In this document: positions 1 through 64,000 of the stretch, piece by piece
How positions within the stretch are numbered: the stretch's first letter is position 1
How the letters are laid out: the number at the start of each line of letters is the position of its first letter
Assembly (NCBI GenBank): GCA_965370045.1
Contig: CBDUSI010000001.1
Coordinates: 18,691-82,690, forward strand
Origin: an uncultured bacterium
GTDB taxonomy: Bacteria > Planctomycetota > SZUA-567 > JAKLDR01
DNA length: 64,000 bases
Reading direction: 5' to 3'
Position numbers and translations under genes: made by a program
Notes under the pieces: generated by a model
What the model was told of the DNA's origin: nothing
The model's database searches: none
The model's input: only the letters and a program-made list of their open reading frames with translations

Positions 1-459
1 GGTCTTCTGGCGGTGGCGCAGTATCTGGTAGGCCTCCTCGCGCTCGCGGCCCACCAGCCAGGTGATGCGCCGGTCGGAGAAGACCTCGCGCAGGTCGCGC
101 AGCTCGGCGGCGGCGCGGAGCATCGCCGGGTCCTTCTCGAGCAGAACTATCTCCGCCTCGGAGTTGCAGCGCTCCAGCAGGACCTCCAGGTGGTAGCCCA
201 GCCCGAAGCCCAGCACCAGGAAGCCCTGCAGGCCCTGGGGGTCGACCTCGCCGATCAGCTTCTCGGCCTCGCCGCGCGGGGCGTACTTGCTGTGCAGGGT
301 GGTGGCGGTGCCGTCCTGGTGGGTAACCCGCAGGGTCCAGTCGTCGTCGCGGGTTTCAATCTGCTCGGCGCCGGGCAGCGGCCCGGCGGCGGCGACGGCC
401 TCGGCCAGGGCGGGGACGACGCCCCGCAGGGTGGCCAAGTTCTGCTCCAGGCGGCTCAT
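1..459 (-). CDS. hypothetical protein, 3' part only; the gene runs off the window start
   Basis: Minus-strand reading frame starts at ATG 459 (MSRLEQNLATLRGVVPALAEAVAAAGPLPG...) and is open to position 1. It is absent from the ORF track only because the window edge truncates it. It sits 8 nt downstream of the 468..1055 minus-strand gene, so the two are probably an operon. Confidence 0.4.
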   Translation of the reverse strand, partial: MSRLEQNLATLRGVVPALAEAVAAAGPLPGAEQIETRDDDWTLRVTHQDGTATTLHSKYAPRGEAEKLIGEVDPQGLQGFLVLGFGLGYHLEVLLERCNSEAEIVLLEKDPAMLRAAAELRDLREVFSDRRITWLVGREREEAYQILRHRQKT

Positions 460-467
460 GTGATCGT

Positions 468-1055
468 TCAGGTCCCGGCCATGCCCTTGACCATGGCGGC
501 CAGCTTCTCGAGTTGCCCGGCCAGCTCGTACTCGGCGAGGTCCGCGGCGGCCACCGCGTCCTCGCTCTTGAGCGCGGGGGGCAGCTCGCGCATCGCGTTG
601 ATCACGCCCTCGACGCCGGCCTCGAAACCCTCCGGCGCTGGGGCGGCGGCCAGGGCCGCGGCGGTGATCAGCGCCTGGATCAGCTGCCCGTAGGCGCCGA
701 CCACGCCTTCAAAACGTTCGATGCCTTCCTTGCGCTCGCCGCCGCGCAGCAGGTCGGCTATCTTGCGGACCTCGTCGGCCAGCTGGCCCAGCGCGCTGGC
801 CGCCTCGCCCAGCCCGTGCCGGCCCCACTCGGCGGCCGGGGCGGTGATGACCTCCACCTTGCCAAGCTCGGCGTGCGCCCGCGCGGCAGCCTCGACCTCG
901 GCGTCGGGCATCAGCTCCTCGCCGTCGAGCTTCACGGTGGTGATGACCAGTTGCCCGCCGGCCAGCTCGTCGCGCAGCGCGGCCAGCAAATCCCCCAGGC
1001 TCGGCCCGGTCCCCTCGGGAACCTGCCGCACCTGCCCGTCGACGTAGAGTTCCAA
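468..1055 (-). CDS. hypothetical protein (195 aa, Ala/Glu-rich)
   Basis: Complete ORF with codon usage typical of this high-GC genome. The overlapping plus-strand ORFs (13..693, 513..1238) are repetitive low-complexity antisense artefacts. No recognisable domain. Confidence 0.45.
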   Translation of the reverse strand: MELYVDGQVRQVPEGTGPSLGDLLAALRDELAGGQLVITTVKLDGEELMPDAEVEAAARAHAELGKVEVITAPAAEWGRHGLGEAASALGQLADEVRKIADLLRGGERKEGIERFEGVVGAYGQLIQALITAAALAAAPAPEGFEAGVEGVINAMRELPPALKSEDAVAAADLAEYELAGQLEKLAAMVKGMAGT

Positions 1056-1327
1056 GCGTCACCTCCTCGCAGTCCCGGCATTCTTCACAATATGCGCGCG
1101 GCGTCAAGAGGTCGGCCACGCCGCCGGAGAAGCCCGGTTTGGTCGGTTACGCCTGGCTGGCGCTGCCCTCGGCGGCGCGGACCCTCAAGCTGGCCGGCCC
1201 GGTTGCCTGCTGGCAGCCGGGTAAAATCAGAAGAATAGTCCCGGAACGCCGAGTCGCGGCGCGTAAGTCGCCCTTATGCGCGCGTTACGGCAATGTGCAC
1301 TATTCTGGCGATTTGCGCATATTCTGC

Positions 1328-1356
1328 TTGACATTCGTGGTAGTTCGGTGTATAAT
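1328..1356 (+). promoter_or_regulatory. perfect sigma70 consensus promoter: TTGACA (1328-1333), 17-nt spacer, TATAAT (1351-1356)
   Basis: Read directly as cTTGACAttcgtggtagttcggtgTATAATac. Nearly the same element recurs at 36467-36495, sharing cttgacattcg and tataataca, upstream of a paralogous gene. Confidence 0.7.
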
Positions 1357-1373
1357 ACATGCAGGTGACGATG

Positions 1374-2111
1374 ATGAGCGATATGACGCGCGAGCAGTAC
1401 GAGACCCTGGCGTTGGACCGCCTGGCCGAGCTGGCCCGCAGCGAGAACGAGCGAATCGCGCTGGAAGCCGCGCGGACGCTCCTCGTTCACCTGCGGCTTT
1501 CTTTACCACCAAGACACCAAGACACAAAGGACAACGGAGAGGCTGGTCGCGGCGAGGCGGTCAATCACGCTCTCGCTTCTCTGCCCGCGCTCCCGGGGTA
1601 CGGGTCCGTCGCGGCGGGGGCCGTTTCGCAGGAAGGTGAGGGATGTTCGCGAGACAATAGTTCTTCTTCGTGCCTTGGTGACTTGGTGGTTGATAAGGAC
1701 GTTGAAAGAGCCCGGGAGCATGTCCTGCGGGCGATGGACAGGTGCGCGGGATTGCTTGAACACGAAAACCCCTTCGTCGTCCTGCGCGCCGCGCGGGAAA
1801 TCTTGCAGCATTACCGTCATCTGTGCCGCGAGCGGTTCAAGTGGACGGCGTGGTCCGAGGTGAGAGAACGCAGCGCGAAGAAGCGGCGGGGCGTGGCCGC
1901 GCTCGCCAAGGTCGCGGGCCTGGGCCGCGATCTCGCGGGGATTCGCGGGGCCATCGACCGGGAAGAGAACTCCGAGGGCGCGGAGGAATACCGGGTCTGT
2001 CCGCCTCCTCCGATTGACTGGGACGCCACTCAGGAAGGCCCTTCTGGGTCTGCGTCCCACGAAGAAGGGGAGGGCAGCCCGCCCGACCCCGACGAACGCG
2101 CGCCGCCCTGA
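1374..2111 (+). CDS. hypothetical protein, paralog A of the 36550..37191 gene (shared SENER-I/V-AL-x-AA-x-x-LL motif)
   Basis: ORF track 1359..2111. The ATG at 1359 lies inside the -10/TSS region, so MSD at 1374 or MMSD at 1371 is the more likely start (aggtga 1363-1368 just upstream). It shares the N-terminal MSD and the ENER(I/V)AL(E/R)AA..LL motif with the 36550 gene. Pro/Glu/Gly-rich acidic C-terminus. Confidence 0.55.
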   Translation: MSDMTREQYETLALDRLAELARSENERIALEAARTLLVHLRLSLPPRHQDTKDNGEAGRGEAVNHALASLPALPGYGSVAAGAVSQEGEGCSRDNSSSSCLGDLVVDKDVERAREHVLRAMDRCAGLLEHENPFVVLRAAREILQHYRHLCRERFKWTAWSEVRERSAKKRRGVAALAKVAGLGRDLAGIRGAIDREENSEGAEEYRVCPPPPIDWDATQEGPSGSASHEEGEGSPPDPDERAPP

Positions 2112-2178
2112 GTTGGGAGGCGGGGGGCGTGAAGGGTGAAGAGTGAATAGCGGGGAATGGAGCGCTCTCGACTGGCTC

Positions 2179-2202
2179 CTCCAGACTCCGGACTCCAGAC
2201 TG
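2179..2202. repeat. 24-nt element of three tandem heptamers: ctccaga ctccgga ctccaga ctg
   Basis: Direct heptamer repeats read in the sequence. A 22/24-identical copy (ctccagactccagcctccagactg) lies at 37424-37447. Both copies are downstream of the paralogous MSD..ENER genes. This copy is 41 bp upstream of the -35 of the 2243 promoter. Confidence 0.6.
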
Positions 2203-2242
2203 AACAACTGGCCACTGACCACCGGCAACCGAACAGGATGTC

Positions 2243-2271
2243 TTGACATGTTGCCGTATGACCGGTAGATT
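2243..2271 (+). promoter_or_regulatory. sigma70-like promoter: TTGACA (2243-2248), 17-nt spacer, TAGATT (2266-2271)
   Basis: tcTTGACAtgttgccgtatgaccggTAGATT, followed by the RBS gaggagg and the ATG at 2299. Confidence 0.5.
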
Positions 2272-2298
2272 AGTGTAGGCGAGAGGAGGCGTGGACCG

Positions 2299-2712
2299 AT
2301 GGATGTTAAGGGAGCATATCGCGCTTTTGGACCACTCACGATTGCCATTCGCAGGCGCAAGGGCCGCTATGAAGCTCTGATCAAGGAGTTTGCCATCTGG
2401 GCGGAGGCCCACAGTCAAGTCCGGGTATGGACCGAACTGGAAAAGCTGGTGGCGGGCTACATACAGTCTCAGGCTGTTGCGCTGAGCCGCCACGATTACC
2501 GCAAGGTGCGTTTCGGCAATCCCGTTCCTCGCGAAGAGTGGGAGAAGTGGCGTCGGGGAGAAATCTACAAGACGGCCATCGAGGTCCATGTCACCCAGGC
2601 CAAGATGCCGTACAAGAAGGTCCGGCCCCTGCCCGACATCCGGGAGTTCATCAGCATTGACGAGCCCTTCGTCAGACAGCGGGATGTGCAACTGAGCCCC
2701 ATTGGGGCCTGA
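2299..2712 (+). CDS. hypothetical protein; possible HicB-like partner (antitoxin candidate) of the downstream HicA
   Basis: Complete 137-aa ORF with a strong RBS (gaggagg). Its stop is 5 nt before the hicA-like gene, so the two are probably co-transcribed. No clear DNA-binding domain can be recognised. The HicB assignment is inferred from position only. Confidence 0.45.
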   Translation: MDVKGAYRAFGPLTIAIRRRKGRYEALIKEFAIWAEAHSQVRVWTELEKLVAGYIQSQAVALSRHDYRKVRFGNPVPREEWEKWRRGEIYKTAIEVHVTQAKMPYKKVRPLPDIREFISIDEPFVRQRDVQLSPIGA

Positions 2713-2717
2713 CCCCC

Positions 2718-2954
2718 GTGCCTTCGCCCATACGGAAAGGCGCCTTCAAGCGCAAGCTGCGCCGCCTGGGCTGCACCCTGACCAAAGAACGGGGGAAGGG
2801 AAGTCATTTCTGCGCCGAGCGTGTTCTTGAGGACGGCACGGTGCGGACCTACTACTTCCCTACGGTTCACGGCCGCCATGTCAAGGCGGAGTACGTAAAA
2901 TACGGCGTGATTGCGGCCCTGGGGTTCACCCGAAAAGACTGGAACAACGCTTGA
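2718..2954 (+). CDS. hicA: HicA-family (YcfA-like) mRNA interferase toxin
   Basis: 78 aa. KRKLRRLGCTLTKERGKGSHFCAE matches the HicA/YcfA dsRBD-like core with the conserved G-S-H. Size and basic composition are typical of the family. Confidence 0.7.
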   Translation: MPSPIRKGAFKRKLRRLGCTLTKERGKGSHFCAERVLEDGTVRTYYFPTVHGRHVKAEYVKYGVIAALGFTRKDWNNA

Positions 2955-2983
2955 TTGACTTGCACCCTTCCAGGCGCCATACT
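2955..2983 (+). promoter_or_regulatory. candidate promoter TTGACT-N17-CATACT upstream of the lipoprotein gene
   Basis: ttgaTTGACTtgcacccttccaggcgcCATACT, about 130 nt upstream of the ATG at 3112. A 10-bp tandem repeat ccggattccg x2 (3038-3057) lies in the leader. Confidence 0.3.
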
Positions 2984-3111
2984 GGATGGGCAGAAATGGG
3001 AGCACCGTGAGGGCTGCGGGAAATGGGTGAACTGTCCCCGGATTCCGCCGGATTCCGAATTGTGGGAACCTTCCGGAGTGCTGAGCGTCTAAAGACAGGG
3101 GAGGGACTACT

Positions 3112-4536
3112 ATGACAATGAAGACCCTCGTCGTGGCCGCCAGTGCGGCACTGGCCGTTCTCTTGGCGGCTGGCTGCCAGCCTCATCCACCCGAGCCCGT
3201 CACAGCAGTACTGGCTCCGCTACCAGATCCCGGCCAGCCCTGGCCGAAAGGAGATACAACCGTTCTGGCGCGCTGCGTGAAGACGGACTTCTACGCGACC
3301 ACGACTCGCGGACAGTGGCGCTCGGAGTGGTTCTTCTACAGGCTTCACGTCATACGAACGGAGAGAGGACGCTGGCCACACTCCGAGGTGAAGCTTGTGT
3401 GGCGGAAGCGGCTTCCCCTCCCCGGCTCGAAGTGGCGCTACAAGATGGCAGCTGATCCTTTTCACCTCAGCGGTGTCTTTGCCATCGACCTGGATACCAG
3501 CAAGAGCCCGGCACAAATTGTGGGCCATGAGCGACGCAGTTGCCTCCCGCCGCACGCCAAGCTGACGCTGTCTGCGCTGCAGAAGCCGAGCAAGGTAATG
3601 CTGGACCGCATGACTGCTAAGGTCCATGAACGGGCGAGACGAGTGGGAACACGCACCGATCTGCGGATAAGGTTCGTGGAGGCAACACGCGACAGCTATG
3701 TTGTCTATCACGATTACGAAACCTTGGTGTTGGACAAGAAGTCGCTGAAGGTCAGTCCTTTCGGGGTCAAGAAATGCGCTGGTGCCTTCTGGCAGGAGGG
3801 GCCCTGGTACTGGAAGCGCACATATCCCCGCGCCAAGCTGGGCCTGAGCGGCAAGGTCGCGGACGTCCGCTGCGGACCGTGGATAGCCATCAGTTGCGGA
3901 GCGGCTACCGGCATCCTGGAAGGCGATGTCTTCGAAATACGGCACGGTGGCAAGAAGCTGGGGCGTGCTAAGGTCTCTACGGTCTGGAACAAGTTCGCGG
4001 GACTCAAGCCGTTGGACTCGATGCGCTGGAAAGCTGGTGACGATGCCGTGCTGGTTCAACTGGCGCCGAAGAAGCCGATCAACAAGACACCCTACGCAGA
4101 ACACTTGACAGGCACTTGGCGTGATGGGCAAGCTTCCTTTGACTTTAAGATTCTCAAGGGAAGGCGGCGAGGGTTCTTCAAGGCAACGATCACGATCCGC
4201 AATCTCACAGACAAGCCCCTGTTGTTCCCGACGCCGATGTTGATGCCGGCCGCCGGCGATACCAACAAGAACAACATACGGGTCTACGATGCGAAAGGCA
4301 ACAAGTTAGGATTCGGCGCCTCACATCCGCATAGTGATGGCTTAAGGCCGGTGGTCGAGATTCCGGCGCAGACCTCCAGGTCATGGAGCTTCCAGTTGAA
4401 GAAGTACTGGCCGCAGATGTCCTCGCCAGGTGTCTACGCCGTCGAGTTCTGGTACTTCTCCAATGAGAACCATCTCTTGGCTACGTGGAAGGGGCGAGTG
4501 AAGATGTACCACTTACTGATCAAGAGTGGGAACTAG
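3112..4536 (+). CDS. hypothetical lipoprotein (474 aa), noticeably lower GC than its surroundings
   Basis: Lipobox LLAAGC after an N-terminal signal peptide. RBS ggggaggg 6 nt upstream. No recognisable domain. GC is roughly 55-58% against about 70% elsewhere. Confidence 0.6.
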   Translation: MTMKTLVVAASAALAVLLAAGCQPHPPEPVTAVLAPLPDPGQPWPKGDTTVLARCVKTDFYATTTRGQWRSEWFFYRLHVIRTERGRWPHSEVKLVWRKRLPLPGSKWRYKMAADPFHLSGVFAIDLDTSKSPAQIVGHERRSCLPPHAKLTLSALQKPSKVMLDRMTAKVHERARRVGTRTDLRIRFVEATRDSYVVYHDYETLVLDKKSLKVSPFGVKKCAGAFWQEGPWYWKRTYPRAKLGLSGKVADVRCGPWIAISCGAATGILEGDVFEIRHGGKKLGRAKVSTVWNKFAGLKPLDSMRWKAGDDAVLVQLAPKKPINKTPYAEHLTGTWRDGQASFDFKILKGRRRGFFKATITIRNLTDKPLLFPTPMLMPAAGDTNKNNIRVYDAKGNKLGFGASHPHSDGLRPVVEIPAQTSRSWSFQLKKYWPQMSSPGVYAVEFWYFSNENHLLATWKGRVKMYHLLIKSGN

Positions 4537-4719
4537 CGGATCGCCGATGACCGCCCCCGCCCCTTCGTGGAGACTGAAGCAATCCGGGGCCGCTGACCGA
4601 TAAGACACCCGACAGACGGGGCGGGCGGTAGGTTCCTCCCGACGGCAACTAGCAACCGGCTACCGGCTACCGGCTCAGAGCCCCTTGCGGTCCCGGCTGC
4701 GGCGGTCCTTGACCAGGCG

Positions 4720-5682
4720 TCACTCCGCCTTGTCGTTCGAAAGTGTTTCGCGCGCTTCCTCGACGTCACGCGCGATCTGCTCGACCAAGACCCGGTCGGA
4801 GCTGAAGCGCCGCTCGTCGCGCAGCTTCTTCACGAACTCCACCTCCACGGTCTGGCCGTAGAGGTCGCCGCCGCCTTCCAGCAGGTGGGTCTCGACCAGG
4901 AGATCCGGTCGCAGGCCGTCGGGGAGAGCCGGCGTGCCGGTCGGCCGGAAGCCCACGTTAGTAACTGACTTCAGCGCCGCGCCGCCTTGCACGCGCGCCC
5001 AGGAGGCGTAGACCCCCATGGGCGGGCGCACCTCGCGGAGCAGGTCCAGGTTGACGGTGGGGAAGCCCAGCTCGCGCCCGCGGCCCCGGCCGGGCACCAC
5101 CGCGCCAAGCACGCTCACCCGCCGGCCCAGCAGGCACTCGGCCAGTTCCAGATTGCCATCCTGGATGGCCCGGCGGACTCCTGAGCTGGAAACCACCTTG
5201 CCGCATTCCTCCACCGGTCCCACGTGGCGGACCTCGAAGCCCAGCCTCTTCCCGATGTCGCGCAGCTCCTCGAAACCCGCCGCCCCGCCGCGGCCCAGCC
5301 GCGCGTCGTGGCCCAGCACCAGGCCCCGGGCTTTGAAGCCCGTTGACAGGTATCGCTCGGCGAAGTCCCCGGCGCTCAACGCGGCCAGCTCGGCGCTGAA
5401 CTCCAGCTCGAGGACCAGTTCGATGCCCAGCCGGCCCATCAGCGCCGTGCGGTGCTCGGGGCTGGTCACGAGGTCGGCCTTCTCGGCCCGGCCCAACACG
5501 CTTCTCGGCGGGCGGGTGAAGGCCACCGCCGCGGGCCGAGCGCCCAACTCCCGCGCCCAGTTGACCACTTCGCCGAGCACCGCCGCGTGGCCCACGTGCA
5601 CCCCGTCGAAGGTGCCCACCGTCACCACCGTCCCGGCGTGGCGGTCGGCGGCCAGCTCCTCCAGCGAGTGGCAGACGTTCAC
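4720..5682 (-). CDS. ribF: bifunctional riboflavin kinase / FMN adenylyltransferase
   Basis: N-terminal GTFDGVHVGH nucleotidyltransferase motif plus a C-terminal riboflavin-kinase domain. GTG start 6 nt after the stop of the upstream pfkB-like gene. Confidence 0.9.
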   Translation of the reverse strand: MNVCHSLEELAADRHAGTVVTVGTFDGVHVGHAAVLGEVVNWARELGARPAAVAFTRPPRSVLGRAEKADLVTSPEHRTALMGRLGIELVLELEFSAELAALSAGDFAERYLSTGFKARGLVLGHDARLGRGGAAGFEELRDIGKRLGFEVRHVGPVEECGKVVSSSGVRRAIQDGNLELAECLLGRRVSVLGAVVPGRGRGRELGFPTVNLDLLREVRPPMGVYASWARVQGGAALKSVTNVGFRPTGTPALPDGLRPDLLVETHLLEGGGDLYGQTVEVEFVKKLRDERRFSSDRVLVEQIARDVEEARETLSNDKAE

Positions 5683-5688
5683 GGCGGA

Positions 5689-6912
5689 TCAGCCTTCCTT
5701 GCGGGCTTCCAGCGGCGCGCTGCGCAGCATCCCGCGCCAGTCGCCGCGGCGGGCCAGGAAGGACTTCAGATTCTCGCGGTCGAGGATGCCATACTTCGCG
5801 CCCATGATGGTGACCACGCTGGCCGCGTTGGCCGAGGCCCAGGCCAGCGCGCGGCCCACGTCGTCGGGGTCGTCGATCAGCGCGGCCACGAAGGTCGCGC
5901 CGAAAGCGTCGCCCGCGCCCAGCGAGCAGACTACCGGCACCTCGAAGACCGGCATGATGTATCGGGTCTCTCCGTCGAAGCACTGCACCCCGCGCCCCCC
6001 GTCGGTGATGACCACGGCTCCCGGGCAGTACTCGCGGATGCGCGCGAAGAGTTCGTCGAGGTTGCGGGCCCAGGGCTCCATGAGCACCGCGCGGGTGGGG
6101 CAGGCCTCCACGCAGGCGTTGCAGCGCACGCAGCGCTCCTCGCCGACCACGCGGATGCGGTCGCCGTCGCGCAGGAATATCCCCTGCGAGCAGGCCTCCA
6201 CGCACTGGCCGCACAGCGAGCAGCGTTCTTCGTCCACGTAACGGCGCAGGTCCGTGGCCCCCACCAGCTTCTCGGCCTCCTCGCGGTTGAGGATCAGAAT
6301 ATCGGTCGCGCCCAGGACGTCCTTGAAGCCATCCAGCCCCTGGCGGAACTGCGTCGAGCCGGGATTGACCGCCAGCTTGACGCCCTTCTCCTTGGCGAAT
6401 TCGGCGATGCGGGAGTAGAGCTCGGCGGCCTTGCCGTGCAGGGAGCACAGGTATATCCAGCTGGAAGCGGCCAGCCGGTCCCAGTCGATCATCTCCTCGG
6501 TCAGAAGGGAACTCGCGCCCCGGTAGGTCAGCACGGTGCGCTCGCCGTCGAAGGAGCTGATGATCACCGAGTAGCCGCTGCGCTCCGACCCGTGGCGGGC
6601 CAGCAGCGAGGCGTCGGCGCCGTGCCCGACGAGCTCCCTCTCGATGTCCGCGGCGGTGGCGTCGGCGCCCAGGCAGGCCACGGCGGCGACCTTGAGCCCC
6701 AGCGTGGCCATGGCCGCCGCGGCGTTGGTGGCCCCCCCGCCGGTGGTGAAGAAGATGTTGCTGACGTTCTGCTTGCCGCCGTGGTCCAGGCAGAGGTAGG
6801 CGGTTTCGCCGCGCATCTCCTTGATGTTCATGATTTTGGCCAGGTCCGAGCGCACGAATACGTCCCGGGTGGCGCTGCCCACGGTGATAACGTCGCATGC
6901 GGCCTGGGTCAT
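5689..6912 (-). CDS. PfkB-family (ribokinase-like) carbohydrate kinase with an inserted 2x[4Fe-4S] ferredoxin domain
   Basis: N-terminal GG dipeptide region (TTGGGATNAA), C-terminal PfkB motif SLGAGDAFGATFVAAL, and an internal CSLCGQCVEACSQG ... CVRCNACVEACP segment with two CxxCxxCxxxC(P) cluster motifs (about nt 6090-6230). Confidence 0.85.
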   Translation of the reverse strand: MTQAACDVITVGSATRDVFVRSDLAKIMNIKEMRGETAYLCLDHGGKQNVSNIFFTTGGGATNAAAAMATLGLKVAAVACLGADATAADIERELVGHGADASLLARHGSERSGYSVIISSFDGERTVLTYRGASSLLTEEMIDWDRLAASSWIYLCSLHGKAAELYSRIAEFAKEKGVKLAVNPGSTQFRQGLDGFKDVLGATDILILNREEAEKLVGATDLRRYVDEERCSLCGQCVEACSQGIFLRDGDRIRVVGEERCVRCNACVEACPTRAVLMEPWARNLDELFARIREYCPGAVVITDGGRGVQCFDGETRYIMPVFEVPVVCSLGAGDAFGATFVAALIDDPDDVGRALAWASANAASVVTIMGAKYGILDRENLKSFLARRGDWRGMLRSAPLEARKEG

Positions 6913-7079
6913 CGTCTAATTCCCCGATCTGCTCCCGGAAAGGCACCTTACGGGGCCATGATAGCACCGGGCCGCTGGGAGGTCAAATAGGCTAAGATTC
7001 AGGTGGTTCTTGGGCGATATATTATATAGTGTAGGGTGTTCTAGCCGCGCGTCATCGCGCCGCGCGGCGGGAGGCATGC

Positions 7080-7652
7080 GTGGCACATATCCCTCGAGTC
7101 ATGGTCGTCGAGGACGATCCCCGTATCCGGCGCATCGTCACCAAGGTGCTGACCAGCTGCGGGATGATGGTGCGCGCCGCCTCCGACGGCGTCGACGCGC
7201 TCAACGCCTTCACCCAGAGCCGAAACGAGCCCGAGCTGGTCTGCGCGGACATCAAGATGCCCAACATGGACGGCAAGGAGTTCGCCAAGCGCCTGCGCCA
7301 GCAGGGCGTCAACGCGCCCATCATCTTCATATCGGGGACCATTCAGAAGGCCCAGGAGGGCTACCGGGCCAAGAGCCACATATACCTGATGGCCAAGCCC
7401 TTCAGCCCGACCAAGCTCGCGGAAATCGCCAAAGAGATGATGGCCAAGCCCCGCCCGCAGATGGGCCCGCGGCTGGCCCTCCCGCCGGCCCAGCAGCCCC
7501 AGGACCTGCCCCCGGCGCCCACGCTCCCGCCCAAGGGCTTCGACTCCGGGGAGTTCCCGTCCCAGAAGCCCCCCCCTCCGAAGCCGAAGCCCCCCTCACC
7601 GTTCGAAAAGTTCCTCTCCCCGAAGCAGAAGCCCCCGTCTCCGAAGCAGTAA
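7080..7652 (+). CDS. response regulator, CheY-like receiver domain with a proline-rich C-terminal tail
   Basis: VMVVEDDPRIRRI...ADIKMPNMDGKEF...IIFISG has the receiver-domain Asp pocket and phospho-acceptor Asp. The C-terminus is PPKPKPPSP low-complexity with no output domain. Confidence 0.8.
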   Translation: MAHIPRVMVVEDDPRIRRIVTKVLTSCGMMVRAASDGVDALNAFTQSRNEPELVCADIKMPNMDGKEFAKRLRQQGVNAPIIFISGTIQKAQEGYRAKSHIYLMAKPFSPTKLAEIAKEMMAKPRPQMGPRLALPPAQQPQDLPPAPTLPPKGFDSGEFPSQKPPPPKPKPPSPFEKFLSPKQKPPSPKQ

Positions 7653-7686
7653 TTCTTATTGCTTTATTATGGAAGGCGTTCGGCGG

Positions 7687-8010
7687 TCACTCGCCGGGAT
7701 TCTCGACTACCTCGTAATCCATCATCCCGTCGACCTTCATGCGCTCCAGGAACCTGACCAGCGCCGGGCTTACCAGTATCCGGAGCGACCGGCCGGTTTC
7801 CGCGGCGCGCGCGCAGGCCGCCACCAGCGCGCCGATCTGCGGGCTGGCCACGTACCCCAGGCCGCCGAGGTCGATTACCAGGCGGGGCTCGTCCGAGTCG
7901 AACAGTTGGCGGCAGGCCATCTCCAGCTCGCGGCCGTGAAAGGGCAGCTCCTTGGTGGCGGTGAGCCGGCCGCCCGTGATCTTCAGGTGGGGAAAGCTTT
8001 CAGCGGTCAT
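7687..8010 (-). CDS. STAS-domain protein (anti-sigma-factor antagonist, SpoIIAA-like)
   Basis: 107 aa. The LVIDLGGLGYVASPQIGALV pattern is typical of STAS/anti-anti-sigma proteins. Convergent with the response regulator. Confidence 0.7.
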   Translation of the reverse strand: MTAESFPHLKITGGRLTATKELPFHGRELEMACRQLFDSDEPRLVIDLGGLGYVASPQIGALVAACARAAETGRSLRILVSPALVRFLERMKVDGMMDYEVVENPGE

Positions 8011-8217
8011 GCCCGGATTCTAGCCGCCGGCGGCGTGATTTTCAACGTTCAGGACCAGCCGCCATAGGCCCGACCGGTGGCGCGACCTGGCAAGCACGCC
8101 CTCCGGCCGGCGGCCAAACCGAAGGAGAAGCACGCCTCGGTCAATCGCCCAAGGCGCTCTGCCACAGGGCGTTGTGTCATATCGTCGGGCGGCGAGCCGT
8201 TTTTCCACATGAGTCTC

Positions 8218-8246
8218 TTGACATATCACCACAGCCATGATACACT
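8218..8246 (+). promoter_or_regulatory. sigma70-like promoter: TTGACA (8218-8223), 17-nt spacer, TACACT (8241-8246)
   Basis: ctcTTGACAtatcaccacagccatgaTACACT, followed by RBS AAGGAG (8261-8266) and the ATG at 8273. Confidence 0.55.
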
Positions 8247-8272
8247 ATGATAGAGCAAGAAAGGAGATTGAA

Positions 8273-9844
8273 ATGGCTGCCAAGAGGAAACGCACCAAGA
8301 AGAAGGCCGGGGTGAAGAAGCCGGCGGGCGGGACGCGTTCTGCATCGAAGGCCCCGAAAGCGACCCGCAAGATCCCCAATGGAGGCGGGGGCGAGCTGGT
8401 GGACATGGACCAGGCCATCCGCCTGCTCAAGACCACGCGGCCTACTTTCTACCGCTGGTTGCGCGCCGGCAAGGTCAAGGGCATGAAGGTCGGCCGCCAG
8501 TGGCGCTTTTACAGGAAGGACATAGAAAGCTTCCTGAAGGGCGAGGAGCCCCGTGTTGACCTGCCGGTGAGCATCGGGCCTCTGGTCGCCGAACTCACCG
8601 AGCGCGGCGAGGAGTTGGGCGTCAAGGACCTGCCGCGTCCCGGGAAGGGCGGCATGGACGGGGTCATTGAACTGATGTTTGGCCTGGCAGTGGGGCTGCA
8701 GGCCTCGGACGTGCACATCGAGCCCTTCTCAACCAAGGCCGGGCAGGACACCGTCGGCATGATCCGCTACCGGATTGACGGCGTGCTCCACCCGGTTGCG
8801 GAATTTGACATGCGCCTGCTGCCGGCGCTGATCGAGCGCCTCAAGGCCGCGGCGTCCTGCGACGTGCGCGAGAAGCGCAAGCCCCAGGACGGCCGGATCG
8901 TCCTCAAGATCGGAGACCGGGCCCTGGACCTGCGCGTCAGTTTCGTGGGCCCGGTGATGGGCGAGGCGGCCACGATCCGCATCCTCGACTCCAGCGCCGT
9001 GTCGCTGAAGCTGGAGCGCATCGACTACGCGCCGCGTGATCGCGAGCGGCTGCAGAAGGCCATTCGCTCTCCGTGGGGACTGGTGCTGGTCACCGGGCCC
9101 ACCGGCTGCGGCAAGACCACGGTGCTCTACTCCTGCCTCAACGAACTCACCGGCCCGGGGGTCAAGACCATGTCGCTGGAGGATCCCGTCGAGTACCTGC
9201 TGCCCTGGGTGACGCAGATAGCCATCAGGCCGGCGGAGGGCCTGACCTTCGAGCGCGGCGCGAGGTCGGTCCTGCGCTCCGACCCCGACGTGATAATGGT
9301 CGGCGAGATCCGCAACCGGGAAACCCTGGCCATCTGCCAGCAGGCCGCGCTCACCGGCCACCTGGTCTTCACCACGCTGCACGCCGACGAGGCGGCCAGC
9401 GCGCTGAAGCGCATGGTGGAGATCGGCAGCGAGCCCTTCGTGGTCGCCGAGTCCACCCGGCTGGTCCTGGCCCAGCGCCTGGTCCGCAAGCTCTGCCCCG
9501 AGTGCCGGGAGCCGCAGGAGCCCTCCGAGGGCGTTCTCAAGCACGCCGCGGAGCTGGCCCGCGCCGGGGGCCTGGGCTGGGAAACGCTCTCCGCGAAGTT
9601 CCACGGCCCGGTCGGCTGCAAGCGCTGCGGCCGGACCGGCTTTCGGGGCCGCACGGTCATCACCGAGGTGCTGGAGATCACCGCCGAGGTGGGCAACGCC
9701 CTGCGGCGCGGCGCGACGGTCGACGAGCTGCGCTCGGTGGCGGTCAGCCAGGGCATGACCACCATGGCCGCCGACGGCATCCGCCGCGCGGCGCGCGGAG
9801 AGGTGGTGCTCGCCGAGGTGTTACAAGTCTTGGGGTTGAGGTAG
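8273..9844 (+). CDS. GspE/PilB-family secretion ATPase with an N-terminal Lys-rich tail and an excisionase-type HTH domain
   Basis: Walker A GPTGCGKTT, Asp/His boxes, and the tetracysteine motif CPEC...CKRC typical of GspE/PilB. The N-terminus is MAAKRKRTKKKAGVKKP... followed by MDQAIRLLKTTRPTFYRWLRAGKVKGMKVGRQWRFYRKDIESFL (HTH_17/excisionase-like). Start 8273 chosen over ORF-track 8237 because of the AAGGAG RBS. Confidence 0.85.
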   Translation: MAAKRKRTKKKAGVKKPAGGTRSASKAPKATRKIPNGGGGELVDMDQAIRLLKTTRPTFYRWLRAGKVKGMKVGRQWRFYRKDIESFLKGEEPRVDLPVSIGPLVAELTERGEELGVKDLPRPGKGGMDGVIELMFGLAVGLQASDVHIEPFSTKAGQDTVGMIRYRIDGVLHPVAEFDMRLLPALIERLKAAASCDVREKRKPQDGRIVLKIGDRALDLRVSFVGPVMGEAATIRILDSSAVSLKLERIDYAPRDRERLQKAIRSPWGLVLVTGPTGCGKTTVLYSCLNELTGPGVKTMSLEDPVEYLLPWVTQIAIRPAEGLTFERGARSVLRSDPDVIMVGEIRNRETLAICQQAALTGHLVFTTLHADEAASALKRMVEIGSEPFVVAESTRLVLAQRLVRKLCPECREPQEPSEGVLKHAAELARAGGLGWETLSAKFHGPVGCKRCGRTGFRGRTVITEVLEITAEVGNALRRGATVDELRSVAVSQGMTTMAADGIRRAARGEVVLAEVLQVLGLR

Positions 9845-9858
9845 AAGGGGCGGCAGCG

Positions 9859-10740
9859 CTAGCGCCGGTCGGTGCCGCGCTCGCCGTGGCCGGGCTGGAA
9901 GCCCGAGCCGCCGGAGCCGCTCGCGGCCACCTTCCCGTAGGGCAGACCGTGCTTGCGCGCCACCTGGCGGCCGGTGTGAGTGCGGTACCACAGCGACCCC
10001 CTGTAGAGGTCGGCGCCCAGCCGCGCGGAAACGAAGGACAGGAACTTCGCGGTGGAGTAGTAGAATATCTCGTCCCTGAAGCCGCGGGTCTTCTCGTACT
10101 TGCGGGAGTGCAGGTGCATGTCCAGGCGGGTGCCCTTGCCGTCCGTGTCGTAGTGCTCCTGCCGCTCCCAGATGAACTTCTCGCGCAGCGGGGTGCGGAT
10201 CTCCAGGGGCACACCGTCGTCGGTCATGCGGATGATGTCCTCGAAGGAGCGGTGCGGGGCCGCGCAGGCGTAGACCCGGTAGGTCACCGACAGGCGCTTG
10301 GGGGGGTATATCTCGAAACTGTTCACGGTGGCCACCAGCACCGCGTCGGCCCCCGCGGCGCGCGCGGCGTACACCGCGTCGAGCGCCGAGCGCCCCAGCT
10401 CGATCTTCTCGTCATCGGCGGGCGTGCGCCGCTCGTTCCTGGCGCGCTTGGTCAGTTCCAGGTTGGCCTGCTTGGCGGCGGCGGCCAGCTGCTGGGGGTA
10501 GATCACCTTGAAGCGCTTGTAGGGCACGATCTCGTCGGCCAGCAGGCGCGGGAAGACCTCCGCGTACTTGCCCAGCTTCCCGGAGTCGTCCCGGACGGGG
10601 GCGATGGCCAGCTTCTCGATGTCCGCGAAGCGGGCCAGGCGGTCGCGCCACTTGGGGAACTTGGCCGTCCGCCGCGGCCGGCAGCCGGCGAAGGCCAGCA
10701 CGGCCAGCGTGGCGGCGGCGAGGAGAGTCACGCGGCGCAT
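9859..10740 (-). CDS. hypothetical lipoprotein
   Basis: Signal peptide with lipobox LAFAGC. No recognisable domain. Confidence 0.55.
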   Translation of the reverse strand: MRRVTLLAAATLAVLAFAGCRPRRTAKFPKWRDRLARFADIEKLAIAPVRDDSGKLGKYAEVFPRLLADEIVPYKRFKVIYPQQLAAAAKQANLELTKRARNERRTPADDEKIELGRSALDAVYAARAAGADAVLVATVNSFEIYPPKRLSVTYRVYACAAPHRSFEDIIRMTDDGVPLEIRTPLREKFIWERQEHYDTDGKGTRLDMHLHSRKYEKTRGFRDEIFYYSTAKFLSFVSARLGADLYRGSLWYRTHTGRQVARKHGLPYGKVAASGSGGSGFQPGHGERGTDRR

Positions 10741-10750
10741 AATACGGTCC

Positions 10751-11935
10751 TTACTCGTCGCTCGAGCCGCCGGCGGAAACCGCCGGGGGCGGGGGCGCCA
10801 TGTAGGTGTGCAGCGCGTCAGTGCCGGTCTTCTCCTCCGGAGCCTTCGGCGGGGGGTTCTTTTCCTTGGGGCCGGGGGTCGCGCCCGTCACCGAGCCGCG
10901 CGGCGAGGGCAGCAGCGGGTTGAGGCTCCAGATGTTCTTGGGGCCCTTGGCCATCGAACAGAAGTAAATGCGGTCGCGGCCCTTCTTGTCGCGAGTCCAG
11001 ACCGGGTGGCTCTCCGGCTCACGGCTGGAGGTCAGCTTGACCAGATCCTGGCCCTGGAGGTTGACGATCCAGATGTCGTCGCCCCTGAGGATGCGCCCGG
11101 CCTCCTGGGCCTCGCTGCTCTCGTGGACGGTGGCGAAGACCAGGTAATCGCCCTTGGGGCTCCAGTTGGGGTTGATCGCCGCCCACTTGTCGCTGCAGGC
11201 GATCTCGGTGGGCTTGGTGACGTTGAGATCCTCGTCGATCTCCACGGTCCAGACCGAGTACCAGCGCGGCTCGCGGCTGCGGGCCCGCTGGAAGGCGATC
11301 ATCTTGCCGTCGGGGCTGAACTTGGGAAAGAGGCCCTGCCCCAGGTAACGGGTCCGGCCGCTGTCGATATCCTTGACGACGATCTCCCACCTTCCGGCGC
11401 GGAGATCGTAGCTGCTGAAGGCCAGCCAGTTCTTGGTGGGGTGGAAGCTGGGGGAAATCTCGTCGGTGTTCATGCTCAGGGTCACCCAGGTGGGCCGGCC
11501 GCTGCTCTGGACCGGCTCGATGCAGATGTCCCAGTTGCCGCGCCGGTTGGTGGCGTAGGCGAAGCGCTTGCCGTCCGGGCTGAAGCAGGGCTGTATCTCC
11601 GCATGGGCGGTGTTGGTCAGCCGGGTGACCGTCGCGGCGTTAACATCTTTCATGTAAATATCCGGGGTCCGCGAGTGGCGGGTGGAGGCGAAGAGCAACT
11701 TCTTGCCGTCGGGCGAAATCGAGGGGTCGTAGTCGCCGCCCTGCCGGGTAAAGGTGTTCTGCTCCATGGTCTTGTAGTCGTAGGGCAGGCCGGTGCGCAG
11801 GGGGCCGTTGTGGTAGGGATAGACCTCCTTGAGCCCCTTGTGATGGGCCACCGGCTTGGACGTCTTGCAGCCCGCGACCGACATGAGGACGCCGAGGGCC
11901 AACAGAGCCGAGAGAACCAGGAAACCGCGCTTCAT
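10751..11935 (-). CDS. TolB-like periplasmic beta-propeller lipoprotein (PD40/WD40-like repeats)
   Basis: Lipobox SVAGC. Repeated SPDGK motifs (SPDGKKLLFAS, SPDGKRFAYAT, SPDGKMIAFQ, SPKGDYLVFAT). RBS AAGGAGG. Confidence 0.75.
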   Translation of the reverse strand: MKRGFLVLSALLALGVLMSVAGCKTSKPVAHHKGLKEVYPYHNGPLRTGLPYDYKTMEQNTFTRQGGDYDPSISPDGKKLLFASTRHSRTPDIYMKDVNAATVTRLTNTAHAEIQPCFSPDGKRFAYATNRRGNWDICIEPVQSSGRPTWVTLSMNTDEISPSFHPTKNWLAFSSYDLRAGRWEIVVKDIDSGRTRYLGQGLFPKFSPDGKMIAFQRARSREPRWYSVWTVEIDEDLNVTKPTEIACSDKWAAINPNWSPKGDYLVFATVHESSEAQEAGRILRGDDIWIVNLQGQDLVKLTSSREPESHPVWTRDKKGRDRIYFCSMAKGPKNIWSLNPLLPSPRGSVTGATPGPKEKNPPPKAPEEKTGTDALHTYMAPPPPAVSAGGSSDE

Positions 11936-12160
11936 CTGAGCGCCTCCTTATTAATGTTGCAGTCCGACGTAACTTTATCGACCATCGGGAAGCGCCCCCT
12001 TGAGCCAAAATGGCGATTATCGGACGCGCGAGGGGCCCGGAAGGCCCTGCATTTCAGGCGTTTGAGAGGTGGCCCCGGGAAGTCCGCGGACCCCGTGAGC
12101 CGGCCTCGTCCGGCGCGCCCTCCTTGATTTTGGCCCGCCGGCGGCGAGACTGTTCCGATC

Positions 12161-13492
12161 ATGGCGAAGAAGGAGAAAAAGGAGCCCGCGCGCTGGGCCA
12201 GCGCGGCCATCGTCGGCCGGCCCAATGTGGGCAAGAGCACCCTGTTCAACGCCCTGATCGGCCAGCCGGTGGCCATTGAGGACGCCATGGCCGGGACCAC
12301 CCGCGACCGGCTGATCCACGCCGCCCAATGGGACGAGCGCCGCCTCGACCTCATCGACACCGGGGGCATGGGCATCATCGACCTGCCCGAGCTGGCCGGC
12401 CGCATCGAGTCGCAGATCGAGGTGGCCATCGAGGAGGCCACCGCCCTGGTCTTCCTGACCGACGCCCGCGACGGGCTGACCGCCGCCGACCGGGAGATCG
12501 CCGCGCGCCTGCACCGCGCCGGCAAGCCCGTGATCATGGCCGTCAACAAGGTGGACAACGAGCAGCGCGAGCCGGCCGTCGCGGAGTTCAGCGCGCTGGG
12601 CTTCGGCGAGCCCCTGGCGGTCAGCGCGCTCCACCGCCTGAACCTGGATTACCTGAGGGAGGCGCTGCTGGCGGCCATGCCCGAAGCTCCGCCCCCGCCC
12701 CGGGGGGAGTTCTCCATCGCCCTGGTCGGCCGGCGCAACGTGGGGAAATCCACCTTCGTCAACTCCCTGGCGGGCTTCGAGCGGGTGGTGGCCGACGCGC
12801 GTCCGGGGACCACCCGCGACTCGGTGGACGTGGTCGTCGAGCAGAAGGGGCAGCACTACACGATCGTCGACACCGCCGGAGTGCGCAAGCGCGGCCGGCC
12901 GGAGAACGCCCCGGAGTACAAGAGCCTGCTGCGCTCGGAACGCGCGCTGGAGCGCGCCGACGCCGTGGCCCTGATGCTCGACGCCATGGAGGGGGTCGGG
13001 GCGCTGGACAAGCGCCTGGGGATGCTCGCCGCCGAGAGCGGCAAGCCGGTGGTCATCGTGGTCAACAAGTGGGACCTCACCAAGGAGGAGGACACCACCG
13101 GGGAGTACGAGGAGTACCTCGGGAAGCAGCTGCCCGGGCTCTCCTTCGCGCCGGTGGTTTTCACCGCGGCCCTGGAGGGCCGGCGGGTCTGGGCGGTGCT
13201 CAAGCTGCTGCGCGAGCTCTGGGAGCTGGCCGGACAGCAGACCGGCACCGCGCTCCTCAACCGCATCGTGAAGCGCATCCTCGACAAGCAGCCCCCGCCG
13301 TCGAGCAAGCGCCAGATACCCAAGATCCGCTTCGCGGTGCAGACCGGCACCCGCCCGCAGCGCTTCACTGTGCAGACCGTCCGCGCCCACGCGCTGCGCG
13401 GCAGCTACCGGAAGTTCTTCGAGCGCCGGCTGAAGGCGGAACTGGGCCTGGACGAGATCCCCGTGCTGGTCCGCTTCCGGGAAAAGAAGTAG
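12161..13492 (+). CDS. der: ribosome-associated GTPase Der (EngA), tandem GTPase domains
   Basis: Two G1 motifs, GRPNVGKST and GRRNVGKST, each with DTAG/DTGG and NKxD motifs, plus a KH-like C-terminal domain. Confidence 0.92.
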   Translation: MAKKEKKEPARWASAAIVGRPNVGKSTLFNALIGQPVAIEDAMAGTTRDRLIHAAQWDERRLDLIDTGGMGIIDLPELAGRIESQIEVAIEEATALVFLTDARDGLTAADREIAARLHRAGKPVIMAVNKVDNEQREPAVAEFSALGFGEPLAVSALHRLNLDYLREALLAAMPEAPPPPRGEFSIALVGRRNVGKSTFVNSLAGFERVVADARPGTTRDSVDVVVEQKGQHYTIVDTAGVRKRGRPENAPEYKSLLRSERALERADAVALMLDAMEGVGALDKRLGMLAAESGKPVVIVVNKWDLTKEEDTTGEYEEYLGKQLPGLSFAPVVFTAALEGRRVWAVLKLLRELWELAGQQTGTALLNRIVKRILDKQPPPSSKRQIPKIRFAVQTGTRPQRFTVQTVRAHALRGSYRKFFERRLKAELGLDEIPVLVRFREKK

Positions 13493-13528
13493 GCTAATAG
13501 CCGCCTCCGGACGCGCGCCCCTTACTGT

Positions 13529-14617
13529 ATGAGCACTCCCGTGGATTCTGCCATGCCGCCTGCCGGAAAGCGCCGCTGGTGGTGGCTGCGGATGGTCGCG
13601 ATCTGCGCCGCGCTGGTCGCCGGGTTGCTGGCCATCGCCTTCACCGCCCCGGTCGCCTATCAACGTTATCGCGCCTGGCGCTACCCGCCGGAGTACGTCC
13701 AGAAGATATATGACGTGCGGGACTTGACCTTTCGGATTACATCTTTCTGCGGACTTGCCGTGGGCCCGGCTTCCAAGGGATTGGTGCGCCCGGACCCGGA
13801 CGGGGGCCTGCTCTCCGGCGGCGAGATTGCGGGCCGGATCAGAAAGCTCATCGGCGAAGATAAGTGGACGGGAGACGCCTCGATCGAAGAGAGAAACGGC
13901 CAACTGATAGTGGTGCATGTCCCCGAGGTCCACGAGAAGATATCCGTCTTCCTGAAGGAGCTGCGCACCGGCGGCGATTGGGGAGTGATTCTCAGGACCC
14001 GCTTCATGGTCGGCGCGGACTTCGCCGCGATATTGAAGCGTCTGGGCGCAGCTCCCGGCGCATCGCTCTCCGACGCGGACGCGGAGAAGCTCGTCGCCAT
14101 CGCCGAGCGCCGCGGAGCGGAAACCCGCAACGCCATGTCCGTGACCGACCTCGTTGGCTGGGAGAAGCGCATCGACGACCCCGAAACGGAGATACCGTGC
14201 TCCACCGGCTGGCAGGTCTATATCGAGAGACTCGCAAGCCGCGAGTACCTGTACGGATTCGATGAATCCGGGAAGGCCGTGAAGAGCATAGTGTGGACCG
14301 GGATGGCCCTCAACGTCCGCCCGAAGGTGTCAGAGTGCCGGACGCGGGTCATGCTTCGCCTGGACGCGGGTTATTGCGGCGTACTGGCCATGCAAGAGCA
14401 ATCCACGCCGCGCGGCGAGGTGGAGGTCCCGGTTCTCGACGAGCGCCGGCTGAAGAAGACCGTGACGCTTCCCGACGGCGAATGGACCGCGTTGGTGCTG
14501 GAACCCGGCACAAAGGACTCGCGTGCCGAGGGGCCGATCCTGGTGCTGGTCGGCGTGCAGATCGTGCGACCCTCCTTGGACGAAAGGTTCTTCCGGGAAG
14601 TGGAAACCAAGCTCTAG
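13529..14617 (+). CDS. hypothetical membrane-anchored protein (N-terminal TM, no recognised domain)
   Basis: N-terminal hydrophobic segment WWWLRMVAICAALVAGLLAIAF followed by a 330-aa soluble part. Confidence 0.5.
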   Translation: MSTPVDSAMPPAGKRRWWWLRMVAICAALVAGLLAIAFTAPVAYQRYRAWRYPPEYVQKIYDVRDLTFRITSFCGLAVGPASKGLVRPDPDGGLLSGGEIAGRIRKLIGEDKWTGDASIEERNGQLIVVHVPEVHEKISVFLKELRTGGDWGVILRTRFMVGADFAAILKRLGAAPGASLSDADAEKLVAIAERRGAETRNAMSVTDLVGWEKRIDDPETEIPCSTGWQVYIERLASREYLYGFDESGKAVKSIVWTGMALNVRPKVSECRTRVMLRLDAGYCGVLAMQEQSTPRGEVEVPVLDERRLKKTVTLPDGEWTALVLEPGTKDSRAEGPILVLVGVQIVRPSLDERFFREVETKL

Positions 14618-14683
14618 GACCGGCCCCCCCGCCTTGCACCCGTCAGCCCTCCTTGCTACACTCCGCGCGGGAGGAAACGCGCC

Positions 14684-15859
14684 GTGGACCTGGTCTTCGC
14701 CAAGCTCGCCGCCAAGTACAAAGGGGCATTGCTCGACGACGTGCTGCCCTTCTGGCTGCGGCATTCTTTGGACGAGAAACACGGCGGATACCTGACCTGT
14801 CTGGACCGCGCGGGCCAAGTCTACGACACCGACAAGTTCACCTGGCTGCAGGCCCGCGAGGCCTGGCAGTTCGCCGCGCTCTACAACCGGCTCGAAGAGC
14901 GCGAAGAGTGGCTGCGCGCCGCGAAGCTGGGCATCGACTTCCTCAAGCGGCACGGCCGCGACGCCGACGGCAACTGGTACTTCTCGCTGCGTCGCGACGG
15001 CCGGCCCACTGTCGAGGCCTATAACATCTTTTCGGACGGTTTCGCGGCGGGGGCCTTCAGCCAGTACGCCATTGCCGCCGGTGACGAAGAGAGCGCCGAG
15101 ATCGCCCTGGCCACCTACCGCAACATCTGGCGCCGCAAGGAGGATCCCAAGGGACGCTTCTCCAAGGCGGCGCGCGGCGCGCGCGCGTTCGTCCCCCTGG
15201 CCATGGCCATGATCCTGGTCAACCTCACGCTGGAAATGGAAACGCACCTCCCCGAGTCCGAGCGCGAGGCGGCCCTGGACGGGTGCCTCCGCGAGATACT
15301 GGAGGTCTCTCGCGACAAGGCGCGCGGGATCGTCTACGAGAACTCCGCGCCGGACGGCTCGCACCCCGACTGCCTCGACGGGCGGCTCTACTCGCCGGGC
15401 CACGGCATCGAGGCCATGTGGTTCGTCCTGGACGTCGCCCGCCGGAGGGGCGACGCGGCGTTGGCCGCCGACGCGGTCGAAACCGCCCTGGCCACGCTGG
15501 AGCGCGGGTGGGACCCGGAGCATGGCGGCATCTTCTATTTCCTGGACGCCGAGGGCCGCCCGCCCGACAGGCTGGACTGGGACCAGAAGCTCTGGTGGGT
15601 GCACCTCGAAGCGCTGGTGGCGCTGGCCATGGGCTACGCTATCACTGGCGACGCGCGCTGCCTGGACTGGTTCCGGCGCGTTGACGAGTGGGCCTGGGCG
15701 CGCTTTCCCGATCCGGAGTTCGGCGAGTGGTGGGGTTATCTTAATCGCCGCGGGGAGCTGCTGCTGCCCTGCAAGGGCGGCAAGTGGAAAGGCTGTTTTC
15801 ATGTGCCCAGAGGGTTATGGATGGTCTGGAAGGAACTCGAGACGCTGAGCGCGCGCTGA
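14684..15859 (+). CDS. N-acylglucosamine 2-epimerase (AGE) family protein (sugar epimerase/isomerase)
   Basis: The (alpha/alpha)6-barrel AGE-family signature runs through the protein (DDVLPFW..., GGYLTCLDRAG, TWLQAREAWQFAALY, WWVHLEALVA). Confidence 0.75.
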   Translation: MDLVFAKLAAKYKGALLDDVLPFWLRHSLDEKHGGYLTCLDRAGQVYDTDKFTWLQAREAWQFAALYNRLEEREEWLRAAKLGIDFLKRHGRDADGNWYFSLRRDGRPTVEAYNIFSDGFAAGAFSQYAIAAGDEESAEIALATYRNIWRRKEDPKGRFSKAARGARAFVPLAMAMILVNLTLEMETHLPESEREAALDGCLREILEVSRDKARGIVYENSAPDGSHPDCLDGRLYSPGHGIEAMWFVLDVARRRGDAALAADAVETALATLERGWDPEHGGIFYFLDAEGRPPDRLDWDQKLWWVHLEALVALAMGYAITGDARCLDWFRRVDEWAWARFPDPEFGEWWGYLNRRGELLLPCKGGKWKGCFHVPRGLWMVWKELETLSAR

Positions 15860-15860
15860 C

Positions 15861-18800
15861 CTACCGCCGGCTGTCCGGCAGGAACTCCACCCGCTTCTCG
15901 CCGACCAGCTCGCAGAGGTCCTCGTGCAAGCGGTCCGAGGGGTTGACCCCGCCGCTGCCGGCCTGCAAGGTGACTACTTCGCCCTCGCCGGTCTCCACCT
16001 GGAAGTAGATCGGCTTGGACCCCTTGTGCGCGGCGAGCACGCCCTTGAGCTCCTCGAGCAGCTCATCGTCGAGCTCCCCCGAGCCGAAGCGCAGCACCGC
16101 CGAGCCGGCCAGCTGCCAGCGGGCCTCCTCCAGGGGGATTACCTCCTCGACGATTATCGAGAGCCGCTCCATCTTGCGGTCGGCCCGGCCGCGCAGGAAG
16201 ATCAGCTTGTCCGCGCGGAGCTGGTCGGAGTACTCCTCGTAGGTCCGCGGGAAGGCTACCGCTTCGACGCTGCCTTCCAAATCCTCCAGCACCAGGCGGG
16301 CCATGCGCCGGCCGGCCTTCTTGGTGACGGTTATCTTCACCTGCGCGAGCAGCCCGCCGAGCAGCACGTCCGCGCCGTCGGGCAGCCCGGCCAGTTTCCC
16401 CGTCGAAGTGGAAGAGAACTTGCCGATCAGCTCGGTGTGGCGGGCCAGCGGGTGGCCGGATAGATAAAAGCCCAGCACGGCCTTCTCGAACTCCAAGAGG
16501 CGGTTCTCCGGCCACTCGGGCATCTCGGGGGGGCCGGGCCGGTCCTCATCGCTCTCGCCGACGAAGCCGGCGGAGTCCAGCAGGGTCATCTGCCCCTGGG
16601 CGCGGTCGCGGGCCAGGCGGCTGCCCGAGGCCAGCGCGGCGTCCAGCACCGCGGCGCTCTGGGCGCGATTGGCCCCCGTCGAGTCGAAGGCCCCGGCCTT
16701 GATCAGCGCATCTATGACCGAGCGGTTGCAGGACCGGGTGTCCACGAACTCGCAGAAGTCGAAGACGTCGCGGAAGGCGCCGTGCGTATCGCGGGCGGCG
16801 ACGATGGCCTCCACCGCCTTGCTGCCCACGCCCTTGACCGCGCTGAGGCCGAAGCGGATCTTTCCTCCCGCCACGGTGAAGACCGCCCCGCTGGCGTTGA
16901 CGTCGGGGGGCAGCACCTCGATGTCCAGCCGGCCGCACTCGCTGATGTACTCGACGACCTTGTCGGTGTTGCCGGAGTCCAGGGTCAGCACCGCGGCCAT
17001 GAACTCGACGTGGTGGACCGCCTTGAGCCAGGCGGTCTGGTAGGCCAAGAGCGCGTAGCAGGCCGAGTGGCTCTTGTTGAAGCCGTAGCCGGCGAAGTAC
17101 TCGATCTCCTGGAAGACCTGCTCGGCGATGGCGCCCTTGATCTTGTTATTCTTGGCGCCCTCCACGAACTGGTCGCGGTACTGGGCCATGACCTCGGGGA
17201 TCTTCTTGCCCATGGCCCGGCGCAGGTTGTCGCCCTCGGAGAGCGAGAAGCCGGCCATCTTGGCGGCCAGGGCCTGGACCTGCTCCTGGTAGAGGATGAC
17301 CCCGTGGGTCTCCCTCAGGATGGGCTCCATGATCGGGTGGCGGTAGGAGGGCTTCTGGCGGCCGTGCTTGCAGTCCACGTACTGCTCGACCATGCCGCTG
17401 CCCAGCGGCCCCGGGCGGAAGAGGGCCACCAGGGCGATGAGGTCCTCGAAGCAGTCCGGCCGCAGGCGGACCACCAGCTCGGTCATGCCCGAGCTTTCCA
17501 TCTGGAAGATGCCCTTGGTCTCCCCGCGGGCCAGCATCTGGTAGGCGCGCTTCTCGTCCAGGGGGAACTTCGCGGGGTCGAGCTCTTTCCCGGTGGTCTC
17601 CTTGACCAGCTTGCAGGCCTTGTCTATTACGGTCAGGGTCTGCAGGCCCAGGAAGTCCATCTTGAGCAGGCCCAGCTCCCCGCACATCTTCATGTCGTAC
17701 TGGGTGCTGACCGTCTCCTCGCCCGGCGGCCGGTAGAGGGGCACCAGCTCGGCCAGCGGCCGGTCGCTGATGACCACCCCGGCGGCGTGGGTGCTGCAGT
17801 TGCGGGCCAGGCCCTCCAGCCCCTTGGCGATGTCCATCAGCCGGCCGACCGTTTCGTCCGCCCCGTACAGGTCTCGGAGCTCCTTCTCGCGCTCCAGGGC
17901 CTTGGCAATGGTCATCTTCGGCTCGGGCGGCACCAGCTTGGCGATGCGGTCCACCTCGGGGATGGGCACCTCCAGCACGCGCCCGGCGTCGCGGATCGCG
18001 GCCCGCGCGGCCATGGTCCCGAACGTGATGATCTGGGCCACCGACTCGCGGCCGTACTTCTTGGTGACGTAGTCGATGACCTCGCCCCTGCGCTCCTGGC
18101 AGATGTCGATGTCGAAGTCCGGGGGCTCGTTGCGGCCCTCGTTGAGGAAGCGCTCGAAGATCAGTCCGTACTTGAGGGGGTCGAGGTCGGTGATCCACAA
18201 GGCATAGGCGACGATCGAACCCGCGCTCGAGCCGCGCCCCGGCCCCACGGGTATGCCCACCGAGCGGGCGTGGCGGATGAAGTCCCAGACGATCAGGTAG
18301 TAGCTGGCGAAGCTCAGGCGGGAGAGCACCTTGATCTCGCGCTCGAAGCGCTCGGCGGCCACCTTGGGGACCGGATCGCCGTAGCGCCGCTTCATGCCCT
18401 CCCAGCCGAGCTTGCGCAGGTAGCCCTCGGGGCTCTCGCCGCCGGGGGGGTGGAAGACGGGCATGTGCTGGGTGTTGAAGTCCAGGGCCAGGTTGCAGCG
18501 GTCGGCGATCTCCACGGTGCGGGTCACGGCCCCCGGGAAGTCGGCGAATTCGGCTTTCATCTCTTCCGGGCTCTTGAAGTAGAACTGGTCGGTCGGGAAG
18601 CGCATGCGCGAGACGTCGCTGAGCTTCTTGCCGGTCTGAACGCAGAGCAGCACGTCGTGGACCTCGGCGTCCTCGCGGCGCAGGTAGTGCAGGTCCGCGG
18701 TGGCCACCAGGGGAATGCCGCTCTCGGCGGAGAGCTCGGCGAGCATCCCGTTGACACGATCCTGCTCGGGGATGCCGTTCTTCTGGACCTCGAGGAAGAA

Positions 18801-19313
18801 GCCGTCCTTCCCGAAGAGGTCGCGGTAGAACCCGGCCGCCTCGCGGGCGCGGTCGGGCTTGCCGGAAAGGAACAGCGTCGGCACCTCGCCGGAGAGGCAG
18901 CCGCTCATGGCGATGAGCCCCTCGGCGTGCTCGGCCAGGACCTGCTTGTCGATCCGCGGGCGGTAGTAGAACCCGTCGAGGTAGGCGGTGCTGGCCAGCT
19001 TGATGAGGTTGTGGTAGCCCGTCGACCCGGTGGCCAGCAGGGTCAGGTGGTAACCGGCCTCGCTCATCCCCGCGGCGTTGCGGTCCAGGCGGCTGTGGTG
19101 AGCGACGTAGCTCTCCATGCCGATGATGGGCTTGATGCCCACCTTCTCGCAGGCCTTGTAGAACTCCACCGCCCCGAACATGTTGCCGTGGTCGGTGAGG
19201 GCCAGGGCGGGCATCTTGAAGCGGTGGGCGCGCTCGGCGAGGTCCGCGATGCGGCAGGCCCCGTCGAGCAGGCTGTAGTGACTGTGGACGTGGAGGTGTA
19301 CAAAATCGGCCAC
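15861..19313 (-). CDS. dnaE: DNA polymerase III alpha subunit
   Basis: N-terminal PHP domain HLHVHSHYSLLDG, polymerase core, OB fold. 1150 aa. Convergent with the epimerase gene, 1 nt apart. Confidence 0.95.
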   Translation of the reverse strand: MADFVHLHVHSHYSLLDGACRIADLAERAHRFKMPALALTDHGNMFGAVEFYKACEKVGIKPIIGMESYVAHHSRLDRNAAGMSEAGYHLTLLATGSTGYHNLIKLASTAYLDGFYYRPRIDKQVLAEHAEGLIAMSGCLSGEVPTLFLSGKPDRAREAAGFYRDLFGKDGFFLEVQKNGIPEQDRVNGMLAELSAESGIPLVATADLHYLRREDAEVHDVLLCVQTGKKLSDVSRMRFPTDQFYFKSPEEMKAEFADFPGAVTRTVEIADRCNLALDFNTQHMPVFHPPGGESPEGYLRKLGWEGMKRRYGDPVPKVAAERFEREIKVLSRLSFASYYLIVWDFIRHARSVGIPVGPGRGSSAGSIVAYALWITDLDPLKYGLIFERFLNEGRNEPPDFDIDICQERRGEVIDYVTKKYGRESVAQIITFGTMAARAAIRDAGRVLEVPIPEVDRIAKLVPPEPKMTIAKALEREKELRDLYGADETVGRLMDIAKGLEGLARNCSTHAAGVVISDRPLAELVPLYRPPGEETVSTQYDMKMCGELGLLKMDFLGLQTLTVIDKACKLVKETTGKELDPAKFPLDEKRAYQMLARGETKGIFQMESSGMTELVVRLRPDCFEDLIALVALFRPGPLGSGMVEQYVDCKHGRQKPSYRHPIMEPILRETHGVILYQEQVQALAAKMAGFSLSEGDNLRRAMGKKIPEVMAQYRDQFVEGAKNNKIKGAIAEQVFQEIEYFAGYGFNKSHSACYALLAYQTAWLKAVHHVEFMAAVLTLDSGNTDKVVEYISECGRLDIEVLPPDVNASGAVFTVAGGKIRFGLSAVKGVGSKAVEAIVAARDTHGAFRDVFDFCEFVDTRSCNRSVIDALIKAGAFDSTGANRAQSAAVLDAALASGSRLARDRAQGQMTLLDSAGFVGESDEDRPGPPEMPEWPENRLLEFEKAVLGFYLSGHPLARHTELIGKFSSTSTGKLAGLPDGADVLLGGLLAQVKITVTKKAGRRMARLVLEDLEGSVEAVAFPRTYEEYSDQLRADKLIFLRGRADRKMERLSIIVEEVIPLEEARWQLAGSAVLRFGSGELDDELLEELKGVLAAHKGSKPIYFQVETGEGEVVTLQAGSGGVNPSDRLHEDLCELVGEKRVEFLPDSRR

Positions 19314-19469
19314 GGAGCGTCCCTCGGGCTTCCGGCTGCCGCCGAACCTGAGGGATCTTAGCGCGCAGGCGGCCCCCGGTCAACAGACGCGCACCGTTCC
19401 AGAATACGCCCCGGTTTGTAATGGCGGGACCCGCCCGGGAAGGTTAAACTGGGGCCGGAGGAGAAACCC

Positions 19470-20594
19470 GTGCGCTGTCCGAAGTGTAACCGCTGGCTGA
19501 CCCGGGCCATGAGCCCGTTCGGGGTGATCTACCACTGCCCGGACTGCGGCGGCCGCATGATCGGGCTGGCCACCCTGCGCCGGGATCGGGTCTCCGATGA
19601 GTTTCGGAACACGCTCTGGCAGGCCTCCAAGTACGCGGCCTTCGGCGGGCGCGCGTGCCCGCACTGCAACCAGTTCATGCGCCAGGTGGACATGCCCGGG
19701 CAGTACGGCGACCTGGAGTTGGACGTCTGCCGTCACTGCCTGTGCATCTGGTTCGACCCCTCCGAGTACCAGGCCATTCCCCACGGACCGGAAGCGCCGG
19801 CCGCCGCGCCCCCGGAACCGCCCCCGGACCTCGAGGCCCGGAAAGCCATGGTCATGCTCGATCTGGAGCGCGACCGCACCCGGCGCCAGCTCACCGCGGA
19901 GAAGAAGTCCGGCCCTCCGGACGAGGCCTGGAAGTGGCTGCCGGGCCTCCTGGGAATGCCGGTGGAGGTGGGCGCCCCGCCGATATCGACGCGACCCCTG
20001 ACCACCTGGGGCCTGGGCGCCGTGCTGGTGATCGCCTTCCTGGCCAGTTGGTCGAGCCTGGAAAGCACGGTTCGGAACCTGGGATTCATACCCGATCAGT
20101 GGTCGCGCTCCGCCGGCTTGACCCTGCTGACCAGCTTCTTCGTACACGGGGGGCTCTTCCACCTGCTCGGCAACCTCTACTTCTTCCTGGTCTTCGGCGA
20201 CAACGTGGAGGACCGCCTGGGCAAGTTCAAGTTCCTGCTGCTGGTCGTCGCCTCGCACCTGGCCGGCACGCTGCTGCACGCCGGGCTCGATCCCCGGGGC
20301 GATGTTCCGGTGGTGGGAGCCAGCGCCGGCATCTTCGGGGTAGTGGCCTTTTATGCGGTGGCCTTCCCGCGGGCGCGCCTGGGGCTGCTCTTCTTCTATT
20401 TCTGGTGGCTGCGTCTGCCGGCCATCGCCCTGCTCATCCTATACGGGGGCCTCCAGATGCTGGGAGCCTGGCTCCAGACCGAAGGAATGGGACAGGTCTC
20501 GAGCCTCGGACACCTGGGAGGCATGGCCGTGGGTATCGTCTTCGCGCTGGTGTGGCGAGTCGGCCAAAACCGGGAAGCGAAAGATGGAACCTGA
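19470..20594 (+). CDS. rhomboid-family intramembrane serine protease with two N-terminal zinc-ribbon modules
   Basis: CPKC..CPDC and CPHC..CRHC zinc ribbons. Six TM segments. Catalytic GASAGIFG (Ser) and GHLGG (His) motifs. Confidence 0.8.
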   Translation: MRCPKCNRWLTRAMSPFGVIYHCPDCGGRMIGLATLRRDRVSDEFRNTLWQASKYAAFGGRACPHCNQFMRQVDMPGQYGDLELDVCRHCLCIWFDPSEYQAIPHGPEAPAAAPPEPPPDLEARKAMVMLDLERDRTRRQLTAEKKSGPPDEAWKWLPGLLGMPVEVGAPPISTRPLTTWGLGAVLVIAFLASWSSLESTVRNLGFIPDQWSRSAGLTLLTSFFVHGGLFHLLGNLYFFLVFGDNVEDRLGKFKFLLLVVASHLAGTLLHAGLDPRGDVPVVGASAGIFGVVAFYAVAFPRARLGLLFFYFWWLRLPAIALLILYGGLQMLGAWLQTEGMGQVSSLGHLGGMAVGIVFALVWRVGQNREAKDGT

Positions 20595-21589
20595 ATCCTT
20601 TGCGGACCTCCTGGCAGCCCGGGAGCGCGCTGCTCCGTTCCTGGAGCGCTGCCTTTAGCCTCGGGCTTCTCCCCGCCGAGATTGGACAGCACCACCACCG
20701 CCAAAGCCAGGCCCACGCCGGCGACCTGCCGGCGAGTGATCTTCTCGCGCCAGAGGGCGCGGCCCAGCGCGGTGTTGAGGATGATTATCAGGCACGCCGC
20801 GGTGGGGAAGAAGACCGTGGCCGGGAGCGCGCTGAGGGCCAGCAGCGCGAAGAACAGGCCGAAGGTGTTGACCGCCCCGACGCCCCCGCCGATCTTAAAC
20901 TCTCTCACCGTTGGCTTGATCCGCTTCAAGGCCATGTACCCTATGGAGCACAGACATGAGACCCCGAAGAGCACCGCCTGGTAGAAGAGCCGCGTGTTCC
21001 GGGCGAGAAGTTCTCCGGCCTCGTCCAATTCTCCGCCCGGACCGGCCAGCAGCAGCTTGGTGTAGAACTCCTGCGCCTTGTGAATCGTGCCCATGGCCCC
21101 GGCCATCACGAAGCACAGCAGCAATATGCCGTCGCCCCTCAGTCCCAGGCGCTTCGCGCCGTCTTGCCCTGCCTCTTTCTTCCCGCGCGGGCGGAGCAGC
21201 ACCACCGCGACCGGCACCAGCCCGAGGGCGATCCACTGCGGGCGGGACATGTGCTCACCCCAGGCGAAGTGGGTGACCAGCACGGGCAGCACCACCCCGG
21301 AACTCACGAAGGCCCAGGTGATGCCCACGCCCGCCAAACGAAAACCGGCGACCATCACCAGGAGGTGCAGCAGGAAGAGCACCCCGTTAACCGCACCCAG
21401 GCCAGCGGCCAGCCCGGGCCCGGCGACCCTCCAGGCCCCGAAGGCCAGCAGCAGCCCCGCCGAGAGGACCGCGGTGAGGACGTAGTTGACCCCCGCCACG
21501 GAGACGGTCCGACAGGAGCGCTTCTGCCCCAGCCGCAGCAGCTGGCTGAAGCAGAGCACGCAGGCTACGTGAACGAAGAGGTAGGTCAC
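20396..21589 (-). CDS. EamA/DMT-superfamily transporter (10 TM) with a low-complexity C-terminal tail
   Basis: GTG start at 21589 with RBS aaaggga. Two EamA-like hydrophobic halves. The frame has no stop until 20396, so the 3' roughly 200 nt overlap the convergent rhomboid gene. The end coordinate is uncertain. The upstream part of the track ORF (to 22420) is antisense to the LplT-Aas gene and is rejected. Confidence 0.5.
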   Translation of the reverse strand: MTYLFVHVACVLCFSQLLRLGQKRSCRTVSVAGVNYVLTAVLSAGLLLAFGAWRVAGPGLAAGLGAVNGVLFLLHLLVMVAGFRLAGVGITWAFVSSGVVLPVLVTHFAWGEHMSRPQWIALGLVPVAVVLLRPRGKKEAGQDGAKRLGLRGDGILLLCFVMAGAMGTIHKAQEFYTKLLLAGPGGELDEAGELLARNTRLFYQAVLFGVSCLCSIGYMALKRIKPTVREFKIGGGVGAVNTFGLFFALLALSALPATVFFPTAACLIIILNTALGRALWREKITRRQVAGVGLALAVVVLSNLGGEKPEAKGSAPGTEQRAPGLPGGPQRIQVPSFASRFWPTRHTSAKTIPTAMPPRCPRLETCPIPSVWSQAPSIWRPPYRMSRAMAGRRSHQK

Positions 21590-21710
21590 GGCATCCCTTT
21601 CGACCGGTCCGCGAGTGTACGGGGTCGGAGAACTCTTGGCAAATGCTGAGCGGTGGCGAAAAACATCTCGCCCGTTGAACGCGGCCCGGCGCGCCGCTAA
21701 GATTGCCGCC

Positions 21711-24700
21711 ATGAGCGAAGAGCCAGCCGCTCCACGCCGGGGTCTCGCCGGCCGTTCCTTCTGGGCCCTGATGGGCACCCAGTTCCTGGGGGCCTTCAAC
21801 GACAACGCCCTGCGCATGGTGGTGGGCCTGATGGTGGTGGCCCACATGGACCTGACCAAGGCCGCGCAGGTGCCCATGCTCGCCGCGGTGACGGCCGTCT
21901 TCGCGCTGCCCTTCATCCTCTTCTCGACGGTGGCCGGGTACCTGGCCGATCGCTTCAGCAAGCGCGCGGCGATCTTCTGGGCCAAGGTCGCCGAGATCGC
22001 CGTCATGGTCCTGGCCGCGCTGGCCCTGTGGAGCCGCAACCCCTGGATATCCCTGGCGGCCGTGTTCCTGATGGGCGCGCAGAGCGCCTTCTTCAGCCCG
22101 GCCAAGTACGGAATCCTCCCGGAGATACTCGACGACACCGAACTCTCCCGCGGCAACGGCCTGGTGGGAATGTTCACCCAGTTGGCCATCATCGCCGGGT
22201 CGATTTTCGGCGGCATGCTGATCGATGCGTTCCACGGGGCAAGGATGCTCTGGATAGGATTGATCCTCGCCGCAGTGGCCGCGCTGGGGACGCTGACCAG
22301 CATCTTCATCGAGAAACTCCCCGCCGCCGGCGCGCGCGCTGGCCTCCGCTGGAACTTCCTGGCCGAGGCCTGGCAGAACCTCCGCGAGGTGCGCCGCGAC
22401 CGGGCGCTGTTCCTCTCCATGCTGGGGGCCTCCTACTTCTGGCTGATGTCCTCGCTGTTCCTGCTGAACTTCTACCTCTACGGCTACAAGCTCATGGAAC
22501 TGGATGGGAAGGGCGTCGGGCTCTACCTGGCGCTGGCCGGGGTGGGCATCGGCCTGGGCAGCCTGGTCGCCGGGCGGCTCAGCGGCGAGAAAGTCGAGTT
22601 CGGCCTGGTGCCGGTGGGCGCCGCGGCCATGGCGCTCTTCAGCTTGCTGCTCTTCTTCGCCGCCGGGTCGAAGTTCTGGGTGGCGGTGGTTCTCTTCCTG
22701 CTGGGCGCCGGCTCGGGCTTCTACCTGGTGCCGCTCTCCGCCTTCATCCAGCAGCGCGCGCCGCGCGAGGCCAAGGGCACGGTGATCGCCACCAACAACT
22801 TCCTCTCCTTCACCGGGATCATCCTCGGCGCGGGCCTGTTCGCGCTGGTGGGCCTGAAGCTCGACCCCGCGCAGGTCTACCTCTTCCTGGCGATCCTCAC
22901 CGTGGGCGTCACCGGCTACATCTTCAGCCTGCTGCCCGACTTCCTGCTGCGCTTCGCGCTGCTCACCTTCACGCGCCTCTTCTACCGCATCAGGACCGCC
23001 GGGGCCGAGAACGTGCCTCGGGATCGCGGGGCGCTGCTGGTCTGCAACCACGTCAGCTACATGGACGCCCTGCTGGTGCTGGCCTGCCTGCAGCGCTTCG
23101 TGCGCTTCATCATGTACCGCCGCTTTTACGAGTGGCCGCTGGTCAACTGGGGCTGCCGCCAGCTCAAGATCATCCCCATCTCCGGAAGCGACCGCCCCCG
23201 GGAGATGGTCAAGAGCCTGCGCGGCGCGGCCGAGCTGGTCCGCAACGGGGAGCTGGTCTGCATCTTCGCGGAGGGTTCCATCACCCGCACCGGCAACTTG
23301 TTGAGATTCCAGCGCGGGTTCGAGCGGATAATGAAGGGGCTGGACGCCCCCATCATCCCGGTATACATCGACCGCATGTGGGGCAGCATCTTCAGCTTCG
23401 AGGGCGGCCGGGCCTTCTGGAAGCTGCCCAGCCTGAGCCCGGGGCGCAGCCGGGTGACCGTCTCCTTCGGCGAGGCGCTGCCGGCCTCGAGCACCAGCGC
23501 GGAGATTCGCCAGGCGGTCTCCGAGCTGGGCACCGAGGCCTTCGCGCTGCGCAAGAGCGACCAGGTGCTGCTCCACGAGGCCTTTATCGCCTCGGCGCGC
23601 TCTGCCAGCGGCCGGCTGTGCATGGCCGACACCACCGGGGCCTCGCTGAGCTACCGCCGCGCGCTGTGGAGCGCCATCGCCCTGGCTGATCACCTGAGAA
23701 AGCGCCTGGCCGGCGGGCCGGAGTGCGTCGGCGTGCTGCTGCCGGCCACGGCCGCCGCGGCGCTGACCAACATTTCGCTGCTGCTGGCCGGCAAGGTGGC
23801 GGTCAACCTCAACTGGACCGCCGGCAGGGAGAGCATCCGCTCGGCGGTGCTGCAGTGCGGAGTCAGACAAATCATCACCAGCCGCGAGTTCCTGAAGAAA
23901 GTCGAGCTGGAGAGCCTGGGCCTGGCGGTGGGCGTGGACTCGCCGCAGCATCTATACGTTGAGGACCTCAAGGCGGCCATCGGGCCCGGGCGCAGGCTGC
24001 TGGCCGCGCTCAAGGGCGAGTTCCTGCCCCAGTGGCTGCTGCGCCTGCTCTACGGGAAGCGCGGGCGGGACATCGACGCGCTTTCGACAATCATCTTCTC
24101 CTCGGGCTCCACCGGCGAGCCCAAGGGTGTGATGCTCACCCACGCCAACGTGATGAGCAACCTGGAGGGCCTCAGCCAGGTATTCGCCGCCGGGGGCAAC
24201 GACCGCATAGCCGGAGTGCTGCCCTTCTTTCACGCGCTGGGCTTCACCGCCACGCTGTGGCTGCCGCTGGTCAAGCGCATCGGCGCGGTCTACCACCCCA
24301 ACCCCACCGACGGCCGCGCGGTGGGCGCTCTGGTCAGAGAGTTCGGGGCCACCGCGCTCCTGGCCACGCCCACCTTCCTGCGCATCTACACCCGCGCGGT
24401 GCTGCCCGGCGACTTCGGCTCGTTGAAAGACGTAATGGTCGGCGCCGAGAAGCTGCGCGACGAAGTCGCCGCGGCCTTCTTCAACAAGTTCGGCGTCCGA
24501 CCGGCCGAGGGCTACGGATGTACGGAGTGCGCGCCGGTGGTGAGCATCAACGTGCCCGACTTCCGCGCGCCGGGGGTCATGCAGAAGGGCACCAAGCCGG
24601 GGACCATCGGCCAGGCGCTGCCAGGGGTCTCGGTGCGCGTGGTGGACCCCGAGAGCTTCGTGCCGCTGGCGCCGGGCACCGACGGGCTGCTGCTGGTCAA

Positions 24701-25181
24701 GGGCGCCAACGTCATGAAGGGCTACCTCAACCGGCCGGAGCTGACCGCCGAGGTCATGCGCGGCGGCTGGTACGTCACCGGGGACATCGCCCGGCTGGAC
24801 GAGGACGGCTTTATCACCATAACCGACCGGCTGAGCCGCTTCAGCAAGATCGGCGGCGAGATGGTACCCCACGGCCGGGTGGAGGAGGAGATAGAGAAAA
24901 TCCTGGGCGGCGAGGAGTTGCTCGTCGCGGTGACCGCCGTGCCCGACGAGAAGCGGGGCGAGCGGCTGGTCGTGCTCCACAAGCGACTGCCCGTCAGCGT
25001 GGAGGAACTCCGCGAGAAGCTCGTGGCCTCCGAGCTGCCCCGGCTGTGGGTCCCGCGCCGCGAGGACTTCCACGAGGTCGAGGACATCCCCGTACTGGGC
25101 ACCGGCAAGCTGGACCTGAAAGGCATCAAGCACCTCGCCGCCGAGAGCTCCGGGGACGCGGGCGGGGCACCGGGCCGATGA
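21711..25181 (+). CDS. fused lysophospholipid transporter LplT (MFS) / 2-acylglycerophosphoethanolamine acyltransferase / acyl-ACP synthetase (Aas)
   Basis: N-terminal 12-TM MFS domain, PlsC-type acyltransferase motif NHVSYMD (HxxxxD), and an AMP-binding domain SSGSTGEPKGV. Start set at ATG 21711 (MSEEPAAPRRG); the ORF-track start 21615 is less likely. Confidence 0.85.
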   Translation: MSEEPAAPRRGLAGRSFWALMGTQFLGAFNDNALRMVVGLMVVAHMDLTKAAQVPMLAAVTAVFALPFILFSTVAGYLADRFSKRAAIFWAKVAEIAVMVLAALALWSRNPWISLAAVFLMGAQSAFFSPAKYGILPEILDDTELSRGNGLVGMFTQLAIIAGSIFGGMLIDAFHGARMLWIGLILAAVAALGTLTSIFIEKLPAAGARAGLRWNFLAEAWQNLREVRRDRALFLSMLGASYFWLMSSLFLLNFYLYGYKLMELDGKGVGLYLALAGVGIGLGSLVAGRLSGEKVEFGLVPVGAAAMALFSLLLFFAAGSKFWVAVVLFLLGAGSGFYLVPLSAFIQQRAPREAKGTVIATNNFLSFTGIILGAGLFALVGLKLDPAQVYLFLAILTVGVTGYIFSLLPDFLLRFALLTFTRLFYRIRTAGAENVPRDRGALLVCNHVSYMDALLVLACLQRFVRFIMYRRFYEWPLVNWGCRQLKIIPISGSDRPREMVKSLRGAAELVRNGELVCIFAEGSITRTGNLLRFQRGFERIMKGLDAPIIPVYIDRMWGSIFSFEGGRAFWKLPSLSPGRSRVTVSFGEALPASSTSAEIRQAVSELGTEAFALRKSDQVLLHEAFIASARSASGRLCMADTTGASLSYRRALWSAIALADHLRKRLAGGPECVGVLLPATAAAALTNISLLLAGKVAVNLNWTAGRESIRSAVLQCGVRQIITSREFLKKVELESLGLAVGVDSPQHLYVEDLKAAIGPGRRLLAALKGEFLPQWLLRLLYGKRGRDIDALSTIIFSSGSTGEPKGVMLTHANVMSNLEGLSQVFAAGGNDRIAGVLPFFHALGFTATLWLPLVKRIGAVYHPNPTDGRAVGALVREFGATALLATPTFLRIYTRAVLPGDFGSLKDVMVGAEKLRDEVAAAFFNKFGVRPAEGYGCTECAPVVSINVPDFRAPGVMQKGTKPGTIGQALPGVSVRVVDPESFVPLAPGTDGLLLVKGANVMKGYLNRPELTAEVMRGGWYVTGDIARLDEDGFITITDRLSRFSKIGGEMVPHGRVEEEIEKILGGEELLVAVTAVPDEKRGERLVVLHKRLPVSVEELREKLVASELPRLWVPRREDFHEVEDIPVLGTGKLDLKGIKHLAAESSGDAGGAPGR

Positions 25182-25196
25182 CCGCTGGCCGACGGG

Positions 25197-25982
25197 CTAC
25201 TTCTCCGGTTTCTTCTTGGCCTCTTCGGCCCGCAGGCGCTTGAGCACCTCGCGCGCGGTGGCGCGCTCCTCCGCGCTGATCTTGGGATCCTTGATCCTGG
25301 CTTCGAGCCTGCGAATCACCTCGGCGGGGTCGGCCTTCCCGGAAGGTTGAACGTAAGCGTCCCGGCGCTCGTCCTCGGGATCGTAGACCGCCCGGTCGCC
25401 GGGCTTGAAGGCCTCGCGGCCCTCGATGATCCGCGCGCCGCTGAGCCCCGGCTTGACCAGCGTCACCTTCACCCGACCCAGGTAGCGGTCGCCACGGTAT
25501 ATGTAGAAGACCCTGCCGGCCTTGACCCCGGCCTTCGCGCCGGCGCCGAGGACCACCTGATCCTTCTTCGCCCGGACGTCCAGCAGTTGGGTGCGGATCG
25601 TTCCGGGCGTTGTCGCGAATTTCGGGGGCTTCTTCTTCGCGGGGGGGCGCGTGGAAATGAAGGTCACCGCCCGGTCGCCGATGCTCAGGGGCTGCTTGCC
25701 GTCGAAGATACTGCCGCCGCAGCGCTTCTCCCAGACGTGTTCGACCCGCACCCGGCCGATCAGCTCCCTCCGGCGGTAGATCTCGAAGACGCAGCCCGGG
25801 GACACCCCGTCGGAGCTCCCGGCGTCGATGGCCGCCTGGTTGCTGCGCTTCAAGACGTCGACGACCTCGGCATGGACCTTGCGAGGGGCGGGCTCCCTCC
25901 CCCGGTCGGGGGGCTTCGGCCCCGATACGCACCCGGCGGCCAGGAGGGGGACCAGACTCAAGAGCAGGAGGCGCGCTTGCAT
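25197..25982 (-). CDS. hypothetical lipoprotein
   Basis: MQARLLLLSLVPLLAAGC lipobox. RBS ggaggag 8 nt upstream of ATG 25982. Lys-rich C-terminus. Confidence 0.55.
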   Translation of the reverse strand: MQARLLLLSLVPLLAAGCVSGPKPPDRGREPAPRKVHAEVVDVLKRSNQAAIDAGSSDGVSPGCVFEIYRRRELIGRVRVEHVWEKRCGGSIFDGKQPLSIGDRAVTFISTRPPAKKKPPKFATTPGTIRTQLLDVRAKKDQVVLGAGAKAGVKAGRVFYIYRGDRYLGRVKVTLVKPGLSGARIIEGREAFKPGDRAVYDPEDERRDAYVQPSGKADPAEVIRRLEARIKDPKISAEERATAREVLKRLRAEEAKKKPEK

Positions 25983-26062
25983 GGCGGCTTCTCCTCCGTC
26001 CGTTAAGAGAGGCGGCACCCGCCCTCGGGCGCCGCCCCTTTCATGACGTCCTGCCGCGCGGA

Positions 26063-27697
26063 CTACTTAGAGTGCTTCTTGGCCAGCTCATCGGCGCGGG
26101 CCTGGAGCGTGGCGGCCAGCTTGGCCTTGCCGTCGGCCTTGGCCTTGGCGGCCAGCCCGGCCAGCTTCTTGGCGAACTGGGCGCCCTGGCCGGCCTTGAG
26201 GTACAGCTTCTCGGCCTTCTTCCAGGCGCCGGAATCCAAGTCCAGGTGGGAAGCGACCAGGTAGTACGTGGAGGCGTCCACCAGGTCGGCGGGCTCGGTC
26301 GCGAACTTCTCGAGCAGCTCGCCGATGCGCAGCACGGCGGCGGCCGCGTCCTTCCCGCGCGAGCCGTCGGCGGTCCTCATGGTAATCGCCGCGTAGTAGT
26401 AGGGCAGGGCGGCCTCGGCGCGCCCCCGGGCGGTCTTGCCCGCGGCCTTCTCCAGCGCCTGGGCCTTGGCGAAGGCGGCTCCGGGAGCGGCCACGTCGCC
26501 GACCTTGACGGACACGAACTTCCTGATGGGAACGACCGCCGGCTTCTTGGGCTCAGGCTTTTTCGGTTCGGGCTTCTTGGGTTCCGGCTTCTTCGGCTCG
26601 GGCTTCTTGACCGCCTTGGCCTTGTACTTCTCGACCTTGGCGATCATCGCCGCGGCTTTCCGGTCGTAGCCGGTGCCCGCGCCGGACTTCTTGGCCACGC
26701 CGAAGGCCTTGATGGCCGCGTCGTAGTCCTTGGGATTCTTCTTGTAGTCGGCCAGCGCCATCTCGTAGAGCGCCCGGGCATTGGCGGTCTTGGCACGCTT
26801 GGCCGCGGCGGCCTTGAGTACCTTGAGCTTGGCGATCATCTTGTCAGCGCTCTTCTCGTACCTGGTGCCGGCCGCGGCCTTCTTGACCTCCTGGTAGCGC
26901 ACGATGGCCGCGTCGTAGTTCTTGCGATCGGCCTTCCAGGCTTTCTCCGCCGCGACCAACATCCCCTTGGCCTGACGGGCCTTGGCCACCGCGGAGTCGA
27001 CCTTCTTGGGCTCCGGCTTCTTGGGTTCCGGTTTCTTGGGCTCGGGCTTTTTCGGCTCGGGCTTCTTGGGCTCCGGCTTCTTGACCGCCTTGGCCTTGTA
27101 CCTCTCGACCTTGGCGATCATCGCCGCGGCTTTCCGGTCGTAGCCGGTGCCCGCGCCGGACTTCTTGGCCACGCCGAAGGCCTTGATGGCCGCGTCGTAG
27201 TCCTTGGGATTCTTCTTGTAGTCGGCCAGCGCCATCTCGTAGAGCGCCCGGGCATTGGCGGTCTTGGCACGCTTGGCCGCGGCGGCCTTGAGTACCTTGA
27301 GCTTGGCGATCATCTTGTCAGCGCTCTTCTCGTACCTGGTGCCGGCCGCGGCCTTCTTGACCTCCTGGTAGCGCACGATGGCCGCGTCGTAGTTCTTGCG
27401 ATCGGCCTTCCAGGCTTTCTCCGCCGCGACCAGCATCGCCCTGGCCTGACGCGCCTTGGCCACCGCGGGGTCGACCTTCTTGGGCTCGGGTTTCTTGGGT
27501 TCCGGTTTCTTCGGTTCCGGCTTCTTCGGCTCGGGCTTCTTGACCGCGGGAAGCGGCAGCTTGGTCCCATCGGCCGGACAGTACTTGGTGCCGTCCTTGA
27601 GCTTCCGCTTGCAGGTAGGACACTCCACCGCAAGGGCCAGCGCGGCGGTCAGGAAAACCGCAGCGACGGCGATAATCGAGGCCTTGATAAGACGCAT
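26063..27697 (-). CDS. membrane-anchored TPR-like repeat protein with (KKPEP)n linkers and an internal 158-aa tandem duplication
   Basis: ATG 27697 with RBS gggagg. N-terminal TM anchor, CPTC..YCP zinc-ribbon-like segment, then two near-identical 158-aa units separated by KKPEPKKPEP stretches, then a TPR-like C-terminal domain. The track ORF extends to 28666, but that part is antisense to the heparinase gene. Confidence 0.65.
   Translation of the reverse strand: MRLIKASIIAVAAVFLTAALALAVECPTCKRKLKDGTKYCPADGTKLPLPAVKKPEPKKPEPKKPEPKKPEPKKVDPAVAKARQARAMLVAAEKAWKADRKNYDAAIVRYQEVKKAAAGTRYEKSADKMIAKLKVLKAAAAKRAKTANARALYEMALADYKKNPKDYDAAIKAFGVAKKSGAGTGYDRKAAAMIAKVERYKAKAVKKPEPKKPEPKKPEPKKPEPKKPEPKKVDSAVAKARQAKGMLVAAEKAWKADRKNYDAAIVRYQEVKKAAAGTRYEKSADKMIAKLKVLKAAAAKRAKTANARALYEMALADYKKNPKDYDAAIKAFGVAKKSGAGTGYDRKAAAMIAKVEKYKAKAVKKPEPKKPEPKKPEPKKPEPKKPAVVPIRKFVSVKVGDVAAPGAAFAKAQALEKAAGKTARGRAEAALPYYYAAITMRTADGSRGKDAAAAVLRIGELLEKFATEPADLVDASTYYLVASHLDLDSGAWKKAEKLYLKAGQGAQFAKKLAGLAAKAKADGKAKLAATLQARADELAKKHSK
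26530..27555. repeat. tandem direct duplication, period 474 bp, copies about 98% identical (within a coding region)
   Basis: Unit starting at 26606 (cttgaccgccttggccttgtacttctcgacc...) repeats at 27080 with only a few substitutions. The units are flanked by ggcttcttgggytccggyttctt (KKPEP-encoding) short repeats. Confidence 0.85.
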
Positions 27698-27850
27698 CGC
27701 ATTTCCTCCCAAAGAGCTGCAAATCGCGGCCCGCCGGACCGCTCCAGACCCCTCGGCGGCGGCCGCTTGGACCCACGAATATCTCCGTAACAGCGCTTCG
27801 GTCAAGGGGAAAAGGGCTGCTTGCGTCGGGCGCAGGGCGGGCGATAATCG

Positions 27851-29932
27851 GTGCCTCAGGAGAGACCGTTCATGACCAACTACGGCAGGCTCTTCGCCGG
27901 TCCGGGCCGGGATCGCCGGGTCCACGGGCGCTTCGTGGTCGACTGGCGCGACTGCGCCGACTCGGACTTCGTGCGTGCGCTTGGCCCGCTCTCGAACAGG
28001 TTGAAAAGGGCCGGGAAGCTGTGGGACTCGGACCGCGAGACGGCTCGCCTCCTGGTGGTCGAGCACTTCCTGAAGCGGGCGGCGCCCAAGTGGGCTTTCG
28101 ATTATCGCCGGAAGCGCGCGCGCGTCCTGGCCAGCCGCAACTTCTTCTTCGACGAATCCGTGGACCTGGCCAGGGCCCGCCGGGCGCTCGCCTACGAGTT
28201 CTACGACTACAACGAGACCGGCAGCTACCTCAAGCTGACCCCCACAGTGAACTGGGACCGGTCCCGCTGCCGCCAATTGGGCTCGGCCGGCTGGCTGACC
28301 ATGGGCTTCGGTTACTGGGCGCTCTTCCCCGCGGCGGGCTACGCGATAACCCGGGACCACCGCTACGCGGAAGTCTTCGCGAACTGCTGGCGGCGCTGGT
28401 TCGGAGTCTTTCCCACCCGGGCCACCGACACGGGGCTCGACGGCTTCTTCGCCTTCAACACCCTGGACCCCGCGTGCCTGGACGGCTGCATGCACACCGG
28501 CCGGCGCGCGCTGGTGATGATCGACGTCCTCTACTCGGGCCTGCTGGCCGCCCTCGAGGCTGACCTGGCCTTCGAGGTGCTCAAGTACCTGTGGTTCGTG
28601 GCCTCGCTCTTCCGCCGGGCATTCGAGGCCCGCGGCCGGCGGTCGGCTTTCGGGCCCGGTAACCACAATCTATTCGACCGGGGCACGGTGCCCTTCTCGC
28701 TGGGGACGGTCTTCCCGGAGTTCGACTGCGCCAACTTCCTGCGCGGAAAGGGCCGCGAGGTGCTCCGCAGGCACGCCGCCGACCCCCGGCGCGGGGCGAT
28801 CCGCCCCGACGGGACCAGCTGGGAGCACAGCGCGCGCTACGCGTGGTACGCGGCGGGAATGCTCCGCCAGCCGCTGGAACTGGCCCGGCTCAACCGCCGG
28901 GCGCTCTTCTCCAAACGTGAAGAACGGCGCGTCGCCGAATTCCTGGAGTCCTTCGCGGACCTCACCGCCCCGGACGGCGGGATGCTCCCCTACGGCGACT
29001 GCCAACCGCCGCGCGCCGGCTGCCACCTGGAGCTGGCCCGCTCGGTGCTGGCCGGCTCGCGCGCCGAGAAGACCGCCAGGAAGCTCAAGGTCGCGACGCG
29101 CGTCCACGCCCCCGCGCGTCGCGCCTCGCCCCTCTCCGGGGAGACGCGCGGCTCGCACTTCTTCCCCGACAGCGGCATCCTGGTGGCCCGCAGCGGCTGG
29201 CGGCCGAGCGACTCGCTGCTCTTCGTAACCGCCGAGCCCCGCGCGAGCTACTCGGGGCACAGCCACCACGACTTCGGCTCTTTTCAGCTGTGGGCCGACG
29301 GCGTCCCGCTCTTCTATGAAGCGGCCACCTGGGCCTACCGCATCGACGAGATCGTGCCCGCCGAGCGCGGCTACTACTACTCGGCTTTTGCCCATAACAT
29401 GTTGACAATGGAGGACTACCGCCCGCGCTCGGTCTTCTTCAAGATGGGCAACGTCAATGACTGGTGGGGCGACCACGAGAACCCCCCGGTCAGGACCGAG
29501 AAACTGGTCCTGGACGGACCGCGCGGGGAAATGATCGTTTCTCACCAGGCTTTCCCGGACATGACAGTCAGGCGCCGCTACCGCTTCGACCTGCGCGAGA
29601 AGTGGCTGGAGTTTACCGACTTCGTTGACGCACGGAAAGCCACGCGGCGCACCTTTCGCCAGTGGCTGCACCTGGCCTTCGGGGCCCGGGCCCGGCTCGC
29701 GGAGGACGGCGAACTGGTTGTCAGGAACCGCGGCGTCAAGGCCCGCTGCCGCTGGAGCGCCTCGGAGCCGCCGCTGGACCTGTCCGTCGAGCCCAGCCGC
29801 GAGGTGCTCCGCGCGGCGAAGGTCTTCCGCCTGGGCCAGCCGCTGCGGGCCTGCGCCGAGAAGAGCACCCGCTCCAGGCGCCTGGAGATAGCCTGCCGGA
29901 TAGAGTGGAAGAGCTCCGCGCGCCGGCGCTGA
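27851..29932 (+). CDS. heparinase II/III-like family protein (polysaccharide lyase-like)
   Basis: C-terminal GHSHHDFGSFQLWADG matches the heparinase II/III (alginate-lyase superfamily) signature. Confidence 0.65.
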   Translation: MPQERPFMTNYGRLFAGPGRDRRVHGRFVVDWRDCADSDFVRALGPLSNRLKRAGKLWDSDRETARLLVVEHFLKRAAPKWAFDYRRKRARVLASRNFFFDESVDLARARRALAYEFYDYNETGSYLKLTPTVNWDRSRCRQLGSAGWLTMGFGYWALFPAAGYAITRDHRYAEVFANCWRRWFGVFPTRATDTGLDGFFAFNTLDPACLDGCMHTGRRALVMIDVLYSGLLAALEADLAFEVLKYLWFVASLFRRAFEARGRRSAFGPGNHNLFDRGTVPFSLGTVFPEFDCANFLRGKGREVLRRHAADPRRGAIRPDGTSWEHSARYAWYAAGMLRQPLELARLNRRALFSKREERRVAEFLESFADLTAPDGGMLPYGDCQPPRAGCHLELARSVLAGSRAEKTARKLKVATRVHAPARRASPLSGETRGSHFFPDSGILVARSGWRPSDSLLFVTAEPRASYSGHSHHDFGSFQLWADGVPLFYEAATWAYRIDEIVPAERGYYYSAFAHNMLTMEDYRPRSVFFKMGNVNDWWGDHENPPVRTEKLVLDGPRGEMIVSHQAFPDMTVRRRYRFDLREKWLEFTDFVDARKATRRTFRQWLHLAFGARARLAEDGELVVRNRGVKARCRWSASEPPLDLSVEPSREVLRAAKVFRLGQPLRACAEKSTRSRRLEIACRIEWKSSARRR

Positions 29933-29991
29933 ACTTGCATCGCCCCGGCCGACGGGCGATACTACACCCGACCCCGGAAGGAGACCAGCCC

Positions 29992-31068
29992 TTGAGCGAT
30001 TCGGACCGAGTCTTCGGAACCCTGGCCGGCTTCCGCGCCGCGGCCCACCGCCTGCAGCGCTGGTTGATCATCCTGGGACTGCTGCTCGCCGTCGGCTGCG
30101 CGATCGCCGCGGCCTGGGGCCCCCTGCCGGCCTGGACGGTCGCCGCCGCCGCGGGGCTGGTTCCCGTGGGCGCCCTGTGGGGCGTCCTCTGGCGCCGGCG
30201 CGTCGAGCGGGCGTTCTGGCGCGGCGCGCGCGTCCCGGAGCGAGGGAAGACGGTGCGCCTGCCGCTGGAGGCCCTGGCGCTGGGGCTGCTGGTGCCGCTG
30301 TTCACCAGTCGGCCCGCGCTGGCCGCTGACTCGCGGCTGATATTGCGTTTGGGCGAGGGCCGGGGGCTGGACCTCGAAGCCCTTTTCGAGGCCGCGGGGA
30401 TTGGCGGCTGGATCGCCCTGGCGCTGGGCGCCCTGGCGCTGCTGGTTGCCCTGTATCTGCTCTTCTCGCTGTGGTCCGGGCACTTCGCGCCCTGGAAGCT
30501 GCGCGACGGGGTGCTCGAGAAGATCGTGAGCGGCGACGTGGAGGGCGCCCGCGAGCTCTGCGCGTCGAGCCGGAGCCTGCTGGCCAGGAGCGTGCTGGCC
30601 GGCCTGCCCGCCCCCGGACAACTGCCCCGCCCCGGAGAGGAGCTGCCCGCCGCGCGGATTGAGGCCTCCGGGCGGCGCGGGGCGGCGCGCTGGCGCGTGC
30701 TGGTCGACTTCCTGGCCGCGGCCGGGCTGCTCGCCCCGGTCGCCGGGCTGCTGGGCACCGTGCTCGGAATGCTGGAGATATTCGGAGCGGTGGCCGCGCG
30801 GGACTCCAGCGCCGCCTGGGTCGCCGCCGGAGCGGTAGCCGCGCTGGTGCCCGCGGTGGTCTCGCTGGCGGTGAGCCTCTTCGCGCTGGGCGCCCACTAC
30901 CTGGCCGGCCTGCGCCTGGGCTCGCTGGTCGCCAAGTGCGAGGCAGCCTGCATGGAGTGCGCCGCGGCGCTGACCGACCTGGGCGCCCACATGCGGGCCC
31001 GCGAGAGAAACGCCGCCGCCGCCCCGGAACTCGAGTCGCCTGAGCGGGAAGAGGAGAAGCAAGAGTGA
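29992..31068 (+). CDS. MotA/TolQ/ExbB-family proton channel protein
   Basis: C-terminal LLGTVLGMLEIF motif and TM topology match ExbB/TolQ. TTG start at 29992, 8 nt after RBS ggaaggag. Confidence 0.7.
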   Translation: MSDSDRVFGTLAGFRAAAHRLQRWLIILGLLLAVGCAIAAAWGPLPAWTVAAAAGLVPVGALWGVLWRRRVERAFWRGARVPERGKTVRLPLEALALGLLVPLFTSRPALAADSRLILRLGEGRGLDLEALFEAAGIGGWIALALGALALLVALYLLFSLWSGHFAPWKLRDGVLEKIVSGDVEGARELCASSRSLLARSVLAGLPAPGQLPRPGEELPAARIEASGRRGAARWRVLVDFLAAAGLLAPVAGLLGTVLGMLEIFGAVAARDSSAAWVAAGAVAALVPAVVSLAVSLFALGAHYLAGLRLGSLVAKCEAACMECAAALTDLGAHMRARERNAAAAPELESPEREEEKQE

Positions 31069-31493
31069 TCTTCCTGCCCGTCCGCGCGCGGAGGACGCCG
31101 ATCTTCATGGCCGCGCCGCTGGCCGGCGGGCTGGCCGCCGTACTGGCGTCCTTCGTGGCCCTGTGGGGCCTGGGTCGCGCGGGGCGGGCCGTGCCCGTGG
31201 AACTTCCCAAGGTGTCCGGCCGCGCCGAGCCGTTGCCGGCGGGCTTCGCCGGACACGTCATCACCGTGCGCCCCGACGGCGGCTACGTCCTGGGCGGTGG
31301 CCGCCTGCCGCGCTCCGAGCTGGCCGCCCGCCTGGCGCGCCTGGGGAAGCTGCCCTCCGCGCGCGCCGAGCGGATACTCATCCGCGCGGACGCGGGCGCG
31401 CCCTTCGGGAAGATCGCCGACCTCCTGGAGCTCTGCCGGGAGGCGGGGCTCGGCGCGGTGCGCTTTGAGGTCCTGGAGGAGTCCGCCCCTTGA
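31065..31493 (+). CDS. ExbD/TolR-family biopolymer transport protein
   Basis: 142 aa. N-terminal TM, then IRADAGAPFGKIADLLELCREAGL typical of ExbD/TolR. Start overlaps the exbB stop (GTGA). Confidence 0.75.
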   Translation: MIFLPVRARRTPIFMAAPLAGGLAAVLASFVALWGLGRAGRAVPVELPKVSGRAEPLPAGFAGHVITVRPDGGYVLGGGRLPRSELAARLARLGKLPSARAERILIRADAGAPFGKIADLLELCREAGLGAVRFEVLEESAP

Positions 31494-33847
31494 ACCGCCG
31501 CCTCTCTGCCCTCTTCCTGGCCGCCGGGCTCTGGAGTTCCGTAGCTGGCGCCGCCGGCGCCGGCGAGAAGCCGCTCAGCGTCGCCGACGAGCAGTACCGG
31601 CTGGCCGGGGCGCTCTTCGCCCGCGGCGAGTTCGCCCGCGCCGCGGCCACCTATGCGTCTTTCGCGCGCAGGCACCGCCGGGATCCCCGCGCTGGCGAGG
31701 CCCACTTCCGCTCTGCCGAGGGCCTCTACCGCGCCGGGGAAAGCAAGAAGGCCCGCAAGGCCTTCGAGAAATGCCTGACTCTCAAGCTGCCCGCCGCGCG
31801 CCTGGCCGCCGCGCGCCTGCGCATCGGGAGCATCTCTTACGCGGCCGGCGACGCGGAGGGCGCCGCGGCGGCGCTCTCGAAAGTGGACATGAAGCGGCTG
31901 CCCGCCGAGGCCCGCCGGGCGGCGGCCTACTTCCTGGGCGCCTCTCTCCTGGAACTGGGCCGCAAGAAGGAGGCCGGACCGCATCTGGCCCAAGCGGCCG
32001 GCTCGAAGCAGGCGGCGCTGGCCGCGCCGGCGCTCCTGGAGCTGGCCCGGATGGAGAGCGAAGCCGGGCGCCGCGCGGGGGCGGCGGGGCACCTCGGCAA
32101 GCTCCTCAAGCGCTTCCCCGGCGCGCCGGAGGCGGCGGAGGCCGGCTTCCGCCTGGCCGAGATTACCCGCCTGAGGGGCAAGCCCGCCGCCGCGCTGGCG
32201 CTATACGCGGCGGTGCTCAAGCGCTCCCCGCCGGGCGAGCTCGCCGCCCGCGCGGCGCTGGGCGCGGCCTGGTGCCACCTGGCCGGGAACGACGCGCGCG
32301 GGGCGTTGAAGATGGCCTCGATGGCCGCGCGCGCGCCGAAGCTGGCCACCGAGAGCCGCTACGTGACCGGCCTGGCGCGGATGGCCGCCAAGAAGTACGC
32401 CGAGGCGGAGGCCGCCTTCGCGGGAATCCTCAAGCTCGCCCCCCGGGGGCCACGCGCCGAGTCGGCCGCCTGCCGCCTGGTCTGGTGCCGGCACCTGGCC
32501 GGCCGCGGCGCGCAGGTGGGGCCCGCCGCGCGCGAGTTCCGGGCGCGCTTCCCCAAGAGCAAGCTGGCCGGCGAGGTGGCCCACGTCGAGGGCCTGGCCG
32601 CCGCGGCGGGCGGTGACGTCGAGGGCGCGCTCGCGGCCCTGGACAAGGCCGCCGCCGACCCCAAGAGCCGCTACGCCGCCGAGAGCGCCTACCGCGCCGC
32701 GCTGCTGTGCTCCGAGAAGGGCCGCCCCAAACAGGCCCGGGCGCGGCTGGAGCGCCTGGTGCGCCTCCATGCCAAGCACCGCCTGGCCGACGCCGCGCTG
32801 GTCCGGCTCGGCGAACTGGCCCTGGGCGCCGGCGACGCCAAGGGCGCCGCCAAACACTTCGACACGCACCTGGCCAGCTTCCCGGCCAGCAAGCTGCGCC
32901 CGGCGGCGCTGCTGGGCCGGGCCCTGGCCGCGGCCGCTGCCAAGGACTGGACCGGCTTCCAGCAGCGCTGCGCTCAACTGGCCAGAGCGCGTCCCGGCGA
33001 TCCGGCCGGCGTGGAGGCCAGCTACTGGCTGGCCTGGAACTACGAGCGGCTCAAGACCTACGACCAGGCGACGGCGGCCTACGTCCGCCTGATTGCCAAG
33101 TACCGCAAGCCACCGCTGGTCTACGAGTTCAAGTTCCGGCTGTCCTGCGCGTACTACCTCAACGGCAACTACCCCAAGGCCGCCGAGGGCTTCCTGGCGC
33201 TGGCCCGCTCGGGCAAGCGCCGGCTGCCCGCCGAGGGGCTGCTGTGGCTGGGCCAGTACCTGGGCGGCCAGGGCCGCGACAAGGAGGCCGCCGAGGTCTA
33301 TGCCCTGGCGGCGGGCTCCAAGGATCCGGCCACCCGCGCCGAGGCCCTGCTGGCCCTGGGCCACCAGGCCCTGCGCGGGGGACGGGCCGCCGGGGCAGTG
33401 GTCCTTTACCGCAAGCTCCTGGCCGAGATTCCCAAGTCCGTGCGCGCCGACGACGCCCGGCTGGGCCTGGTCCGCGCGCTGCGCGAGTCGGGCAAGGCCG
33501 CCGAGGCCCGCAAGATCGCGGCTGGCCTGGTGACCTCGAAGAACGAGCGGCTGCGCCTGGCGGCCCGTGGCGAGCTGGCCCTGGCGGACCTGGCCGTCGG
33601 GAAGGCCGCCGAGGCCGTGGCGGGCCTGGCCCCCCTGGCGACGCTGTACGACGATTCGGAGCTGGTGCCCCGCTGGCTGGCTGGCCTGGCCGCGGCCGAG
33701 GAGAAGCTCAAGAGGAAAGCGGCGGCGACCAGGTGGTACCGGGAACTCATCACCCGCTACCCGGCCAGCCGCGAGGCCAAGGCCGCGTCGGCCAAAACCA
33801 AGATCCCCCTGCCCGAGCCGTCGTCCAAGACCGGGGAGAAGTTCTAA
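31490..33847 (+). CDS. secreted tetratricopeptide-repeat protein (785 aa)
   Basis: Signal peptide, then many Ala/Leu-rich TPR-like units. Start overlaps the exbD stop (TTGA). Stop overlaps the ribE start (TAATG). Confidence 0.7.
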   Translation: MNRRLSALFLAAGLWSSVAGAAGAGEKPLSVADEQYRLAGALFARGEFARAAATYASFARRHRRDPRAGEAHFRSAEGLYRAGESKKARKAFEKCLTLKLPAARLAAARLRIGSISYAAGDAEGAAAALSKVDMKRLPAEARRAAAYFLGASLLELGRKKEAGPHLAQAAGSKQAALAAPALLELARMESEAGRRAGAAGHLGKLLKRFPGAPEAAEAGFRLAEITRLRGKPAAALALYAAVLKRSPPGELAARAALGAAWCHLAGNDARGALKMASMAARAPKLATESRYVTGLARMAAKKYAEAEAAFAGILKLAPRGPRAESAACRLVWCRHLAGRGAQVGPAAREFRARFPKSKLAGEVAHVEGLAAAAGGDVEGALAALDKAAADPKSRYAAESAYRAALLCSEKGRPKQARARLERLVRLHAKHRLADAALVRLGELALGAGDAKGAAKHFDTHLASFPASKLRPAALLGRALAAAAAKDWTGFQQRCAQLARARPGDPAGVEASYWLAWNYERLKTYDQATAAYVRLIAKYRKPPLVYEFKFRLSCAYYLNGNYPKAAEGFLALARSGKRRLPAEGLLWLGQYLGGQGRDKEAAEVYALAAGSKDPATRAEALLALGHQALRGGRAAGAVVLYRKLLAEIPKSVRADDARLGLVRALRESGKAAEARKIAAGLVTSKNERLRLAARGELALADLAVGKAAEAVAGLAPLATLYDDSELVPRWLAGLAAAEEKLKRKAAATRWYRELITRYPASREAKAASAKTKIPLPEPSSKTGEKF

Positions 33848-34488
33848 TGTTCACCGGGATAATCGAGGCCACCGGCAAGCTGCTCGGCGTCGAGAAGCGC
33901 GGCGGCGGCTTCCGCCTGAGCGCGGAACTCGGTCGCCTGGCCGAAGGCACCGCGGTCGGCGACAGCATCGCGGTCTCCGGCCCGTGCCTGACTGTCTCCC
34001 GGCTCGAAGGCTCGGTCGCCGGGTTCGACGCCGTATTCGAAACCGCGGAGCGCACCACCATTCCGTCCTGGCGCGCGGGCCGCGAGCTTAACATCGAGAG
34101 GGCCCTGGCCCTCGGCGCGCGGCTGGGTGGCCACGTAGTCACCGGGCACATCGACGGCCGCGCCCGGGTCCTCAACGTGAAGGAAGTCGGCGACGGTCGG
34201 GAGGTCGACTTCTCGATCCCCGCCGGCTGCGAGCGGCTGGTCGCCGGGAAGGGCTCGGTGGCGCTGGACGGCGCCAGCCTGACCGTCGCGCGGCTCTTGA
34301 GTGACAACAGCTTCCGCGTCGCGCTGGTGCCCCATACTCTGGGGAGCACCACGCTGCGCGGACTCAGGTCCGGCGACGAGGTCAACTTCGAGGCGGACAT
34401 AATGGCCCGCTACGCGGCGCGCCTCCTGGGCAAGGACTTCGGCGGCGGACTCACCGAGGACCAGCTCCGCGAAGCCGGGTTCATGTAG
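33847..34488 (+). CDS. ribE: riboflavin synthase alpha subunit
   Basis: MFTGIIEATG N-terminus and duplicated lumazine-binding halves. 214 aa. Confidence 0.9.
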   Translation: MFTGIIEATGKLLGVEKRGGGFRLSAELGRLAEGTAVGDSIAVSGPCLTVSRLEGSVAGFDAVFETAERTTIPSWRAGRELNIERALALGARLGGHVVTGHIDGRARVLNVKEVGDGREVDFSIPAGCERLVAGKGSVALDGASLTVARLLSDNSFRVALVPHTLGSTTLRGLRSGDEVNFEADIMARYAARLLGKDFGGGLTEDQLREAGFM

Positions 34489-34597
34489 GGAAGAGTCCCC
34501 GTGCGCTGGCGTCGGCAGTCCCGGGAAGGCTGGCGGGTGCCGGTGAAGAAATGTCGGATACAAGGAACTCTTCCTCCCGCTGGAAACGGAGGCATAG

Positions 34598-36295
34598 GTG
34601 TCAAACCTGACGCGCGACATAGGATCGGAAGACCTGAAGATCCTCGATGTTGTCAATCTGCTCAGAGAAGACAAATATCTGATCCCAACGTTTCAGCGGG
34701 ACTTTGTCTGGGATGCTCAGAGCATCAAGAAGCTCTGGGACAGCATGTTTCGCTTCTATCCTATCGGCAGCTTGCTCTACTGGGAGACCGACACCTACCT
34801 GCACACACACCGCAGACTGGGTGGCTTTGAGTTCCCGCACGACGAAGATACGGTGCGCAAGTTCAAGGAATGGAAGTACATCCTTGATGGTCAGCAACGG
34901 GCCACCTCGATTCTCGTCTCTATGCTTGGCGGCAAGGGGCGAGTAGAAGACGAAGAGAATTTCGACTATACGCTCTTCTTCGACGCGACAAAGGCGGAGT
35001 TCTTCTTCCCCACCGAGTTGGAAACGCGCAAGAGGGCCGTGCCTGACGAACGTTTTCTCGTCCGGGTCCGCGATGTACCCGAATGGAAATTCACCTTCTA
35101 CAAGGACATATCGAGCGCCGAGGGTTTCAACGATGAGATTGAGCACAACCTCAACCAAATTCAGCGTATGTTCACCGACTACAAGTTATCAGTCATTCGG
35201 ATCAAGGGCGTGGCGGTCAGTGAGGTCTGCGAGATTTTCGAGCGAATCAACCAAGAAGGGAAGAAACTCCATCCAGTGGACATCGTTGTCGCACGCACGT
35301 ATAGAAACGAGCAGGACGGGAAGCCCGGTTTCTATCTGAGAGACCGCCTGCAGGGGCTAAAGGACATCTTGATCGAAAACGGTAGCCGCTGGCAGGAAAT
35401 GGACGATCTTAGCATCATTCAAATGGTGGCTGTTTGCTTGCGAAAGCGGCATACTGAGGTACGCAATCCTTTCGGGATCACGCCCGCCGCCTTGGACAAC
35501 TTGACGACCCGCCACTTCGAAGAGAACTGGGAGACATGCCAGAAGACGATTCTGGAGACCCTCAAATTCCTCATGGACCAGAAGATTCTCGGTCCGTCAA
35601 TGATGCCCTTTACCTATCTAGCGTTGCCCGTGTGTTATTACTTCGACCGGAACAAGACGGTGAACCGGGATGTTGCCCGCCAGTGGTTCTGGTGGGCGGC
35701 ATTCGCGTTGGACCGGCTTAGTTCTTCGAGTGAGGTCTACGGTTTCTGTGAGGACTTTTTCGACCTACTGGAAAGTGGCAAGGAACCCAAGATACCGAAT
35801 CTTGTTCTATCCAAGACAAAACTCGTTCAGGCCAGTTACTACTATCGCAACGCCCTCAGCCGGGCTGTTCTTGCGTTCTTGGCCAACCAGCATCCGAAGG
35901 ACTTCAGTGACCCGCAAGCCGAGATCCTCGACAACGTGTATCTGCTCTTGTCACAGGCACCCAACTTGCATCACATCTATCCACAGAACTTCTTGAAGAA
36001 CGTTGAAGACCCGTCGGCAGATGCCGCGGCCAACAGCCTGATGAACATCTGCTATCTCCGGGCGCGGACCAACATCAAGATCAGTGATCGGAACCCGTTG
36101 GACTACTTCAAGGACTTCAAGAATGTGCGTAACTTCGAGGGAATCCTGGAGTCGCACTTGATCCCCGCTGAATTCACCGAGCGCGACAGCTTCAGACCAA
36201 GTGACTACCGCGATTTCTTGTTCGCCAGGGTGGAACTCTTCAGTCAGCGTTTGAAGCAAGCGTTACCCGATGTGAGCGTACAGATCGTCGACTGA
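34598..36295 (+). CDS. GmrSD-family type IV (modification-dependent) restriction endonuclease, DUF262 + DUF1524/HNH single polypeptide
   Basis: N-terminal DUF262 motifs IPTFQRDFVWD and ILDGQQRATSI (DGQQR). C-terminal His-Me finger region LHHIYPQNFL...N. GTG start with RBS ggagg. GC is about 50% against about 70% in flanking genes. Confidence 0.85.
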   Translation: MSNLTRDIGSEDLKILDVVNLLREDKYLIPTFQRDFVWDAQSIKKLWDSMFRFYPIGSLLYWETDTYLHTHRRLGGFEFPHDEDTVRKFKEWKYILDGQQRATSILVSMLGGKGRVEDEENFDYTLFFDATKAEFFFPTELETRKRAVPDERFLVRVRDVPEWKFTFYKDISSAEGFNDEIEHNLNQIQRMFTDYKLSVIRIKGVAVSEVCEIFERINQEGKKLHPVDIVVARTYRNEQDGKPGFYLRDRLQGLKDILIENGSRWQEMDDLSIIQMVAVCLRKRHTEVRNPFGITPAALDNLTTRHFEENWETCQKTILETLKFLMDQKILGPSMMPFTYLALPVCYYFDRNKTVNRDVARQWFWWAAFALDRLSSSSEVYGFCEDFFDLLESGKEPKIPNLVLSKTKLVQASYYYRNALSRAVLAFLANQHPKDFSDPQAEILDNVYLLLSQAPNLHHIYPQNFLKNVEDPSADAAANSLMNICYLRARTNIKISDRNPLDYFKDFKNVRNFEGILESHLIPAEFTERDSFRPSDYRDFLFARVELFSQRLKQALPDVSVQIVD

Positions 36296-36466
36296 GCCGC
36301 CGGAATTCCGCGCCCGGAAGTCAAGACTTGCCTCAGTTGCCGGTGGTCGATTGCCGGTTATCAGAAGTCGCGAGCGTACGCCGGCCTCGATATCACCCTT
36401 TCGTCGCATCTAACCGACAGCCATACAGTCACTTACGCCTCATCAGCATTATTCTGTATTATCTTC

Positions 36467-36495
36467 TTGACATTCGGGGCGCTTCGCGCTATAAT
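36467..36495 (+). promoter_or_regulatory. perfect sigma70 consensus promoter: TTGACA (36467-36472), 17-nt spacer, TATAAT (36490-36495)
   Basis: tcTTGACAttcggggcgcttcgcgcTATAATacagc. Near-duplicate of the 1328-1356 promoter, with a shared upstream attctg motif. Confidence 0.7.
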
Positions 36496-36549
36496 ACAGC
36501 ATACACTGACCACTTGCGGCCCAAAGGGGCTATCTTAGGGGGGAGAACC

Positions 36550-37191
36550 ATGAGCGACAAGAACGTGGCGGAGAATGAATTGGGATTGCTGACTGAAATT
36601 GCATTGCTTCGGGCGCATGGACAAAGCTGGAAGGATATCGCCAGCGAGTTGGACGTAGAAAGGCCCCGGCTGCGGGAGGTTACCCGCGCGCACGGTGCGG
36701 TCTACTGGCGGCTGTTCGAGGAGGCCCAGCACCGCGCGTCACTGGAAGCGGCGGCAATGGCGCGGGCCAAACTGGAGACGCTGCTCGAAAGCGAAAACGA
36801 GCGCGTCGCCCTGCGCGCCGCCCAGGCGCTGCTCGGCGACCAGCGCGGCAAGGAGCGCAGCGCCGTCCTGCGCGATCGGAACGACATCCTGGCCGAGAAG
36901 GTCGTGGAGCGCCAGAAGGACGCCGAAAGCTGGCGGCAATTACGTGAAGCCGAAATGACCCTGGCCGAGTACCGCCGTGATGTAGAAAGGCGCATGCGCG
37001 ACGACTCCGAACCGTCGCTCTGGCAGAAGGCTTACAGCAAGCAGTACGGCGGCCGCACTGACAACGGCGGCAGCGACATCATCGCCCTGGCCCGCGCGGC
37101 CGTCGACGAGATGACCGACGAAAACGGCCGGCTCATTGACCCATTAGAGGCCAGGCGGTTACGCGAGGAAAAAAACGGCGAAGCGTCGTAA
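36550..37191 (+). CDS. hypothetical protein, paralog B of the 1374..2111 gene; N-terminal HTH-like segment
   Basis: RBS gggggag before ATG 36550. MSDKNV... N-terminus. LTEIALLRAHGQSWKDIASELDV resembles a sigma region-4/LuxR-type HTH. ESENERVALRAAQALL matches SENERIALEAARTLL in paralog A. Highly charged C-terminal half. Confidence 0.6.
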   Translation: MSDKNVAENELGLLTEIALLRAHGQSWKDIASELDVERPRLREVTRAHGAVYWRLFEEAQHRASLEAAAMARAKLETLLESENERVALRAAQALLGDQRGKERSAVLRDRNDILAEKVVERQKDAESWRQLREAEMTLAEYRRDVERRMRDDSEPSLWQKAYSKQYGGRTDNGGSDIIALARAAVDEMTDENGRLIDPLEARRLREEKNGEAS

Positions 37192-37423
37192 GTCACGGGC
37201 TTTCAGGGGCGCAGGTCATGACAAAACGGGAGATTCCGAACCACGGAGGACACGGAGGAGAAGAGACGGTTGCCACTCGGAGCGGCGCCTTCAGGTGCCC
37301 GACGAGGGGCAATTCACTTGCCAGAACCACGCCAGGGAGGGCGGAACCTCGACGGTTTGACACGAGGTCAAAAGACATCGTTTGGGGAAGGTAAGCCGAA
37401 GGAGAGAGCCCGGGACCAAGAGA

Positions 37424-37447
37424 CTCCAGACTCCAGCCTCCAGACTG
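37424..37447. repeat. 24-nt heptamer-repeat element, second copy: ctccaga ctccagc ctccaga ctg
   Basis: 22/24 identical to 2179-2202. Followed by a second small tandem repeat gttgaaaag x2 (37461-37478). Confidence 0.6.
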
Positions 37448-37496
37448 TGCCCCTTGGCGTCTTGGCGGTTGAAAAGTTGAAAAGCGGCCCGGCGGT

Positions 37497-39137
37497 TCAC
37501 TTCCAACTGGGGAAGAGCCATTCTCCGGGGCTGACCTTGAGGGGCTTGGCCTTGCCGTTGGCGATATCAATAATGAAAGGCCGGGGGTCCGGGCCGGGCC
37601 GCGGGATCATCATTATCAGCCTCTTGCCGCGGGGCGAGAGCGTCGGGTGGTTGGCGCCTTTGAGGCCGTCGCCGAGCTTTTTCACGTCCTTGCCGGCCAG
37701 GTTGCAGGTCTTCCAGAGGGCGTCGGCGTCCAGGAAGAGGATGCGCCGGCCGCCCCGCAGGGCCAGCGGCCGGGAACCCTTGCGGACCTCGGTGAGCTTG
37801 CCGGCGAGGTCCATGCGGCACACGAAGCTGCTGGCGGGCCTGAGGACGTCGACCATCTTGCGCACGGTCATCAGCAAGCTCTTGCCGTCCGCCGACCAGG
37901 ATATGTGCGCGCAGTCCAGCAGCCTGCCCAGCTTGCGAGCGGCGCCGGTCTTCACGTCAACCAGGCACACCTGGGCTTCGGCCGGCTTCTCGCTCATGTC
38001 CTTGTGGAACACGGCCAGTGTCTTCCCGTCGGGCGAGAGCGTCGGGAACATGCTGAACCCGGTGGCCAGCAGCTTGCCGCCCAGTTGCCGGTTGGCGCCG
38101 GTGGAGAGGTCGATCTCGTATATGCCGACGACGCCCTGCACGGTGTTGGTCCCGCTGACGGCCACTTTCTTGCGGCCCTTGAGGAAACATCCGGTGAGCG
38201 ACACCGCGCCCCGGAAGGGCACCCGCCGGTAGCGGCCGGTTTTGACGTTCAGCAGGCAGTTGTCCGGTTCGGTGCGGCCGGCGGCGTGGGCGATCAGCAG
38301 CAAGTCAGTGAGCTTGCCCCTGGTGGGGTCGCTGGTATGGTCAGGCCAGTCGCCCTCCGGAATCGCGAAGTGCTTGCCGTCGACCTTCCCGAGCCACTTG
38401 AAGTCCTCTATCCTGGTGCGCATCCGCCGGGTGCCGTGCTCGACCAGCAGTCCGCTGGCCAGGTCCACCCTGGTGGAGGTCCCTTTCTCGAGGAGCTCCT
38501 TCATCGCCGCAAGCTGTTCCTTGACGCCGGGCCGCTTGAGGAACTTGGGGTCCCGCTTGGCCAGGGTCTTCGCCTGGCGGATCATGTTGGCGAGCTGGCT
38601 GCGCGCCGGCTCGCGCACCGGCGTGCGGTAGGTGGCGACGCCCTTCTCGGTCTTCTCGTACTTGCCCAGCGCGCCGGGCGTCGGGTCAGTGACCACCAGA
38701 AGTTCGGCGCGGAACAGGTAGAGGTACATGGTGGTCTCTGTCAGGGGCGCCTCGAATGGCCGGTACTTGCCACGCCCCCCGCGCCCGGCCCGCTGGGTGA
38801 CGTACCAGGCGCCGTCGCGCTCCACGATGCGCAGTTTCTCGGCGCTCTTGCGCTCACCCGCGCCTCGCTCCGACACGATGAAGCGGCTCTTGTCCCTGGT
38901 GCTGAGCGTTTCGACAACGACCTGCCCGGGCCGCTCGCGCGTGAAGACCGCCTTCCAGGAGGCGGGCGTGGTTTGGAGCTTCGCCGCGGTGCGCTTCCCG
39001 GCGGCCACCACTTCGGCGGGATCGGGCGGCTTGGGCTTGGCCGCACCGCCCTCTCCCGCGGCCGCGACGGGCGGACCGGCCAGCGCCAGACAGGCGACCA
39101 GCCAGGCTTGGCGTACCCGCGGCAGTTTCGGTCGCAT
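37497..39137 (-). CDS. secreted protein with a C-terminal PD40/TolB-like beta-propeller
   Basis: Signal peptide MRPKLPRVRQAWLVACLALAG. Repeated SPDGK/SPRGK motifs. Start ATG 39137 preferred over the GTG at 39161. Confidence 0.65.
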   Translation of the reverse strand: MRPKLPRVRQAWLVACLALAGPPVAAAGEGGAAKPKPPDPAEVVAAGKRTAAKLQTTPASWKAVFTRERPGQVVVETLSTRDKSRFIVSERGAGERKSAEKLRIVERDGAWYVTQRAGRGGRGKYRPFEAPLTETTMYLYLFRAELLVVTDPTPGALGKYEKTEKGVATYRTPVREPARSQLANMIRQAKTLAKRDPKFLKRPGVKEQLAAMKELLEKGTSTRVDLASGLLVEHGTRRMRTRIEDFKWLGKVDGKHFAIPEGDWPDHTSDPTRGKLTDLLLIAHAAGRTEPDNCLLNVKTGRYRRVPFRGAVSLTGCFLKGRKKVAVSGTNTVQGVVGIYEIDLSTGANRQLGGKLLATGFSMFPTLSPDGKTLAVFHKDMSEKPAEAQVCLVDVKTGAARKLGRLLDCAHISWSADGKSLLMTVRKMVDVLRPASSFVCRMDLAGKLTEVRKGSRPLALRGGRRILFLDADALWKTCNLAGKDVKKLGDGLKGANHPTLSPRGKRLIMMIPRPGPDPRPFIIDIANGKAKPLKVSPGEWLFPSWK

Positions 39138-39168
39138 GGCGACGCGCGCCCTGGCGCCCACGGGCTCT

Positions 39169-40518
39169 CTATTTTCCCAGGAGCTTGCGGCGCACCGTCG
39201 CGGCCGCGCGGCGTCCGGCGGCGACGAAGCGTTTGGACGCGGACAGCTTCCTCCGCGCGTAGGGCAGGTTGAGGCGGCCGGTGGCCCCGACGCTCTTCTT
39301 CTTCTTGAGCGCGGCCACCGGGTCGCGATCGGCGAGCTTCCCGAGGCCCAGCCCCACCTGCTTGTAGGCGTCGCGGAAAGGCATACCGCGGGCCACCAGG
39401 TCCAGGGCCTCGTCGGTGGCGAAGACCTCCGGATGAAAGGCGGCTTTCAGTTGCTTTACGTCTACTTTCAGCCGGCGGACGCAGAGGGCGGCCACGCGCG
39501 CGCTGGCCGTCGCGGTCCGCAGCCCGCGCATGAAGAAGCCCTTGGTCTCCTGATTGTCGCGATTGTAACCCGAGGGCAGCCCCCGGGCGATCTCCAGCAC
39601 GGCGAAGAGCTGGGAGTAGACCGTCGCCGTCTTCGCGCGGATCAGTTCCAGCGCGCAGGGGTTCCGCTTCTGGGGCATGATCGAGCTGCCCGAGCAGAGC
39701 TCCCGGGGCAGCTTGAAGTAGCCGAACTCGGGCATGGACCAGAGGACCAGGTCCTGGGCCAGCTTGGAGAGGTCCAGCATCACCTGCGCGGCGGCCGACA
39801 GGCAGACCGCCTCGAACTTCCCGCGGGAGTTGTTGGCGTAGAGCACGTTGTTCTGCGCCTCGCGGAAGCCCAGCAGGCGCGCGGTCAGCGCGCGGTCCAG
39901 CGGCAGGGGCACGCCGTAGCTGGCCGCCGAGCCCAGCGGCGAGCGGTCGATGAGGTCATAGGCGCCGCGAATCAGTTCAACGTCATCCAGCAGGCTCTCC
40001 GCGAACGCCGCGGCCCACAGCCCCACCGAGCTGGGCATGGCCCGCTGCATGTGGGTGCGGCCCACCAGCGGCCAGTTCTTCCCGCGCGCGGCGAGCTTGA
40101 GGAGCTCGCCGGCCGCCTCGCACGCGGCCGCGGCCAGGTCCAGCAGCGCGCCCTTGCCCCAGATGCGCAGGTCGACGATCACCTGGTCGTTGCGGCTGCG
40201 TCCGGTGTGGATCTTCTTGCCCAGCGCGCCGAGCTTCCGCGTGAGGCGGCCCTCGACGGCGGTGTGCACGTCCTCCTCGGAGCGCTTGATCCTGAACTTG
40301 CCCTTGCGCCAGTCGGCGACGGCGCGGGCGAGCTCGCGGCGGAGCTTGCCGGCCTCGGCCTTCCTGAGCACCTTGGCCTTGACCAGCGTCAGTGCATGGG
40401 CAACCGAGCCCAGGCAGTCAGCCTCCACCAGGTCCATGTCCAGGACGTGGTCCTCGCCAACGGTGTAAGCCTCGATCTCCGCGTCGAGGTCGTAGTCCTT
40501 CTGCCACAGTTTGGGCAT
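39169..40518 (-). CDS. argH: argininosuccinate lyase
   Basis: Fumarate-lyase signature GSSIMPQKRNP. HTGRSRNDQV motif. Collinear with E. coli ArgH. Confidence 0.9.
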   Translation of the reverse strand: MPKLWQKDYDLDAEIEAYTVGEDHVLDMDLVEADCLGSVAHALTLVKAKVLRKAEAGKLRRELARAVADWRKGKFRIKRSEEDVHTAVEGRLTRKLGALGKKIHTGRSRNDQVIVDLRIWGKGALLDLAAAACEAAGELLKLAARGKNWPLVGRTHMQRAMPSSVGLWAAAFAESLLDDVELIRGAYDLIDRSPLGSAASYGVPLPLDRALTARLLGFREAQNNVLYANNSRGKFEAVCLSAAAQVMLDLSKLAQDLVLWSMPEFGYFKLPRELCSGSSIMPQKRNPCALELIRAKTATVYSQLFAVLEIARGLPSGYNRDNQETKGFFMRGLRTATASARVAALCVRRLKVDVKQLKAAFHPEVFATDEALDLVARGMPFRDAYKQVGLGLGKLADRDPVAALKKKKSVGATGRLNLPYARRKLSASKRFVAAGRRAAATVRRKLLGK

Positions 40519-40635
40519 GGTGCGTTTCCTCACTCCAGGGGCCTGGCCACTATGGTAATCGCCGGGGGAGCCGGAGTCAAAAGAAAGGGTCCGGGCGCCT
40601 CGCGGCGCCCGGACCCGGATTCGAGCGGCGGCGGC

Positions 40636-43101
40636 TCAGAACCGCTCGGGCGAACCGGCCTCCCGGCGGCGGAGCCTCTCTTCCACTTCCCGCTTGCGCC
40701 TGTCTTCCTCCTCCAACCTGCGCTTGATCTGGTCCATCTCCTGTTCCCGGCGGCGCTGTTCCTCCAGCCGCCACCTTTCTTCGCGCCTCTTGGCGGCGGC
40801 CTCCTCCGGTTTCTCCGCGGGGCCCTTCACCATGATGACGATCTCGTTGCTGGTCACCGAGCCGGTCCAGGCTGGTCCGCTCCGGCCGACGGCCCACATG
40901 CCGTCGCTCTTGTAGCTGGCGCGGATGCGGTACGCGCCGGGCTTCTTGACGATGCACGCGTATCCGCCCCATGGGCTTGGGAAACCGAGGTAGCACGTGT
41001 GGCTCGCGCCAGGCCGCAGGACGGGATACGACTTCGCGTTGGGTGCTCCTGGAGGATTACGCAGCTTCTTGAACTCCACTGCTTCGGCATCCGGTCCGGC
41101 CACATCGAGCTTGACGATGTCTCTCAGCGGAAAGCAGTGTGCGTCGAACTTGAAGGGTTTCTTGCTCACGTTAGTGAAGGTCAACTTGAGGGTGGCACCG
41201 CCGCTCACACCGGACCACGGTCCGGCCCCCCAGGGCTTGTTTGGAGGAGGGCTCAGCCTCAGCTCTTTCCCGCTGGTGACCTCAAGGTTGAGCTTCAGGC
41301 CCTTGACCGCCTTGGCCTTAATCTCGATCTCCACCGGGCCGGCGATGACCGTACCCTGCCAGTACTTCTTACCGGCCAGACTGCCGCGGCTGTAGCTGGC
41401 GGTCACCGTGTACTTGCCAGGCGGCAGGTTCGTGAGTGGCGCGACGCGGGGCTCGGCGATCTTGATGGAACGCGCGGACCGGAACTCCCAGCCGCCTCCC
41501 CCCACCGTGAACATTCTGGCCAGGTACCCGCCCTTACCCAGAGAGCGGTCTACCCCCCCCGCCCGAGACTTGTACGGAGTCGCGTCGTGCGCCAAAAACG
41601 GCGCGCCGCCCTTCCCGGGCCGGAAGACGAACCTCCACTGGGGGCAGCCCTCGCCTTGGAGCTTCAGGTCTTTTTCTCCCACGTTCCTGAGGTGCAGCTC
41701 GAAGCGCATGGGCTGACCGGCGATGACCGTAACGCTCCAAGGCTTGGCCTTGCCGCACACCATGCACACACGCTTGGCCGCCGCGCAGAAGCGGCACATC
41801 CGGGCGCGTATGTTCTTCCTGTTCCGACGGCATTCAGGGCATCCGTTCACACCCCTAACCAGACGGCGGAAGCACCTTTCCGAACACAGTGTGCTGCTCT
41901 TCCAGTCCTTGGCCGCCCCGCCGCCCAGCGGCACGAGCCCCGCCTGCAAACCGTTTACAGCCTTGCCCCAGGCGATCTTGGCTGGCCCGGTAGGGGGCTT
42001 CTTAGTCGGCCCCTTCTCGGCAGCCACCACCTCAAACCGCGTCTTGGCCACGTCGCCGACCTTGATTCCACCGCTGGCGCGGACGATCTCCGCGGTGGTC
42101 TGCTTCTCGTCCACGGCGGCAGCCTTCACCACGCCAACCTTCTTCCCGCCGCGGGAGACGTCGAACTCGAAACCCTTCCTGACGCCTTGCGCCTTTCCGG
42201 CCGAGAGCAGCACCTTGCCGCCGGGGACTACCTTGACCACCCGGCAGCGGATGCGCTTGTCTTCCTTGGCGCCGGCCGCGGGGGGCTTGGTCTCTCCGGC
42301 GTTGACCAGCCTGCCGGCCACCGGCACCGCCGCACCGGCGACCAGCGCCGTACCCAGGACCGCGGCGGCAACCTTCACCTTGAATATGAACATGACTTTC
42401 ACTGCTCCCTTCATCATGAGGAGACTTGCCGAGCTTGCGCCCGCGGCGGCTCCCGCCGCAGCGCCCGCCGCACCGAGGCCCGCGACCTTGCTCGCCAGCG
42501 CCGCGGGCATGGCCTCGACCCCGTGCCCGGTGAGCAGCGCGGCGAGTCCGGCAACGCCCAGTACGCTTCCGCGCTGGGCCAGCCGCTCGCGCAGCTTCTC
42601 CAGCCCCCGCGAGACGCGGCTCTTGACCGTGCCGGTGGGCACGCCCAGTTCGCGGGCGACCTCAGCCTCGGGCCGGCCCTCCACGCAGGAGAGCAGCACC
42701 GCGTCGCGGTAGTGCCGGGGAAGCTTCCCGATGGCTGCGTCGACCTCGGGCCGGACGGCAGTCCAGCCGGCCTCGGTCCGCTCGAGCTGCGCCTGGCGCA
42801 TCTCAGCCGCCTCCTTCTCCGCGCGCCGCCGGCGCTGCGTGGCTCTGAGGTGCTCCCGGGCCACGAGATTGGCTGCCCCGTGCAGCCAGCCGGCCAACGC
42901 TTCCCGTCTGGAGAGGCTGCGGGCCTTCCTGGCCAGGAGCATGAAGACCGCCTGTACGGCGTCGTCGGCCGCGCCGCCGAGCCGGCGCCGGCAGGCCGCG
43001 TAAACCATTGGCCCGTGGCGCCTTGCGATCTCGGCGAAGGCCGCCTCGTCGCCGGAAGCGACGTAGCGACTGACCAGTTCGGCGTCGGTGAGGTCCTTCA
43101 T
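40636..43101 (-). CDS. ECF sigma factor fused to a transmembrane segment and a large Cys-rich extracytoplasmic domain (821 aa)
   Basis: N-terminal sigma70 region 2 (LVSRYVASGDEAAFAEIARRHGPMVY) and region 4 (ELGVPTGTVKSRVSRGLEKLRERL). TM helix at about aa 240-265. Cys cluster CSERCFRRLVRGVNGCPECRR...CRFCAAAKRVCMVCGK. C-terminal charged coiled coil. Confidence 0.75.
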   Translation of the reverse strand: MKDLTDAELVSRYVASGDEAAFAEIARRHGPMVYAACRRRLGGAADDAVQAVFMLLARKARSLSRREALAGWLHGAANLVAREHLRATQRRRRAEKEAAEMRQAQLERTEAGWTAVRPEVDAAIGKLPRHYRDAVLLSCVEGRPEAEVARELGVPTGTVKSRVSRGLEKLRERLAQRGSVLGVAGLAALLTGHGVEAMPAALASKVAGLGAAGAAAGAAAGASSASLLMMKGAVKVMFIFKVKVAAAVLGTALVAGAAVPVAGRLVNAGETKPPAAGAKEDKRIRCRVVKVVPGGKVLLSAGKAQGVRKGFEFDVSRGGKKVGVVKAAAVDEKQTTAEIVRASGGIKVGDVAKTRFEVVAAEKGPTKKPPTGPAKIAWGKAVNGLQAGLVPLGGGAAKDWKSSTLCSERCFRRLVRGVNGCPECRRNRKNIRARMCRFCAAAKRVCMVCGKAKPWSVTVIAGQPMRFELHLRNVGEKDLKLQGEGCPQWRFVFRPGKGGAPFLAHDATPYKSRAGGVDRSLGKGGYLARMFTVGGGGWEFRSARSIKIAEPRVAPLTNLPPGKYTVTASYSRGSLAGKKYWQGTVIAGPVEIEIKAKAVKGLKLNLEVTSGKELRLSPPPNKPWGAGPWSGVSGGATLKLTFTNVSKKPFKFDAHCFPLRDIVKLDVAGPDAEAVEFKKLRNPPGAPNAKSYPVLRPGASHTCYLGFPSPWGGYACIVKKPGAYRIRASYKSDGMWAVGRSGPAWTGSVTSNEIVIMVKGPAEKPEEAAAKRREERWRLEEQRRREQEMDQIKRRLEEEDRRKREVEERLRRREAGSPERF

Positions 43102-43197
43102 GCCCTTCCTCTCCGCATTAGACTGGCCGGAGGGGACACGAGGGTTCCAGGAATTCGGTGTTTTCCGCGAGAGCGCGCGCCGCCTGAGCCGCGCGCC

Positions 43198-44217
43198 TCA
43201 GCACTCGCCCCGCCGGCCCGCCTCGAGGATCTCGTCGATGGTCACCTCGCGCCTCTCCCGGTGGCTCTTGAGCGCGGCCAGGATCACCGCCAGGTTCTCG
43301 GTGCCGACCTGGCCGCTGACCTCGATCTCGGCCTCGCCGCGGATCGCCTTGCCGAACTCTTCGATCTCCTCGACGTTGGCATTGGCCGGCGGAGCGGGAA
43401 ATATCTCCTTGCGGCCGCCGGGATAACGGACCATCACCCCTTGGATGTTGTTATCAGTCTCGATGACCGCCTCGGTGCCGTAGACCCGCACGTAGCTGGT
43501 GCCCGGCGAGATGTAGGTGGAGCCCAGGTAACCCACGTCGCCGCTGGCGAAGCGCAGCACCTGGGCGGTGGTATCCACGTTGTCGAGCTCAATGACCCGG
43601 CGGGCCATCACCGAACTCACCGACTCGATGCGCCCCAGCAGGTAGCGCAGCGTGTCGGCCTGATGAACTCCGAGTTGGGTGAGGGGCAGCGCCGGGCAGC
43701 GCTCCGCGTCGGCTCGCCACTTGCCCTCGGTAAGCCTCAACCCCCCGTTGTGGCTGGCGTGCGCCTCGGCCATGCAGACCTGGCCCGCCGCCCCGGCGTC
43801 CAGGAGTTCCTTGATCTTGCGGTGGGCCCCGTGGCGCCGCGAGTTGTGGCCCACCGAGAGAATCACGCCGGCGGTCTCGCAGGCCGCCATGACCCGCAGG
43901 GCGTCGTCGATCCGGCTGGTGATGGGTTTCTCGATGAAGACGTGCTTGCCGGCTTCGGCGGCGGCTATGGCGTTCTCGGCGTGGATGTCGTTGGGCGTGC
44001 AGATGACCACGCCGTCGATGCGCTCGTCGGCGAGCATCTTCTCCAGCGTCTCGCAGGGCTCGCAGTCGAAGTCGGCGGCGAAGCGCTCACGGGGCTCCAG
44101 CCGGCGGCTGAAGCCGCTGACTACCCGCACCACCTCGCTCTTGACTACCCCCACGGCCAGGGAGCGCGCCCACTTGGCGCAGCCCACGTAACCCAGTCCG
44201 ACGCGGTCATCGCTCAT
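43198..44217 (-). CDS. Gfo/Idh/MocA-family NAD(P)-dependent oxidoreductase
   Basis: N-terminal Rossmann segment LGYVGCAKWARS and EKPI motif FIEKPIT. RBS gagaggaag. Confidence 0.85.
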   Translation of the reverse strand: MSDDRVGLGYVGCAKWARSLAVGVVKSEVVRVVSGFSRRLEPRERFAADFDCEPCETLEKMLADERIDGVVICTPNDIHAENAIAAAEAGKHVFIEKPITSRIDDALRVMAACETAGVILSVGHNSRRHGAHRKIKELLDAGAAGQVCMAEAHASHNGGLRLTEGKWRADAERCPALPLTQLGVHQADTLRYLLGRIESVSSVMARRVIELDNVDTTAQVLRFASGDVGYLGSTYISPGTSYVRVYGTEAVIETDNNIQGVMVRYPGGRKEIFPAPPANANVEEIEEFGKAIRGEAEIEVSGQVGTENLAVILAALKSHRERREVTIDEILEAGRRGEC

Positions 44218-44234
44218 GGTTCTTCCTCTCTCTC

Positions 44235-46523
44235 TCAGGAAAGTTGCAGCCGCTTGCGAATCAGCCACTCGGCGCCCGCCGCGGCCATGAAGATCAGCAC
44301 CACCACCCAGCCCTTGGGCGCGGTGTCCGGGTAGAAGCGCAGCTCACGGCTGCTGGTTCCCTCGCGGGCCTCGGCGACCAGCGAGCCGACCAGCTCGTCA
44401 ATGATGGCCAGGTCGTAGTAGCGCCCGCCGGTCTCGTCGGCGATGCGCCGCAGCAGCCGTTCGTCCAGGTCCAGGCGCTCGAACTCGAGATTAGGCTTGC
44501 CCACCCGGAAGTCGAGCTTGACCTCGCCGAGCTTCCTGCCGCCCTCGCTCGCGCGCACCGTCATGCGGTAGCCCCCCGGCCCGGTCGGCGCGTAGACCGT
44601 CTCGAACTGCCCGGGGCTCTCGGTGATGGCGGCCAGCTGCAGCTTGCTCTGCCCCCCGCCGGGGGCGGCCACCTGGGCCTCGACCCGGGCGCCCGTGGCC
44701 AGCCGCCCGCCCTCCCCGTGGGCCTCGGCCCACAGGCGGACCTTCTCGCCGGGCTGGTAGAGGCGCTTGTCGATGTGCGCGGCCAGGCCCTGGCCGGCGC
44801 TCTGGCGCTTGACGTCCTCGCTGGCCAGCCAGCGGACCAGCTGCCCCCACAGTTTGGCGTAGGGCGTCCTGCGCCCGCGCCCGCGGAGCAGCTCCCACCT
44901 CCAGGTGGGGCCGGCGGCCAGCGCGGCGGTCCGGCCCTTGCCGTAACGCTGCACGGCCAGGACCGGGCGGGGCCGGCCGCCCCCGTCCTTGAGCGTCGGG
45001 TGGACGGCCAGCACCTCGGCCCCGGGTTTCTTGGGCCCCACCAGATTAATGAACTGCAGCTTGGGCAGCTTGCCCGCGTGCTGCTTGCTGAAGAAGTCCG
45101 AGCAGCCGGTCAGCACCGGATGCGCCCGGCCCGGCCCGGTGAGTTCCAGAGAGAAGCTCCCGACCTTGCGCCCTCCCCCGGCAATGTGCACCGGCAGCAG
45201 TTCGGCCAGTGGGGAGCCGGTCCAGCCGCCCTCTCCGTAGGCGGCCTGTCCCGGGAGGCACAGCAGACCCGCGCCCTCGGACACCGCCTTGCGCAGGGCC
45301 GCCAACTGCGCATCCGAAAAGCTGGCCCGTTCGATGTCCCCCAGCACGAAGACGTCGAAACGCCGGGCGGCCTCGAAGCTCTCCGGGAAGAACTTCCCCG
45401 CGCCGGTCCTCCTCTCGCCGGAGGGCGACTGCTCGATGAACAGCCCCTTGCGCGCGCGGTAGAAGCTGGTCACCTCGACCATGGGGTCCAGCGCCCAGTT
45501 GCGGCGCAGGAAGCCGTACTCCGGGCGCAGGCGGCCCTCCACGTAGAGCACCCGGATGCGCGGCTCGGTGACGTTGAGCAGGAACTCCTGCACGTTGTTC
45601 TCGGTGAGGCGCTCGGAGCGGTCGGGCTTGACCTTCACCCTGGCGTTCCAGTCGCCGGCCTTTCTGGGGGTAAAGCGCAGCACCACTTCCTGGTCGCCGC
45701 GGCACCCGTCGAGGGTCAGCTTCACGCGGGCCTTCTCGGGGGTGCCCTGGCCGTCGGCGACCTCCAGCAGCACGTCGACCACCCGTCCCCGAAAGCCGGT
45801 GGCCTCGATGTAGGCGCGGACCTCGCAGACGTTGTCGACCGCCGCGTAGCGCCCGGCATCGGCGCCAGCGACCGCGATGTCCTTGAACTCGCCGCTCTCC
45901 GACAGGCGGGTGCCCACCGCCACGGGGTAGACCGGCAGGCCCAGGTTCTTGAGGCGGGGGGCCGGGTCGGCGCCGGAGTTGTCGGCGCCATCGGTCAACA
46001 GCAGCGCCCCGGCCACCCGCTGGCCGCTGACGTCGGCGAAGGCGCCCTCCAGCGCGGCGGCCAGCGCGGTGGCCTCGCCGTCGGGGCTCTCGTCCCGCAG
46101 CTCGGACGGTTTCTTCAGCTTGTGCGCCGCGGAGTCGAAGGACCAGACGCGCACCTCGAAGTCGGCGTCCAGCCCGTCGAGCGCGCCGCCGCGTCCGAAG
46201 AGCGCGCCGCGGACCCGGTCGAAGCGGCTGGGCAGCCCCGGCGAGTCGGAGATGCTCATGCTCTTGGAGCGGTCGACCAGCAGCAGCAGCGCCGGTCGCT
46301 CGCGGGAACCCAGCTCGTAGCTGCAGCTCGGCCGGAAGAGCACCACCAGCACGAGGAGGAGAAGCGCCACCCGCAGGCTGATCATCGCCACCATGGAGGC
46401 GCGATCGGCAGAGCCCGCGGCCCGCCGGTAGAAATAGACCACCAGTCCGGCGCCCAGCGCCGCCAGCGCCGCCAGCAGCCACCAGGAGTGGCCGCTGTCC
46501 AGGGTCATCTGCGGATTGCTCAC
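44235..46523 (-). CDS. membrane protein with a von Willebrand factor A (VWA) domain (BatA-like)
   Basis: Two N-terminal TM helices, MIDAS motif LLLLVDRSKSMS, C-terminal TM. Either the GTG at 46523 or the ATG at 46508 could be the start. Confidence 0.7.
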   Translation of the reverse strand: MSNPQMTLDSGHSWWLLAALAALGAGLVVYFYRRAAGSADRASMVAMISLRVALLLLVLVVLFRPSCSYELGSRERPALLLLVDRSKSMSISDSPGLPSRFDRVRGALFGRGGALDGLDADFEVRVWSFDSAAHKLKKPSELRDESPDGEATALAAALEGAFADVSGQRVAGALLLTDGADNSGADPAPRLKNLGLPVYPVAVGTRLSESGEFKDIAVAGADAGRYAAVDNVCEVRAYIEATGFRGRVVDVLLEVADGQGTPEKARVKLTLDGCRGDQEVVLRFTPRKAGDWNARVKVKPDRSERLTENNVQEFLLNVTEPRIRVLYVEGRLRPEYGFLRRNWALDPMVEVTSFYRARKGLFIEQSPSGERRTGAGKFFPESFEAARRFDVFVLGDIERASFSDAQLAALRKAVSEGAGLLCLPGQAAYGEGGWTGSPLAELLPVHIAGGGRKVGSFSLELTGPGRAHPVLTGCSDFFSKQHAGKLPKLQFINLVGPKKPGAEVLAVHPTLKDGGGRPRPVLAVQRYGKGRTAALAAGPTWRWELLRGRGRRTPYAKLWGQLVRWLASEDVKRQSAGQGLAAHIDKRLYQPGEKVRLWAEAHGEGGRLATGARVEAQVAAPGGGQSKLQLAAITESPGQFETVYAPTGPGGYRMTVRASEGGRKLGEVKLDFRVGKPNLEFERLDLDERLLRRIADETGGRYYDLAIIDELVGSLVAEAREGTSSRELRFYPDTAPKGWVVVLIFMAAAGAEWLIRKRLQLS

Positions 46524-46779
46524 TGCGGTGAATTATCAATTCGCTGCCCCGACCGTCGAGCTACAAACTGGCGACCGGAGAGGCGTCTACGGTAACTCCT
46601 GTTATTACTGGACATTGCGCCACAACCATGTGTCTTGGCAGTTTGCGCCGCGCAGTCGGTCCGGATTGCGCTTGCGACATTCGCGAAACACGCGCCAAGC
46701 TGCGGCGGGCAACGACGAAACCCGGAACATTTTCTGGAGCGGGTCCGCGCGCGCCCGTCCACGGCTCATGCGTAACTGG

Positions 46780-48315
46780 CTACTTGCCGATCACCTTGAT
46801 CTCGAAAAGCCTGGGCCAGAGCTTGCCGGTCACGAACAGCCGGTCGGCCTTGGGGTCGTGGGCGATGCCGTTGAGCACGTTGGGCCGGTGGCCGCGCCGG
46901 TCCTCGGGTTTCAGGAGCCCCTTCAAGTCTATCCAGCCGGTCACCTTGCCCGTGTCAGGGGCAATGATGGCGATACGGTTCGTCCGGTAGATGTTGGCGT
47001 AGACCTTGCCCTTGACGTACTCGAGTTCGTTGATCTTACTCACGGGTCTGCCCGCGTCACTCACCTCGACCGAGCCCGTCTCCTTGAACGTTGCCGGATC
47101 CAGGAAGCGCAGCGTGGCGCTGCCGTCGCTCATGATCAGACGCTTGCCGTCGTGGGTGATGCCCCAGCCCTCCGTCGGGTACTTGAACTCCTGCAGCTGC
47201 TTGAAGCTCTTCTTGTCGTAGATGAAGCCCTTCCTGGCTTTCCAGGTCAGCTGGATGATCTTGTCCTTGAAAATGGTAATGCCCTCGCCGAAGTACTTCT
47301 TGTCCAGCTTGTGTTCCTTCAGCACTTTTCCGGTCTTGAGCTCCACCTTGCGCAGGGCGGTGCGCCCGCGTAGCCCGGTCCCTTCGTAGAGCGCGCCGTC
47401 CTCGAAGACCAGGCCCTGGCACCAGGCCTTGGGGTCATGGGGATAGGCCTTGACCAGCTTGTAGCCGTAGACTTCGGCCTCCTTGGCCGGGGCCTCGGGC
47501 TCACCGGGCACCGGCACCTGGTACTCGTAGATGAACCGGGCCTTCTTGCCGGTCACGTACATGATGTCGTGATCCTTGAGCGACCGGATGGCGATGCCGT
47601 CTATGATCCCGCTCCTGAGGTCCCCGGGCCCGGCGAAGGTCCGGATGATCTTCCCGCTCTTGGGGTCGATGCGGTAGAGGCGGCCCCGGTACCTGGGAGT
47701 GTAGCTGGACGCCCAGATCGTTCCGTAGCGGTCCATGCCCAGGTCTTCGATTCCCACCAGGCCATGGACTTTCAGCTTCCTGGTCGTCTTGCCCGTGGCC
47801 GGGTCGTACCACAAGAGGTGATCGTCCAGCTTGTTGCCCTCCGCGGTGTAGATAATCGCGGTCTCGCTGCCCGGCTTGAGGGAATTGCCGTCGCGACAGG
47901 TTCCCCAGTTGGTTATGCCCAGGCCGTGCCCGACCACTTCCGCCTTATAATCCTTTTCGCCCAGGGTCAGCTTGAAGAGCGCGCTGTTCTTGTCCTGCTT
48001 CGTCCGGTAGGTGAAATTGTAGAGCGCGCCCTTGTACCAGACGGCGCTCTCGGTGTGAGCCTGGTGCTTGAACTTCCAGGTGCTGAGAACCGCGAGGTTC
48101 TTGCCGGGGTCCAGTTTGGTGAGGCCGGTCTTGGTGGTGTGCCACAGGTAGCCCTTGTAGAAGTCAAGACCCTCTGACCAGGTGTCCTTGTTCGTGCCCA
48201 CGTGAGGATACTTCTTCAGGAGGCGCAGACCGGTCTTCTTCTCGCTTGGCGCCCCGGCGCGGCCCTGGTTCGCCAGCGCCGTCGCCAGCAACAGTGCCAC
48301 GAGGCAGTATCTCAT
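46780..48315 (-). CDS. secreted glutaminyl-cyclase-like (glutamine cyclotransferase family) beta-propeller protein
   Basis: Signal peptide. The C-terminal half matches bacterial/plant-type glutaminyl cyclase (YEGTGLRG..., GWGITHDGKRL, GIAHDPKADRLFVTGKLWP). The N-terminal half looks like a second degenerate propeller. Confidence 0.65.
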   Translation of the reverse strand: MRYCLVALLLATALANQGRAGAPSEKKTGLRLLKKYPHVGTNKDTWSEGLDFYKGYLWHTTKTGLTKLDPGKNLAVLSTWKFKHQAHTESAVWYKGALYNFTYRTKQDKNSALFKLTLGEKDYKAEVVGHGLGITNWGTCRDGNSLKPGSETAIIYTAEGNKLDDHLLWYDPATGKTTRKLKVHGLVGIEDLGMDRYGTIWASSYTPRYRGRLYRIDPKSGKIIRTFAGPGDLRSGIIDGIAIRSLKDHDIMYVTGKKARFIYEYQVPVPGEPEAPAKEAEVYGYKLVKAYPHDPKAWCQGLVFEDGALYEGTGLRGRTALRKVELKTGKVLKEHKLDKKYFGEGITIFKDKIIQLTWKARKGFIYDKKSFKQLQEFKYPTEGWGITHDGKRLIMSDGSATLRFLDPATFKETGSVEVSDAGRPVSKINELEYVKGKVYANIYRTNRIAIIAPDTGKVTGWIDLKGLLKPEDRRGHRPNVLNGIAHDPKADRLFVTGKLWPRLFEIKVIGK

Positions 48316-48329
48316 GTCCAGCTCTCCCG

Positions 48330-50162
48330 CTATCGGGAATCTCCGGATCGCGTCTGGCGAGCCCCGGATACCTTGAGCACCCCGTCGACGAACCGGCCGG
48401 CGGCCTCGCGCACGTCCGCGGGGAGCTCGCGACCGTCATCCGGAGGCATCGCCAGGATGCGCTCTGCGGCACTGGTGCCGAGAAGCTCGTAGACGGGCCT
48501 CGCCGCCCGGACGCACTTGGGCACCCCCTGGAAGCCGAATGCTCCGCCTGCGGTGGGTGCGCTGAGGAAGAGATGCCGCGGGGCAATGGCACCGATGACT
48601 TCAGGGAAGTCGAATGGTATCTTCTGGGCATTCATCTCATAGACCGTCTTGATGCGAGGCATGTACCGGGCCCCGCTCCAGGCCCCCCGCGGCGCGCCCG
48701 TGGAGAAGGAGTCAAACCCGGCAATCGACACAATCACCTTGATCCTGGTGTCAAACGCGGCCAGGAACAGCGCGTTGTGCCCCCCGAGACCGTGCCCGAT
48801 AACGCCGATGCGCCCCGGATCGACCTCGGGGAGGGAGGTCAATAGATCCACGGCCCGCATGTGGTTCCAGATTCCCTTCATCGTCGCGCTGGCGTAGCCG
48901 AGCTCGTAGACTCGGGAGACCTTGGTCCATCCGTTGGCCTCGCTGGTGCCGTAGCCGGGGTAGTCGGGGGCCAGCACCACGTAGCCGCGCCGGGCCAACT
49001 CGGCGGCCATAAGGGCCTCCCGCTGCCCTCCCTTGTAGTTCTGCCTGTGCAGCCACAGCATTGCGGGCGCCAGACCCTTGAGTTTCGTGGGCATGTGAAG
49101 ATAGGCCTGAACGCGGTCGCCCTTCTCTGCGGCGAAGGTGATAGTCTTCTCGGTGACCCCCTCGCCCTCGCTGGTCTTGAGCACCCGCACATCGAGAGGG
49201 ACTTTCCTGTCTTCTCCGGGCAGCTTGCCCATCACCAGTTGCATGTTGGCAAGAATATGCTCCCGGCGCTTCTCCCAGTCCTGAGGGGTCTTCACCGGGT
49301 GCCTGCGCCCCTCGGCGTCCAGGTAGTAGAGGAGGTCAAGCTTGTCCCTGTAGCGGGGGGGCGGCTGGGTCGCGGCCTCGGTGCTCGCGAAGTGCCTGAC
49401 GGCCATGGTGCCCCCGGTTCCCACCGCGGCCGCGGCGGCCAGCGCCGCGGCGGCCAGCTTGATCTTGGCCCAGAGCATGGCCTTCACGGTCCCCTCGGCC
49501 GTGGAAAGGGCCAGCGAGGGGGCCGCCGCCTTGCCCAGGCAGACCGCCTGGACGCTGGCAGCCAGACCCGCCGGTGCCAGCCCAACCGCGTGCTCACCCA
49601 GGAGCGTTACCAGGACCGGGGCCGACATCTGCAGGCCGCGACCGGACAGCTTTCTACGGAGCTTGGCCAGAGCGCCAGCGAGGCGCTTCGACACCATGAC
49701 CTGCGAACAGCCTGCCTCCCGGGCGATTTCCGTCTGGCTTTTCCCGTAGAAATAGTGGAGCACCACGCTTTCCTGCTCGCGCCGGGGCAGGGAAGCGAGC
49801 AGGGAATCGATCTGGGGGCACACGTTCTCCCAAGATGGCGTCCGACTCGATTCTCGCTCTCGCATCATCGCGGCCTCCCTTTCCCGCCGGGCGCGGCGCG
49901 CCCCCTCGCGTTTCAGCCCCAGTGCACAGTTCCTGGCCACCCAGAAGAGCCACCATCCAAGGGCGGCGTCGCGGGGAATCTGGCGGGCGCGCCGCACCAG
50001 GACGAGGAAGGCGGCCTGGGTTGCGTCCCTGGCAGCGTGGGAATCGCCGAGTATCCGCAGGCAGGTGCTGTAGACCCGGTCCGTATGACGGCTGACCAGC
50101 TGGCCGAAGGCCTCGTCCGAGCCGCTGGAAACGTATCGCGCCAGAAGGTCAGCGTCCGTCAT
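48330..50162 (-). CDS. ECF sigma factor fused to a TM segment and an alpha/beta-hydrolase (esterase-like) domain
   Basis: LLARYVSSGSDEAFGQLVSRHTDRVYS (region 2). ...QTEIAREAGCSQVMVSKRLAGALAKLRR (region 4). TM. C-terminal hydrolase with GHGLGG nucleophile elbow. ATG 50162 preferred over the TTG at 50204. Confidence 0.7.
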   Translation of the reverse strand: MTDADLLARYVSSGSDEAFGQLVSRHTDRVYSTCLRILGDSHAARDATQAAFLVLVRRARQIPRDAALGWWLFWVARNCALGLKREGARRARREREAAMMRERESSRTPSWENVCPQIDSLLASLPRREQESVVLHYFYGKSQTEIAREAGCSQVMVSKRLAGALAKLRRKLSGRGLQMSAPVLVTLLGEHAVGLAPAGLAASVQAVCLGKAAAPSLALSTAEGTVKAMLWAKIKLAAAALAAAAAVGTGGTMAVRHFASTEAATQPPPRYRDKLDLLYYLDAEGRRHPVKTPQDWEKRREHILANMQLVMGKLPGEDRKVPLDVRVLKTSEGEGVTEKTITFAAEKGDRVQAYLHMPTKLKGLAPAMLWLHRQNYKGGQREALMAAELARRGYVVLAPDYPGYGTSEANGWTKVSRVYELGYASATMKGIWNHMRAVDLLTSLPEVDPGRIGVIGHGLGGHNALFLAAFDTRIKVIVSIAGFDSFSTGAPRGAWSGARYMPRIKTVYEMNAQKIPFDFPEVIGAIAPRHLFLSAPTAGGAFGFQGVPKCVRAARPVYELLGTSAAERILAMPPDDGRELPADVREAAGRFVDGVLKVSGARQTRSGDSR

Positions 50163-50461
50163 GCTCCCATTCCCCAACGCCGCCGGAAGCCCGAGGTGCG
50201 GCAATGATCCCGGGAGGGCCGCGAGGGCGGATTCTAGCAGTGCCCCCCGGGACCCGCAATGTGCCTCCTGACATCAATTTGCCGCTCGGCAGGCCGGCCA
50301 GAACCAAATTCCGGGAAAACGCGGCGTTTCCTTGGCCTCCATGTGGATTCGTGTCTTGCAGAAACAAGCCCTGAGCGCTATCAATATATAAGCGAGGAAG
50401 CACCAGGGAAGCTTGATCCAGGGCGGCCCCGCATGGGGCCTCGGCAGGACAGGAGGAATTC

Positions 50462-52237
50462 ATGTCCGGCTTCAAGTTAAGCGCCTTCACCGAATGGTCC
50501 ACGCACGACCCCTTCGGCAAGATCAAACCAACCGACGTATCCAAGTATCCAGTCTCGATCACCAACGGCTCCGGCGCGGCCGTGCGCGCGGCCCGCGGAG
50601 GCTACGCCTCCTTCCGCCTGCTGGTCGAAGGCGCCGGCGAGTACAAGGTGCGCGCCTCTGCCGGGGGCGGGATGGAGGTGGACCTGTACAAGGCCTGGTA
50701 CCACCACCTCAAGGTCGAGGGGCAGGAGACGACCTACTGGCCGGACGCGCTGGTGCCGGTGCGCTCCCGCCAGAGCTTCCAGCTGCCCGACCCGGACAAC
50801 AACGTGCCCGGCCAGACCGCGCAGGAGTTCTGGGTGGACATCTTCGTGCCGCCCGACGCCAAGCCGGGCCGCAGGAAGGTCAAGGTGAAGCTCCTCTCCG
50901 GCGCGAGCAGCGTTGACCTGCCCGTCGATGTCGAGGTCATGGAGCCGGTCATCCCCGACGAGCCCTGCATCCAGATGGATCACAACTCCTACGGCAGCCG
51001 GGGATTCGAGACCCGCTACCCCAAGGCCTTCGCCCGCTCGCGTAAGGCCCCCAAGTACTGGCACCAGCAGATCGATATCCTGCACCACCGCTTCCGGTTG
51101 TTCCGGGAGCACCGCGTGCTCTACCACAACCTGAGCTACGGGCACTCCGGCTCCACCGACCCCATCTACCACCCGGAGGTGGTCGGCCGCGGTCGCGACA
51201 TGAAGCTGACCAACTGGGACCTCTACGACCGGCACTACGGGCCGCTGCTGGACGGCAGCGCCTTCGCCACCGCCTCCCCGGGAATGCCGCGGCCGCGCAT
51301 GCCGGTTGCACCCATCTGGGGCGTCTACACGCCCATCAACCCGGACTGGCCGGCGGACTACCTCAACTGGGGCGAACCCGGCTACGAAGTGGAGTTCACC
51401 CGCGGGTTGCGCCAGTTTGACGAGCATCTCCGTGCCAAGGGCTGGACCAAATCGCTCGTCGAGCTGTTCTTCAACCACAAGAAGCGCTACCGCTGGTACG
51501 AGTGGGATGGCGACGAGCCCAAGTACAGCAAGGACGACGCCTACCACCTGACCATGGGCAAGTTCTTTCACCAGACGATCGACGACAGCCCGGTCAACTG
51601 GCGTTACCGCATGGACGCCAGCTGGCAGCAGAAGTCCGAGTGGCAGAGCCTGGCCGGCTCCACCGACTTCTGGGTCTGCGGTCAGTTCATCCGCTGGTAT
51701 CGCCAGGAGCTTCAGGCGGTGCTGGCTCGCGGCGACGTCGTCTGGAGCTACGGCGGCCACCCGCCGATCCAGGCGGCCACCGGCGCGCAGCTGGAAAACG
51801 TCTACAAGACCTGGGTCCGTGGCATTCATGGGTTCACCCACTGGTCGAGCACCTCGCCCGGCGGCGACCCCTGGTTCAACTCCGGTGGTTCAGCCAACGG
51901 CGCCGTCTACCCGGGCGAGCGCTTCGGCATCGCCGGGCCGCTGCCCTCGATACGCCTGAAGGTCGAACGCAACGGCGTGCAGGACGTCGACCTCCTGGAC
52001 CAGGCGGCCAAGTCCGCCGGCACCCTTGAGGAACTGCGCGAGACGCTGTTGGGCAGCGTGCCCGTGAAGGAGGTCTGGGAGAAGCCCCCCCGGGCCGCCG
52101 TGGAGCTGCCGCCCGAGGACTGGGACAGCATCAACCTCAATGCCGAGCACGAGCCGATCATGGAAGGCGGCGGGGAGCAGGACCCGCAGTGGTGGCGAGA
52201 ACTGCGCAAGCGCGCGCTTGAAGGGGAGGTGCGCTGA
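50462..52237 (+). CDS. hypothetical protein (591 aa, Trp/Tyr-rich, no domain assigned)
   Basis: Complete ORF. Start overlaps nothing. Stop overlaps the start of the next gene (TGATG). Confidence 0.55.
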   Translation: MSGFKLSAFTEWSTHDPFGKIKPTDVSKYPVSITNGSGAAVRAARGGYASFRLLVEGAGEYKVRASAGGGMEVDLYKAWYHHLKVEGQETTYWPDALVPVRSRQSFQLPDPDNNVPGQTAQEFWVDIFVPPDAKPGRRKVKVKLLSGASSVDLPVDVEVMEPVIPDEPCIQMDHNSYGSRGFETRYPKAFARSRKAPKYWHQQIDILHHRFRLFREHRVLYHNLSYGHSGSTDPIYHPEVVGRGRDMKLTNWDLYDRHYGPLLDGSAFATASPGMPRPRMPVAPIWGVYTPINPDWPADYLNWGEPGYEVEFTRGLRQFDEHLRAKGWTKSLVELFFNHKKRYRWYEWDGDEPKYSKDDAYHLTMGKFFHQTIDDSPVNWRYRMDASWQQKSEWQSLAGSTDFWVCGQFIRWYRQELQAVLARGDVVWSYGGHPPIQAATGAQLENVYKTWVRGIHGFTHWSSTSPGGDPWFNSGGSANGAVYPGERFGIAGPLPSIRLKVERNGVQDVDLLDQAAKSAGTLEELRETLLGSVPVKEVWEKPPRAAVELPPEDWDSINLNAEHEPIMEGGGEQDPQWWRELRKRALEGEVR

Positions 52238-52779
52238 TGGCTGCGGAGATCAAAGGCAAGGCCGCCAAGGTGCTGGCGGGACTGAAGGAGCTGGCCCGGA
52301 TAGCCAGCGTGCTGGTTGACGGCGACGAAGCCCGGAGAATCGTCTCCGAGCGGTCCCTGAAGTACATCGCCGATCCGGAGCCCGTGAGCCGTCACATGAC
52401 CGGGGACTACTTCGACGTGGACCACGCCACCTTCCTGCGCATGAAGAAGCTGCTTCGGCGGATGGAGAGGCTGGTCGAGTTCCCCTGCTGCACGGCGCTG
52501 TGGGTGCTGGTCAAGGGCGAAGACGACCTGGCCACCCTGGCGGTCCAGAACGGCAGCTTACACCGCTACTGGCAGTGGGGATCGAGCCGGCTGGAGCTGG
52601 AAGGCGAAGTGGCCGAGTGCGCCAAGACCGGCACGGTGACCACCGCGCCGGCCGAGGCCAGCGAGCACATGCTCAGCGCCCTCGCGCCGGTGCGCGACTC
52701 GCTGGGTGACGTGGTGGCCATGGTGGAGTTCACCGCCAAGAACCCGGCGTCGAAGAAGCTGGACCCGGCCTGGAGCTGA
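52237..52779 (+). CDS. hypothetical protein (180 aa), possibly GAF-like
   Basis: Translationally coupled to the upstream gene. Followed by a strong intrinsic terminator. Confidence 0.5.
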   Translation: MAAEIKGKAAKVLAGLKELARIASVLVDGDEARRIVSERSLKYIADPEPVSRHMTGDYFDVDHATFLRMKKLLRRMERLVEFPCCTALWVLVKGEDDLATLAVQNGSLHRYWQWGSSRLELEGEVAECAKTGTVTTAPAEASEHMLSALAPVRDSLGDVVAMVEFTAKNPASKKLDPAWS

Positions 52780-52807
52780 CCGGACTCGGCAAGATTGACC
52801 GCAAGAA

Positions 52808-52840
52808 GAGCGCGCGGGCGGAATCTCGCCCGCGCGTTTC
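52808..52840 (+). terminator. rho-independent terminator: perfect 10-bp GC stem, 6-nt loop, TTTCTTGT tail
   Basis: cgcgcgggcg-gaatct-cgcccgcgcg-tttcttgt, read directly. 30 nt after the stop of the 52237..52779 gene. Confidence 0.8.
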
Positions 52841-52864
52841 TTGTGCCCTGCGTCCGGTTCCCTG

Positions 52865-52893
52865 TTGACATCCGGAGTTGCAGGAGCTAGTCT
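52865..52893 (+). promoter_or_regulatory. sigma70-like promoter: TTGACA (52865-52870), 17-nt spacer, TAGTCT (52888-52893)
   Basis: ctgTTGACAtccggagttgcaggagcTAGTCT, followed by RBS ggaggg and ATG 52950. Confidence 0.5.
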
Positions 52894-52949
52894 ACTAGAG
52901 GGGGGACCGCTCACACACCGTTTGAGGACCGGCGAGGCCGGAGGGTTCA

Positions 52950-55900
52950 TGCCGGAAGCAGATTCCCAACAGCAGATCGGGCGGCTGGCCGTCGAGCGCG
53001 GCCTGCTGAACGCATCACAGCTCCGAGAGGCGCTCCAGGAGCACCAGACGCGCCGTGCGGCCGGATCGCGCGTCCCTTTCGGCGAAGTGCTCATCGATCT
53101 GGAGATGATCACCCGCAGCCAGTTGGAGGGATTGCTGTCCGCGCAGGGCGGCAAGAAGGGCCCCCGCCAGCAAATCGAGGGCTTCGAACTCGTTAGGAAG
53201 CTGGGCGAGGGGGGCATGGGTGCGGTCTACCTGGCCCGGCAGCTCTCCATGGACCGGCTGGTGGCCCTGAAGGTGATGCGCAAGAACCTGGCCCGCAACC
53301 AGGAATTCGTGGAGCGTTTCGTGCGCGAGGCGCGGCTGGCCGGCCGGCTGGATCACGTGAACCTCGTGCACGCGCTGGAGGTGGGCGAGTCGGGCGGCTA
53401 CCACTACCTCGCCATGGAGTACGTGGAGGGCCGGAACCTCTCGGAGATGATGCCCGAAGAGGGGCCCATGGGCGAGGAACAGTCCCTGCAGTTCACCCTC
53501 CAGATAGCCCGAGCGCTGGCCTATGCCCACAAGCAGGGGATCGTTCACCGGGACGTCAAGCCGGACAACATCCTGGTGGACGGGAACGGGGTGGCCAAGC
53601 TGACCGATATGGGGCTGGCCAAGCAGACCGGCGCGGAGACCCACATCACCCAGACCGGGGTGATGATGGGCACTCCGCACTACGTCTCACCGGAGCAGGC
53701 CCGCGGCGCCAGAGACGTGGACGTCCGCTCGGACATCTACTCGCTGGGCGCGACGCTTTACCACCTGTTGACCGGGCAGACCCCGTTCTCGGGCTCCAGC
53801 GCGGCGGTGGTGATGACCAAGCACCTCAATGAGCAGGTGGCCTGGCCCGGAGACGTGAACCCTGATCTGTCCGATGGGTGCTGCCGGGTCATCGAGCGGA
53901 TGATGGCCAAGAAACCAGAGGATCGCTACGCCGGACCCGAAGAGTTGATTGACGATCTGGAGCTGGTCATCGACGGCGCCGAACCCATACACGCGAGCCT
54001 GTCCGCGGGGAAGAGTTCTGTGGGTGCGGTGGGCACGGTGCCGGTCAGGCCGGCGACCGGGAGACAGCGGGCGGTCCGGCACCGGACAACTCGCTACCGG
54101 GAGACGCGGGGCACGCACGGCACACGGGCGCTGCAACCGGTCGGCGACCGGCGAAAGCTGCATCTGCTGGCGGCGCTGGGCGCCGCCGGGCTGGTGCTCA
54201 TAGCCCTGGCGGCTTGGGTTCTGACCCGGCCGAATGGAGGCGAAGAGGAAACTCCGCCGGATGCGCTGAAGATCACCAAGCCCATTCCCGCCCCGCCTCC
54301 GTCGGCGGACCCCAAAGAGGACGAGAAACGCTTCGAGGAGATGTTCAAGTACGCCCAGACGCACTGGGAGGAGAACCCGGAGGACTACGCGGGGGCGATG
54401 GCCAAGTTCCGCGAGGTGATCGCCGCGGCCAAGCAAACGGTATGGGCCATGAAGGCGGAAGACTCCGTCAAGGCGGTGCGCCAGGCGCGGGAGAAGGCGG
54501 TCGAGGCGGCGCTCGCGGAGCTCACGGAAAAGACCGGCAAGCTGGCGGCGGGCGACGACTTCGACGGCGCGTTGGCGCTGCTCGAGAAGCCGCCGGCGAA
54601 GTTCGCGAAGCTGCTGGCCGGGAAGATAGAAGCGGAGCGCAAGGCGCTCAAAGCGCAGGCCGAGAAGAAGCTCCAGGCGGCGATCACCGCGGCGGAGAAG
54701 CACTCCAAGGACGGTAATCCGAAGAAGGGCCTGGACGAGCTGGAAAAGGTGAAGCCGGTCAAGTACGCGGCCTGGGCCGGGAAACTGTCCGTATTGGCCA
54801 AGCGCCTGAAGACGGAGCAGCAGAACACGGCGATGCTGGCCAGGAAGCGCCGGGCGGCAAAGGTCCGCAAGCTGGCGGCGGCGGCGCTGGACCGGTTCGA
54901 CGAGTTGGTGTCGGCAGGGGACTACAGGGAGGCCGCGAAGCACGTGGCCGACGAGAAGAAGAAGATCGAGAAGGACCTCTTGCCGCTGTTGGAGGGCAAG
55001 CTGGACGCAGCCGGAAAGGTGGCGGCCCATCTGGGCACGGCCAAAGCGGCGCGAGAGAAGGCGCTGGAGAAGCTCAAGGGCAAGAAGGTCGAGCTCAGGA
55101 CGCGCGCGGGCGTGTCCACCAAGGGCACGGTCGAGGCGGTCACGGCCGACGCCTTCACGGTGAAGGTGACGTTCAAGATCGGCAGGACCGTGGGCTATAC
55201 CACGCGGACGGTGAAGTTTGCCGACCTGGCAGAGGGGGAGCTTGAAAAGCTCCTGCCCAGGTACGAGCCGAAGACCGCGGACGGCCAGGTGGCGCTGGCG
55301 ATTCTGGCCTTGGGCGCCAAGGACCACGCGAAAGCGGAGAAGTCGCTGGCGGCTGCCGGAGAGCAGCCGCTGGTCACGCGTTACCGGAGAAAGCTGGAGA
55401 TCTCGCGGCTGGGCGTGCCCGAGGCGGCGGCCAAGGAGGCCTGGGAGGCGGACGTCAAGCCGCTGGCCAGGGAGAAGTACACGATTCCCGAGGCCAAGAA
55501 GCTTCTGGCGGTGCTGGGCGGGTACGCGGCCGCGCACGGGGCCACCAAGTTCGCCGCCGGCAAGAAGGCCGAGGCCGATAAGCTCCGCGGCCTGGCCGAG
55601 GCGGCCCTTGAGGCCAGCCCGGAGGGGATGACCGTCAAGCTCAAGAAGTTCTTCAAGGGCAAAGTGGTCAAGTTCAACCCCAAGACGCTGCAGATAGAGC
55701 TGTTCTACGACTTCGAGGATCCCCGGCAGCTTGGCGACTGGTGGAACGGCGGTTTGGGCGAGCGTGGCGGCAAGACCCTCCTGATTGCGGGCAAATGGCC
55801 GCTTCCCCAGACGGCCACATTCAAGCCTCCAATGCTGGCCACGCTCCTGGAGTTCGAGGCCGAGTGCGAGCCCTCCAGGGACCCCCACATCATCTGGCAC

Positions 55901-58900
55901 ATGCAGGCTCTGGGCTACAGCATCCTTGAGGCAGGGCGGGGGAAAGGCTGCGGCACCATGAAGGTGGGTCGGCCGGCCATCCTTAGGAGCGCCAAGATGA
56001 AGCGGGCCGACTTCTCGCTCCAGGCCGGCCGGCGCTATAAGCATCGGGTCGCCATCGCCGGCGGAAACATCTCCTGGTCCGTGGATGGCAAGGAACTCAT
56101 CTCTGCGAAGCACGAGCCGGTCGGCGATCTGCTGGCCCTGGCTACTCTGGGGAAGGAGTCCAGGATCCACTTCGACAACGTGCGCATCGTCGGCACGCTG
56201 GACCGCAGGTGGGCGGCGGCGGTGGCAAACTGGGTGGGCAAACCCTCTCCCTGGCGGGGAACCTGGAAGAAGGTTACCACGCTGAAGGAGAGAGACCCCA
56301 GGCCGGTTACTTCCGCTTTCGACAGCAAGCGGGGGCAGTACATTCTCGTCTTCCGGGACCACTCGCTTCGCGCCTACTCAACTTCTCAAAACAAGTGGGG
56401 AGTGCTTTGCGGGCCGACGGTTGTCGGCGGTCGGAAGCTCGTGCATCGCGGCGTTGCAGGATATGACTCCGGCAAGGACAGGATATTTTTTGCAGCCATG
56501 GGCAGCTCGGCATCTTTCGACATCGCCTCCCGCAAGTGGAGCGAGGCCCCCGCCCTGCCCCCCAACTACGGGGTCAGCCTGGTCTGCGGCAACGGGGTTA
56601 TTCTGGCTCCCAACTGGAGCAAGGGCTCCTCCATTCGCCTCCACCGGCTGGACGAGACCGGCCGGAAGTGGGACGAGAAGGGGACGCGGATGATACCCAG
56701 CCGGGGCATCGTCCAGCGCACCATGGTCTACGACCCGCCGAGAAAGCGTTTCGTCCTGTTCGGCGGGCAGAACTCTCACGAATTCAGCGACACCTGGGCA
56801 TACAACGCGGCCAGGAACGCCTGGACGAAGTTGAAGCCCGCGTTCCACCCGCCGCCCCGCCGGCAACATGAGCTGTGCTATGACTCCGGGAACGACCTGG
56901 TGGTCCTCTATGGCGGCCGCGGCCGGCCCGCCGACAATGAGGCCATCGCCACCGGGGTCTGGGTGTTCGACGCGACGCGCAACTCATGGTTCGAGGTGAA
57001 CTGCCCGGCCAAGCCGCCGGCAGGCAGCGACAAACTCCACTACGACAGCACCGGCAAACGCTGCCTGGTCTGGAACCGCCAGGGCCGCGCGGTCTGGGCT
57101 CTGAAGATCGAGCCCGCTGGCGGCAAGTCCACCTCTCTCCTCCCCACTCCGCTGCCTCCGCCCGTGACGCCGCCCGTGACGCCGCCCGTGACTCCGGCGG
57201 CTGGCGCATTCCGCGCCAAGTGGCAGGAACTCAAGCTCGCCGGCCCAACACCCGGGAAGCGCCGCTCTCATCTGCACACGGCGATTACCTATGATTCCAG
57301 GCGCAAGCGGTGCGTGCTCTTCGGGGGCTACAGGCACAACGACCTCTGGGCCCTGGACCTCGGCAAGGGCCGCTGGAGTTGCCTGCAGAAGAACGATCCC
57401 AAGGACCCCGGCGTGGGCACCTCGCGACCGGGCATACACAGATACACCCGCTTCGTTTACGACGGGGCCGGCGACCGCTGCTGGCTCATTGACGGTCTTG
57501 GATGGGGCCCCGCATGGAGCCGTGACCTCGGGTCCGGCGCCTGGAAGAAGTACAAGAAGCCCAAAGGGCTGTCCGCAAGCTCTAACGACGTCCGCAACGG
57601 CTGGGCCTACAATCCCGCGTCCCGCAAGTTCATGAAGGTGACGATGCACGGGGCCGCGCTCTTCTTCGACCCCCACGGCGGCAAGATAGAGCGCCTGCCC
57701 AAGGGCCCGGCGCACGGTTACCTCGATGGCGGCCTGGCGTATGACCGGAAGAACCGGGTCTTCGTGCTCTTCGGCGGCATAAAGCCCAGCAGGCCCGCGC
57801 TCTGGCCCACCGACACCTGGACCTTCAATCCCCGGACCCGCAAGTGGCGGCAGATGCGGCCGGAGACAAGCCCTCCCGGGCGATCCTGGCACAAGCTCGT
57901 CTGGCACGAGAAACTCGGCGCAATGGTGATGTTCGGCGGCGTGAACAAGAAGGGCGCCCTCAACGACCTGTGGGTCTACGAGACCGCAGGCGACCGCTGG
58001 ACGGAGGTCGCGACGCCGGTCGGACCGCCGCCGCTCCGCGGATACGGAGAAAACGGCACGACTTACGACGCTGAGCGAGACAAGCTGGTCCTCTTCAACT
58101 CCAAGGGGCAGACCTGGACCTTGAATATCGCGCGGGATGGTGCCGCACCGCCTACAACGCCTGGCAAGACCCCTTGGCGGGGCACGTGGAAGAAGATGAA
58201 CGGCCGTATGGCCCGCGCCGGCTACTTCGGCACGACGTTCGACACCAAGCGCGGACTTTACCTTGTCGCCCTCGGGGACCTGTCCGTATGGAGCTACAGC
58301 ATCCGGACCGACAAGTGGGCCCAGTTCTCGGGCGCCGCCCGGGGCGACGGGAAGACGCTCCCCAAGGGGCTCAGCTCCTCGGCGCTGGCCTACGATCCGG
58401 GGCGCGACGGGCTTCTCTTCCACGGCAGCACGGGAAAAGTCGGCGGCGGCCCGGGGACGCTGTTCTTCGATATGAAGACGCGGAAGTGGAAAGCGCTGTC
58501 GGCGGATACGTTCAGGTTCCCCACGCTGGTCTACGGAGGCGGACTGCTCTTGCGCTACACCGGAGGTCCGCCCTACCGCTTTGACTACGCCGGGAAACGC
58601 TGGGAGAGGTTGGGCCTTGAGCGGCCCCCGGGGCGCGCGGTCACGCGTAACATCATGACCTACGATTCTGCCAGGAAGCGGTTCTTCCTCTTCGGCGGCG
58701 GTCCCTACCGACGGCCTCCCTTGAACGACACCTGGACCTACGACCCGGCCGGGAAGAAGTGGACGGAGCTGAAGCCCGCGGCCAGCCCGCCGGCCAGGCA
58801 CGCCCAGTCGACGTGCTACGACTCGGGCAACGACCTGGTCGTGATCCATGGCGGTCTGGACAAATGGCTCCGGCCGAAGCGCTTCACCGATACCTGGGCC

Positions 58901-59056
58901 TTCGACGCGGGGCGCAACTCCTGGTTCAAGATCGAAGCGCCGCCAGGATCCCCGGCCGGCACCGCCAGGCTGGTGTACGATCCGACCAACAAGTGCTGCA
59001 TCGGGTGGGACCCTGACAGCGGCGAGGTCTGGACGCTGAAGTTCCAGCGGAAATAA
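52950..59056 (+). CDS. Hanks-type Ser/Thr protein kinase with a single TM and a giant Kelch-repeat extracellular region (about 2035 aa)
   Basis: Kinase subdomains GEGGMGAVY, ALK, HRDVKPDNIL, DMGLA, SPEQ. TM LLAALGAAGLVLIALAAWVL. Ala/Lys-rich helical region. (PVTP)3 linker. At least 12 Kelch-like blades (YDS-GNDLVVLYGG, RFVLFGG, RVFVLFGGI, etc.). Confidence 0.85.
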
Positions 59057-59084
59057 GTCGTCAACCGGCTGGCGTGGCCGAAGC

Positions 59085-60173
59085 TCAGGGGGCGGACAGC
59101 CCGGGGATGATCCGCACGGCGTTCCGGTGGTAGATATTCTTCAAGACTTCGTCGGGCAGGTCGAGCCCGCTGATGCCCCAGCGGCTGTGTCCCCAGCGAC
59201 CGACGTAGTCCGGATACTCGAACCACTCGTCCCGCGACTCAAGAAACCTGAAATGGCAGCGGTAGGTCTCGACGCTGACCGGCATGTCGGTGCCGAAGAG
59301 CACCCGGTCCTGATAAGCGATCATGAACTCCCGCGCGGCGCGGGGTTGACGGCCGAGCTCGTCGATGCGCGCGGAGAAGTCTATGCACACGTTGGCGTGG
59401 GCGTCGAGCAGCGCCGCCACTGAGGCCAGGTCCTCGGCGTGGTTGGCCACGTGGGGCAGGATGAACGTGGTTTCGGGATGCAGCGCGACCACCCGGTTGC
59501 GCTGTTCCAGGAGCTCTTCTTTCGAGAAGTGCGAGCCGCAGAACGACCAGCCCGGGAACCGCCGGAGGTTGGCGTAGTGCTCGTTGGCCTCGTCGACCGG
59601 CAGGAAGAAGGCCACCGGGTCGGAGGTGTGCATCAGTACGGGGACGCCGAGCTCCCCCGCGCGCTTCCACACCGGGAAGAACCGTTCGTCGTCCACGGGC
59701 ACCATCGCGCCGTGGGGATCGCGGAACTGCAGGCCCAACTCCTTGGTCACCTTGAGTCCCAGGGCTCCCTTGCCGATGTGTTCCTCCAGATCGGCTATGA
59801 CCCTCTCAACGAAGTCGCTCTCCCTGAAGACGGTGAAGTCTCCCCAGCGCGCGAAGCCTGACATGGTCAGAGCCGCGAAGCGTCCAGGGTGGGCGGCAAC
59901 GTAATCGTCCAGGAAGCCGTCGATGCCCTCCACCCGGATGGTGTACCCCGCCTCGTCAAAGGGCATGGCCACGTTGCCGGAGACGTTGACGAAGGTGCTC
60001 ACGCCGACCTGGTCCATGACTTCCAGGAGCGCCTCCGGCGAAAGCTCGCCGAAGAGGTGATTGTGCGCGTCAATGACCGGGAAGCGCGCGCGTTCGGGCA
60101 CGTGGGCCGGCAGGGCGAGCATCGAGCGGGGACGATAGTCCCGCATGGGCAGTTCGCCGCTTCGCTTGGCCAC
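59085..60173 (-). CDS. amidohydrolase-family (TIM-barrel metal-dependent hydrolase) protein
   Basis: N-terminal metal-binding DAHNH, HTSDP and conserved Asp in FGTDMP, typical of the Amidohydro_2 family. Confidence 0.75.
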   Translation of the reverse strand: MAKRSGELPMRDYRPRSMLALPAHVPERARFPVIDAHNHLFGELSPEALLEVMDQVGVSTFVNVSGNVAMPFDEAGYTIRVEGIDGFLDDYVAAHPGRFAALTMSGFARWGDFTVFRESDFVERVIADLEEHIGKGALGLKVTKELGLQFRDPHGAMVPVDDERFFPVWKRAGELGVPVLMHTSDPVAFFLPVDEANEHYANLRRFPGWSFCGSHFSKEELLEQRNRVVALHPETTFILPHVANHAEDLASVAALLDAHANVCIDFSARIDELGRQPRAAREFMIAYQDRVLFGTDMPVSVETYRCHFRFLESRDEWFEYPDYVGRWGHSRWGISGLDLPDEVLKNIYHRNAVRIIPGLSAP

Positions 60174-60195
60174 GGGATCCGACCTCCTCTTCCCC

Positions 60196-61578
60196 CTAGG
60201 GCAGGATGGTCCGAATGCCGGTCATCCTGCAGAAGTCGACCAGCGCCGGGTAAAGACTCTCGCCATAGCCTAGACAGGCGTATTCGTTTGTCCAGTGCTC
60301 CAGGAGTTCGTCCATGTCGCACTGCGCGGTCACGAATCCGTGCGGCCAGAAGGGGATGCCGCACTCGTTCCTGCGGGCTTCCAGCTGGTCGGCCGGCGGC
60401 TCGAAGATCGAACAGCGGGTGATGACCATGTTGAACTCACCATCGACGCGACCCAGGCGGGCGAGCACGCCCTGGCCCTGCTTGCAGAGCAGCTTGACCG
60501 ACAGCCCGCCGGCCTCCCCCTCGGTGGGGATGCCGTGCTCGGCGAAGCCGGCTGGGCCCAGCTTGCTGGCCAGCGACGGGGGGCAGGCGCCGTCGCCGAT
60601 GATCTTGATCTCTCCGCTGGCCTTGTCGATGTGCTGCAGGTCGCCGTAATAGACCGGGTCGTTGCTCAGCTTGTTGAGCAGCAGCACGGTCAGCAGCGTG
60701 TTGAAGTCGCCCAGCGTGGAGGTCCCCCAGCCGTCGTCCAGCATCATGCTCTGCGCGAAGCAGGTGGCCGAGTAGGCGTCGGCCAGGCCGGGAAAGGACT
60801 GGATGGTGTAGAAGTCCCAGTTGTAGTCCTTGACCAGCTTCTTGATGGCCAGGTAGAGCCGCTGCGAACGCTCGTTGACCGCGTTCTTCTCGGGATTCTT
60901 CCCGAAGAGTTCCTTGATGCGGGGCCGCAGTTCCTCGATCGCGCCCGCGGGCACCTCTTCGGCCGTCCGCAGGAGCTCAGCGCTGTCCCGCGTGTCGATG
61001 TCCACGCCGAAGGTCTTCATCCACTGGGAGGGATCGGCGACGCCGCAGGTCTGACCCATGCCCCGCCCGCCGAAGGCGCCGGCGGTGGACATGTTCAGCC
61101 AGTTCTTCATGTGCGCCGCGTGGCAGAAGCTGGCTACCTTCCCGACCTCGCCGGGATCGTCGGCGGCTCCGTAGACGAACTTGTGGTCGATGCCGACTTC
61201 CTTGAGCGCCCCGTGCACCACCAGTCCGCCGACCGGGCGCCAGCCCTGGGAGCCGGGGTGCGTCCAGATCAGCACCCCCTTGCCGCTCGTGGCGAAGTCG
61301 CGCACGGCGGCGACGAGGTGCGCGGCCCAGACCCACGTGCCGGAGAAGAGCACCGCGCAGTCCACCCCGTCGTCGTCCTTCATCTTCTTGAGCGCCGTAC
61401 GCGCCTCTTCCTTGGAAGCTATCACCACCTGGTGCTCGACTAGTCTGACGCCCTGCTCGGCCAGTGCCTTCTTGGAGTCGGCGACGACCTTCTCGTCGAT
61501 GAACGGCTGTCCCATGGGGTCGGCCAGTCCGTCCTTGTGCACGCCGTAGACGATGAATCCCGCGGTAGGTTGAATCAT
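60196..61578 (-). CDS. L-fucose/L-arabinose isomerase family protein (sugar isomerase)
   Basis: 460 aa. Architecture and conserved Glu/His-containing C-terminal region resemble FucI/AraA-like isomerases. The family is assigned at moderate confidence. Confidence 0.6.
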   Translation of the reverse strand: MIQPTAGFIVYGVHKDGLADPMGQPFIDEKVVADSKKALAEQGVRLVEHQVVIASKEEARTALKKMKDDDGVDCAVLFSGTWVWAAHLVAAVRDFATSGKGVLIWTHPGSQGWRPVGGLVVHGALKEVGIDHKFVYGAADDPGEVGKVASFCHAAHMKNWLNMSTAGAFGGRGMGQTCGVADPSQWMKTFGVDIDTRDSAELLRTAEEVPAGAIEELRPRIKELFGKNPEKNAVNERSQRLYLAIKKLVKDYNWDFYTIQSFPGLADAYSATCFAQSMMLDDGWGTSTLGDFNTLLTVLLLNKLSNDPVYYGDLQHIDKASGEIKIIGDGACPPSLASKLGPAGFAEHGIPTEGEAGGLSVKLLCKQGQGVLARLGRVDGEFNMVITRCSIFEPPADQLEARRNECGIPFWPHGFVTAQCDMDELLEHWTNEYACLGYGESLYPALVDFCRMTGIRTILP

Positions 61579-61612
61579 TTCCCCTTCCTCCCTTTCGCTC
61601 CCAAGCTGGCGC

Positions 61613-63124
61613 TCACGGGCGAGTTTCCCCGCCGTGGAACTGCTTCAGCGCCGGGTAGAGTCTCCTGTAGTCCTCGAAACGCCCGGCGTAGTGCGGGGCG
61701 CGGGCGGGGTCCGGCTCCACCGCCGGACCGGTGCGCACCCACTTCTCAGCCAGTGTCTCCGGCTTCTCGCCGGTAGCCGCCGAGCAAGCCAGCACCGCCG
61801 CGCCCAGGCAGCCGGCTTCGGTCACCTCGACGGTGGTGATCTGACGGCCGAGCACGTCGGCCTTGAGTTGGGTCAGCGCCCCACTACGGGCCCCGCCGCC
61901 GACCGCGCGGAACTCGCTCACCGACACGCCGGAAGCTTCGAGGATCTCAACGTTCAGGCGCATCTCCAGGGCTACGCCCTCAAGCAGTGCGCGCAGGATC
62001 TCGCCGCGCGTGGTGGTCAGGCGCAGCCCGAGAATCGCACCGGGCACCTCGGCATCGAAGTGGGGCGTGCCGGAGGGCGTGAAATAGGGCAGGACCAGCA
62101 GCCCGCTGGGCTCCGGAGTCATGCCCGCGAGCACCAGGTCGTAGACGTCGGCGCCGATGCGCCCGGCTTCCCGCACTTCGGTCTGGGCCCACTGGTCGCG
62201 GAACCACTTGAGCAGGTTGCCTCCGGTAAGGCTGTAAGCCACGGTGGTGTAGGCCCCCGGCAGGGCGTGGTCGTAGGTGCACAGGTTGCTGCGGAAGAGT
62301 TCGTCGCTCAAGACCGGCTGGGCCAAGGTCGGGCAGATGCACTCCACAGTACCTGTGGCGTACATGGCGCTGCCGGCGCGGGTCGCCCCGGAGCCCAGCG
62401 CCCCGCAGGACTGGTCGTGCCCGCCGGCGGCGACGACCACGCCCTGGGGCAGGCCCAGCGAGTCGGCGACCGAGCGCGGGATGGTTCCGGCCACGCTTCC
62501 CGAGCGCATCGGCCGCGCCAGTTGGTCGGCGTCCAACCCGGCGGCAGCGAGTATCTCGCCGGACCACTCGTGCTTCCTGACGTCGAAGAGCATGGTCCGG
62601 CCGGCCAACGGCCAGCTCATCGTCGGCTCCAGTCCCAGGCGGAGGTGCAGCAGGTCTTCAAAGCAGTGAAAGCGGGCGGCCTTCGACCAGACCTCGGGTC
62701 GGTTCTCGCGCAGCCAGAGCAGCTTGAAGAGCGTGAAGAGCGGCGCGGCGGTGTGCCCGGTGATTTCATACAGCCGCTCGCGGCCGAACTCCGCGCTCCA
62801 GCCCGCGGCGAGCTCAGCCGCGCGGGCATCGGAGGAGACCATGGCGTTTCCCAGGGCCCGACCCTCCTGGTCGACCGGGGTGAAGGCTTCGCCCTGGCTG
62901 GATATCCCCAGGCTGCGCACCGGGTCCCGGCCGCAAGCGGCGGAGGCCTCGCGGATCACCGCCAGGCATTGCTCGCAGACCAACTCGGAGTCCAGCTCCG
63001 CCCAGCCGGGCTGGGGGGTAAGCAACTCGTACTCCCGGTAGGCCGCGGCCAGCAGTCGGCCCTCTTCGCTGAAGGCCACCGCTTTGCAGCCCGTGGTGCC
63101 CACGTCCAGTCCCATGTAGCTCAT
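61613..63124 (-). CDS. FGGY-family carbohydrate kinase (xylulo-/ribulo-/fuculokinase-like)
   Basis: N-terminal LGLDVGTTGCKAV motif. Second domain GGGARS motif. 503 aa. Confidence 0.85.
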   Translation of the reverse strand: MSYMGLDVGTTGCKAVAFSEEGRLLAAAYREYELLTPQPGWAELDSELVCEQCLAVIREASAACGRDPVRSLGISSQGEAFTPVDQEGRALGNAMVSSDARAAELAAGWSAEFGRERLYEITGHTAAPLFTLFKLLWLRENRPEVWSKAARFHCFEDLLHLRLGLEPTMSWPLAGRTMLFDVRKHEWSGEILAAAGLDADQLARPMRSGSVAGTIPRSVADSLGLPQGVVVAAGGHDQSCGALGSGATRAGSAMYATGTVECICPTLAQPVLSDELFRSNLCTYDHALPGAYTTVAYSLTGGNLLKWFRDQWAQTEVREAGRIGADVYDLVLAGMTPEPSGLLVLPYFTPSGTPHFDAEVPGAILGLRLTTTRGEILRALLEGVALEMRLNVEILEASGVSVSEFRAVGGGARSGALTQLKADVLGRQITTVEVTEAGCLGAAVLACSAATGEKPETLAEKWVRTGPAVEPDPARAPHYAGRFEDYRRLYPALKQFHGGETRP

Positions 63125-63139
63125 GGCCAGCCCATTCCC

Positions 63140-64000
63140 TCAGCGGTACCAGAGCGCCAGGAGGCCCGCGACGGTTCGTTTCATCGTCTCGAAGACGATG
63201 CCCTGACGGTACGCCGTGGTGAAGAAGTCCAGATCCGGCCCGCCGGTCAGCTCGGCGCGCTCTCCGAGCAGCCCCTCTCCCGCCAGCCGGCCTGCGGCCC
63301 CCGGCCCGGCGACCCGCGAGGCGTGGCGGAGCATATCGGCCAGCAGCGCCGGGCTGCTGTCCCGCTCGAGCATGGTCCAGATGTTGACCTTGCAGACGCC
63401 GTCGGCGAACAGGCTGCCCAACTCGCCGGCCGGGACCGAAGAGCAACCGTGCAGCACCAGCCGCGGGCCAACGTGCGCGCTGATGGCCCTGGCCAGTTCA
63501 CCGTGGTACTTCAGCCCGGCGGCGCTGGCGCGGTGCTCGGTCCCCAGATTGGCGACGACCATGTCGACGCCGGTCCGGTCGAAGTACTCTTCGACCCTTT
63601 CCGGCGTGGCCAGCGCATTGCTTTCCTCGCCAGCGGCCTCGGCGATCTCGTCGCAGGCGCCCTCGATCACGACTTCCCTTCCGCGGCGCTCGACGAAGCG
63701 ACGGGTGGCCTCGGCGTTTTCGTCCATGGGCAGCTTGGAGGCGTCGAACATGATCGAGGAGAAGCTGTCCATGCTCCAGTCCAGCAGCTCAGCGTCCAGA
63801 TCGTGCTGAATGTGGTCGAGGTGCACCATCACGTTGAGCCCGCCGAACGGCGAGCCCGACGCGCTCAGCACGGCGAGCTCCGCCAGAAACAGCTTGAGGC
63901 CTATTTCCCAGCTTCGCGTGTGTGTGTAGTTGACCGACTGGCGGCGCCCGGGATAGAGGTTGGTGACCGCCAAGGTGACGGGCAGGTCCGGGCAACCGAT
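63140..64000 (-). CDS. class II ketose-bisphosphate aldolase (FBA/GatY/KbaY family), 5' end beyond the window
   Basis: HLDH zinc-ligand motif, IMFDAS, LVLHGCSS, CKVNI all collinear with GatY/KbaY. The frame is open to nt 64000, so the N-terminus is missing. Confidence 0.8.
   Translation of the reverse strand: MGCPDLPVTLAVTNLYPGRRQSVNYTHTRSWEIGLKLFLAELAVLSASGSPFGGLNVMVHLDHIQHDLDAELLDWSMDSFSSIMFDASKLPMDENAEATRRFVERRGREVVIEGACDEIAEAAGEESNALATPERVEEYFDRTGVDMVVANLGTEHRASAAGLKYHGELARAISAHVGPRLVLHGCSSVPAGELGSLFADGVCKVNIWTMLERDSSPALLADMLRHASRVAGPGAAGRLAGEGLLGERAELTGGPDLDFFTTAYRQGIVFETMKRTVAGLLALWYR

Follow-up and report, generated by a model that had tools for sequence, protein, structure and literature searches.

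Duplicated consensus-promoter modules next to defence genes in a planctomycete encode small helical proteins that may derive from small terminases

Introduction

Small terminases (TerS) of phages carry an N-terminal HTH, are usually encoded just upstream of the large terminase gene (TerL) and assemble via a central helical domain into ring oligomers of 8-12 subunits that bind pac or cos DNA and TerL. Ppi and Rpp are satellite-encoded packaging-interference proteins. In PICIs, TerS belongs to a core that also comprises an integrase, an AlpA-, Stl- or MerR-type regulator and a primase-replicase, and it redirects packaging (PMC10085698). PICMI satellites were dropped as a comparison because they do not carry terS (PMC10803314). 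For promoters that recur in a genome, the closest described counterparts are putative mobile promoters (PMPs), defined as stretches of >50 nt at ≥80% identity upstream of non-aligning CDSs, with whole-gene duplications excluded (PMC3488235, Matus-Garcia et al. 2012).

Here, we analysed a 64,000-nucleotide stretch of planctomycete DNA (the window), in which a first-pass annotation had pointed out two perfect promoters, each driving a small gene, here called A and B. Both genes belong to a lineage-restricted, multicopy module that consists of a ~170-nt upstream region, a consensus promoter, the gene for a small all-helical protein and a downstream repeat. Table 1 gives the positions; other loci are referred to by L numbers and proteins by P numbers.

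Table 1 Features of the A and B modules and their surroundings in the window
Feature	Position	Strand	Basis
DUF2752 gene remnant, last ~28 codons, stop TAG changed to CAG	1120..1205	+	similarity to L002
Upstream element CCGGTTGCC...ATCAGAAG, ~100 nt before the A -35	1199..1236	+	common to B modules
A promoter, sigma-70-type, TTGACA-17-TATAAT	1328..1356	+	promoter scan; conserved in 5/5 A copies
Gene A, 245 aa (P0013)	1374..2111	+	homologs, codon-position bias, HMM domains
Palindromic insert forming the A linker	1494..1701	+	longest local inverted repeat in window
3' flank of A module	2143..2231	+	matches L002 10761-10809, L007 5623-5683, window 36336-36348 and 37421-37447
Inserted cassette	2206..2954	+	spacing of flanking repeats vs L002
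Second repeated promoter-like sequence, TTGACT-17-CATACT then GGATGGGCAGAAATGGG	2955..3000	+	also L002 10815-10861, L007 5617-5575 (reverse strand)
GmrSD-type restriction enzyme gene	34598..36295	+	Pfam GmrSD_N 9e-29; PADLOC PDC-M55C 3e-36, HEC-05
Repeat block between GmrSD and B promoter: GCGCCCGGAAGTCAAG, CCTCAGTTGCCGGTGGTCG, TTGCCGGTTATCAGAAGTCG	36306..36370	+	matches L003, L007
B promoter, TTGACA-17-TATAAT	36467..36495	+	pattern scan; conserved in L007
Gene B, 213 aa (P0001)	36550..37191	+	AF2 model, homologs, profile search
3' flank of B: ~120-nt small repeat (37263-37384) and (CTCCAGA)n (37421-37447)	37263..37447	+	

Results

The TTGACA-N17-TATAAT pattern occurs exactly twice in the window and was absent from 100 dinucleotide shuffles of it (0 expected). 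Both sites share the context CTTGACATTCG, then TTCG 4 bases before the -10 and then TATAATACA, and the pattern scan and the shuffles together bear out the annotated duplication with its matching extended context. The attctg motif that had been noted upstream is likewise present at both promoters, but its offsets differ: next to A one copy directly adjoins the -35 and another lies 20 nt farther up, and at B the motif is placed 10 nt further upstream. Immediately 5' of the A promoter is an AT-rich TATTCTG stretch (1300-1327). Judged from the spacing, transcription of A probably starts near 1363, leaving a leader of only ~8 nt; the B leader is ~47 nt long and contains the Shine-Dalgarno-like run GGGGGGAG. 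The rarity that had been ascribed to consensus promoters was overstated, for although the exact pair stands alone in the window, four other promoter-like sites with at least 11 of 12 consensus matches were found in 159 kb of related loci. The exact pattern had no match in GTDB genomes. A degenerate pattern had at least 120 matches in metagenomes, and among the matches listed none encodes a relative of A or B; these matches look like chance.

Five A and three B copies of the module were recovered at different loci, all from the same metagenome and one MAG. The tetranucleotide correlation among the copy-bearing loci is 0.98-0.99, and on this compositional measure the scaffolds probably represent the same or sister Planctomycetia genomes. 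Chimeric and truncated copies were also observed (P0024, P0120). The consensus promoter is kept in seven of the eight copies, the exception being the B copy in L004, whose 5' region is different, and the core CTTGAC..TC.......TT.....TATAATA.A is invariant across five A and two B copies. Such conservation of consensus strength implies selection for high, probably constitutive, expression. The promoter stretches of the A copy in L006 and of B in the window are identical at 34 of 41 positions, spacer included; over the ~170 nt upstream, A and B can be aligned with z 5-10, and the upstream element ahead of A repeats at 36340-36370 in the window and at 5666-5689 in L007, at equal distance from the promoter. 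In addition, window positions 1120-1509 match L002 9746-10136 with 85% identity, and L002 has the DUF2752 gene intact (9414-9842). Since the remnant of this gene travels with the A module, the module has evidently spread together with flanking DNA, and A and B have a promoter in common because the whole module was duplicated in this way and then diverged. The promoters are therefore homologous parts of a duplicated cassette, as had been proposed, but the duplicated unit is a whole gene module with its flanks and not a free regulatory element.

Both ORFs begin with MSD and carry the motif SENER(I/V)AL(E/R)AA..LL, as first described. BLASTP aligned A and B with 14 of 26 residues identical (E 4e-4), and hhalign with 84% probability over 86 columns (E 7e-6); A also aligned with the wide family of B relatives (hhalign E 1.7e-5). 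The B-family and wide-family HMMs matched all five A ORFs, with two domains each, and no other unrelated ORF among 2,594 local six-frame ORFs. The hhalign and HMM matches thus establish A and B, at the level of sequence comparison, as the distant paralogs they had been taken for. In a PDB sequence search with the motif, ARM/HEAT repeats were the only matches and TerS did not appear; a common helical-repeat motif could therefore account for some of the resemblance between A and B.

The AF2 model of B (pLDDT 72 overall) confirmed the HTH-like N-terminus, in the form of a three-helix HTH at residues 3-47 (nt 36556-36690; helices 3-22, 27-34 and 38-47; pLDDT ~90). Next comes a helical hairpin of the ARM/HEAT-like type that bears the motif LLESENERVALRAAQALL (nt 36781-36834); a long helix then extends to residue 148, and the tail is one found only in the B family. 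B has 12 close homologs. The long helices 49-78 and 82-148 of the monomer model are compatible with a TerS-type ring oligomer but do not prove one. The product of gene A, for which a search of 5.8 billion clusters returned 13 homologs, is without an HTH. It consists of hairpin 1 with the motif SENERIALEAARTLL (nt 1440-1484), a disordered linker, hairpin 2 and a Pro-rich tail, where hairpin 2 comprises a weaker second motif copy, LLEHENPFVVLRAAREIL (nt 1752-1805; absent from the first-pass annotation), plus a long helix; the AF2 model of A is of low confidence (pLDDT 55). The linker palindrome has 42-nt arms of tandem octamers, 124 nt apart, with an RNA fold z of -2.9 in the window and -4.4 in L002. 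In paralogs this site is occupied by a palindrome of another sequence, and the arms recur in an intergenic hairpin of L004; the A linker tolerates palindromic insertions. Gene A has a third-position bias and its linker is always in frame among the copies, which led us to reject the ideas that A is two separate genes or non-coding. Differences among B sequences fall on codon positions 1/2/3 as 28/10/67, and both genes are coding and under purifying selection.

Neither protein matched Pfam, NCBIfam or PHROGs above threshold, and PADLOC assigned 0 families to each (E up to 0.01). The earlier statement that the proteins have no recognisable family has to be revised for B, whose N-terminal ~95 residues fall in a wider HTH_23-like family. 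A profile search with B retrieved 97 relatives (cluster representatives) that match B residues ~7-95/130. Among 40 of these relatives, HTH_23 matched 12, and four TerS PHROG families together matched nine, with E down to 2e-5; the comparison of B itself with the TerS family phrog_2538 stayed sub-threshold (E 0.07). With the B model as query, Foldseek yielded nothing significant in PDB or BFVD (best E 0.25 and 0.08), with all matches to 2ao9 and BFVD TerS entries at E >0.2.

Three loci with remote homologs of B were examined, and at two of them the homolog, P0026 (L008) or P0027 (L010/L011), overlaps the start of a TerL gene. These TerLs match phrog_38 (E 9e-36 and 2e-69) and 1,179 phage records; as they are 64% identical to each other, the two loci were counted as related instances. 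At the third locus the relative, P0033, stands alone. B and P0027 are 43% identical over 86 aa (E 4e-10), and on this alignment B is homologous to genes upstream of TerL. With two of three loci showing the overlap onto the TerL start, the wider B family looks small-terminase-like. In viral contigs whose TerL is related (L135), the gene upstream encodes an HTH-type TerS that the family HMM did not detect, a placement that supports the gene position, not homology. IMG/VR scans with the queries A1, A3 and A5 returned no relatives, and neither B nor P0027 had a tblastn match among cultured-phage genomes. With the two TerLs as queries, tblastn detected no TerL gene in the window or L002-L007, and neither gene tables nor tblastn revealed a TerL, portal, capsid, integrase or other phage gene beside any of the eight A and B copies. 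Our search of the literature on planctomycete palindromic repeats and orphan terminases found nothing relevant.

The neighbours of the A and B copies across loci include GmrSD, a type IIG R-M enzyme, a complete PDC-M45 set and HicAB, placing the modules in a defence-gene neighbourhood. The reported position of the copies beside defence or toxin genes is solid for GmrSD (GC 0.53, compared with 0.67 for the window) and the adjacency recurs at other loci, but the HicA-like ORF is weak, scoring 13.3 bits against HicA_toxin (cutoff 27, E 0.09) and hence below the gathering score. A GSH-containing stretch in its product resembles HicA. A bona fide HicA adjoins the B copy in L007. The cassette inserted behind gene A has its own promoter (TTGACA-17-TAGATT, 2243-2271) followed by ORFs of 137 aa (2299-2712) and 78 aa (2718-2954, the HicA-like one), and the repeats that flank it are 769 nt apart in the window vs 26 nt in L002.

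Short repeats recur around these genes. The 3' flank of A contains GTGAATAGCGGGGAATGGA, (CTCCAGA)n (2176-2205) and an inverted copy of the CGGTTGCCGGTGGTCAG element (2215-2231); (CTCCAGA)n occurs four times in 159 kb, each time ≤250 nt from an A or B gene. The second promoter-like sequence precedes a 474-aa lipoprotein gene (3112-4536). The block between GmrSD and the B promoter matches L003 14156-14174 in reverse complement at 19 of 19 positions, directly after the type IIG R-M gene, and also L007 5599-5689. The small repeat behind B has a counterpart of 77% identity at L003 10592-10712, which forms an in-frame insert in an A paralog. Short shared repeats thus bracket variable defence cassettes, with the module copies at the cassette junctions and islets of 1.5-3.6 kb. 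Rfam gave no family in either region at gathering or permissive thresholds. There are no tRNA genes and therefore no tRNA-type att site. Up to ~10 kb from each A and B copy, gene tables contained none of the PICI core Pfam families, and no integrase-like ORF was noted in window positions 1-8000 or 32000-42000.

Discussion

We tentatively favour the explanation that A and B are orphan small-terminase-derived proteins encoded in duplicated modules, constitutively expressed and tied to phage packaging or to defence islets.

An unlikely but serious alternative is that both are ordinary lineage-specific host proteins without a present phage link, B being a transcription factor or nucleoid-associated protein and A its HTH-less partner or antagonist, with the TerL-adjacent relatives being regulators or a separate branch. 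HTH_23, HTH_28 and Sigma70_r4-type matches dominate the wider family, the fold matches of B are mostly HTH regulators, phage genes are absent nearby, and the repeated TATTCTG upstream of both promoters could represent operators. However, the overlap with TerL at two distinct loci is in the style of translational coupling, the genes exist in several copies that evolve fast, occur in changing contexts and show no consistent orientation towards their neighbours, and consensus promoters would be unusual for an autoregulated repressor.

It is improbable that A and B are functionless debris of decaying prophages and the promoter similarity leftover identity. Although their orphan status, the palindromic inserts that fill the A linker and the chimeric or truncated copies would suit decay, the third-position bias is strong, the frame is kept through differing linkers and the consensus promoter persists in seven of eight copies despite ~25% synonymous divergence. 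In our estimate it is very improbable that minimal PICI-like phage satellites use the modules for packaging and carry the adjacent defence genes as cargo. PICIs do carry accessory and defence genes beside a small terminase that redirects packaging (PMC10085698), and A and B adjoin defence cassettes bracketed by common repeats, but no integrase, AlpA/Stl-type regulator or primase-replicase lies within 10 kb of any copy, the islets are very short, and the repeats form no clean direct att-like duplication. The idea that the promoters are independent sigma-70 consensus matches and the protein motif a convergent ARM/HEAT-like repeat, with no real duplication, draws on the four other near-consensus promoters in 159 kb and on motif matches to beta-catenin ARM repeats, but is largely refuted by the conserved spacer and flanks (34/41), the equidistant upstream element in both families, the common downstream repeat and the specific HMM matches.

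Under the favoured small-terminase origin, both families would descend from a planctomycete TerS-like protein composed of an N-terminal HTH and an ARM/HEAT-like hairpin. B would have kept the ancestral HTH; A would have lost it and now possess the hairpin twice, around the linker. As to oligomerisation, DNA targets, expression level and effect on phages, we infer that B would bind DNA via its HTH and self-assemble via its hairpin, as small terminases do, and that A, unable to bind DNA, would co-assemble. As orphans without TerL, belonging to no virion-producing unit, they could act on the packaging machinery of an incoming or resident phage, either interfering as decoys or marking neighbouring DNA for packaging. 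A more specific version, which we regard as doubtful, takes their presumed high expression beside defence cassettes as a sign of packaging mimics, which would poison the phage terminase by co-assembly with the phage small terminase, or act with the flanking (CTCCAGA)n and CGGTTGCCGG repeats as pac-like signals so that phages transduce the adjacent defence cassettes.

To our knowledge, the phages and mobile elements of Planctomycetota have hardly been explored. If the favoured explanation is true, a protein family of ~100 cluster representatives that lacks a curated profile apparently supplies planctomycete phages with their small terminase, and duplicated orphans derived from it are maintained behind strong promoters at the very sites of defence-cassette exchange. 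The family would then provide a handle for locating defence islets and prophage remnants in planctomycete genomes as well as a candidate for terminase-directed interference or hitchhiking. Terminase poisoning would be a new defence principle, and the pac-like version a minimal hitchhiking system without integrase; under either, the cassette-bracketing repeats would mark a hotspot of cassette exchange in Planctomycetia that has not been described before. Should A and B be plain regulators, they would constitute a modest lineage-specific gene family. Consensus sigma-70 promoters are seemingly in use in this planctomycete of 67% GC and could serve as genetic parts.

Comparison with known systems

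With putative mobile promoters the modules have in common a homologous promoter at several loci of one genome. They differ in that among the A copies the gene is duplicated as well and that the A and B CDSs are distant homologs; furthermore, the A-B promoter similarity, with its best stretch at 34/41 and the rest gappy, stays below 50 nt at 80%. The A linker insert and the flanking repeats resemble REP/BIME- or MITE-like repeats in being short, palindromic, multicopy and elsewhere intergenic. In contrast to those, the arms of the A linker are tandem 7-9-mers whose sequence varies between copies, one lies in frame in a coding region, and no RAYT/TnpA-type gene was noticed in the gene content of the loci examined.

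The comparison with small terminases is closer. A and B differ from TerS in that their copies adjoin no TerL or other phage gene, so that the usual adjacency is absent, in that no curated profile is matched above threshold, and in being multicopy, each with its own consensus promoter; A moreover is without a DNA-binding domain and duplicates the hairpin. B resembles HTH-type TerS in its N-terminal three-helix HTH and long helices, its size (~150-210 aa) fits, and its remote homologs lie immediately upstream of TerL, overlapping it, in a wider family with weak TerS PHROG matches. The defining core of SaPI/PICI elements (integrase, regulator and primase-replicase) is absent at the A and B copies. 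Nevertheless, the SaPI/PICI TerS, Ppi and Rpp are, as A and B would be, proteins that resemble or bind TerS and whose genes lie outside any phage, on small islands together with defence genes.

Two small genes behind one promoter type

The first-pass annotation had singled out two perfect-consensus promoters with an identical extended context. Both were recovered: TTGACA-N17-TATAAT occurs twice in the 64-kb window, each time on the plus strand, and not at all in shuffled sequence, and the two sites share CTTGACATTCG, a TTCG 4 bases before the -10 element and then TATAATACA. The ATG at 1359 was rejected as the start of gene A, the small ORF behind the first promoter, because it lies so near the -10 that the transcript would not include it. 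Among all copies of this gene and of gene B, its counterpart behind the second promoter, TTGACA-17-TATAAT is matched at 12 or 11 of 12 positions in 5/5 A and 2/3 B copies, with the invariant core CTTGAC..TC.......TT.....TATAATA.A; the B copy L004 is without the consensus promoter and differs in its 5' end and N-terminus. The A promoter of L006 and the B promoter of the window agree at 34 of 41 positions, spacer counted, and the likeness of A and B runs ~170 nt 5' of the promoter, as far as a CCGGTTGCC...TCAGAAG element (z 5-10 versus shuffles) whose distance to the -35 is equal in both families. The view that such promoters are rare and mark a cassette held only in part: the pair is shared by the modules, but the 159 kb of loci contain four further sites that match at 11 or more of the 12 positions, including ones upstream of PEPCK and pilM genes. 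As a candidate putative mobile promoter, the module did not qualify under published criteria (PMC3488235).

The proteins share the motif SENER(I/V)AL(E/R)AA..LL, as noted before, and BLASTP of A against B finds only this short stretch (14/26 identical, E 4e-4), of which gene A carries a second, weaker copy at residues 127-144. The proposed paralogy was borne out by profile-profile comparison (84% probability, E 7e-6, 86 columns), which pairs A 120-205 with B 75-163; against the wider family (E 1.7e-5), A 12-38 is aligned with B 70-96. When HMMs of the B family and the wider family were run on 2,594 six-frame ORFs from the window plus L002-L011, they matched, besides B relatives, only the five A ORFs, each of which gave two domain hits (E 1e-8 to 3e-3). 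By these comparisons A and B are distant paralogs, and independent evidence for a common origin of the modules comes from the promoter, the element upstream and the repeat downstream that they share. The structure model of B (pLDDT 72) contains the anticipated N-terminal HTH, a three-helix unit at residues 3-47 with pLDDT of about 90, followed by helices 49-78 and 82-148, which are joined by a turn that carries the motif. In the A model, which is poor (pLDDT 55), two such helical hairpins (6-42 and 102-200) flank a disordered linker (43-101). The motif sequence resembles a single ARM/HEAT repeat, and a PDB profile search with it brought up nothing other than beta-catenin and designed proteins of the ARM or alpha-Rep kind (E around 1e-4).

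Positions of the two genes, their copies at other loci and associated features (window unless a locus is named)
Feature	Location	Coordinates	Remarks
Gene A	window	1374-2111	245 aa; promoter 1328-1356
Gene B	window	36550-37191	213 aa; promoter 36467-36495
A copy	L002		scaffold_143
A copy	L003		scaffold_315
A copies	L005, L006		both within one MAG, uncultured Planctomycetia bacterium
B copy	L004		scaffold_458
B copy	L007		scaffold_675
DUF2752 gene remnant	window	1120-1205	last ~28 codons
GmrSD-type gene	window	34598-36295	GC 0.53 in 0.67 genome
Mosaic short repeats	window	2176-2231, 2955-3000, 4645-4675, 36306-36370, 37421-37447
Mosaic short repeats	L002; L003; L007	10784-10861; 14148-14187; 5575-5690
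TTGACT-17-CATACT then GGATGGGCAGAAATGGG	window	2955-3000	second promoter-like repeat
TTGACT-17-CATACT then GGATGGGCAGAAATGGG	L002; L007	10815-10861; 5617-5575	L007 on reverse strand
Inserted cassette	window	2206-2954
Inverted repeat in gene A	window	1494-1701	arms 1494-1535 and 1660-1701
Intergenic hairpin	L004	2234-2350
~120-nt repeat	window; L003	37263-37384; 10592-10712	77% identity
Tandem 474-nt units	window	26430-27560	15-nt sub-repeats (GGCTTCTTGGGCTCC-like)
Four diverged 75-nt direct repeats	window	56780-58960	TTCAGCGACACCTGGGC...
TerS-like/TerL gene pairs	L010; L011; L008	6144-7902; 1018-2776; 7319-9074

Copies, constraint and spread

A search of 5.8 billion protein clusters gave 13 homologs of A and 12 of B, most of them on other scaffolds of the metagenome assembly (ENA ERZ23499000, ZORZ22-1) of which the window is scaffold_47, so the further copies that had been called for do exist. 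The genes flanking the module differ from locus to locus, with the sole exception of L006, whose flank is 86% identical to the left flank of the window. No duplicated housekeeping genes were found among the copy-bearing scaffolds, and their tetranucleotide correlations of 0.98-0.99 would fit, without proving, one genome or sister genomes, a reading from composition alone. GC content is 0.61-0.64 at 1-5 kb, around gene A, and 0.53-0.63 at 34-37 kb, around gene B, versus 0.67 overall.

Differences between the B genes of the window and L004 fall 28/10/67 on codon positions 1/2/3, and the A frame is intact through linkers of 211, 181 and 196 nt; this third-position bias and the preserved frame show that A and B are coding and constrained. 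Synonymous differences in about a quarter of codons indicate that the copies are old. The DUF2752 gene is complete upstream of the L002 A copy, and its remnant on the window's A copy, with the stop codon now CAG, was brought along by that module from a locus like L002. The module therefore spread through duplication of segments that included flanking DNA, and not in the manner of a clean element whose ends are defined. Protein P0024, from a 1,135-bp ENA contig, is a chimeric ORF in which an Fpg/Nei glycosylase N-terminus ending ...LLVHLRLT runs into an A paralog's linker and C-terminal module; the fusion reflects either a rearrangement or chimeric assembly.

Repeats and defence neighbours

Downstream of the genes, the 159 kb of loci contain four instances of the (CTCCAGA)n repeat, none of them more than 250 nt from an A or B gene. 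Together with CGGTTGCCGGTKGTCAG, GCGCGGAAGTCAAG and TTCTGCCCATYCAGTATGGC it forms a mosaic of short repeats that brackets the A and B genes and defence or toxin-antitoxin cassettes. The stretch that separates GmrSD from the B promoter contains, at window 36331-36349, a 19/19 match to the reverse complement of L003 14156-14174, directly 3' of the type IIG gene. The distance from (CTCCAGA)n to the second promoter-like repeat is 26 nt in L002 versus 769 nt in the window, where the gap is filled by a cassette that has a promoter of its own and comprises the 137-aa and HicA-like ORFs; the cassette is thus an insertion inside the repeat block, and no recombinase to account for it was found nearby. 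This second repeat also precedes unrelated genes, namely a lipoprotein gene and the PDC-M45 system, and resembles a 'mobile promoter' more than the promoter of A and B does.

Gene A contains, in frame, the longest local inverted repeat of the 64 kb, which forms the disordered linker, its arms being tandem octamers (CACCAAGA x2); A paralogs have a different palindrome at this site, and the arms recur as an intergenic hairpin in L004. The ~120-nt repeat is intergenic downstream of B and an in-frame insert within the A-paralog coding region of L003. Elsewhere in the window, the tandem 474-nt units probably code on the minus strand for a repetitive protein rich in Pro, Lys and Glu, and the 75-nt repeats look like those of a propeller-type protein.

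That both genes adjoin defence or toxin genes was clear for B, directly downstream of the GmrSD-type enzyme, but less so for A, which is followed by the 137-aa ORF and a HicA-like ORF that is weak. The low GC of the GmrSD-type gene suggests recent horizontal acquisition. At the other loci, gene A is followed by a type IIG restriction-modification enzyme in L003 (PADLOC 2e-290) and by a complete PDC-M45 candidate system in L002 (genes B, C, A; 1e-55, 1e-62, 4e-35), and gene B of L007 adjoins a genuine HicA gene that is accompanied by a small partner.

A probable link to phage terminase

The statement that the proteins have no recognisable family stands insofar as curated collections of protein, RNA and defence families gave no match to the module, but B belongs to a wider, HTH_23-like family with matches to small-terminase (TerS) PHROGs. 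Its profile gave 97 matches among 1.84 billion representatives, all but two of them remote and covering B residues ~7-95/130, that is, the HTH and hairpin. Among 40 relatives, HTH_23 was the commonest Pfam match (12/40), and four small-terminase PHROG families were matched (E down to 2e-5). Fold searches gave no significant match, and the weak ones mix HTH regulators and small terminases, including 2ao9.

The genomic context of three remote homologs was inspected. P0026 (L008; 40% identical to B) overlaps the start of a gene resembling the terminase large subunit, TerL (phrog_38, E 9e-36, second piece 4.5e-9), P0027 (L010, L011; 43% identity to B over 86 aa, E 4e-10) overlaps a 435-aa TerL (phrog_38, E 2e-69) for which 1,179 phage records have a matching annotated TerL, and P0033 (L009) stands alone on a short contig. 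This order places the B family at the apparent TerS position, the adjacency coming from two loci whose TerLs are 64% identical and hence related instances, and we infer a TerS assignment. In L135, an IMG/VR contig with a related TerL, the gene upstream of TerL encodes an HTH-type small protein with no detectable similarity to B. The TerS-like/TerL pairs come without other recognisable phage genes; DUF4351, ATPase, GNAT and HATPase with DUF4325 follow 3' in L010 and L011, and the TerL of L008 is broken into two ORFs. TerL is absent from the window and from beside every A or B copy, and no integrase, primase or structural genes were listed within 10 kb of the copies.

Interpretation

The data, which come from a small number of metagenomic contigs from uncultured organisms, firmly support a gene module that was duplicated, diverged and inherited its consensus promoter; it comprises two paralogous families and lies at variable defence and toxin-antitoxin islets. 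Descent of its proteins from a planctomycete TerS-like HTH protein is reasonably supported. As to how the module works, we favour a mechanism in which B would bind DNA and assemble through its hairpin in the manner of small terminases, A would co-assemble without DNA binding, and both, as orphans, would either interfere with phage packaging or hitchhike on it. Rival readings are that A and B are a plain regulator pair or that the module is a minimal satellite, the latter opposed by the missing integrase, regulator and primase-replicase core of PICI-type satellites (PMC10085698). The selection and conservation data largely exclude that A and B are non-functional debris or that the likeness of promoters and motif is pure coincidence. 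Lacking that core, the module is not a satellite of the PICI type, and its best description is that of orphan, duplicated derivatives of a small-terminase-like protein.

Follow-up and report, generated by a model that had tools for sequence, protein, structure and literature searches.

Two short stretches of DNA from an uncultured bacterium, each built from about three copies of the heptamer CTCCAGA and each lying 3′ of a small gene, raise the question of whether they represent a dedicated element, such as an iterated protein-binding site or the end of a small mobile module, as a sequence-only reading had proposed, or an ordinary repeat that was copied together with its surroundings. The arrays were analyzed within a stretch of 64,000 nt (hereafter, the window), which comes from scaffold_47 of the ENA assembly ERZ23499000. 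The comparison loci were other scaffolds of that sample, all of which we take to belong to a single genome, and genomes and viral contigs in which the same heptamer is repeated.

The two arrays and their surroundings

Reading the window directly placed array copy A, ctccagactccggactccagactg, at 2179–2202 and array copy B, ctccagactccagcctccagactg, at 37424–37447, both on the plus strand and exactly at the coordinates first given for them, and the two copies are identical at 22 of 24 positions. Each comprises approximately three heptamer units: copy A consists of CTCCAGA, CTCCGGA and CTCCAGA followed by CTG (3.3 units), and copy B, which with a preceding aga occupies 37421–37447, consists of CTCCAGA, CTCCAGC and CTCCAGA followed by CTG (3.7 units). 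TRF delimited them as CTCCAGA x3.3 (2179–2201) and AGACTCC x3.7 (37421–37446). A search for a perfect CTCCAGA triple allowing up to three mismatches matched only these two sites in the 64-kb window and had matches in none of 100 dinucleotide-preserving shuffles, which bears out the claim that they are the sole copies there. The identity between copies A and B results mostly from both sites being arrays of the CTCCAGA unit, and the informative feature that they have in common is that unit together with the ...CCAGACTG end.

Both arrays are intergenic by the gene calls of the window and start 67 nt after the stop codon of one gene, here called A-type (1374–2111; copy A), and 232 nt after that of a second, here called B-type (36550–37191; copy B); their position 3′ of these genes had thus been recognized correctly, but not the distances of 60 and 230 nt. 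Similarly, copy A does lie upstream of a −35 box (TTGACA at 2243), with 40 rather than 41 nt between them. The location between called genes agrees with the description of the arrays as non-coding, but the reason that had been offered for it, that a 7-nt period cannot code, does not hold, as three units make seven codons and the repeat is coding in phage contigs. Copy B is situated between convergent genes, and the sequence 3′ of it consists of further arrays and the terminal part of the convergent gene, with no promoter there.

The observation that the element is not a hairpin was upheld, with fold z-scores near zero for both intergenic regions (−0.06 and +0.12 versus shuffled sequences), and the CTCCAGA unit is not G-rich here and has no quadruplex potential. 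The fold scores bear on the idea that the arrays act at the RNA level, as a CUCC-rich repeat in a 3′ UTR that would work by anti-Shine–Dalgarno-like pairing or by binding a protein. Each unit does contain CUCC, and no terminator was predicted between either gene and its array, which makes read-through plausible. However, there was no stable or conserved structure and no Rfam match at the gathering score or at E values up to 1, by which RNA structure and known RNA families were rejected as candidates. Furthermore, in two of the sample scaffolds described below (L189 and L190) the array precedes the gene and has the opposite strand orientation, and in another the CTCCAGA unit is replaced (L194). 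We give very little credence to an RNA-level element.

According to TRF, AT-containing short tandem arrays are confined to two islands of the window with lower GC (0.53–0.64 versus 0.67–0.69 elsewhere), and the CTCCAGA 24-mer is one among approximately ten short arrays of these islands, most of them with a period of 7 or 8. Island A contains CACCAAGA x2.9 and the inverse CTTGGTGA x2.9, both within the A-type gene, GTGAAGR x2.7 (2129–2147, plus strand, near copy A), CTCCAGA x3.3, CCGGATTCCG x2, and ACCGGCT x3 (4655–4675), the last being between convergent genes at the end of the island. Island B contains CACGGAGGA x2 (37242–37259, plus strand), CTCCAGA x3.7 and, immediately 3′ of copy B, CTTGGCG x2 and GTTGAAAA x2.1 (together 37452–37484, plus strand). 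The tandem repeat that had been noticed after copy B is accordingly real, but it is the period-8 array of GTTGAAAA (37468–37484) and not two copies of gttgaaaag. Short arrays of many differing units also cluster around the other copies of the two gene families, and in ~100 kb of the sample, which is part of the genome only, approximately 12 of approximately 21 non-coding short arrays had a period of 7, with at least ten differing units. A large tandem repeat is present elsewhere in the window (26539–27732; period 474 nt, 2.5 copies, 83–95% identical, with 15-nt sub-repeats, CTTCTTGGGCTCCGG) and probably reflects repetitive coding sequence of the minus strand.

Locus A, its counterpart in L191 and an inserted cassette

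The history of locus A could be traced by blastn comparison with L191, a scaffold of the same sample that carries another A-type gene. Window positions 1120–1509 matched L191 2746–3136 (85% identity), 1710–2194 matched 3307–3805 (75%) and 2955–3000 matched 3816–3861 (83%), such that the window has 761 nt (2194 to 2955) where L191 has 11 nt. The left part of this duplicated segment of ~1.1 kb (1120–2208, plus strand) contains a 3′ fragment of a DUF2752 gene (1120–1216), which is complete in L191 (2414–2842), then a TTGACA-17-TATAAT promoter (1328–1356), the A-type gene, a post-stop block and the array. The gene fragment at the left end points to locus A being the product of a segmental duplication and not of a defined mobile element. 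The right border is within a leader near 3000, and the array is therefore internal to the segment. In L191, the sequence 3′ of the A-type gene reads ...gtgaatagtggggaatggaaagctctctc, two CTCCAGA units, CTG, aaccaatcg and a TTGACT-17-CATACT promoter followed by ggatagggagaaatggg..., so that the homologous position has 2.3 units versus 3.3 at window A.

The comparison shows that what appears from its sequence to be a hicA-like cassette of ~740 nt was inserted in the window between array A and its TTGACT/CATACT promoter. The cassette (2209–2948, plus strand; GC 0.59) has its own promoter (2243–2271), a 137-aa ORF (2299–2712) with no Pfam match and a 78-aa HicA-like ORF (2718–2954) whose match to HicA_toxin PF07927 is weak (E 0.09, 13.3 bits, cut-off 27). 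It is bordered by a 12–13-nt direct repeat, AGACTGAACAAC (2197–2208) and AGACTGGAACAAC (2936–2948), of which the left copy overlaps the array end and the right copy includes the last codons of the HicA-like ORF. The original partner of array A (2955–3111, plus strand) comprises the TTGACT-17-CATACT promoter (2955–2983) and a leader, GGATGGGCAGAAATGGGAGC..., with CCGGATTCCG x2 at 3038–3057; it is homologous to L191 3816–3861, L189 and L190 and leads into a 474-aa lipoprotein gene (3112–4536). Without the cassette, the reconstructed distance from array A to the TTGACT promoter is 15 nt. The closeness of array A to the promoter of the hicB-like/hicA pair is thus secondary, and the tie that had been suggested between the two had to be abandoned.

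Since the cassette entered precisely at the 3′ boundary of array A, with border repeats that overlap the array end, one might suppose that the array is a recombination hot spot or an att-like terminal sequence that marks the point of cassette insertion or of cut-and-paste of the module, and indeed every copy has arrays and a ~120-nt block (see below) at the junctions where conserved blocks meet. However, the array lies inside the ~1.1-kb duplicated segment (1120 to the leader near 3000) rather than at its borders, the two ends of a module never carry the same array, and the flanking arrays differ in their unit. In addition, neither Pfam scans nor gene calls showed an integrase or transposase at any of the loci, the window has no tRNA, and the insertion is a single event. 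The proposal of an att-like or terminal sequence found no support in these comparisons, and we consider a recombinational role highly unlikely.

Separately, the center of the A-type gene is hypervariable yet in frame throughout the family. In the window it spans 1505–1690 (plus strand), is not homologous to the equivalent region of L191, and has at its edges the inverted octamer arrays CACCAAGA x2.9 and CTTGGTGA x2.9, which form a long hairpin (z −2.9).

Array copies beside two small-gene families

The two genes adjacent to the arrays had been called paralogs, which overstates their relationship: the A-type and B-type proteins have one helix motif in common (SENERxALxAA, ~29 columns; BLASTP E 4e-4, hhalign probability 71%) and their genes have similar consensus promoters. 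Neither protein matched a Pfam family. Both have small families, of 12 proteins each, and every member that was placed is on another scaffold of this sample, with unrelated genes around it (B-type in L188, L189 and L190; A-type in L191 and L194), which identifies both as dispersed multi-copy genes. No relatives of the A-type protein were found in a protein-based scan of JGI metagenomes, nor were relatives of either type found in viral contigs. A GmrSD-type restriction endonuclease gene (34598–36295; GmrSD_N E 9e-29, GC 0.53) is directly upstream of the B-type module of the window, a Type ISP restriction-modification gene follows the A-type gene of L194, and a HicA pair follows the B-type gene of L189; these neighbors suggest that A-type and B-type genes tend to occupy defense or accessory islands.

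The conserved core of the B-type module in the window (36343–37232, plus strand) comprises an upstream block, a TTGACA-17-TATAAT promoter (36467–36495), the B-type gene and a post-stop block ending in ggtcatgacaaaac, and it is separated from copy B by a small mobile block of ~120 nt (37269–37390, plus strand). In L189 and L190, array, promoter and leader form a unit that is located upstream of the B-type gene and divergent from it. That of L189 consists of (CTCCAGA) x4.3, CTGAGCGCTCC, TTGACT-17-CATACT and gaatgggcagaatggg, and that of L190 has two CTCCAGA units, whereas at the matching site upstream of the B-type gene in the window the array is absent (0 units). L188 has no arrays. L194, whose A-type copy has 53% identity, has neither a CTCCAGA array nor a TTGACT/CATACT promoter, and a degenerate heptamer array of ~7 units, GTYGGTK, directly follows the stop codon there.

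The ~120-nt block behaves as a miniature insertion, being found 3′ of the window B-type gene, within the 5′ portion of the L190 gene (455–574) and at ~3120–3215 in L194, and it is also present in frame inside the B-type protein P0006 and the A-type proteins P0018 and P0020. The fold signals of two copies of the block disagree (z −3.2 and 0). In L190 (340–620), the block stands between two alternative B-type 5′ ends that are arranged in tandem (MHQSEEEL... first, MSDKNVAEN... second), an arrangement that suggests recombination between two variants of the B-type family.

All five CTCCAGA arrays of at least two units in ~100 kb of non-redundant sample sequence have an A-type or B-type gene no more than 250 nt away, none being scattered, and all five end in CCAGACTG, an ending that occurs elsewhere in 5 of 137 arrays (at least 119 loci). 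In L191, L189 and L190, the array has the same orientation and is 8–12 nt upstream of the −35 box, and its promoter-proximal unit is always perfect. Given the same unit, the same rare CTG end and the fixed adjacency to a promoter, all the local copies derive from a single ancestral array that was duplicated along with the sequence around it. Across these copies, unit number takes the values of none, 2, 2.3, 3.3, 3.7 and 4.3, and internal units are degenerate (CTCCGGA, CTACGGA and CTCCAGC); together with the loss or replacement of the array at some loci, this means that the array is conserved neither in length nor in presence. The link to the two gene families that had been read from the window therefore stands for all five copies, but it stems from the ancestry of a duplicated segment and not from a dedicated element, and the conservation at homologous loci by which such an element might be recognized is poor (0 to 4.3 units, with a different heptamer array in the 53%-identical A-type copy). 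The module signature CCAGACTG...TTGACT...CATACTG had only two chance matches in metagenome contigs, in AT-rich DNA, which together with the empty A-type protein scan indicates that the array-promoter-leader module is lineage-restricted.

The regular arrangement of these modules might also be that of a heptad operator or activator site, at which a small DNA-binding protein would bind 7-bp units cooperatively and control the TTGACT-17-CATACT promoter. The HTH-bearing B-type protein would be a candidate for this role. It is plausibly a small DNA-binding protein, judging by an AlphaFold model (mean pLDDT 70) in which an N-terminal three-helix bundle (pLDDT 85–88) is followed by long helices and by sub-threshold matches to HTH_23 and HTH_38; a profile search returned ~95 remote relatives, which cover the HTH region only. 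The position of the array in L191, L189 and L190 and its reconstructed distance of 15 nt at locus A, the invariance of the proximal unit and the CTG end, and the divergent layout of regulator and target in L189 and L190 would all suit an operator. There is also a precedent in pSM19035, in which the operators and parS sites consist of 7–10 units of WATCACW that overlap the promoter and are bound by omega (ParB), a ribbon-helix-helix protein encoded beside them, and at least two direct or inverted 7-bp units suffice for tight binding (PMC9499535).

Like the omega sites, the local arrays are contiguous, non-palindromic 7-bp units at promoters, but their units are fewer and variable in number, any protein binding to them is putative (compare PMC9499535), and no RHH family was found beside the arrays in a Pfam scan of the window. 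Moreover, heptads are at a promoter in L191, L189 and L190 (8–12 nt from the −35 box) but not at window A, where the 740-nt insertion intervenes, or at window B, which is promoterless and whose neighboring B-type gene has no upstream array. The variation from 0 to 4.3 units with degenerate internal units, the arrayless L188 and the different unit in L194 are likewise difficult to reconcile with a binding site, as is the occupation of equivalent junctions by many other unit sequences. The B-type protein had no significant family or fold match, with nothing below E 0.3 in a Foldseek search against the PDB. Finally, phyla without these genes commonly have the same array, and there it is not followed by a −35 box (8 of 137 arrays versus 19 of 137 in the control, among the genome matches listed). 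Weighing these points, we view an operator as possible but unlikely.

CTCCAGA arrays in other genomes and the meaning of the two copies

A search for the pattern CTCCAGACTCCNGNCTCCAGA returned matches in 66 viral contigs and at least 119 genome loci, the latter from about a dozen phyla. They include many Pyrinomonadaceae and other Acidobacteriota, Planctomycetota, Bacteroidota (Chitinophagaceae), Hydrogenedentota, Cyanobacteria, Chloroflexota, Dehalococcoidia, Gemmatimonadota and others. None of the genome and viral matches listed resembles the window or encodes an A-type or B-type relative. Among the genome matches listed, the CTCCAGA-type arrays had 2.1–17.1 units (median 4.6), another short-period array was no more than 150 nt away from 104 of 156 of them, and a period of 7 was found in 457 of ~917 TRF arrays, with other units in 301 of these 457. 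Arrays that were at least 60 codons deep in an open frame were counted as embedded in coding sequence, with random positions of the same loci as a control, and by this test 29% of the arrays in the genome matches listed were embedded in long open frames versus 68% of random positions. The sequence-only reading had held that many unrelated copies scattered through the genome would indicate a generic simple-sequence repeat (SSR); such unrelated copies do exist across genomes, at the at least 119 loci, but within the ~100 kb of the sample the copies are not scattered.

An inverted partner within 200 nt, and thus a potential hairpin, was present for 74 of 156 arrays among the matches listed (L067–L185; e.g., L157, L165, L173 and L181), and inverted heptamer-array pairs were especially common in Pyrinomonadaceae and other Acidobacteriota among these matches. 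At L155 (from 4807), L166 (from 1140) and L167 (from 82), loci of a Blastocatellia MAG and of another MAG labelled Actinomycetota, a conserved ~45-nt leader (gaaaaaa.acTTGAC...cgct) precedes arrays of 10–17 units, which suggests a separate repeated element built around the CTCCAGA heptamer.

In the viral contigs (IMG/VR loci L001–L066), 57 of 61 arrays were in long open frames. For example, in L014 (6627–7487), (CTCCAGA)3–4 codes for the linker ...SQTPDSRLQTKT... of a conserved 286-aa ORF, and the DNA context of these phage arrays is strongly conserved. A link to the binding sites of phage small terminases was considered and rejected, given that the phage array is a coding linker in this ORF and had no match among annotated phages.

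Heptameric SSRs of bacteria are over-represented, intergenic, length-variable and often arranged in inverted pairs, and an origin by slippage has been proposed for them (PMC4692102). The examples in that source, which cites Mazel 1990 and Mrazek 2007, are the STRR heptamers of Calothrix and Nostoc and GGGAATC of Xanthomonas; they differ in both length and sequence among related genomes, and their function is given as unresolved (PMC4692102). The CTCCAGA arrays agree with this class in having head-to-tail 7-nt units, usually in 2 to ~20 copies, that are mostly intergenic and vary between related loci, in the frequency of inverted pairs, in the many differing units at the genome loci matched and in having no demonstrated function. 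Of the features by which STRR-like SSRs are recognized, at least two head-to-tail 7-nt units, a non-coding location and variation of unit number at homologous loci were found here, and an abundance of period-7 arrays with differing units is clear at the genome loci matched. Unlike scattered SSRs (PMC4692102), the copies in the sample are tied to one duplicated promoter module.

Two other kinds of repeat were also compared. In the hmw1A/hmw2A genes of H. influenzae, an (ATCTTTC)n tract of 11–63 units lies in the transcribed 5′ UTR and forms a hairpin that is processed by RNase III (PMC12721329). As in that system, a 7-nt SSR is located in a regulatory region and differs in unit number between paralogous copies, but the local arrays have 2–4 units, are upstream of the −35 box and are unstructured (PMC12721329); a phase-variable promoter SSR of the hmw type (>10 units) was rejected because they are far too short and placed differently. 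REP/MITE-like repeats resemble the local features in being multi-copy short non-coding blocks at gene junctions, and the ~120-nt block acts as a miniature insertion, but the 24-mer has no terminal inverted repeats, palindrome or target-site duplication of its own.

Taken together, we think it fairly probable that (CTCCAGA)n is a slippage-prone heptanucleotide SSR that hitch-hiked in a duplicated promoter module and that neither of its window copies has a sequence-specific role where it now lies. The array belongs to the 7-nt arrays that are over-represented in bacterial non-coding DNA and would have gained and lost units by slipped-strand mispairing. One such array may then have joined a small repeated segment made up of the array, 8–12 nt, the TTGACT-17-CATACT promoter and the conserved leader, and this segment, placed beside the two multi-copy families of small genes, would have been spread by segmental duplication, which would account for two similar copies near the two genes in the window. 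We infer slippage as the resizing mechanism, and at most the arrays would act as a variable-length tract upstream of a promoter. Nothing favors a dedicated binding site or a mobile-element end for the 24-mers. Against the SSR reading, it is important to note that the constant orientation, the 8–12-nt spacing and the perfect proximal unit in three intact modules are operator-like too, and that within ~100 kb every CTCCAGA array is linked to the module, with none scattered. In addition, arrays of 2–4 units slip rarely, and the differences between copies may be old and not dynamic. A more far-reaching version of the operator idea combines a putative heptad operator for the B-type HTH protein with the promoter-leader, possibly a small RNA, in a lineage-specific self-duplicating module, and would attribute the GACTCCA-type heptads of many phyla to a shared heptad-reading protein or mechanism and not to neutral slippage; we consider this combination decidedly unlikely.

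What appeared to be a conserved regulatory or att-like element is better placed in a recognizable class, that of a heptanucleotide SSR in a duplicated segment, and the case cautions against over-reading similar short matches in scans of metagenomes. If a heptad operator were nevertheless true, it would provide a new regulator-operator pair and a functional route to the long-standing puzzle of why bacteria have an excess of 7-nt repeats. The arrays are an ordinary kind of feature with a locally interesting anatomy: an array-promoter-leader module, a cassette precisely at the edge of an array and a 120-nt block that two gene families accommodate in frame together illustrate, within a small natural system, the remodeling of the intergenic DNA of an uncultured bacterium by short repeats, mini-insertions and cassettes.

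Follow-up and report, generated by a model that had tools for sequence, protein, structure and literature searches.

The top solved-structure match to the protein reported here, by sequence profile as well as by fold, is BrxU (PADLOC HEC-05; PDB 7P9K/7P9M), a GmrSD-family type IV enzyme encoded on the E. fergusonii plasmid pEFER; it cuts DNAs with a variety of modifications (PMC8565348). Both BrxU and HEC-06 protect when cloned alone, and mutants of either protein in DGQQR or (D/E)H lose defence (10.1101/2024.01.29.577857). BrxU and Eco94GmrSD both require the acidic residue of the (E/D)H motif (10.1101/2024.01.29.577857; PMC4619093). GmrSD proper is represented by EcoCT596 GmrS/GmrD and the single-chain Eco94GmrSD. 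The N-domain motifs of the family, namely QR, (I/V)DGQQR and FxxxN, were defined by Machnicka et al. 2015 (PMC4619093), and an RLFDS motif has been described for BrxU (10.1101/2024.01.29.577857). The DUF262 fold is common to DndB and DGQHR proteins (PMC4619093). SspE (PDB 7DRR), a phosphorothioate-sensing nicking enzyme of ~770 aa, also has a DUF262 N-domain and a C-terminal nuclease, and acts with SspABCD.

In this paper, we report a computational analysis of a 565-aa DUF262 protein encoded in a 64-kb stretch of DNA (the window, i.e. the whole stretch that was analysed) from an uncultured, high-GC Planctomycete. We consider it likely that this gene encodes a stand-alone, single-chain type IV modification-dependent enzyme of the GmrSD/BrxU family which was acquired horizontally. 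The features of the locus are listed in Table 1.

Table 1. Features of the DUF262 gene and the adjoining p213 module, in window positions.
Feature	Position	Strand	Basis or remark
Spacer, ribE stop codon to DUF262 start	34489-34597	.	109 bp; carries GGAGG ribosome-binding site
GmrSD/BrxU-like candidate type IV (modification-dependent) restriction endonuclease gene	34598-36295	+	Intact ORF, 565 aa, GTG start
DUF262 (ParB/Srx-like NTPase) domain, residues 21-233	34658-35296	+	Pfam match range
FQRDFVWD motif	34691-34714	+	Sequence read
QR motif, Q33-R34	34694-34699	+	Invariant in alignment A1
KLWDS motif, residues 45-49	34730-34744	+	Invariant in alignment A1
DGQQR motif, L96-DGQQR101 (Leu replacing I/V)	34886-34900	+	Invariant in alignment A1
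FERIN = FxxxN motif, F214-ERI-N218	35237-35251	+	Invariant in alignment A1
DUF1524-like His-Me finger region, residues 408-511	35819-36130	+	Pfam GmrSD_C match just under cut-off
LHHIYPQ motif (H458, H459)	35966-35986	+	Sequence read
N483 and N492 within SLMNICYLRARTN	36035-36073	+	Sequence read
N499-P500	36092-36097	+	Sequence read
p213 module leader	36296-36549	+	Aligns to L090 from within ~10-15 nt of DUF262 stop codon
Conserved 33-nt box enclosing promoter	36466-36498	+	Two copies in window vs 0 expected
Perfect sigma-70-type promoter, 12/12 TTGACA-17-TATAAT	36467-36495	+	Promoter scan
p213 gene, 213-aa orphan protein, helix-turn-helix domain and long coiled coil	36550-37191	+	ORF; not a recognised defence protein
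Module tail	37192-37452	+	Structured repeat and heptamer array; lineage-specific right edge 37447-37452
~120-nt structured repeat	37269-37390	+	85% identical to L090 455-574; RNA fold z = -2.8
Heptamer array AGACTCC x3.7	37421-37446	+	Tandem Repeats Finder

The DUF262 ORF, first noticed in an earlier sequence-only reading of the window, is intact, with the GGAGG site ~7 nt before its GTG, and every family-invariant residue of alignment A1 is kept in the full-length protein. Its dN/dS was 0.106 (against L002) and 0.068; these values show that the gene is under purifying selection. A scan of the + strand of the upstream spacer returned no promoter-like or terminator-like site, the RNA fold of the spacer was no better than that of shuffled sequence (z = -0.22), and an Rfam search of 34300-37700 gave one match only, at chance level. 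Since the gene appears to have no promoter of its own and shares the orientation of exbB-exbD-TPR-ribE, it is probably transcribed by read-through from that operon.

Pfam PF03235 (GmrSD_N/DUF262) matched residues 21-233 clearly (101.4 bits against a cut-off of 33.2, E 9.4e-29) and was matched by all 28 aligned family members. The DGQQR and FQRDFVWD motifs that the sequence-only reading had named were both located, and the full N-domain motif set of PMC4619093 (QR, DGQQR, FxxxN) is present and invariant in the family. Among the PADLOC models, PDC-M55C matched residues 17-562 over profile positions 19-540 of 554 (E 3e-36), and two models of HEC-05, the BrxU family, matched with E values of 7e-35 and 4e-27, restricted to residues 12-357. 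When the family profile was searched against the PDB, BrxU (7p9k) was the best match (E 1.2e-17, positions 15-362). The AF2 model of the protein (pLDDT 79.7) also retrieved BrxU first in Foldseek (E 5.9e-14, prob 1.0), followed by SspE (E 6.5e-4) and weak ParB matches; the alignment to BrxU extends over the full length at an identity of 17-18%. The N-terminal and middle parts thus belong to the GmrSD-like DUF262 family, as had been proposed. As regards the HEC-05/BrxU subfamily, the protein has neither a full-length model match nor close identity to BrxU; of the BrxU motif trio, it has KLWDS and DGQQR, with DHIYP replaced by HHIYP. Overall, a DUF262-linker-DUF1524-type, GmrSD/BrxU-like architecture is supported by these sequence and fold comparisons.

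The assignment of the C-terminal region as a nuclease is borderline. Pfam PF07510 (GmrSD_C) scored 22.6 bits over residues 408-511 against a gathering cut-off of 23.0 (E 1e-4) and reached E <= 0.01 in just 4 of the 28 family members; the PADLOC Orf5 model PDLC02701 covers residues 454-509 (E 2e-8). The protein does not carry the complete GmrSD catalytic signature, (I/L/V)(E/D)H(I/L/V)xPQ, L(G/A)NLxLLxxxN and NxxFxxKK: a His stands in place of the acidic residue, giving HH-N-N for (E/D)H-N-N in 28/28 aligned clade members, the second Asn (N492) lies one residue farther than in the canonical L(G/A)NLxLLxxxN (LMN483ICYLRARTN492), and NxxFxxKK is absent. H458, H459, N483, N492 and N499 are invariant in all 28. 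Because the H, N and N residues are present and invariant, HH-N-N is best read from the alignment as a variant signature and not a lost one. The BrxU segment 'VDHIYPK ... NLQLLEGTIN' lines up with this motif in the comparison of the family profile with the PDB, where the segment alone is without significance, and the AF2 model is weak here (pLDDT 51-73, with low confidence over 441-500). For the C-terminal His-Me (HNH-like) module of the sequence-only reading, the curated Pfam score is borderline and the catalytic motif is a variant.

Homology to BrxU and Eco94GmrSD suggests a mechanism for the protein. The ParB/Srx-like DUF262 domain at its N-terminus, with the QR, KLWDS, DGQQR and FxxxN motifs, would bind and hydrolyse NTP and so control the active state, the helical middle domain would mediate dimerisation, and the C-terminal His-Me finger (HHIYPQ...N...N) would cut DNA bearing a non-host base modification. 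The unmodified DNA of the host would be spared, and hence no methyltransferase partner would be needed. In agreement with the claim that this is a single gene with no cognate methylase, the genes called over 10 kb on either side include no methyltransferase. We only infer the nuclease activity, its dependence on modification and the target of that dependence, and the expression of the protein; a specificity for glucosyl-hmC would be pure analogy.

The DUF262 gene has a GC content of 0.529 and a GC3 of 0.714, compared to a GC3 of 0.84-0.94 (about 0.90) in core genes; GC is 0.75 in the neighbouring TPR gene, 0.70 in ribE, 0.68 in the propeller gene and 0.69 in argH. It forms the deepest 1.7-kb GC trough of the 64 kb (z = -4.9 against a mean of 0.677 and sd of 0.030 elsewhere), the next-lowest 1.7-kb value being 0.587. 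The low-GC islet that had been claimed is real for this gene but narrower than described, with clearly low GC limited to about 34550-36600 and the 213-aa ORF at 0.64. Homologues with 63-91% identity occur in Planctomycetota, Abyssobacteria, Firmicutes, Thermotogota and Methanocellales, the copies of 85-91% identity being those of another Planctomycetota metagenome-assembled genome and of Abyssobacteria. At the DNA level, the nearest copies (L002 and L004) resemble the window over 34588-36297 only, i.e. over the ORF with 10 bp before it and 2 bp after it. With the 565-aa protein as query, tblastn returned no match in the relatives whose homology to the window ends on either side of the gene. 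The gene has a foreign composition, is missing from relatives at this locus and has close homologues in unrelated taxa; the horizontal acquisition suggested earlier is supported. No vector was identified: plasmid and phage collections held only DUF262 proteins of <=30% identity, and the IMG/VR viral contigs a single relative at 34% identity.

Elsewhere, the homologues lie in defence islands, next to Gabija-like, Schlafen/AlbA_2, Mrr and type I restriction-modification genes. One of them (L087) sits between HmaA and HmaB, and those of L002 and L004 are preceded by a mad1-like HTH_17 gene that the window copy does not have; a search of the 34489-34597 spacer for a remnant of such a donor-type helix-turn-helix gene gave nothing convincing past ~12 bp. 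These contexts, together with the apparent lack of a promoter upstream and the naming of PDC-M55C, the best PADLOC model, as part of a multi-gene candidate, would fit a gene orphaned from a defence system of several genes (Hma/type I restriction-modification, or one under mad1-like HTH control), moved without its partners and now silent, deregulated or non-functional and decaying. We regard this as unlikely. The neighbours differ in all five homologues examined, as would be the case for a module complete in itself; the ORF is full-length with all family-invariant residues kept, dN/dS is 0.11, and BrxU (HEC-05) and HEC-06 give protection when cloned alone (10.1101/2024.01.29.577857).

The segment in which the gene lies was mapped against relatives. 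Homology of the ribE relatives (L091, L092 and L094) to the window ends at 34486-34488, at the ribE stop codon, and that of the propeller relative L005 begins at 37452; 34489-37452 is therefore, by these alignments, a lineage-specific segment, close to the limits of 34489-37460 given earlier. A metagenome scan with ribE was useless for synteny, with matches of <=49% identity only, and the relatives of 70-86% identity came from the protein-database route. In all three ribE relatives the downstream genes differ from those of the window, and L005, the sole relative that a scan of genomes for the propeller protein gave, has no ribE on its contig. On the corresponding side of the propeller gene, at the equivalent place, L005 has DUF3800 and an MmeI-type restriction-modification gene. 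Gene content next to ribE and the propeller gene varies, with defence genes there in at least two related genomes. An empty site, with ribE directly followed by the propeller gene, was found in none of the relatives examined; the tRNA scan of the window found none, no integrase was called near the islet, and the target-site duplications and terminal inverted repeats sought around it amounted to short chance-level matches, with no convincing flanking repeats. Of the earlier claim of an insertion between ribE and the propeller gene, the absence of the DUF262 gene from relatives is supported; since ribE never adjoins the propeller gene in them, the site is better described, on present alignments, as a synteny breakpoint or variable spot than as a demonstrated clean insertion.

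The islet was also taken for one unit of ~3 kb, which is contradicted by its right-hand part. DNA similarity to foreign copies is limited to the DUF262 ORF, and the p213 module recurs in a second context; 34489-37452 is a mosaic, in which p213, with its promoter and heptamer tail, makes up a distinct dispersed repeat module that belongs to the host lineage and is no part of the restriction system. The p213 protein had no match in Pfam, PADLOC, NCBIfam or PHROGs and just 2 strong homologues in a set of 1.84 billion representatives, and its AF2 model (pLDDT 87) found the phage protein phBC6A51 (2ao9) as best fold match (prob 0.99 but E 0.14). A second scaffold from this metagenome carries an 82% identical p213 copy, in a different genomic context. 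The promoter and the ORF described by the sequence-only reading are as stated; the paralogy to 1371-2111 amounts to only about 18% protein identity, with the promoter box and heptamer tail common to both. The heptamer element was correctly placed at the end of the insertion, and a second copy is found at 2179-2201. The promoter box does not occur in the IMG/VR viral contigs. In L090, a 51-aa ORF fragment that precedes the module gave no Pfam match and no detectable homologue. On the second scaffold, a different ORF of ~53% GC ends ~10 nt before the module, which again abuts core genes. Conceivably, the left edge of this Planctomycete-specific module captured the DUF262 gene as a promoter-less cassette cut precisely to the ORF. 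The module would then be a new kind of docking or recombination element by which these bacteria gather foreign genes, defence genes among them; we give this idea a low probability.

Conservation across the clade bears on whether the stand-alone enzyme has a defence role at all. The mean column identity of the family alignment is 73% across phyla, far more than is usual for defence proteins, and copies can be host-like in composition, as for the archaeal one with a GC of 0.36 within a genome of 0.41. With the non-canonical nuclease motif and the missed Pfam GmrSD_C threshold, this might suggest a ParB-like NTPase, either selfish or housekeeping, whose C-terminal nuclease has degenerated and which is kept for another DNA transaction and conserved through a cellular partner. 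This is very unlikely in our view, as the distribution is patchy, with close relatives lacking the gene at the ribE site, the neighbours of homologues elsewhere are defence genes, and the invariant H458, H459, N483, N492 and N499 fit an active His-Me site. In the colicin E7 and E9 DNases, too, the HNH motif begins with an HH pair. Least probable is an SspE-like or DndB-like protein that senses a phosphorothioate or other host-made backbone or base mark and nicks unmarked invading DNA, which would make it the effector of a modification system and not a type IV enzyme: SspE as second-best structural match, marginal PADLOC SspE matches (E 4e-3 to 5e-3) that fall short of membership and the DUF262 fold shared with DndB and DGQHR proteins (PMC4619093) are outweighed by BrxU-family matches better by many orders of magnitude, by the lack of sspABCD, dnd or other modification genes among those called within 10 kb on either side, and by the lack of ssp genes in the homologue contexts examined.

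On the stand-alone type IV reading, an uncultured Planctomycete lineage about which there is little work gains a plausible restriction gene. As the GmrSD/BrxU family is already well known, the gene is otherwise a routine and fairly ordinary defence annotation; what sets its clade apart is the 63-72% identity over 565 aa between bacteria and archaea, even where codon usage is host-adapted, and the invariant HH that replaces the (D/E)H nuclease signature.

Compared with known systems, the sole library model that covers the whole protein is PDC-M55C, an uncharacterised candidate for which our literature search found no paper describing PDC-M55; as the 213-aa neighbour has no PADLOC match, any PDC-M55 set would be incomplete here. 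SspE shares the layout of the protein but is a far weaker fold match (11% identity), and the genes of its partners are absent near the DUF262 gene. With GmrSD proper, the protein has in common the N-motif set and the ...H(I/L/V)xPQ and N...N pattern of the C-terminus, and the clade has in common the association with defence islands and horizontal transfer; it differs in its PF07510 score, 0.4 bits under the cut-off, in HH-N-N, in the longer Asn spacing and in lacking NxxFxxKK. In comparison to BrxU, the gene lies outside BREX or Hma, after ribE at a chromosomal breakpoint, and the protein has His where BrxU has Asp before the catalytic His. The two nevertheless share the order of parts (DUF262, helical linker and C-terminal H-N-N motif), the correspondence of KLWDS, DGQQR and HHIYP to RLFDS, DGQQR and DHIYP, the single-gene organisation without a methylase and, as the clade member within the Hma system illustrates, the occurrence of relatives embedded in larger defence systems.

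The DUF262 gene is one long ORF between the riboflavin synthase gene ribE and a gene for a beta-propeller protein, and the sequence-only reading, which had described a 565-aa protein carrying the FQRDFVWD and DGQQR motifs at this place, was accurate in each of these respects. The GTG is preceded, at 7 nt, by a GGAGG ribosome-binding site. Since the N-termini of all 28 aligned homologues follow the pattern M(S/T/G)(N/K/S), with MSNL in 20 of them, the start codon is correctly placed. The coordinates of the features are collected in the table below.

Features of the window and of the related loci
Feature	Sequence	Position	Strand	Remarks
Core gene	window	468-1055	-	flanks second low-GC islet
Second low-GC islet	window	~1060-4700		GC 0.59-0.64
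Diverged module copy	window	1327-2201		in second islet
137-aa ORF	window	2299-2712		in second islet
474-aa lipoprotein-like ORF	window	3112-4536		in second islet
ORF	window	4720-5682	-	flanks second islet
Membrane-anchored protein	window	26063-28666	-	contains the duplication
474-bp tandem duplication	window	26539-27732		2.1-2.5 copies, 95% identical
exbB, exbD, 785-aa TPR protein	window			left flank of DUF262 gene, with ribE
Riboflavin synthase (ribE)	window	33847-34488		NCBIfam match, E 2e-59
DUF262 ORF	window	34598-36295	+	GTG start, 565 aa
FQRDFVWD	window	34691-34714	+	motif in DUF262 protein
DGQQR	window	34886-34900	+	motif in DUF262 protein
LHHIYPQ	window	35966-35986	+	motif in DUF262 protein
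Module copy	window	36296-37452		
213-aa ORF	window	36550-37191		GC 0.64
~120-nt element	window	37269-37390		downstream of 213-aa ORF
PD40/TolB-like beta-propeller protein	window	37497-39161	-	right flank of DUF262 gene
argH	window		-	right flank, past propeller gene
HTH_17 gene	L002	7729-7956		PADLOC mad1, E 4e-13
HTH_17 gene	L004	7716-8000		PADLOC mad1, E 2e-10
327-aa carbon-nitrogen hydrolase	L005	3367-4350		between argH and propeller gene; absent in window
BNR-like ORF, DUF3800 protein, MmeI-type enzyme	L005	6120-10397		at position of window islet
Module copy	L090	171-1535		
~120-nt element	L090	455-574		between promoter and ORF

With a GC of 0.529 and a GC3 of 0.714, the DUF262 gene forms the deepest GC trough of the 64 kb (z = -4.9 relative to all 1.7-kb windows outside the region, with mean 0.677, sd 0.030 and minimum 0.587). 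The flanking genes have GC values of 0.75 (TPR), 0.70 (ribE), 0.68 (propeller) and 0.69 (argH), and the GC3 of core genes is 0.84-0.94. The trough extends over approximately 34550-36600. A low-GC islet, with a restriction gene of about 50% GC between flanks of about 70%, had been proposed; low GC holds for the DUF262 gene, but the 213-aa ORF is of intermediate composition (GC 0.64, GC3 0.79). The next-deepest trough of the window is the second islet, whose 137-aa and 474-aa ORFs matched nothing in Pfam or PHROG.

Approximately 1000 relatives of the DUF262 protein were found in the database, and full-length identity is 63-100% for the best 120 of these; the named relatives belong to Planctomycetota, Candidatus Abyssobacteria, Phycisphaerae, Peptococcaceae, Thermotogota and Methanocellales. 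The closest protein (P0002, 91% identity) is from a Planctomycetota metagenome-assembled genome with a locus GC of 49%, and the next (P0003, 85%) is from Abyssobacteria. Similarity of their loci to the window at the DNA level is limited to 34588 to 36296-36297, i.e. the ORF with 10 bp before it and 1-2 bp after it, and both use ATG in place of the GTG of the window. Low dN/dS ratios (Nei-Gojobori; 0.106 versus homologue locus L002, with dS 0.43, and 0.068 versus L004) indicate that the protein is under purifying selection. The substitutions relative to L002 (87 against 77) show no drift toward the high GC of the host, which suggests a recent arrival of the gene in this genome. The codon composition of the homologues follows that of each host (GC 0.36-0.58; the archaeal homologue has a GC of 0.36 in a locus of 0.41), hence the high protein conservation reflects constraint as well as recent spread. 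The alignment of 28 members, which come from several bacterial phyla and, in one case, from a Methanocellales archaeon, has a mean column identity of 73% and over 200 invariant positions, an unusually high conservation for a defence protein.

The locus was compared with those of relatives found through ribE (L091, L094 and L092, with 86%, 75% and 70% amino acid identity, respectively) and through the propeller protein (L005 only, an uncultured Planctomycetia metagenome-assembled genome with 90% nucleotide identity in argH). The heparinase-exbB-exbD-TPR-ribE synteny is kept in L092. In all three ribE relatives, DNA similarity to the window ends at the ribE stop codon (34486-34488), and the genes that follow all differ: a Kelch-like protein in one, a 99-aa protein and then an isochorismatase in another, and a 433-aa protein in the remaining one. 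On the other side, the argH and propeller genes are 7 bp apart in the window, the gene order in L005 is p821-argH-(extra CN-hydrolase)-propeller, and similarity stops at window position 37452, adjoining the heptamer array. None of the four loci encodes the DUF262 protein. The segment 34489-37452 is therefore specific to the window genome, in close agreement with the limits of 34489-37460 first assigned to the islet. In none of the four relatives was ribE seen directly next to the propeller gene, and it is thus not demonstrated that an intact junction of the two was simply interrupted by an insertion. As for marks of mobility, the window contains no tRNA, and neither an integrase nearby nor credible flanking repeats were found. 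The counterpart in L005 of the repeat module and DUF262 gene of the window is a lower-GC segment that contains a BNR-like ORF and encodes a DUF3800 protein and an MmeI-type restriction-modification enzyme. The site beside the propeller gene is variable, at least two lineages have defence genes in it, and it looks like a spot that collects them.

The islet had been taken as one unit of 3 kb but is instead a mosaic: the foreign DNA match covers only the DUF262 ORF, and the module to its right recurs separately. A protein 82% identical to the 213-aa protein (P0121) is encoded on L090, another scaffold of the same metagenome, among diphthamide-synthase-like, DAHP synthase, folC and moxR genes. Window positions 36343-37390 align with L090 at 75-85% nucleotide identity, with leader, promoter box, ORF and tail in common, and the alignment begins approximately 10-15 nt from the DUF262 stop codon. 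The L090 module is preceded by the 3' end of an ORF of ~53% GC and followed by core genes of ~68-70% GC. The copy in the second islet is far more diverged (protein identity only ~18%), yet the 33-nt promoter box has two matches in the window versus 0 expected, and CTCCAGA-type heptamers are common to both window copies. Comparison of these copies identifies the right-hand part of the islet as a lineage-specific repeat module with its own strong promoter.

The dispersed copies have a common layout: a conserved leader with a perfect TTGACA-17-TATAAT promoter in the 33-nt box, a small helix-turn-helix and coiled-coil ORF, and a heptamer tail (AGACTCC/CTCCAGA in the window, GACTAGA-type in L090). 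Two of these three copies have their left edge ~10 nt past the stop of a ~53% GC ORF and adjoin core genes at the right end. This junction of foreign ORF and module, seen in two cases, is the sole feature that may lead to something new. The ~120-nt element is 85% identical between the window and L090, has an RNA fold z of -2.8, and in L090 interrupts coding sequence for a duplicated N-terminal stretch (EEELGLLT / ENDLGLLT). The element may be MITE-like or may represent a small RNA. Searches of Pfam, NCBIfam, PADLOC and PHROGs returned nothing for the 213-aa protein, and among 1.84 billion representatives it has only two strong homologues, the ~28 weak matches being small proteins with a common N-terminal domain of ~100 aa. 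Its AlphaFold2 model (pLDDT 87) is all-helical, comprising a small head that resembles a helix-turn-helix and one helix of 67 residues; the top fold match, phage protein phBC6A51 (2ao9, prob 0.99), is only a hint at an E of 0.14. Elsewhere in the window, the 474-bp tandem duplication encodes two ~158-aa repeats with (KKPEP)n linkers between them.

Scanning of the spacer between ribE and the DUF262 gene gave no promoter-like site and no plus-strand terminator-like site, and its structure was no more than that of shuffled sequence; co-transcription with the upstream operon would be the simplest reading. The neighbours differ at every homologue locus. A mad1-like HTH_17 gene directly precedes the homologue in L002, among genes for a Schlafen/AlbA_2 ATPase, SNF2 helicase, OLD-TOPRIM ATPase with UvrD-like helicase and methyltransferase, and in L004, where Mrr_cat, SNase, an RtcR-like regulator and a type I restriction-modification system are found; it may be a dedicated regulator that was not transferred to the window. 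In L086 and L089, a ~350-aa HSDR_N-type protein is encoded upstream and the surroundings are not notable. In L087, the homologue is embedded with a 4-bp overlap between HmaA and HmaB, followed by PLD and DUF499 genes, a situation described as 'embedded GmrSD-like' by Payne et al. (10.1101/2024.01.29.577857). Given such changing company, the DUF262 gene behaves as a defence module that is self-contained. Among the genes called in the window within 10 kb on each side of it, there is neither a methyltransferase nor a further recognisable defence gene, consistent with the single-gene system without cognate methylase first proposed.

The assignment of the protein to a DUF262 domain followed by a C-terminal His-Me module was sound for the first part (Pfam GmrSD_N, residues 21-233, E 9.4e-29); for the second, GmrSD_C (DUF1524) at residues 408-511 scored 22.6 bits against a gathering score of 23.0, and the motif is a variant. 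No NCBIfam model matched. The best PADLOC model, PDC-M55C (E 3e-36, residues 17-562), is the sole one spanning the whole protein, followed by HEC-05 models (E 7e-35, residues 12-357), HEC-05 being BrxU (Payne et al., 10.1101/2024.01.29.577857). Lesser matches were to HEC-06, Orf5, NsnA and PD-T4-2_A, with SspE marginal; one Orf5 model matched the C-terminal motif region 454-509 (E 2e-8).

A single-sequence search of PDB sequences retrieved BrxU 7p9k alone (E 4e-10), to which the 28-member family profile aligned at positions 15-362 (E 1.2e-17). The profile pairs the C-terminal NLHHIYPQ with HVDHIYPK of BrxU, and SLMNICFLRAKTN with KLPNLQLLEGTIN, a segment that is not significant alone. With the AlphaFold2 model (mean pLDDT 79.7; weak at 69-88, 216-224 and 441-500), BrxU was the top Foldseek match over the full length (E 5.9e-14, prob 1.0), followed by SspE (E 6.5e-4) and, weakly, by ParB CTPases. 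All three N-domain motifs listed for the GmrSD family by Machnicka et al. (PMC4619093) are present, and the NxxFxxKK motif of that list was not found. The RLFDS motif of BrxU corresponds to KLWDS, the (E/D)H of the GmrSD nuclease signature is replaced by H458-H459, acidic residue to His, and the second Asn is one residue off. As none of the 28 members deviates at H458, H459, N483, N492 or N499, the HH-N-N arrangement looks like a variant of the active site that is conserved and not like decay. In the DNases colicin E7 and E9, the HNH motif begins with an HH pair.

In the strict sense, the protein falls outside GmrSD proper, by its catalytic signature and narrowly by the PF07510 threshold, and outside the BrxU subfamily, by coverage and identity. 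Its sequence instead places it in a distinct, very tightly conserved clade, already modelled by PADLOC as PDC-M55C and labelled in databases as DUF262/GmrSD-domain proteins. The first reading was right in kind: the gene is best described as an acquired single-gene GmrSD/BrxU-like candidate type IV restriction enzyme.
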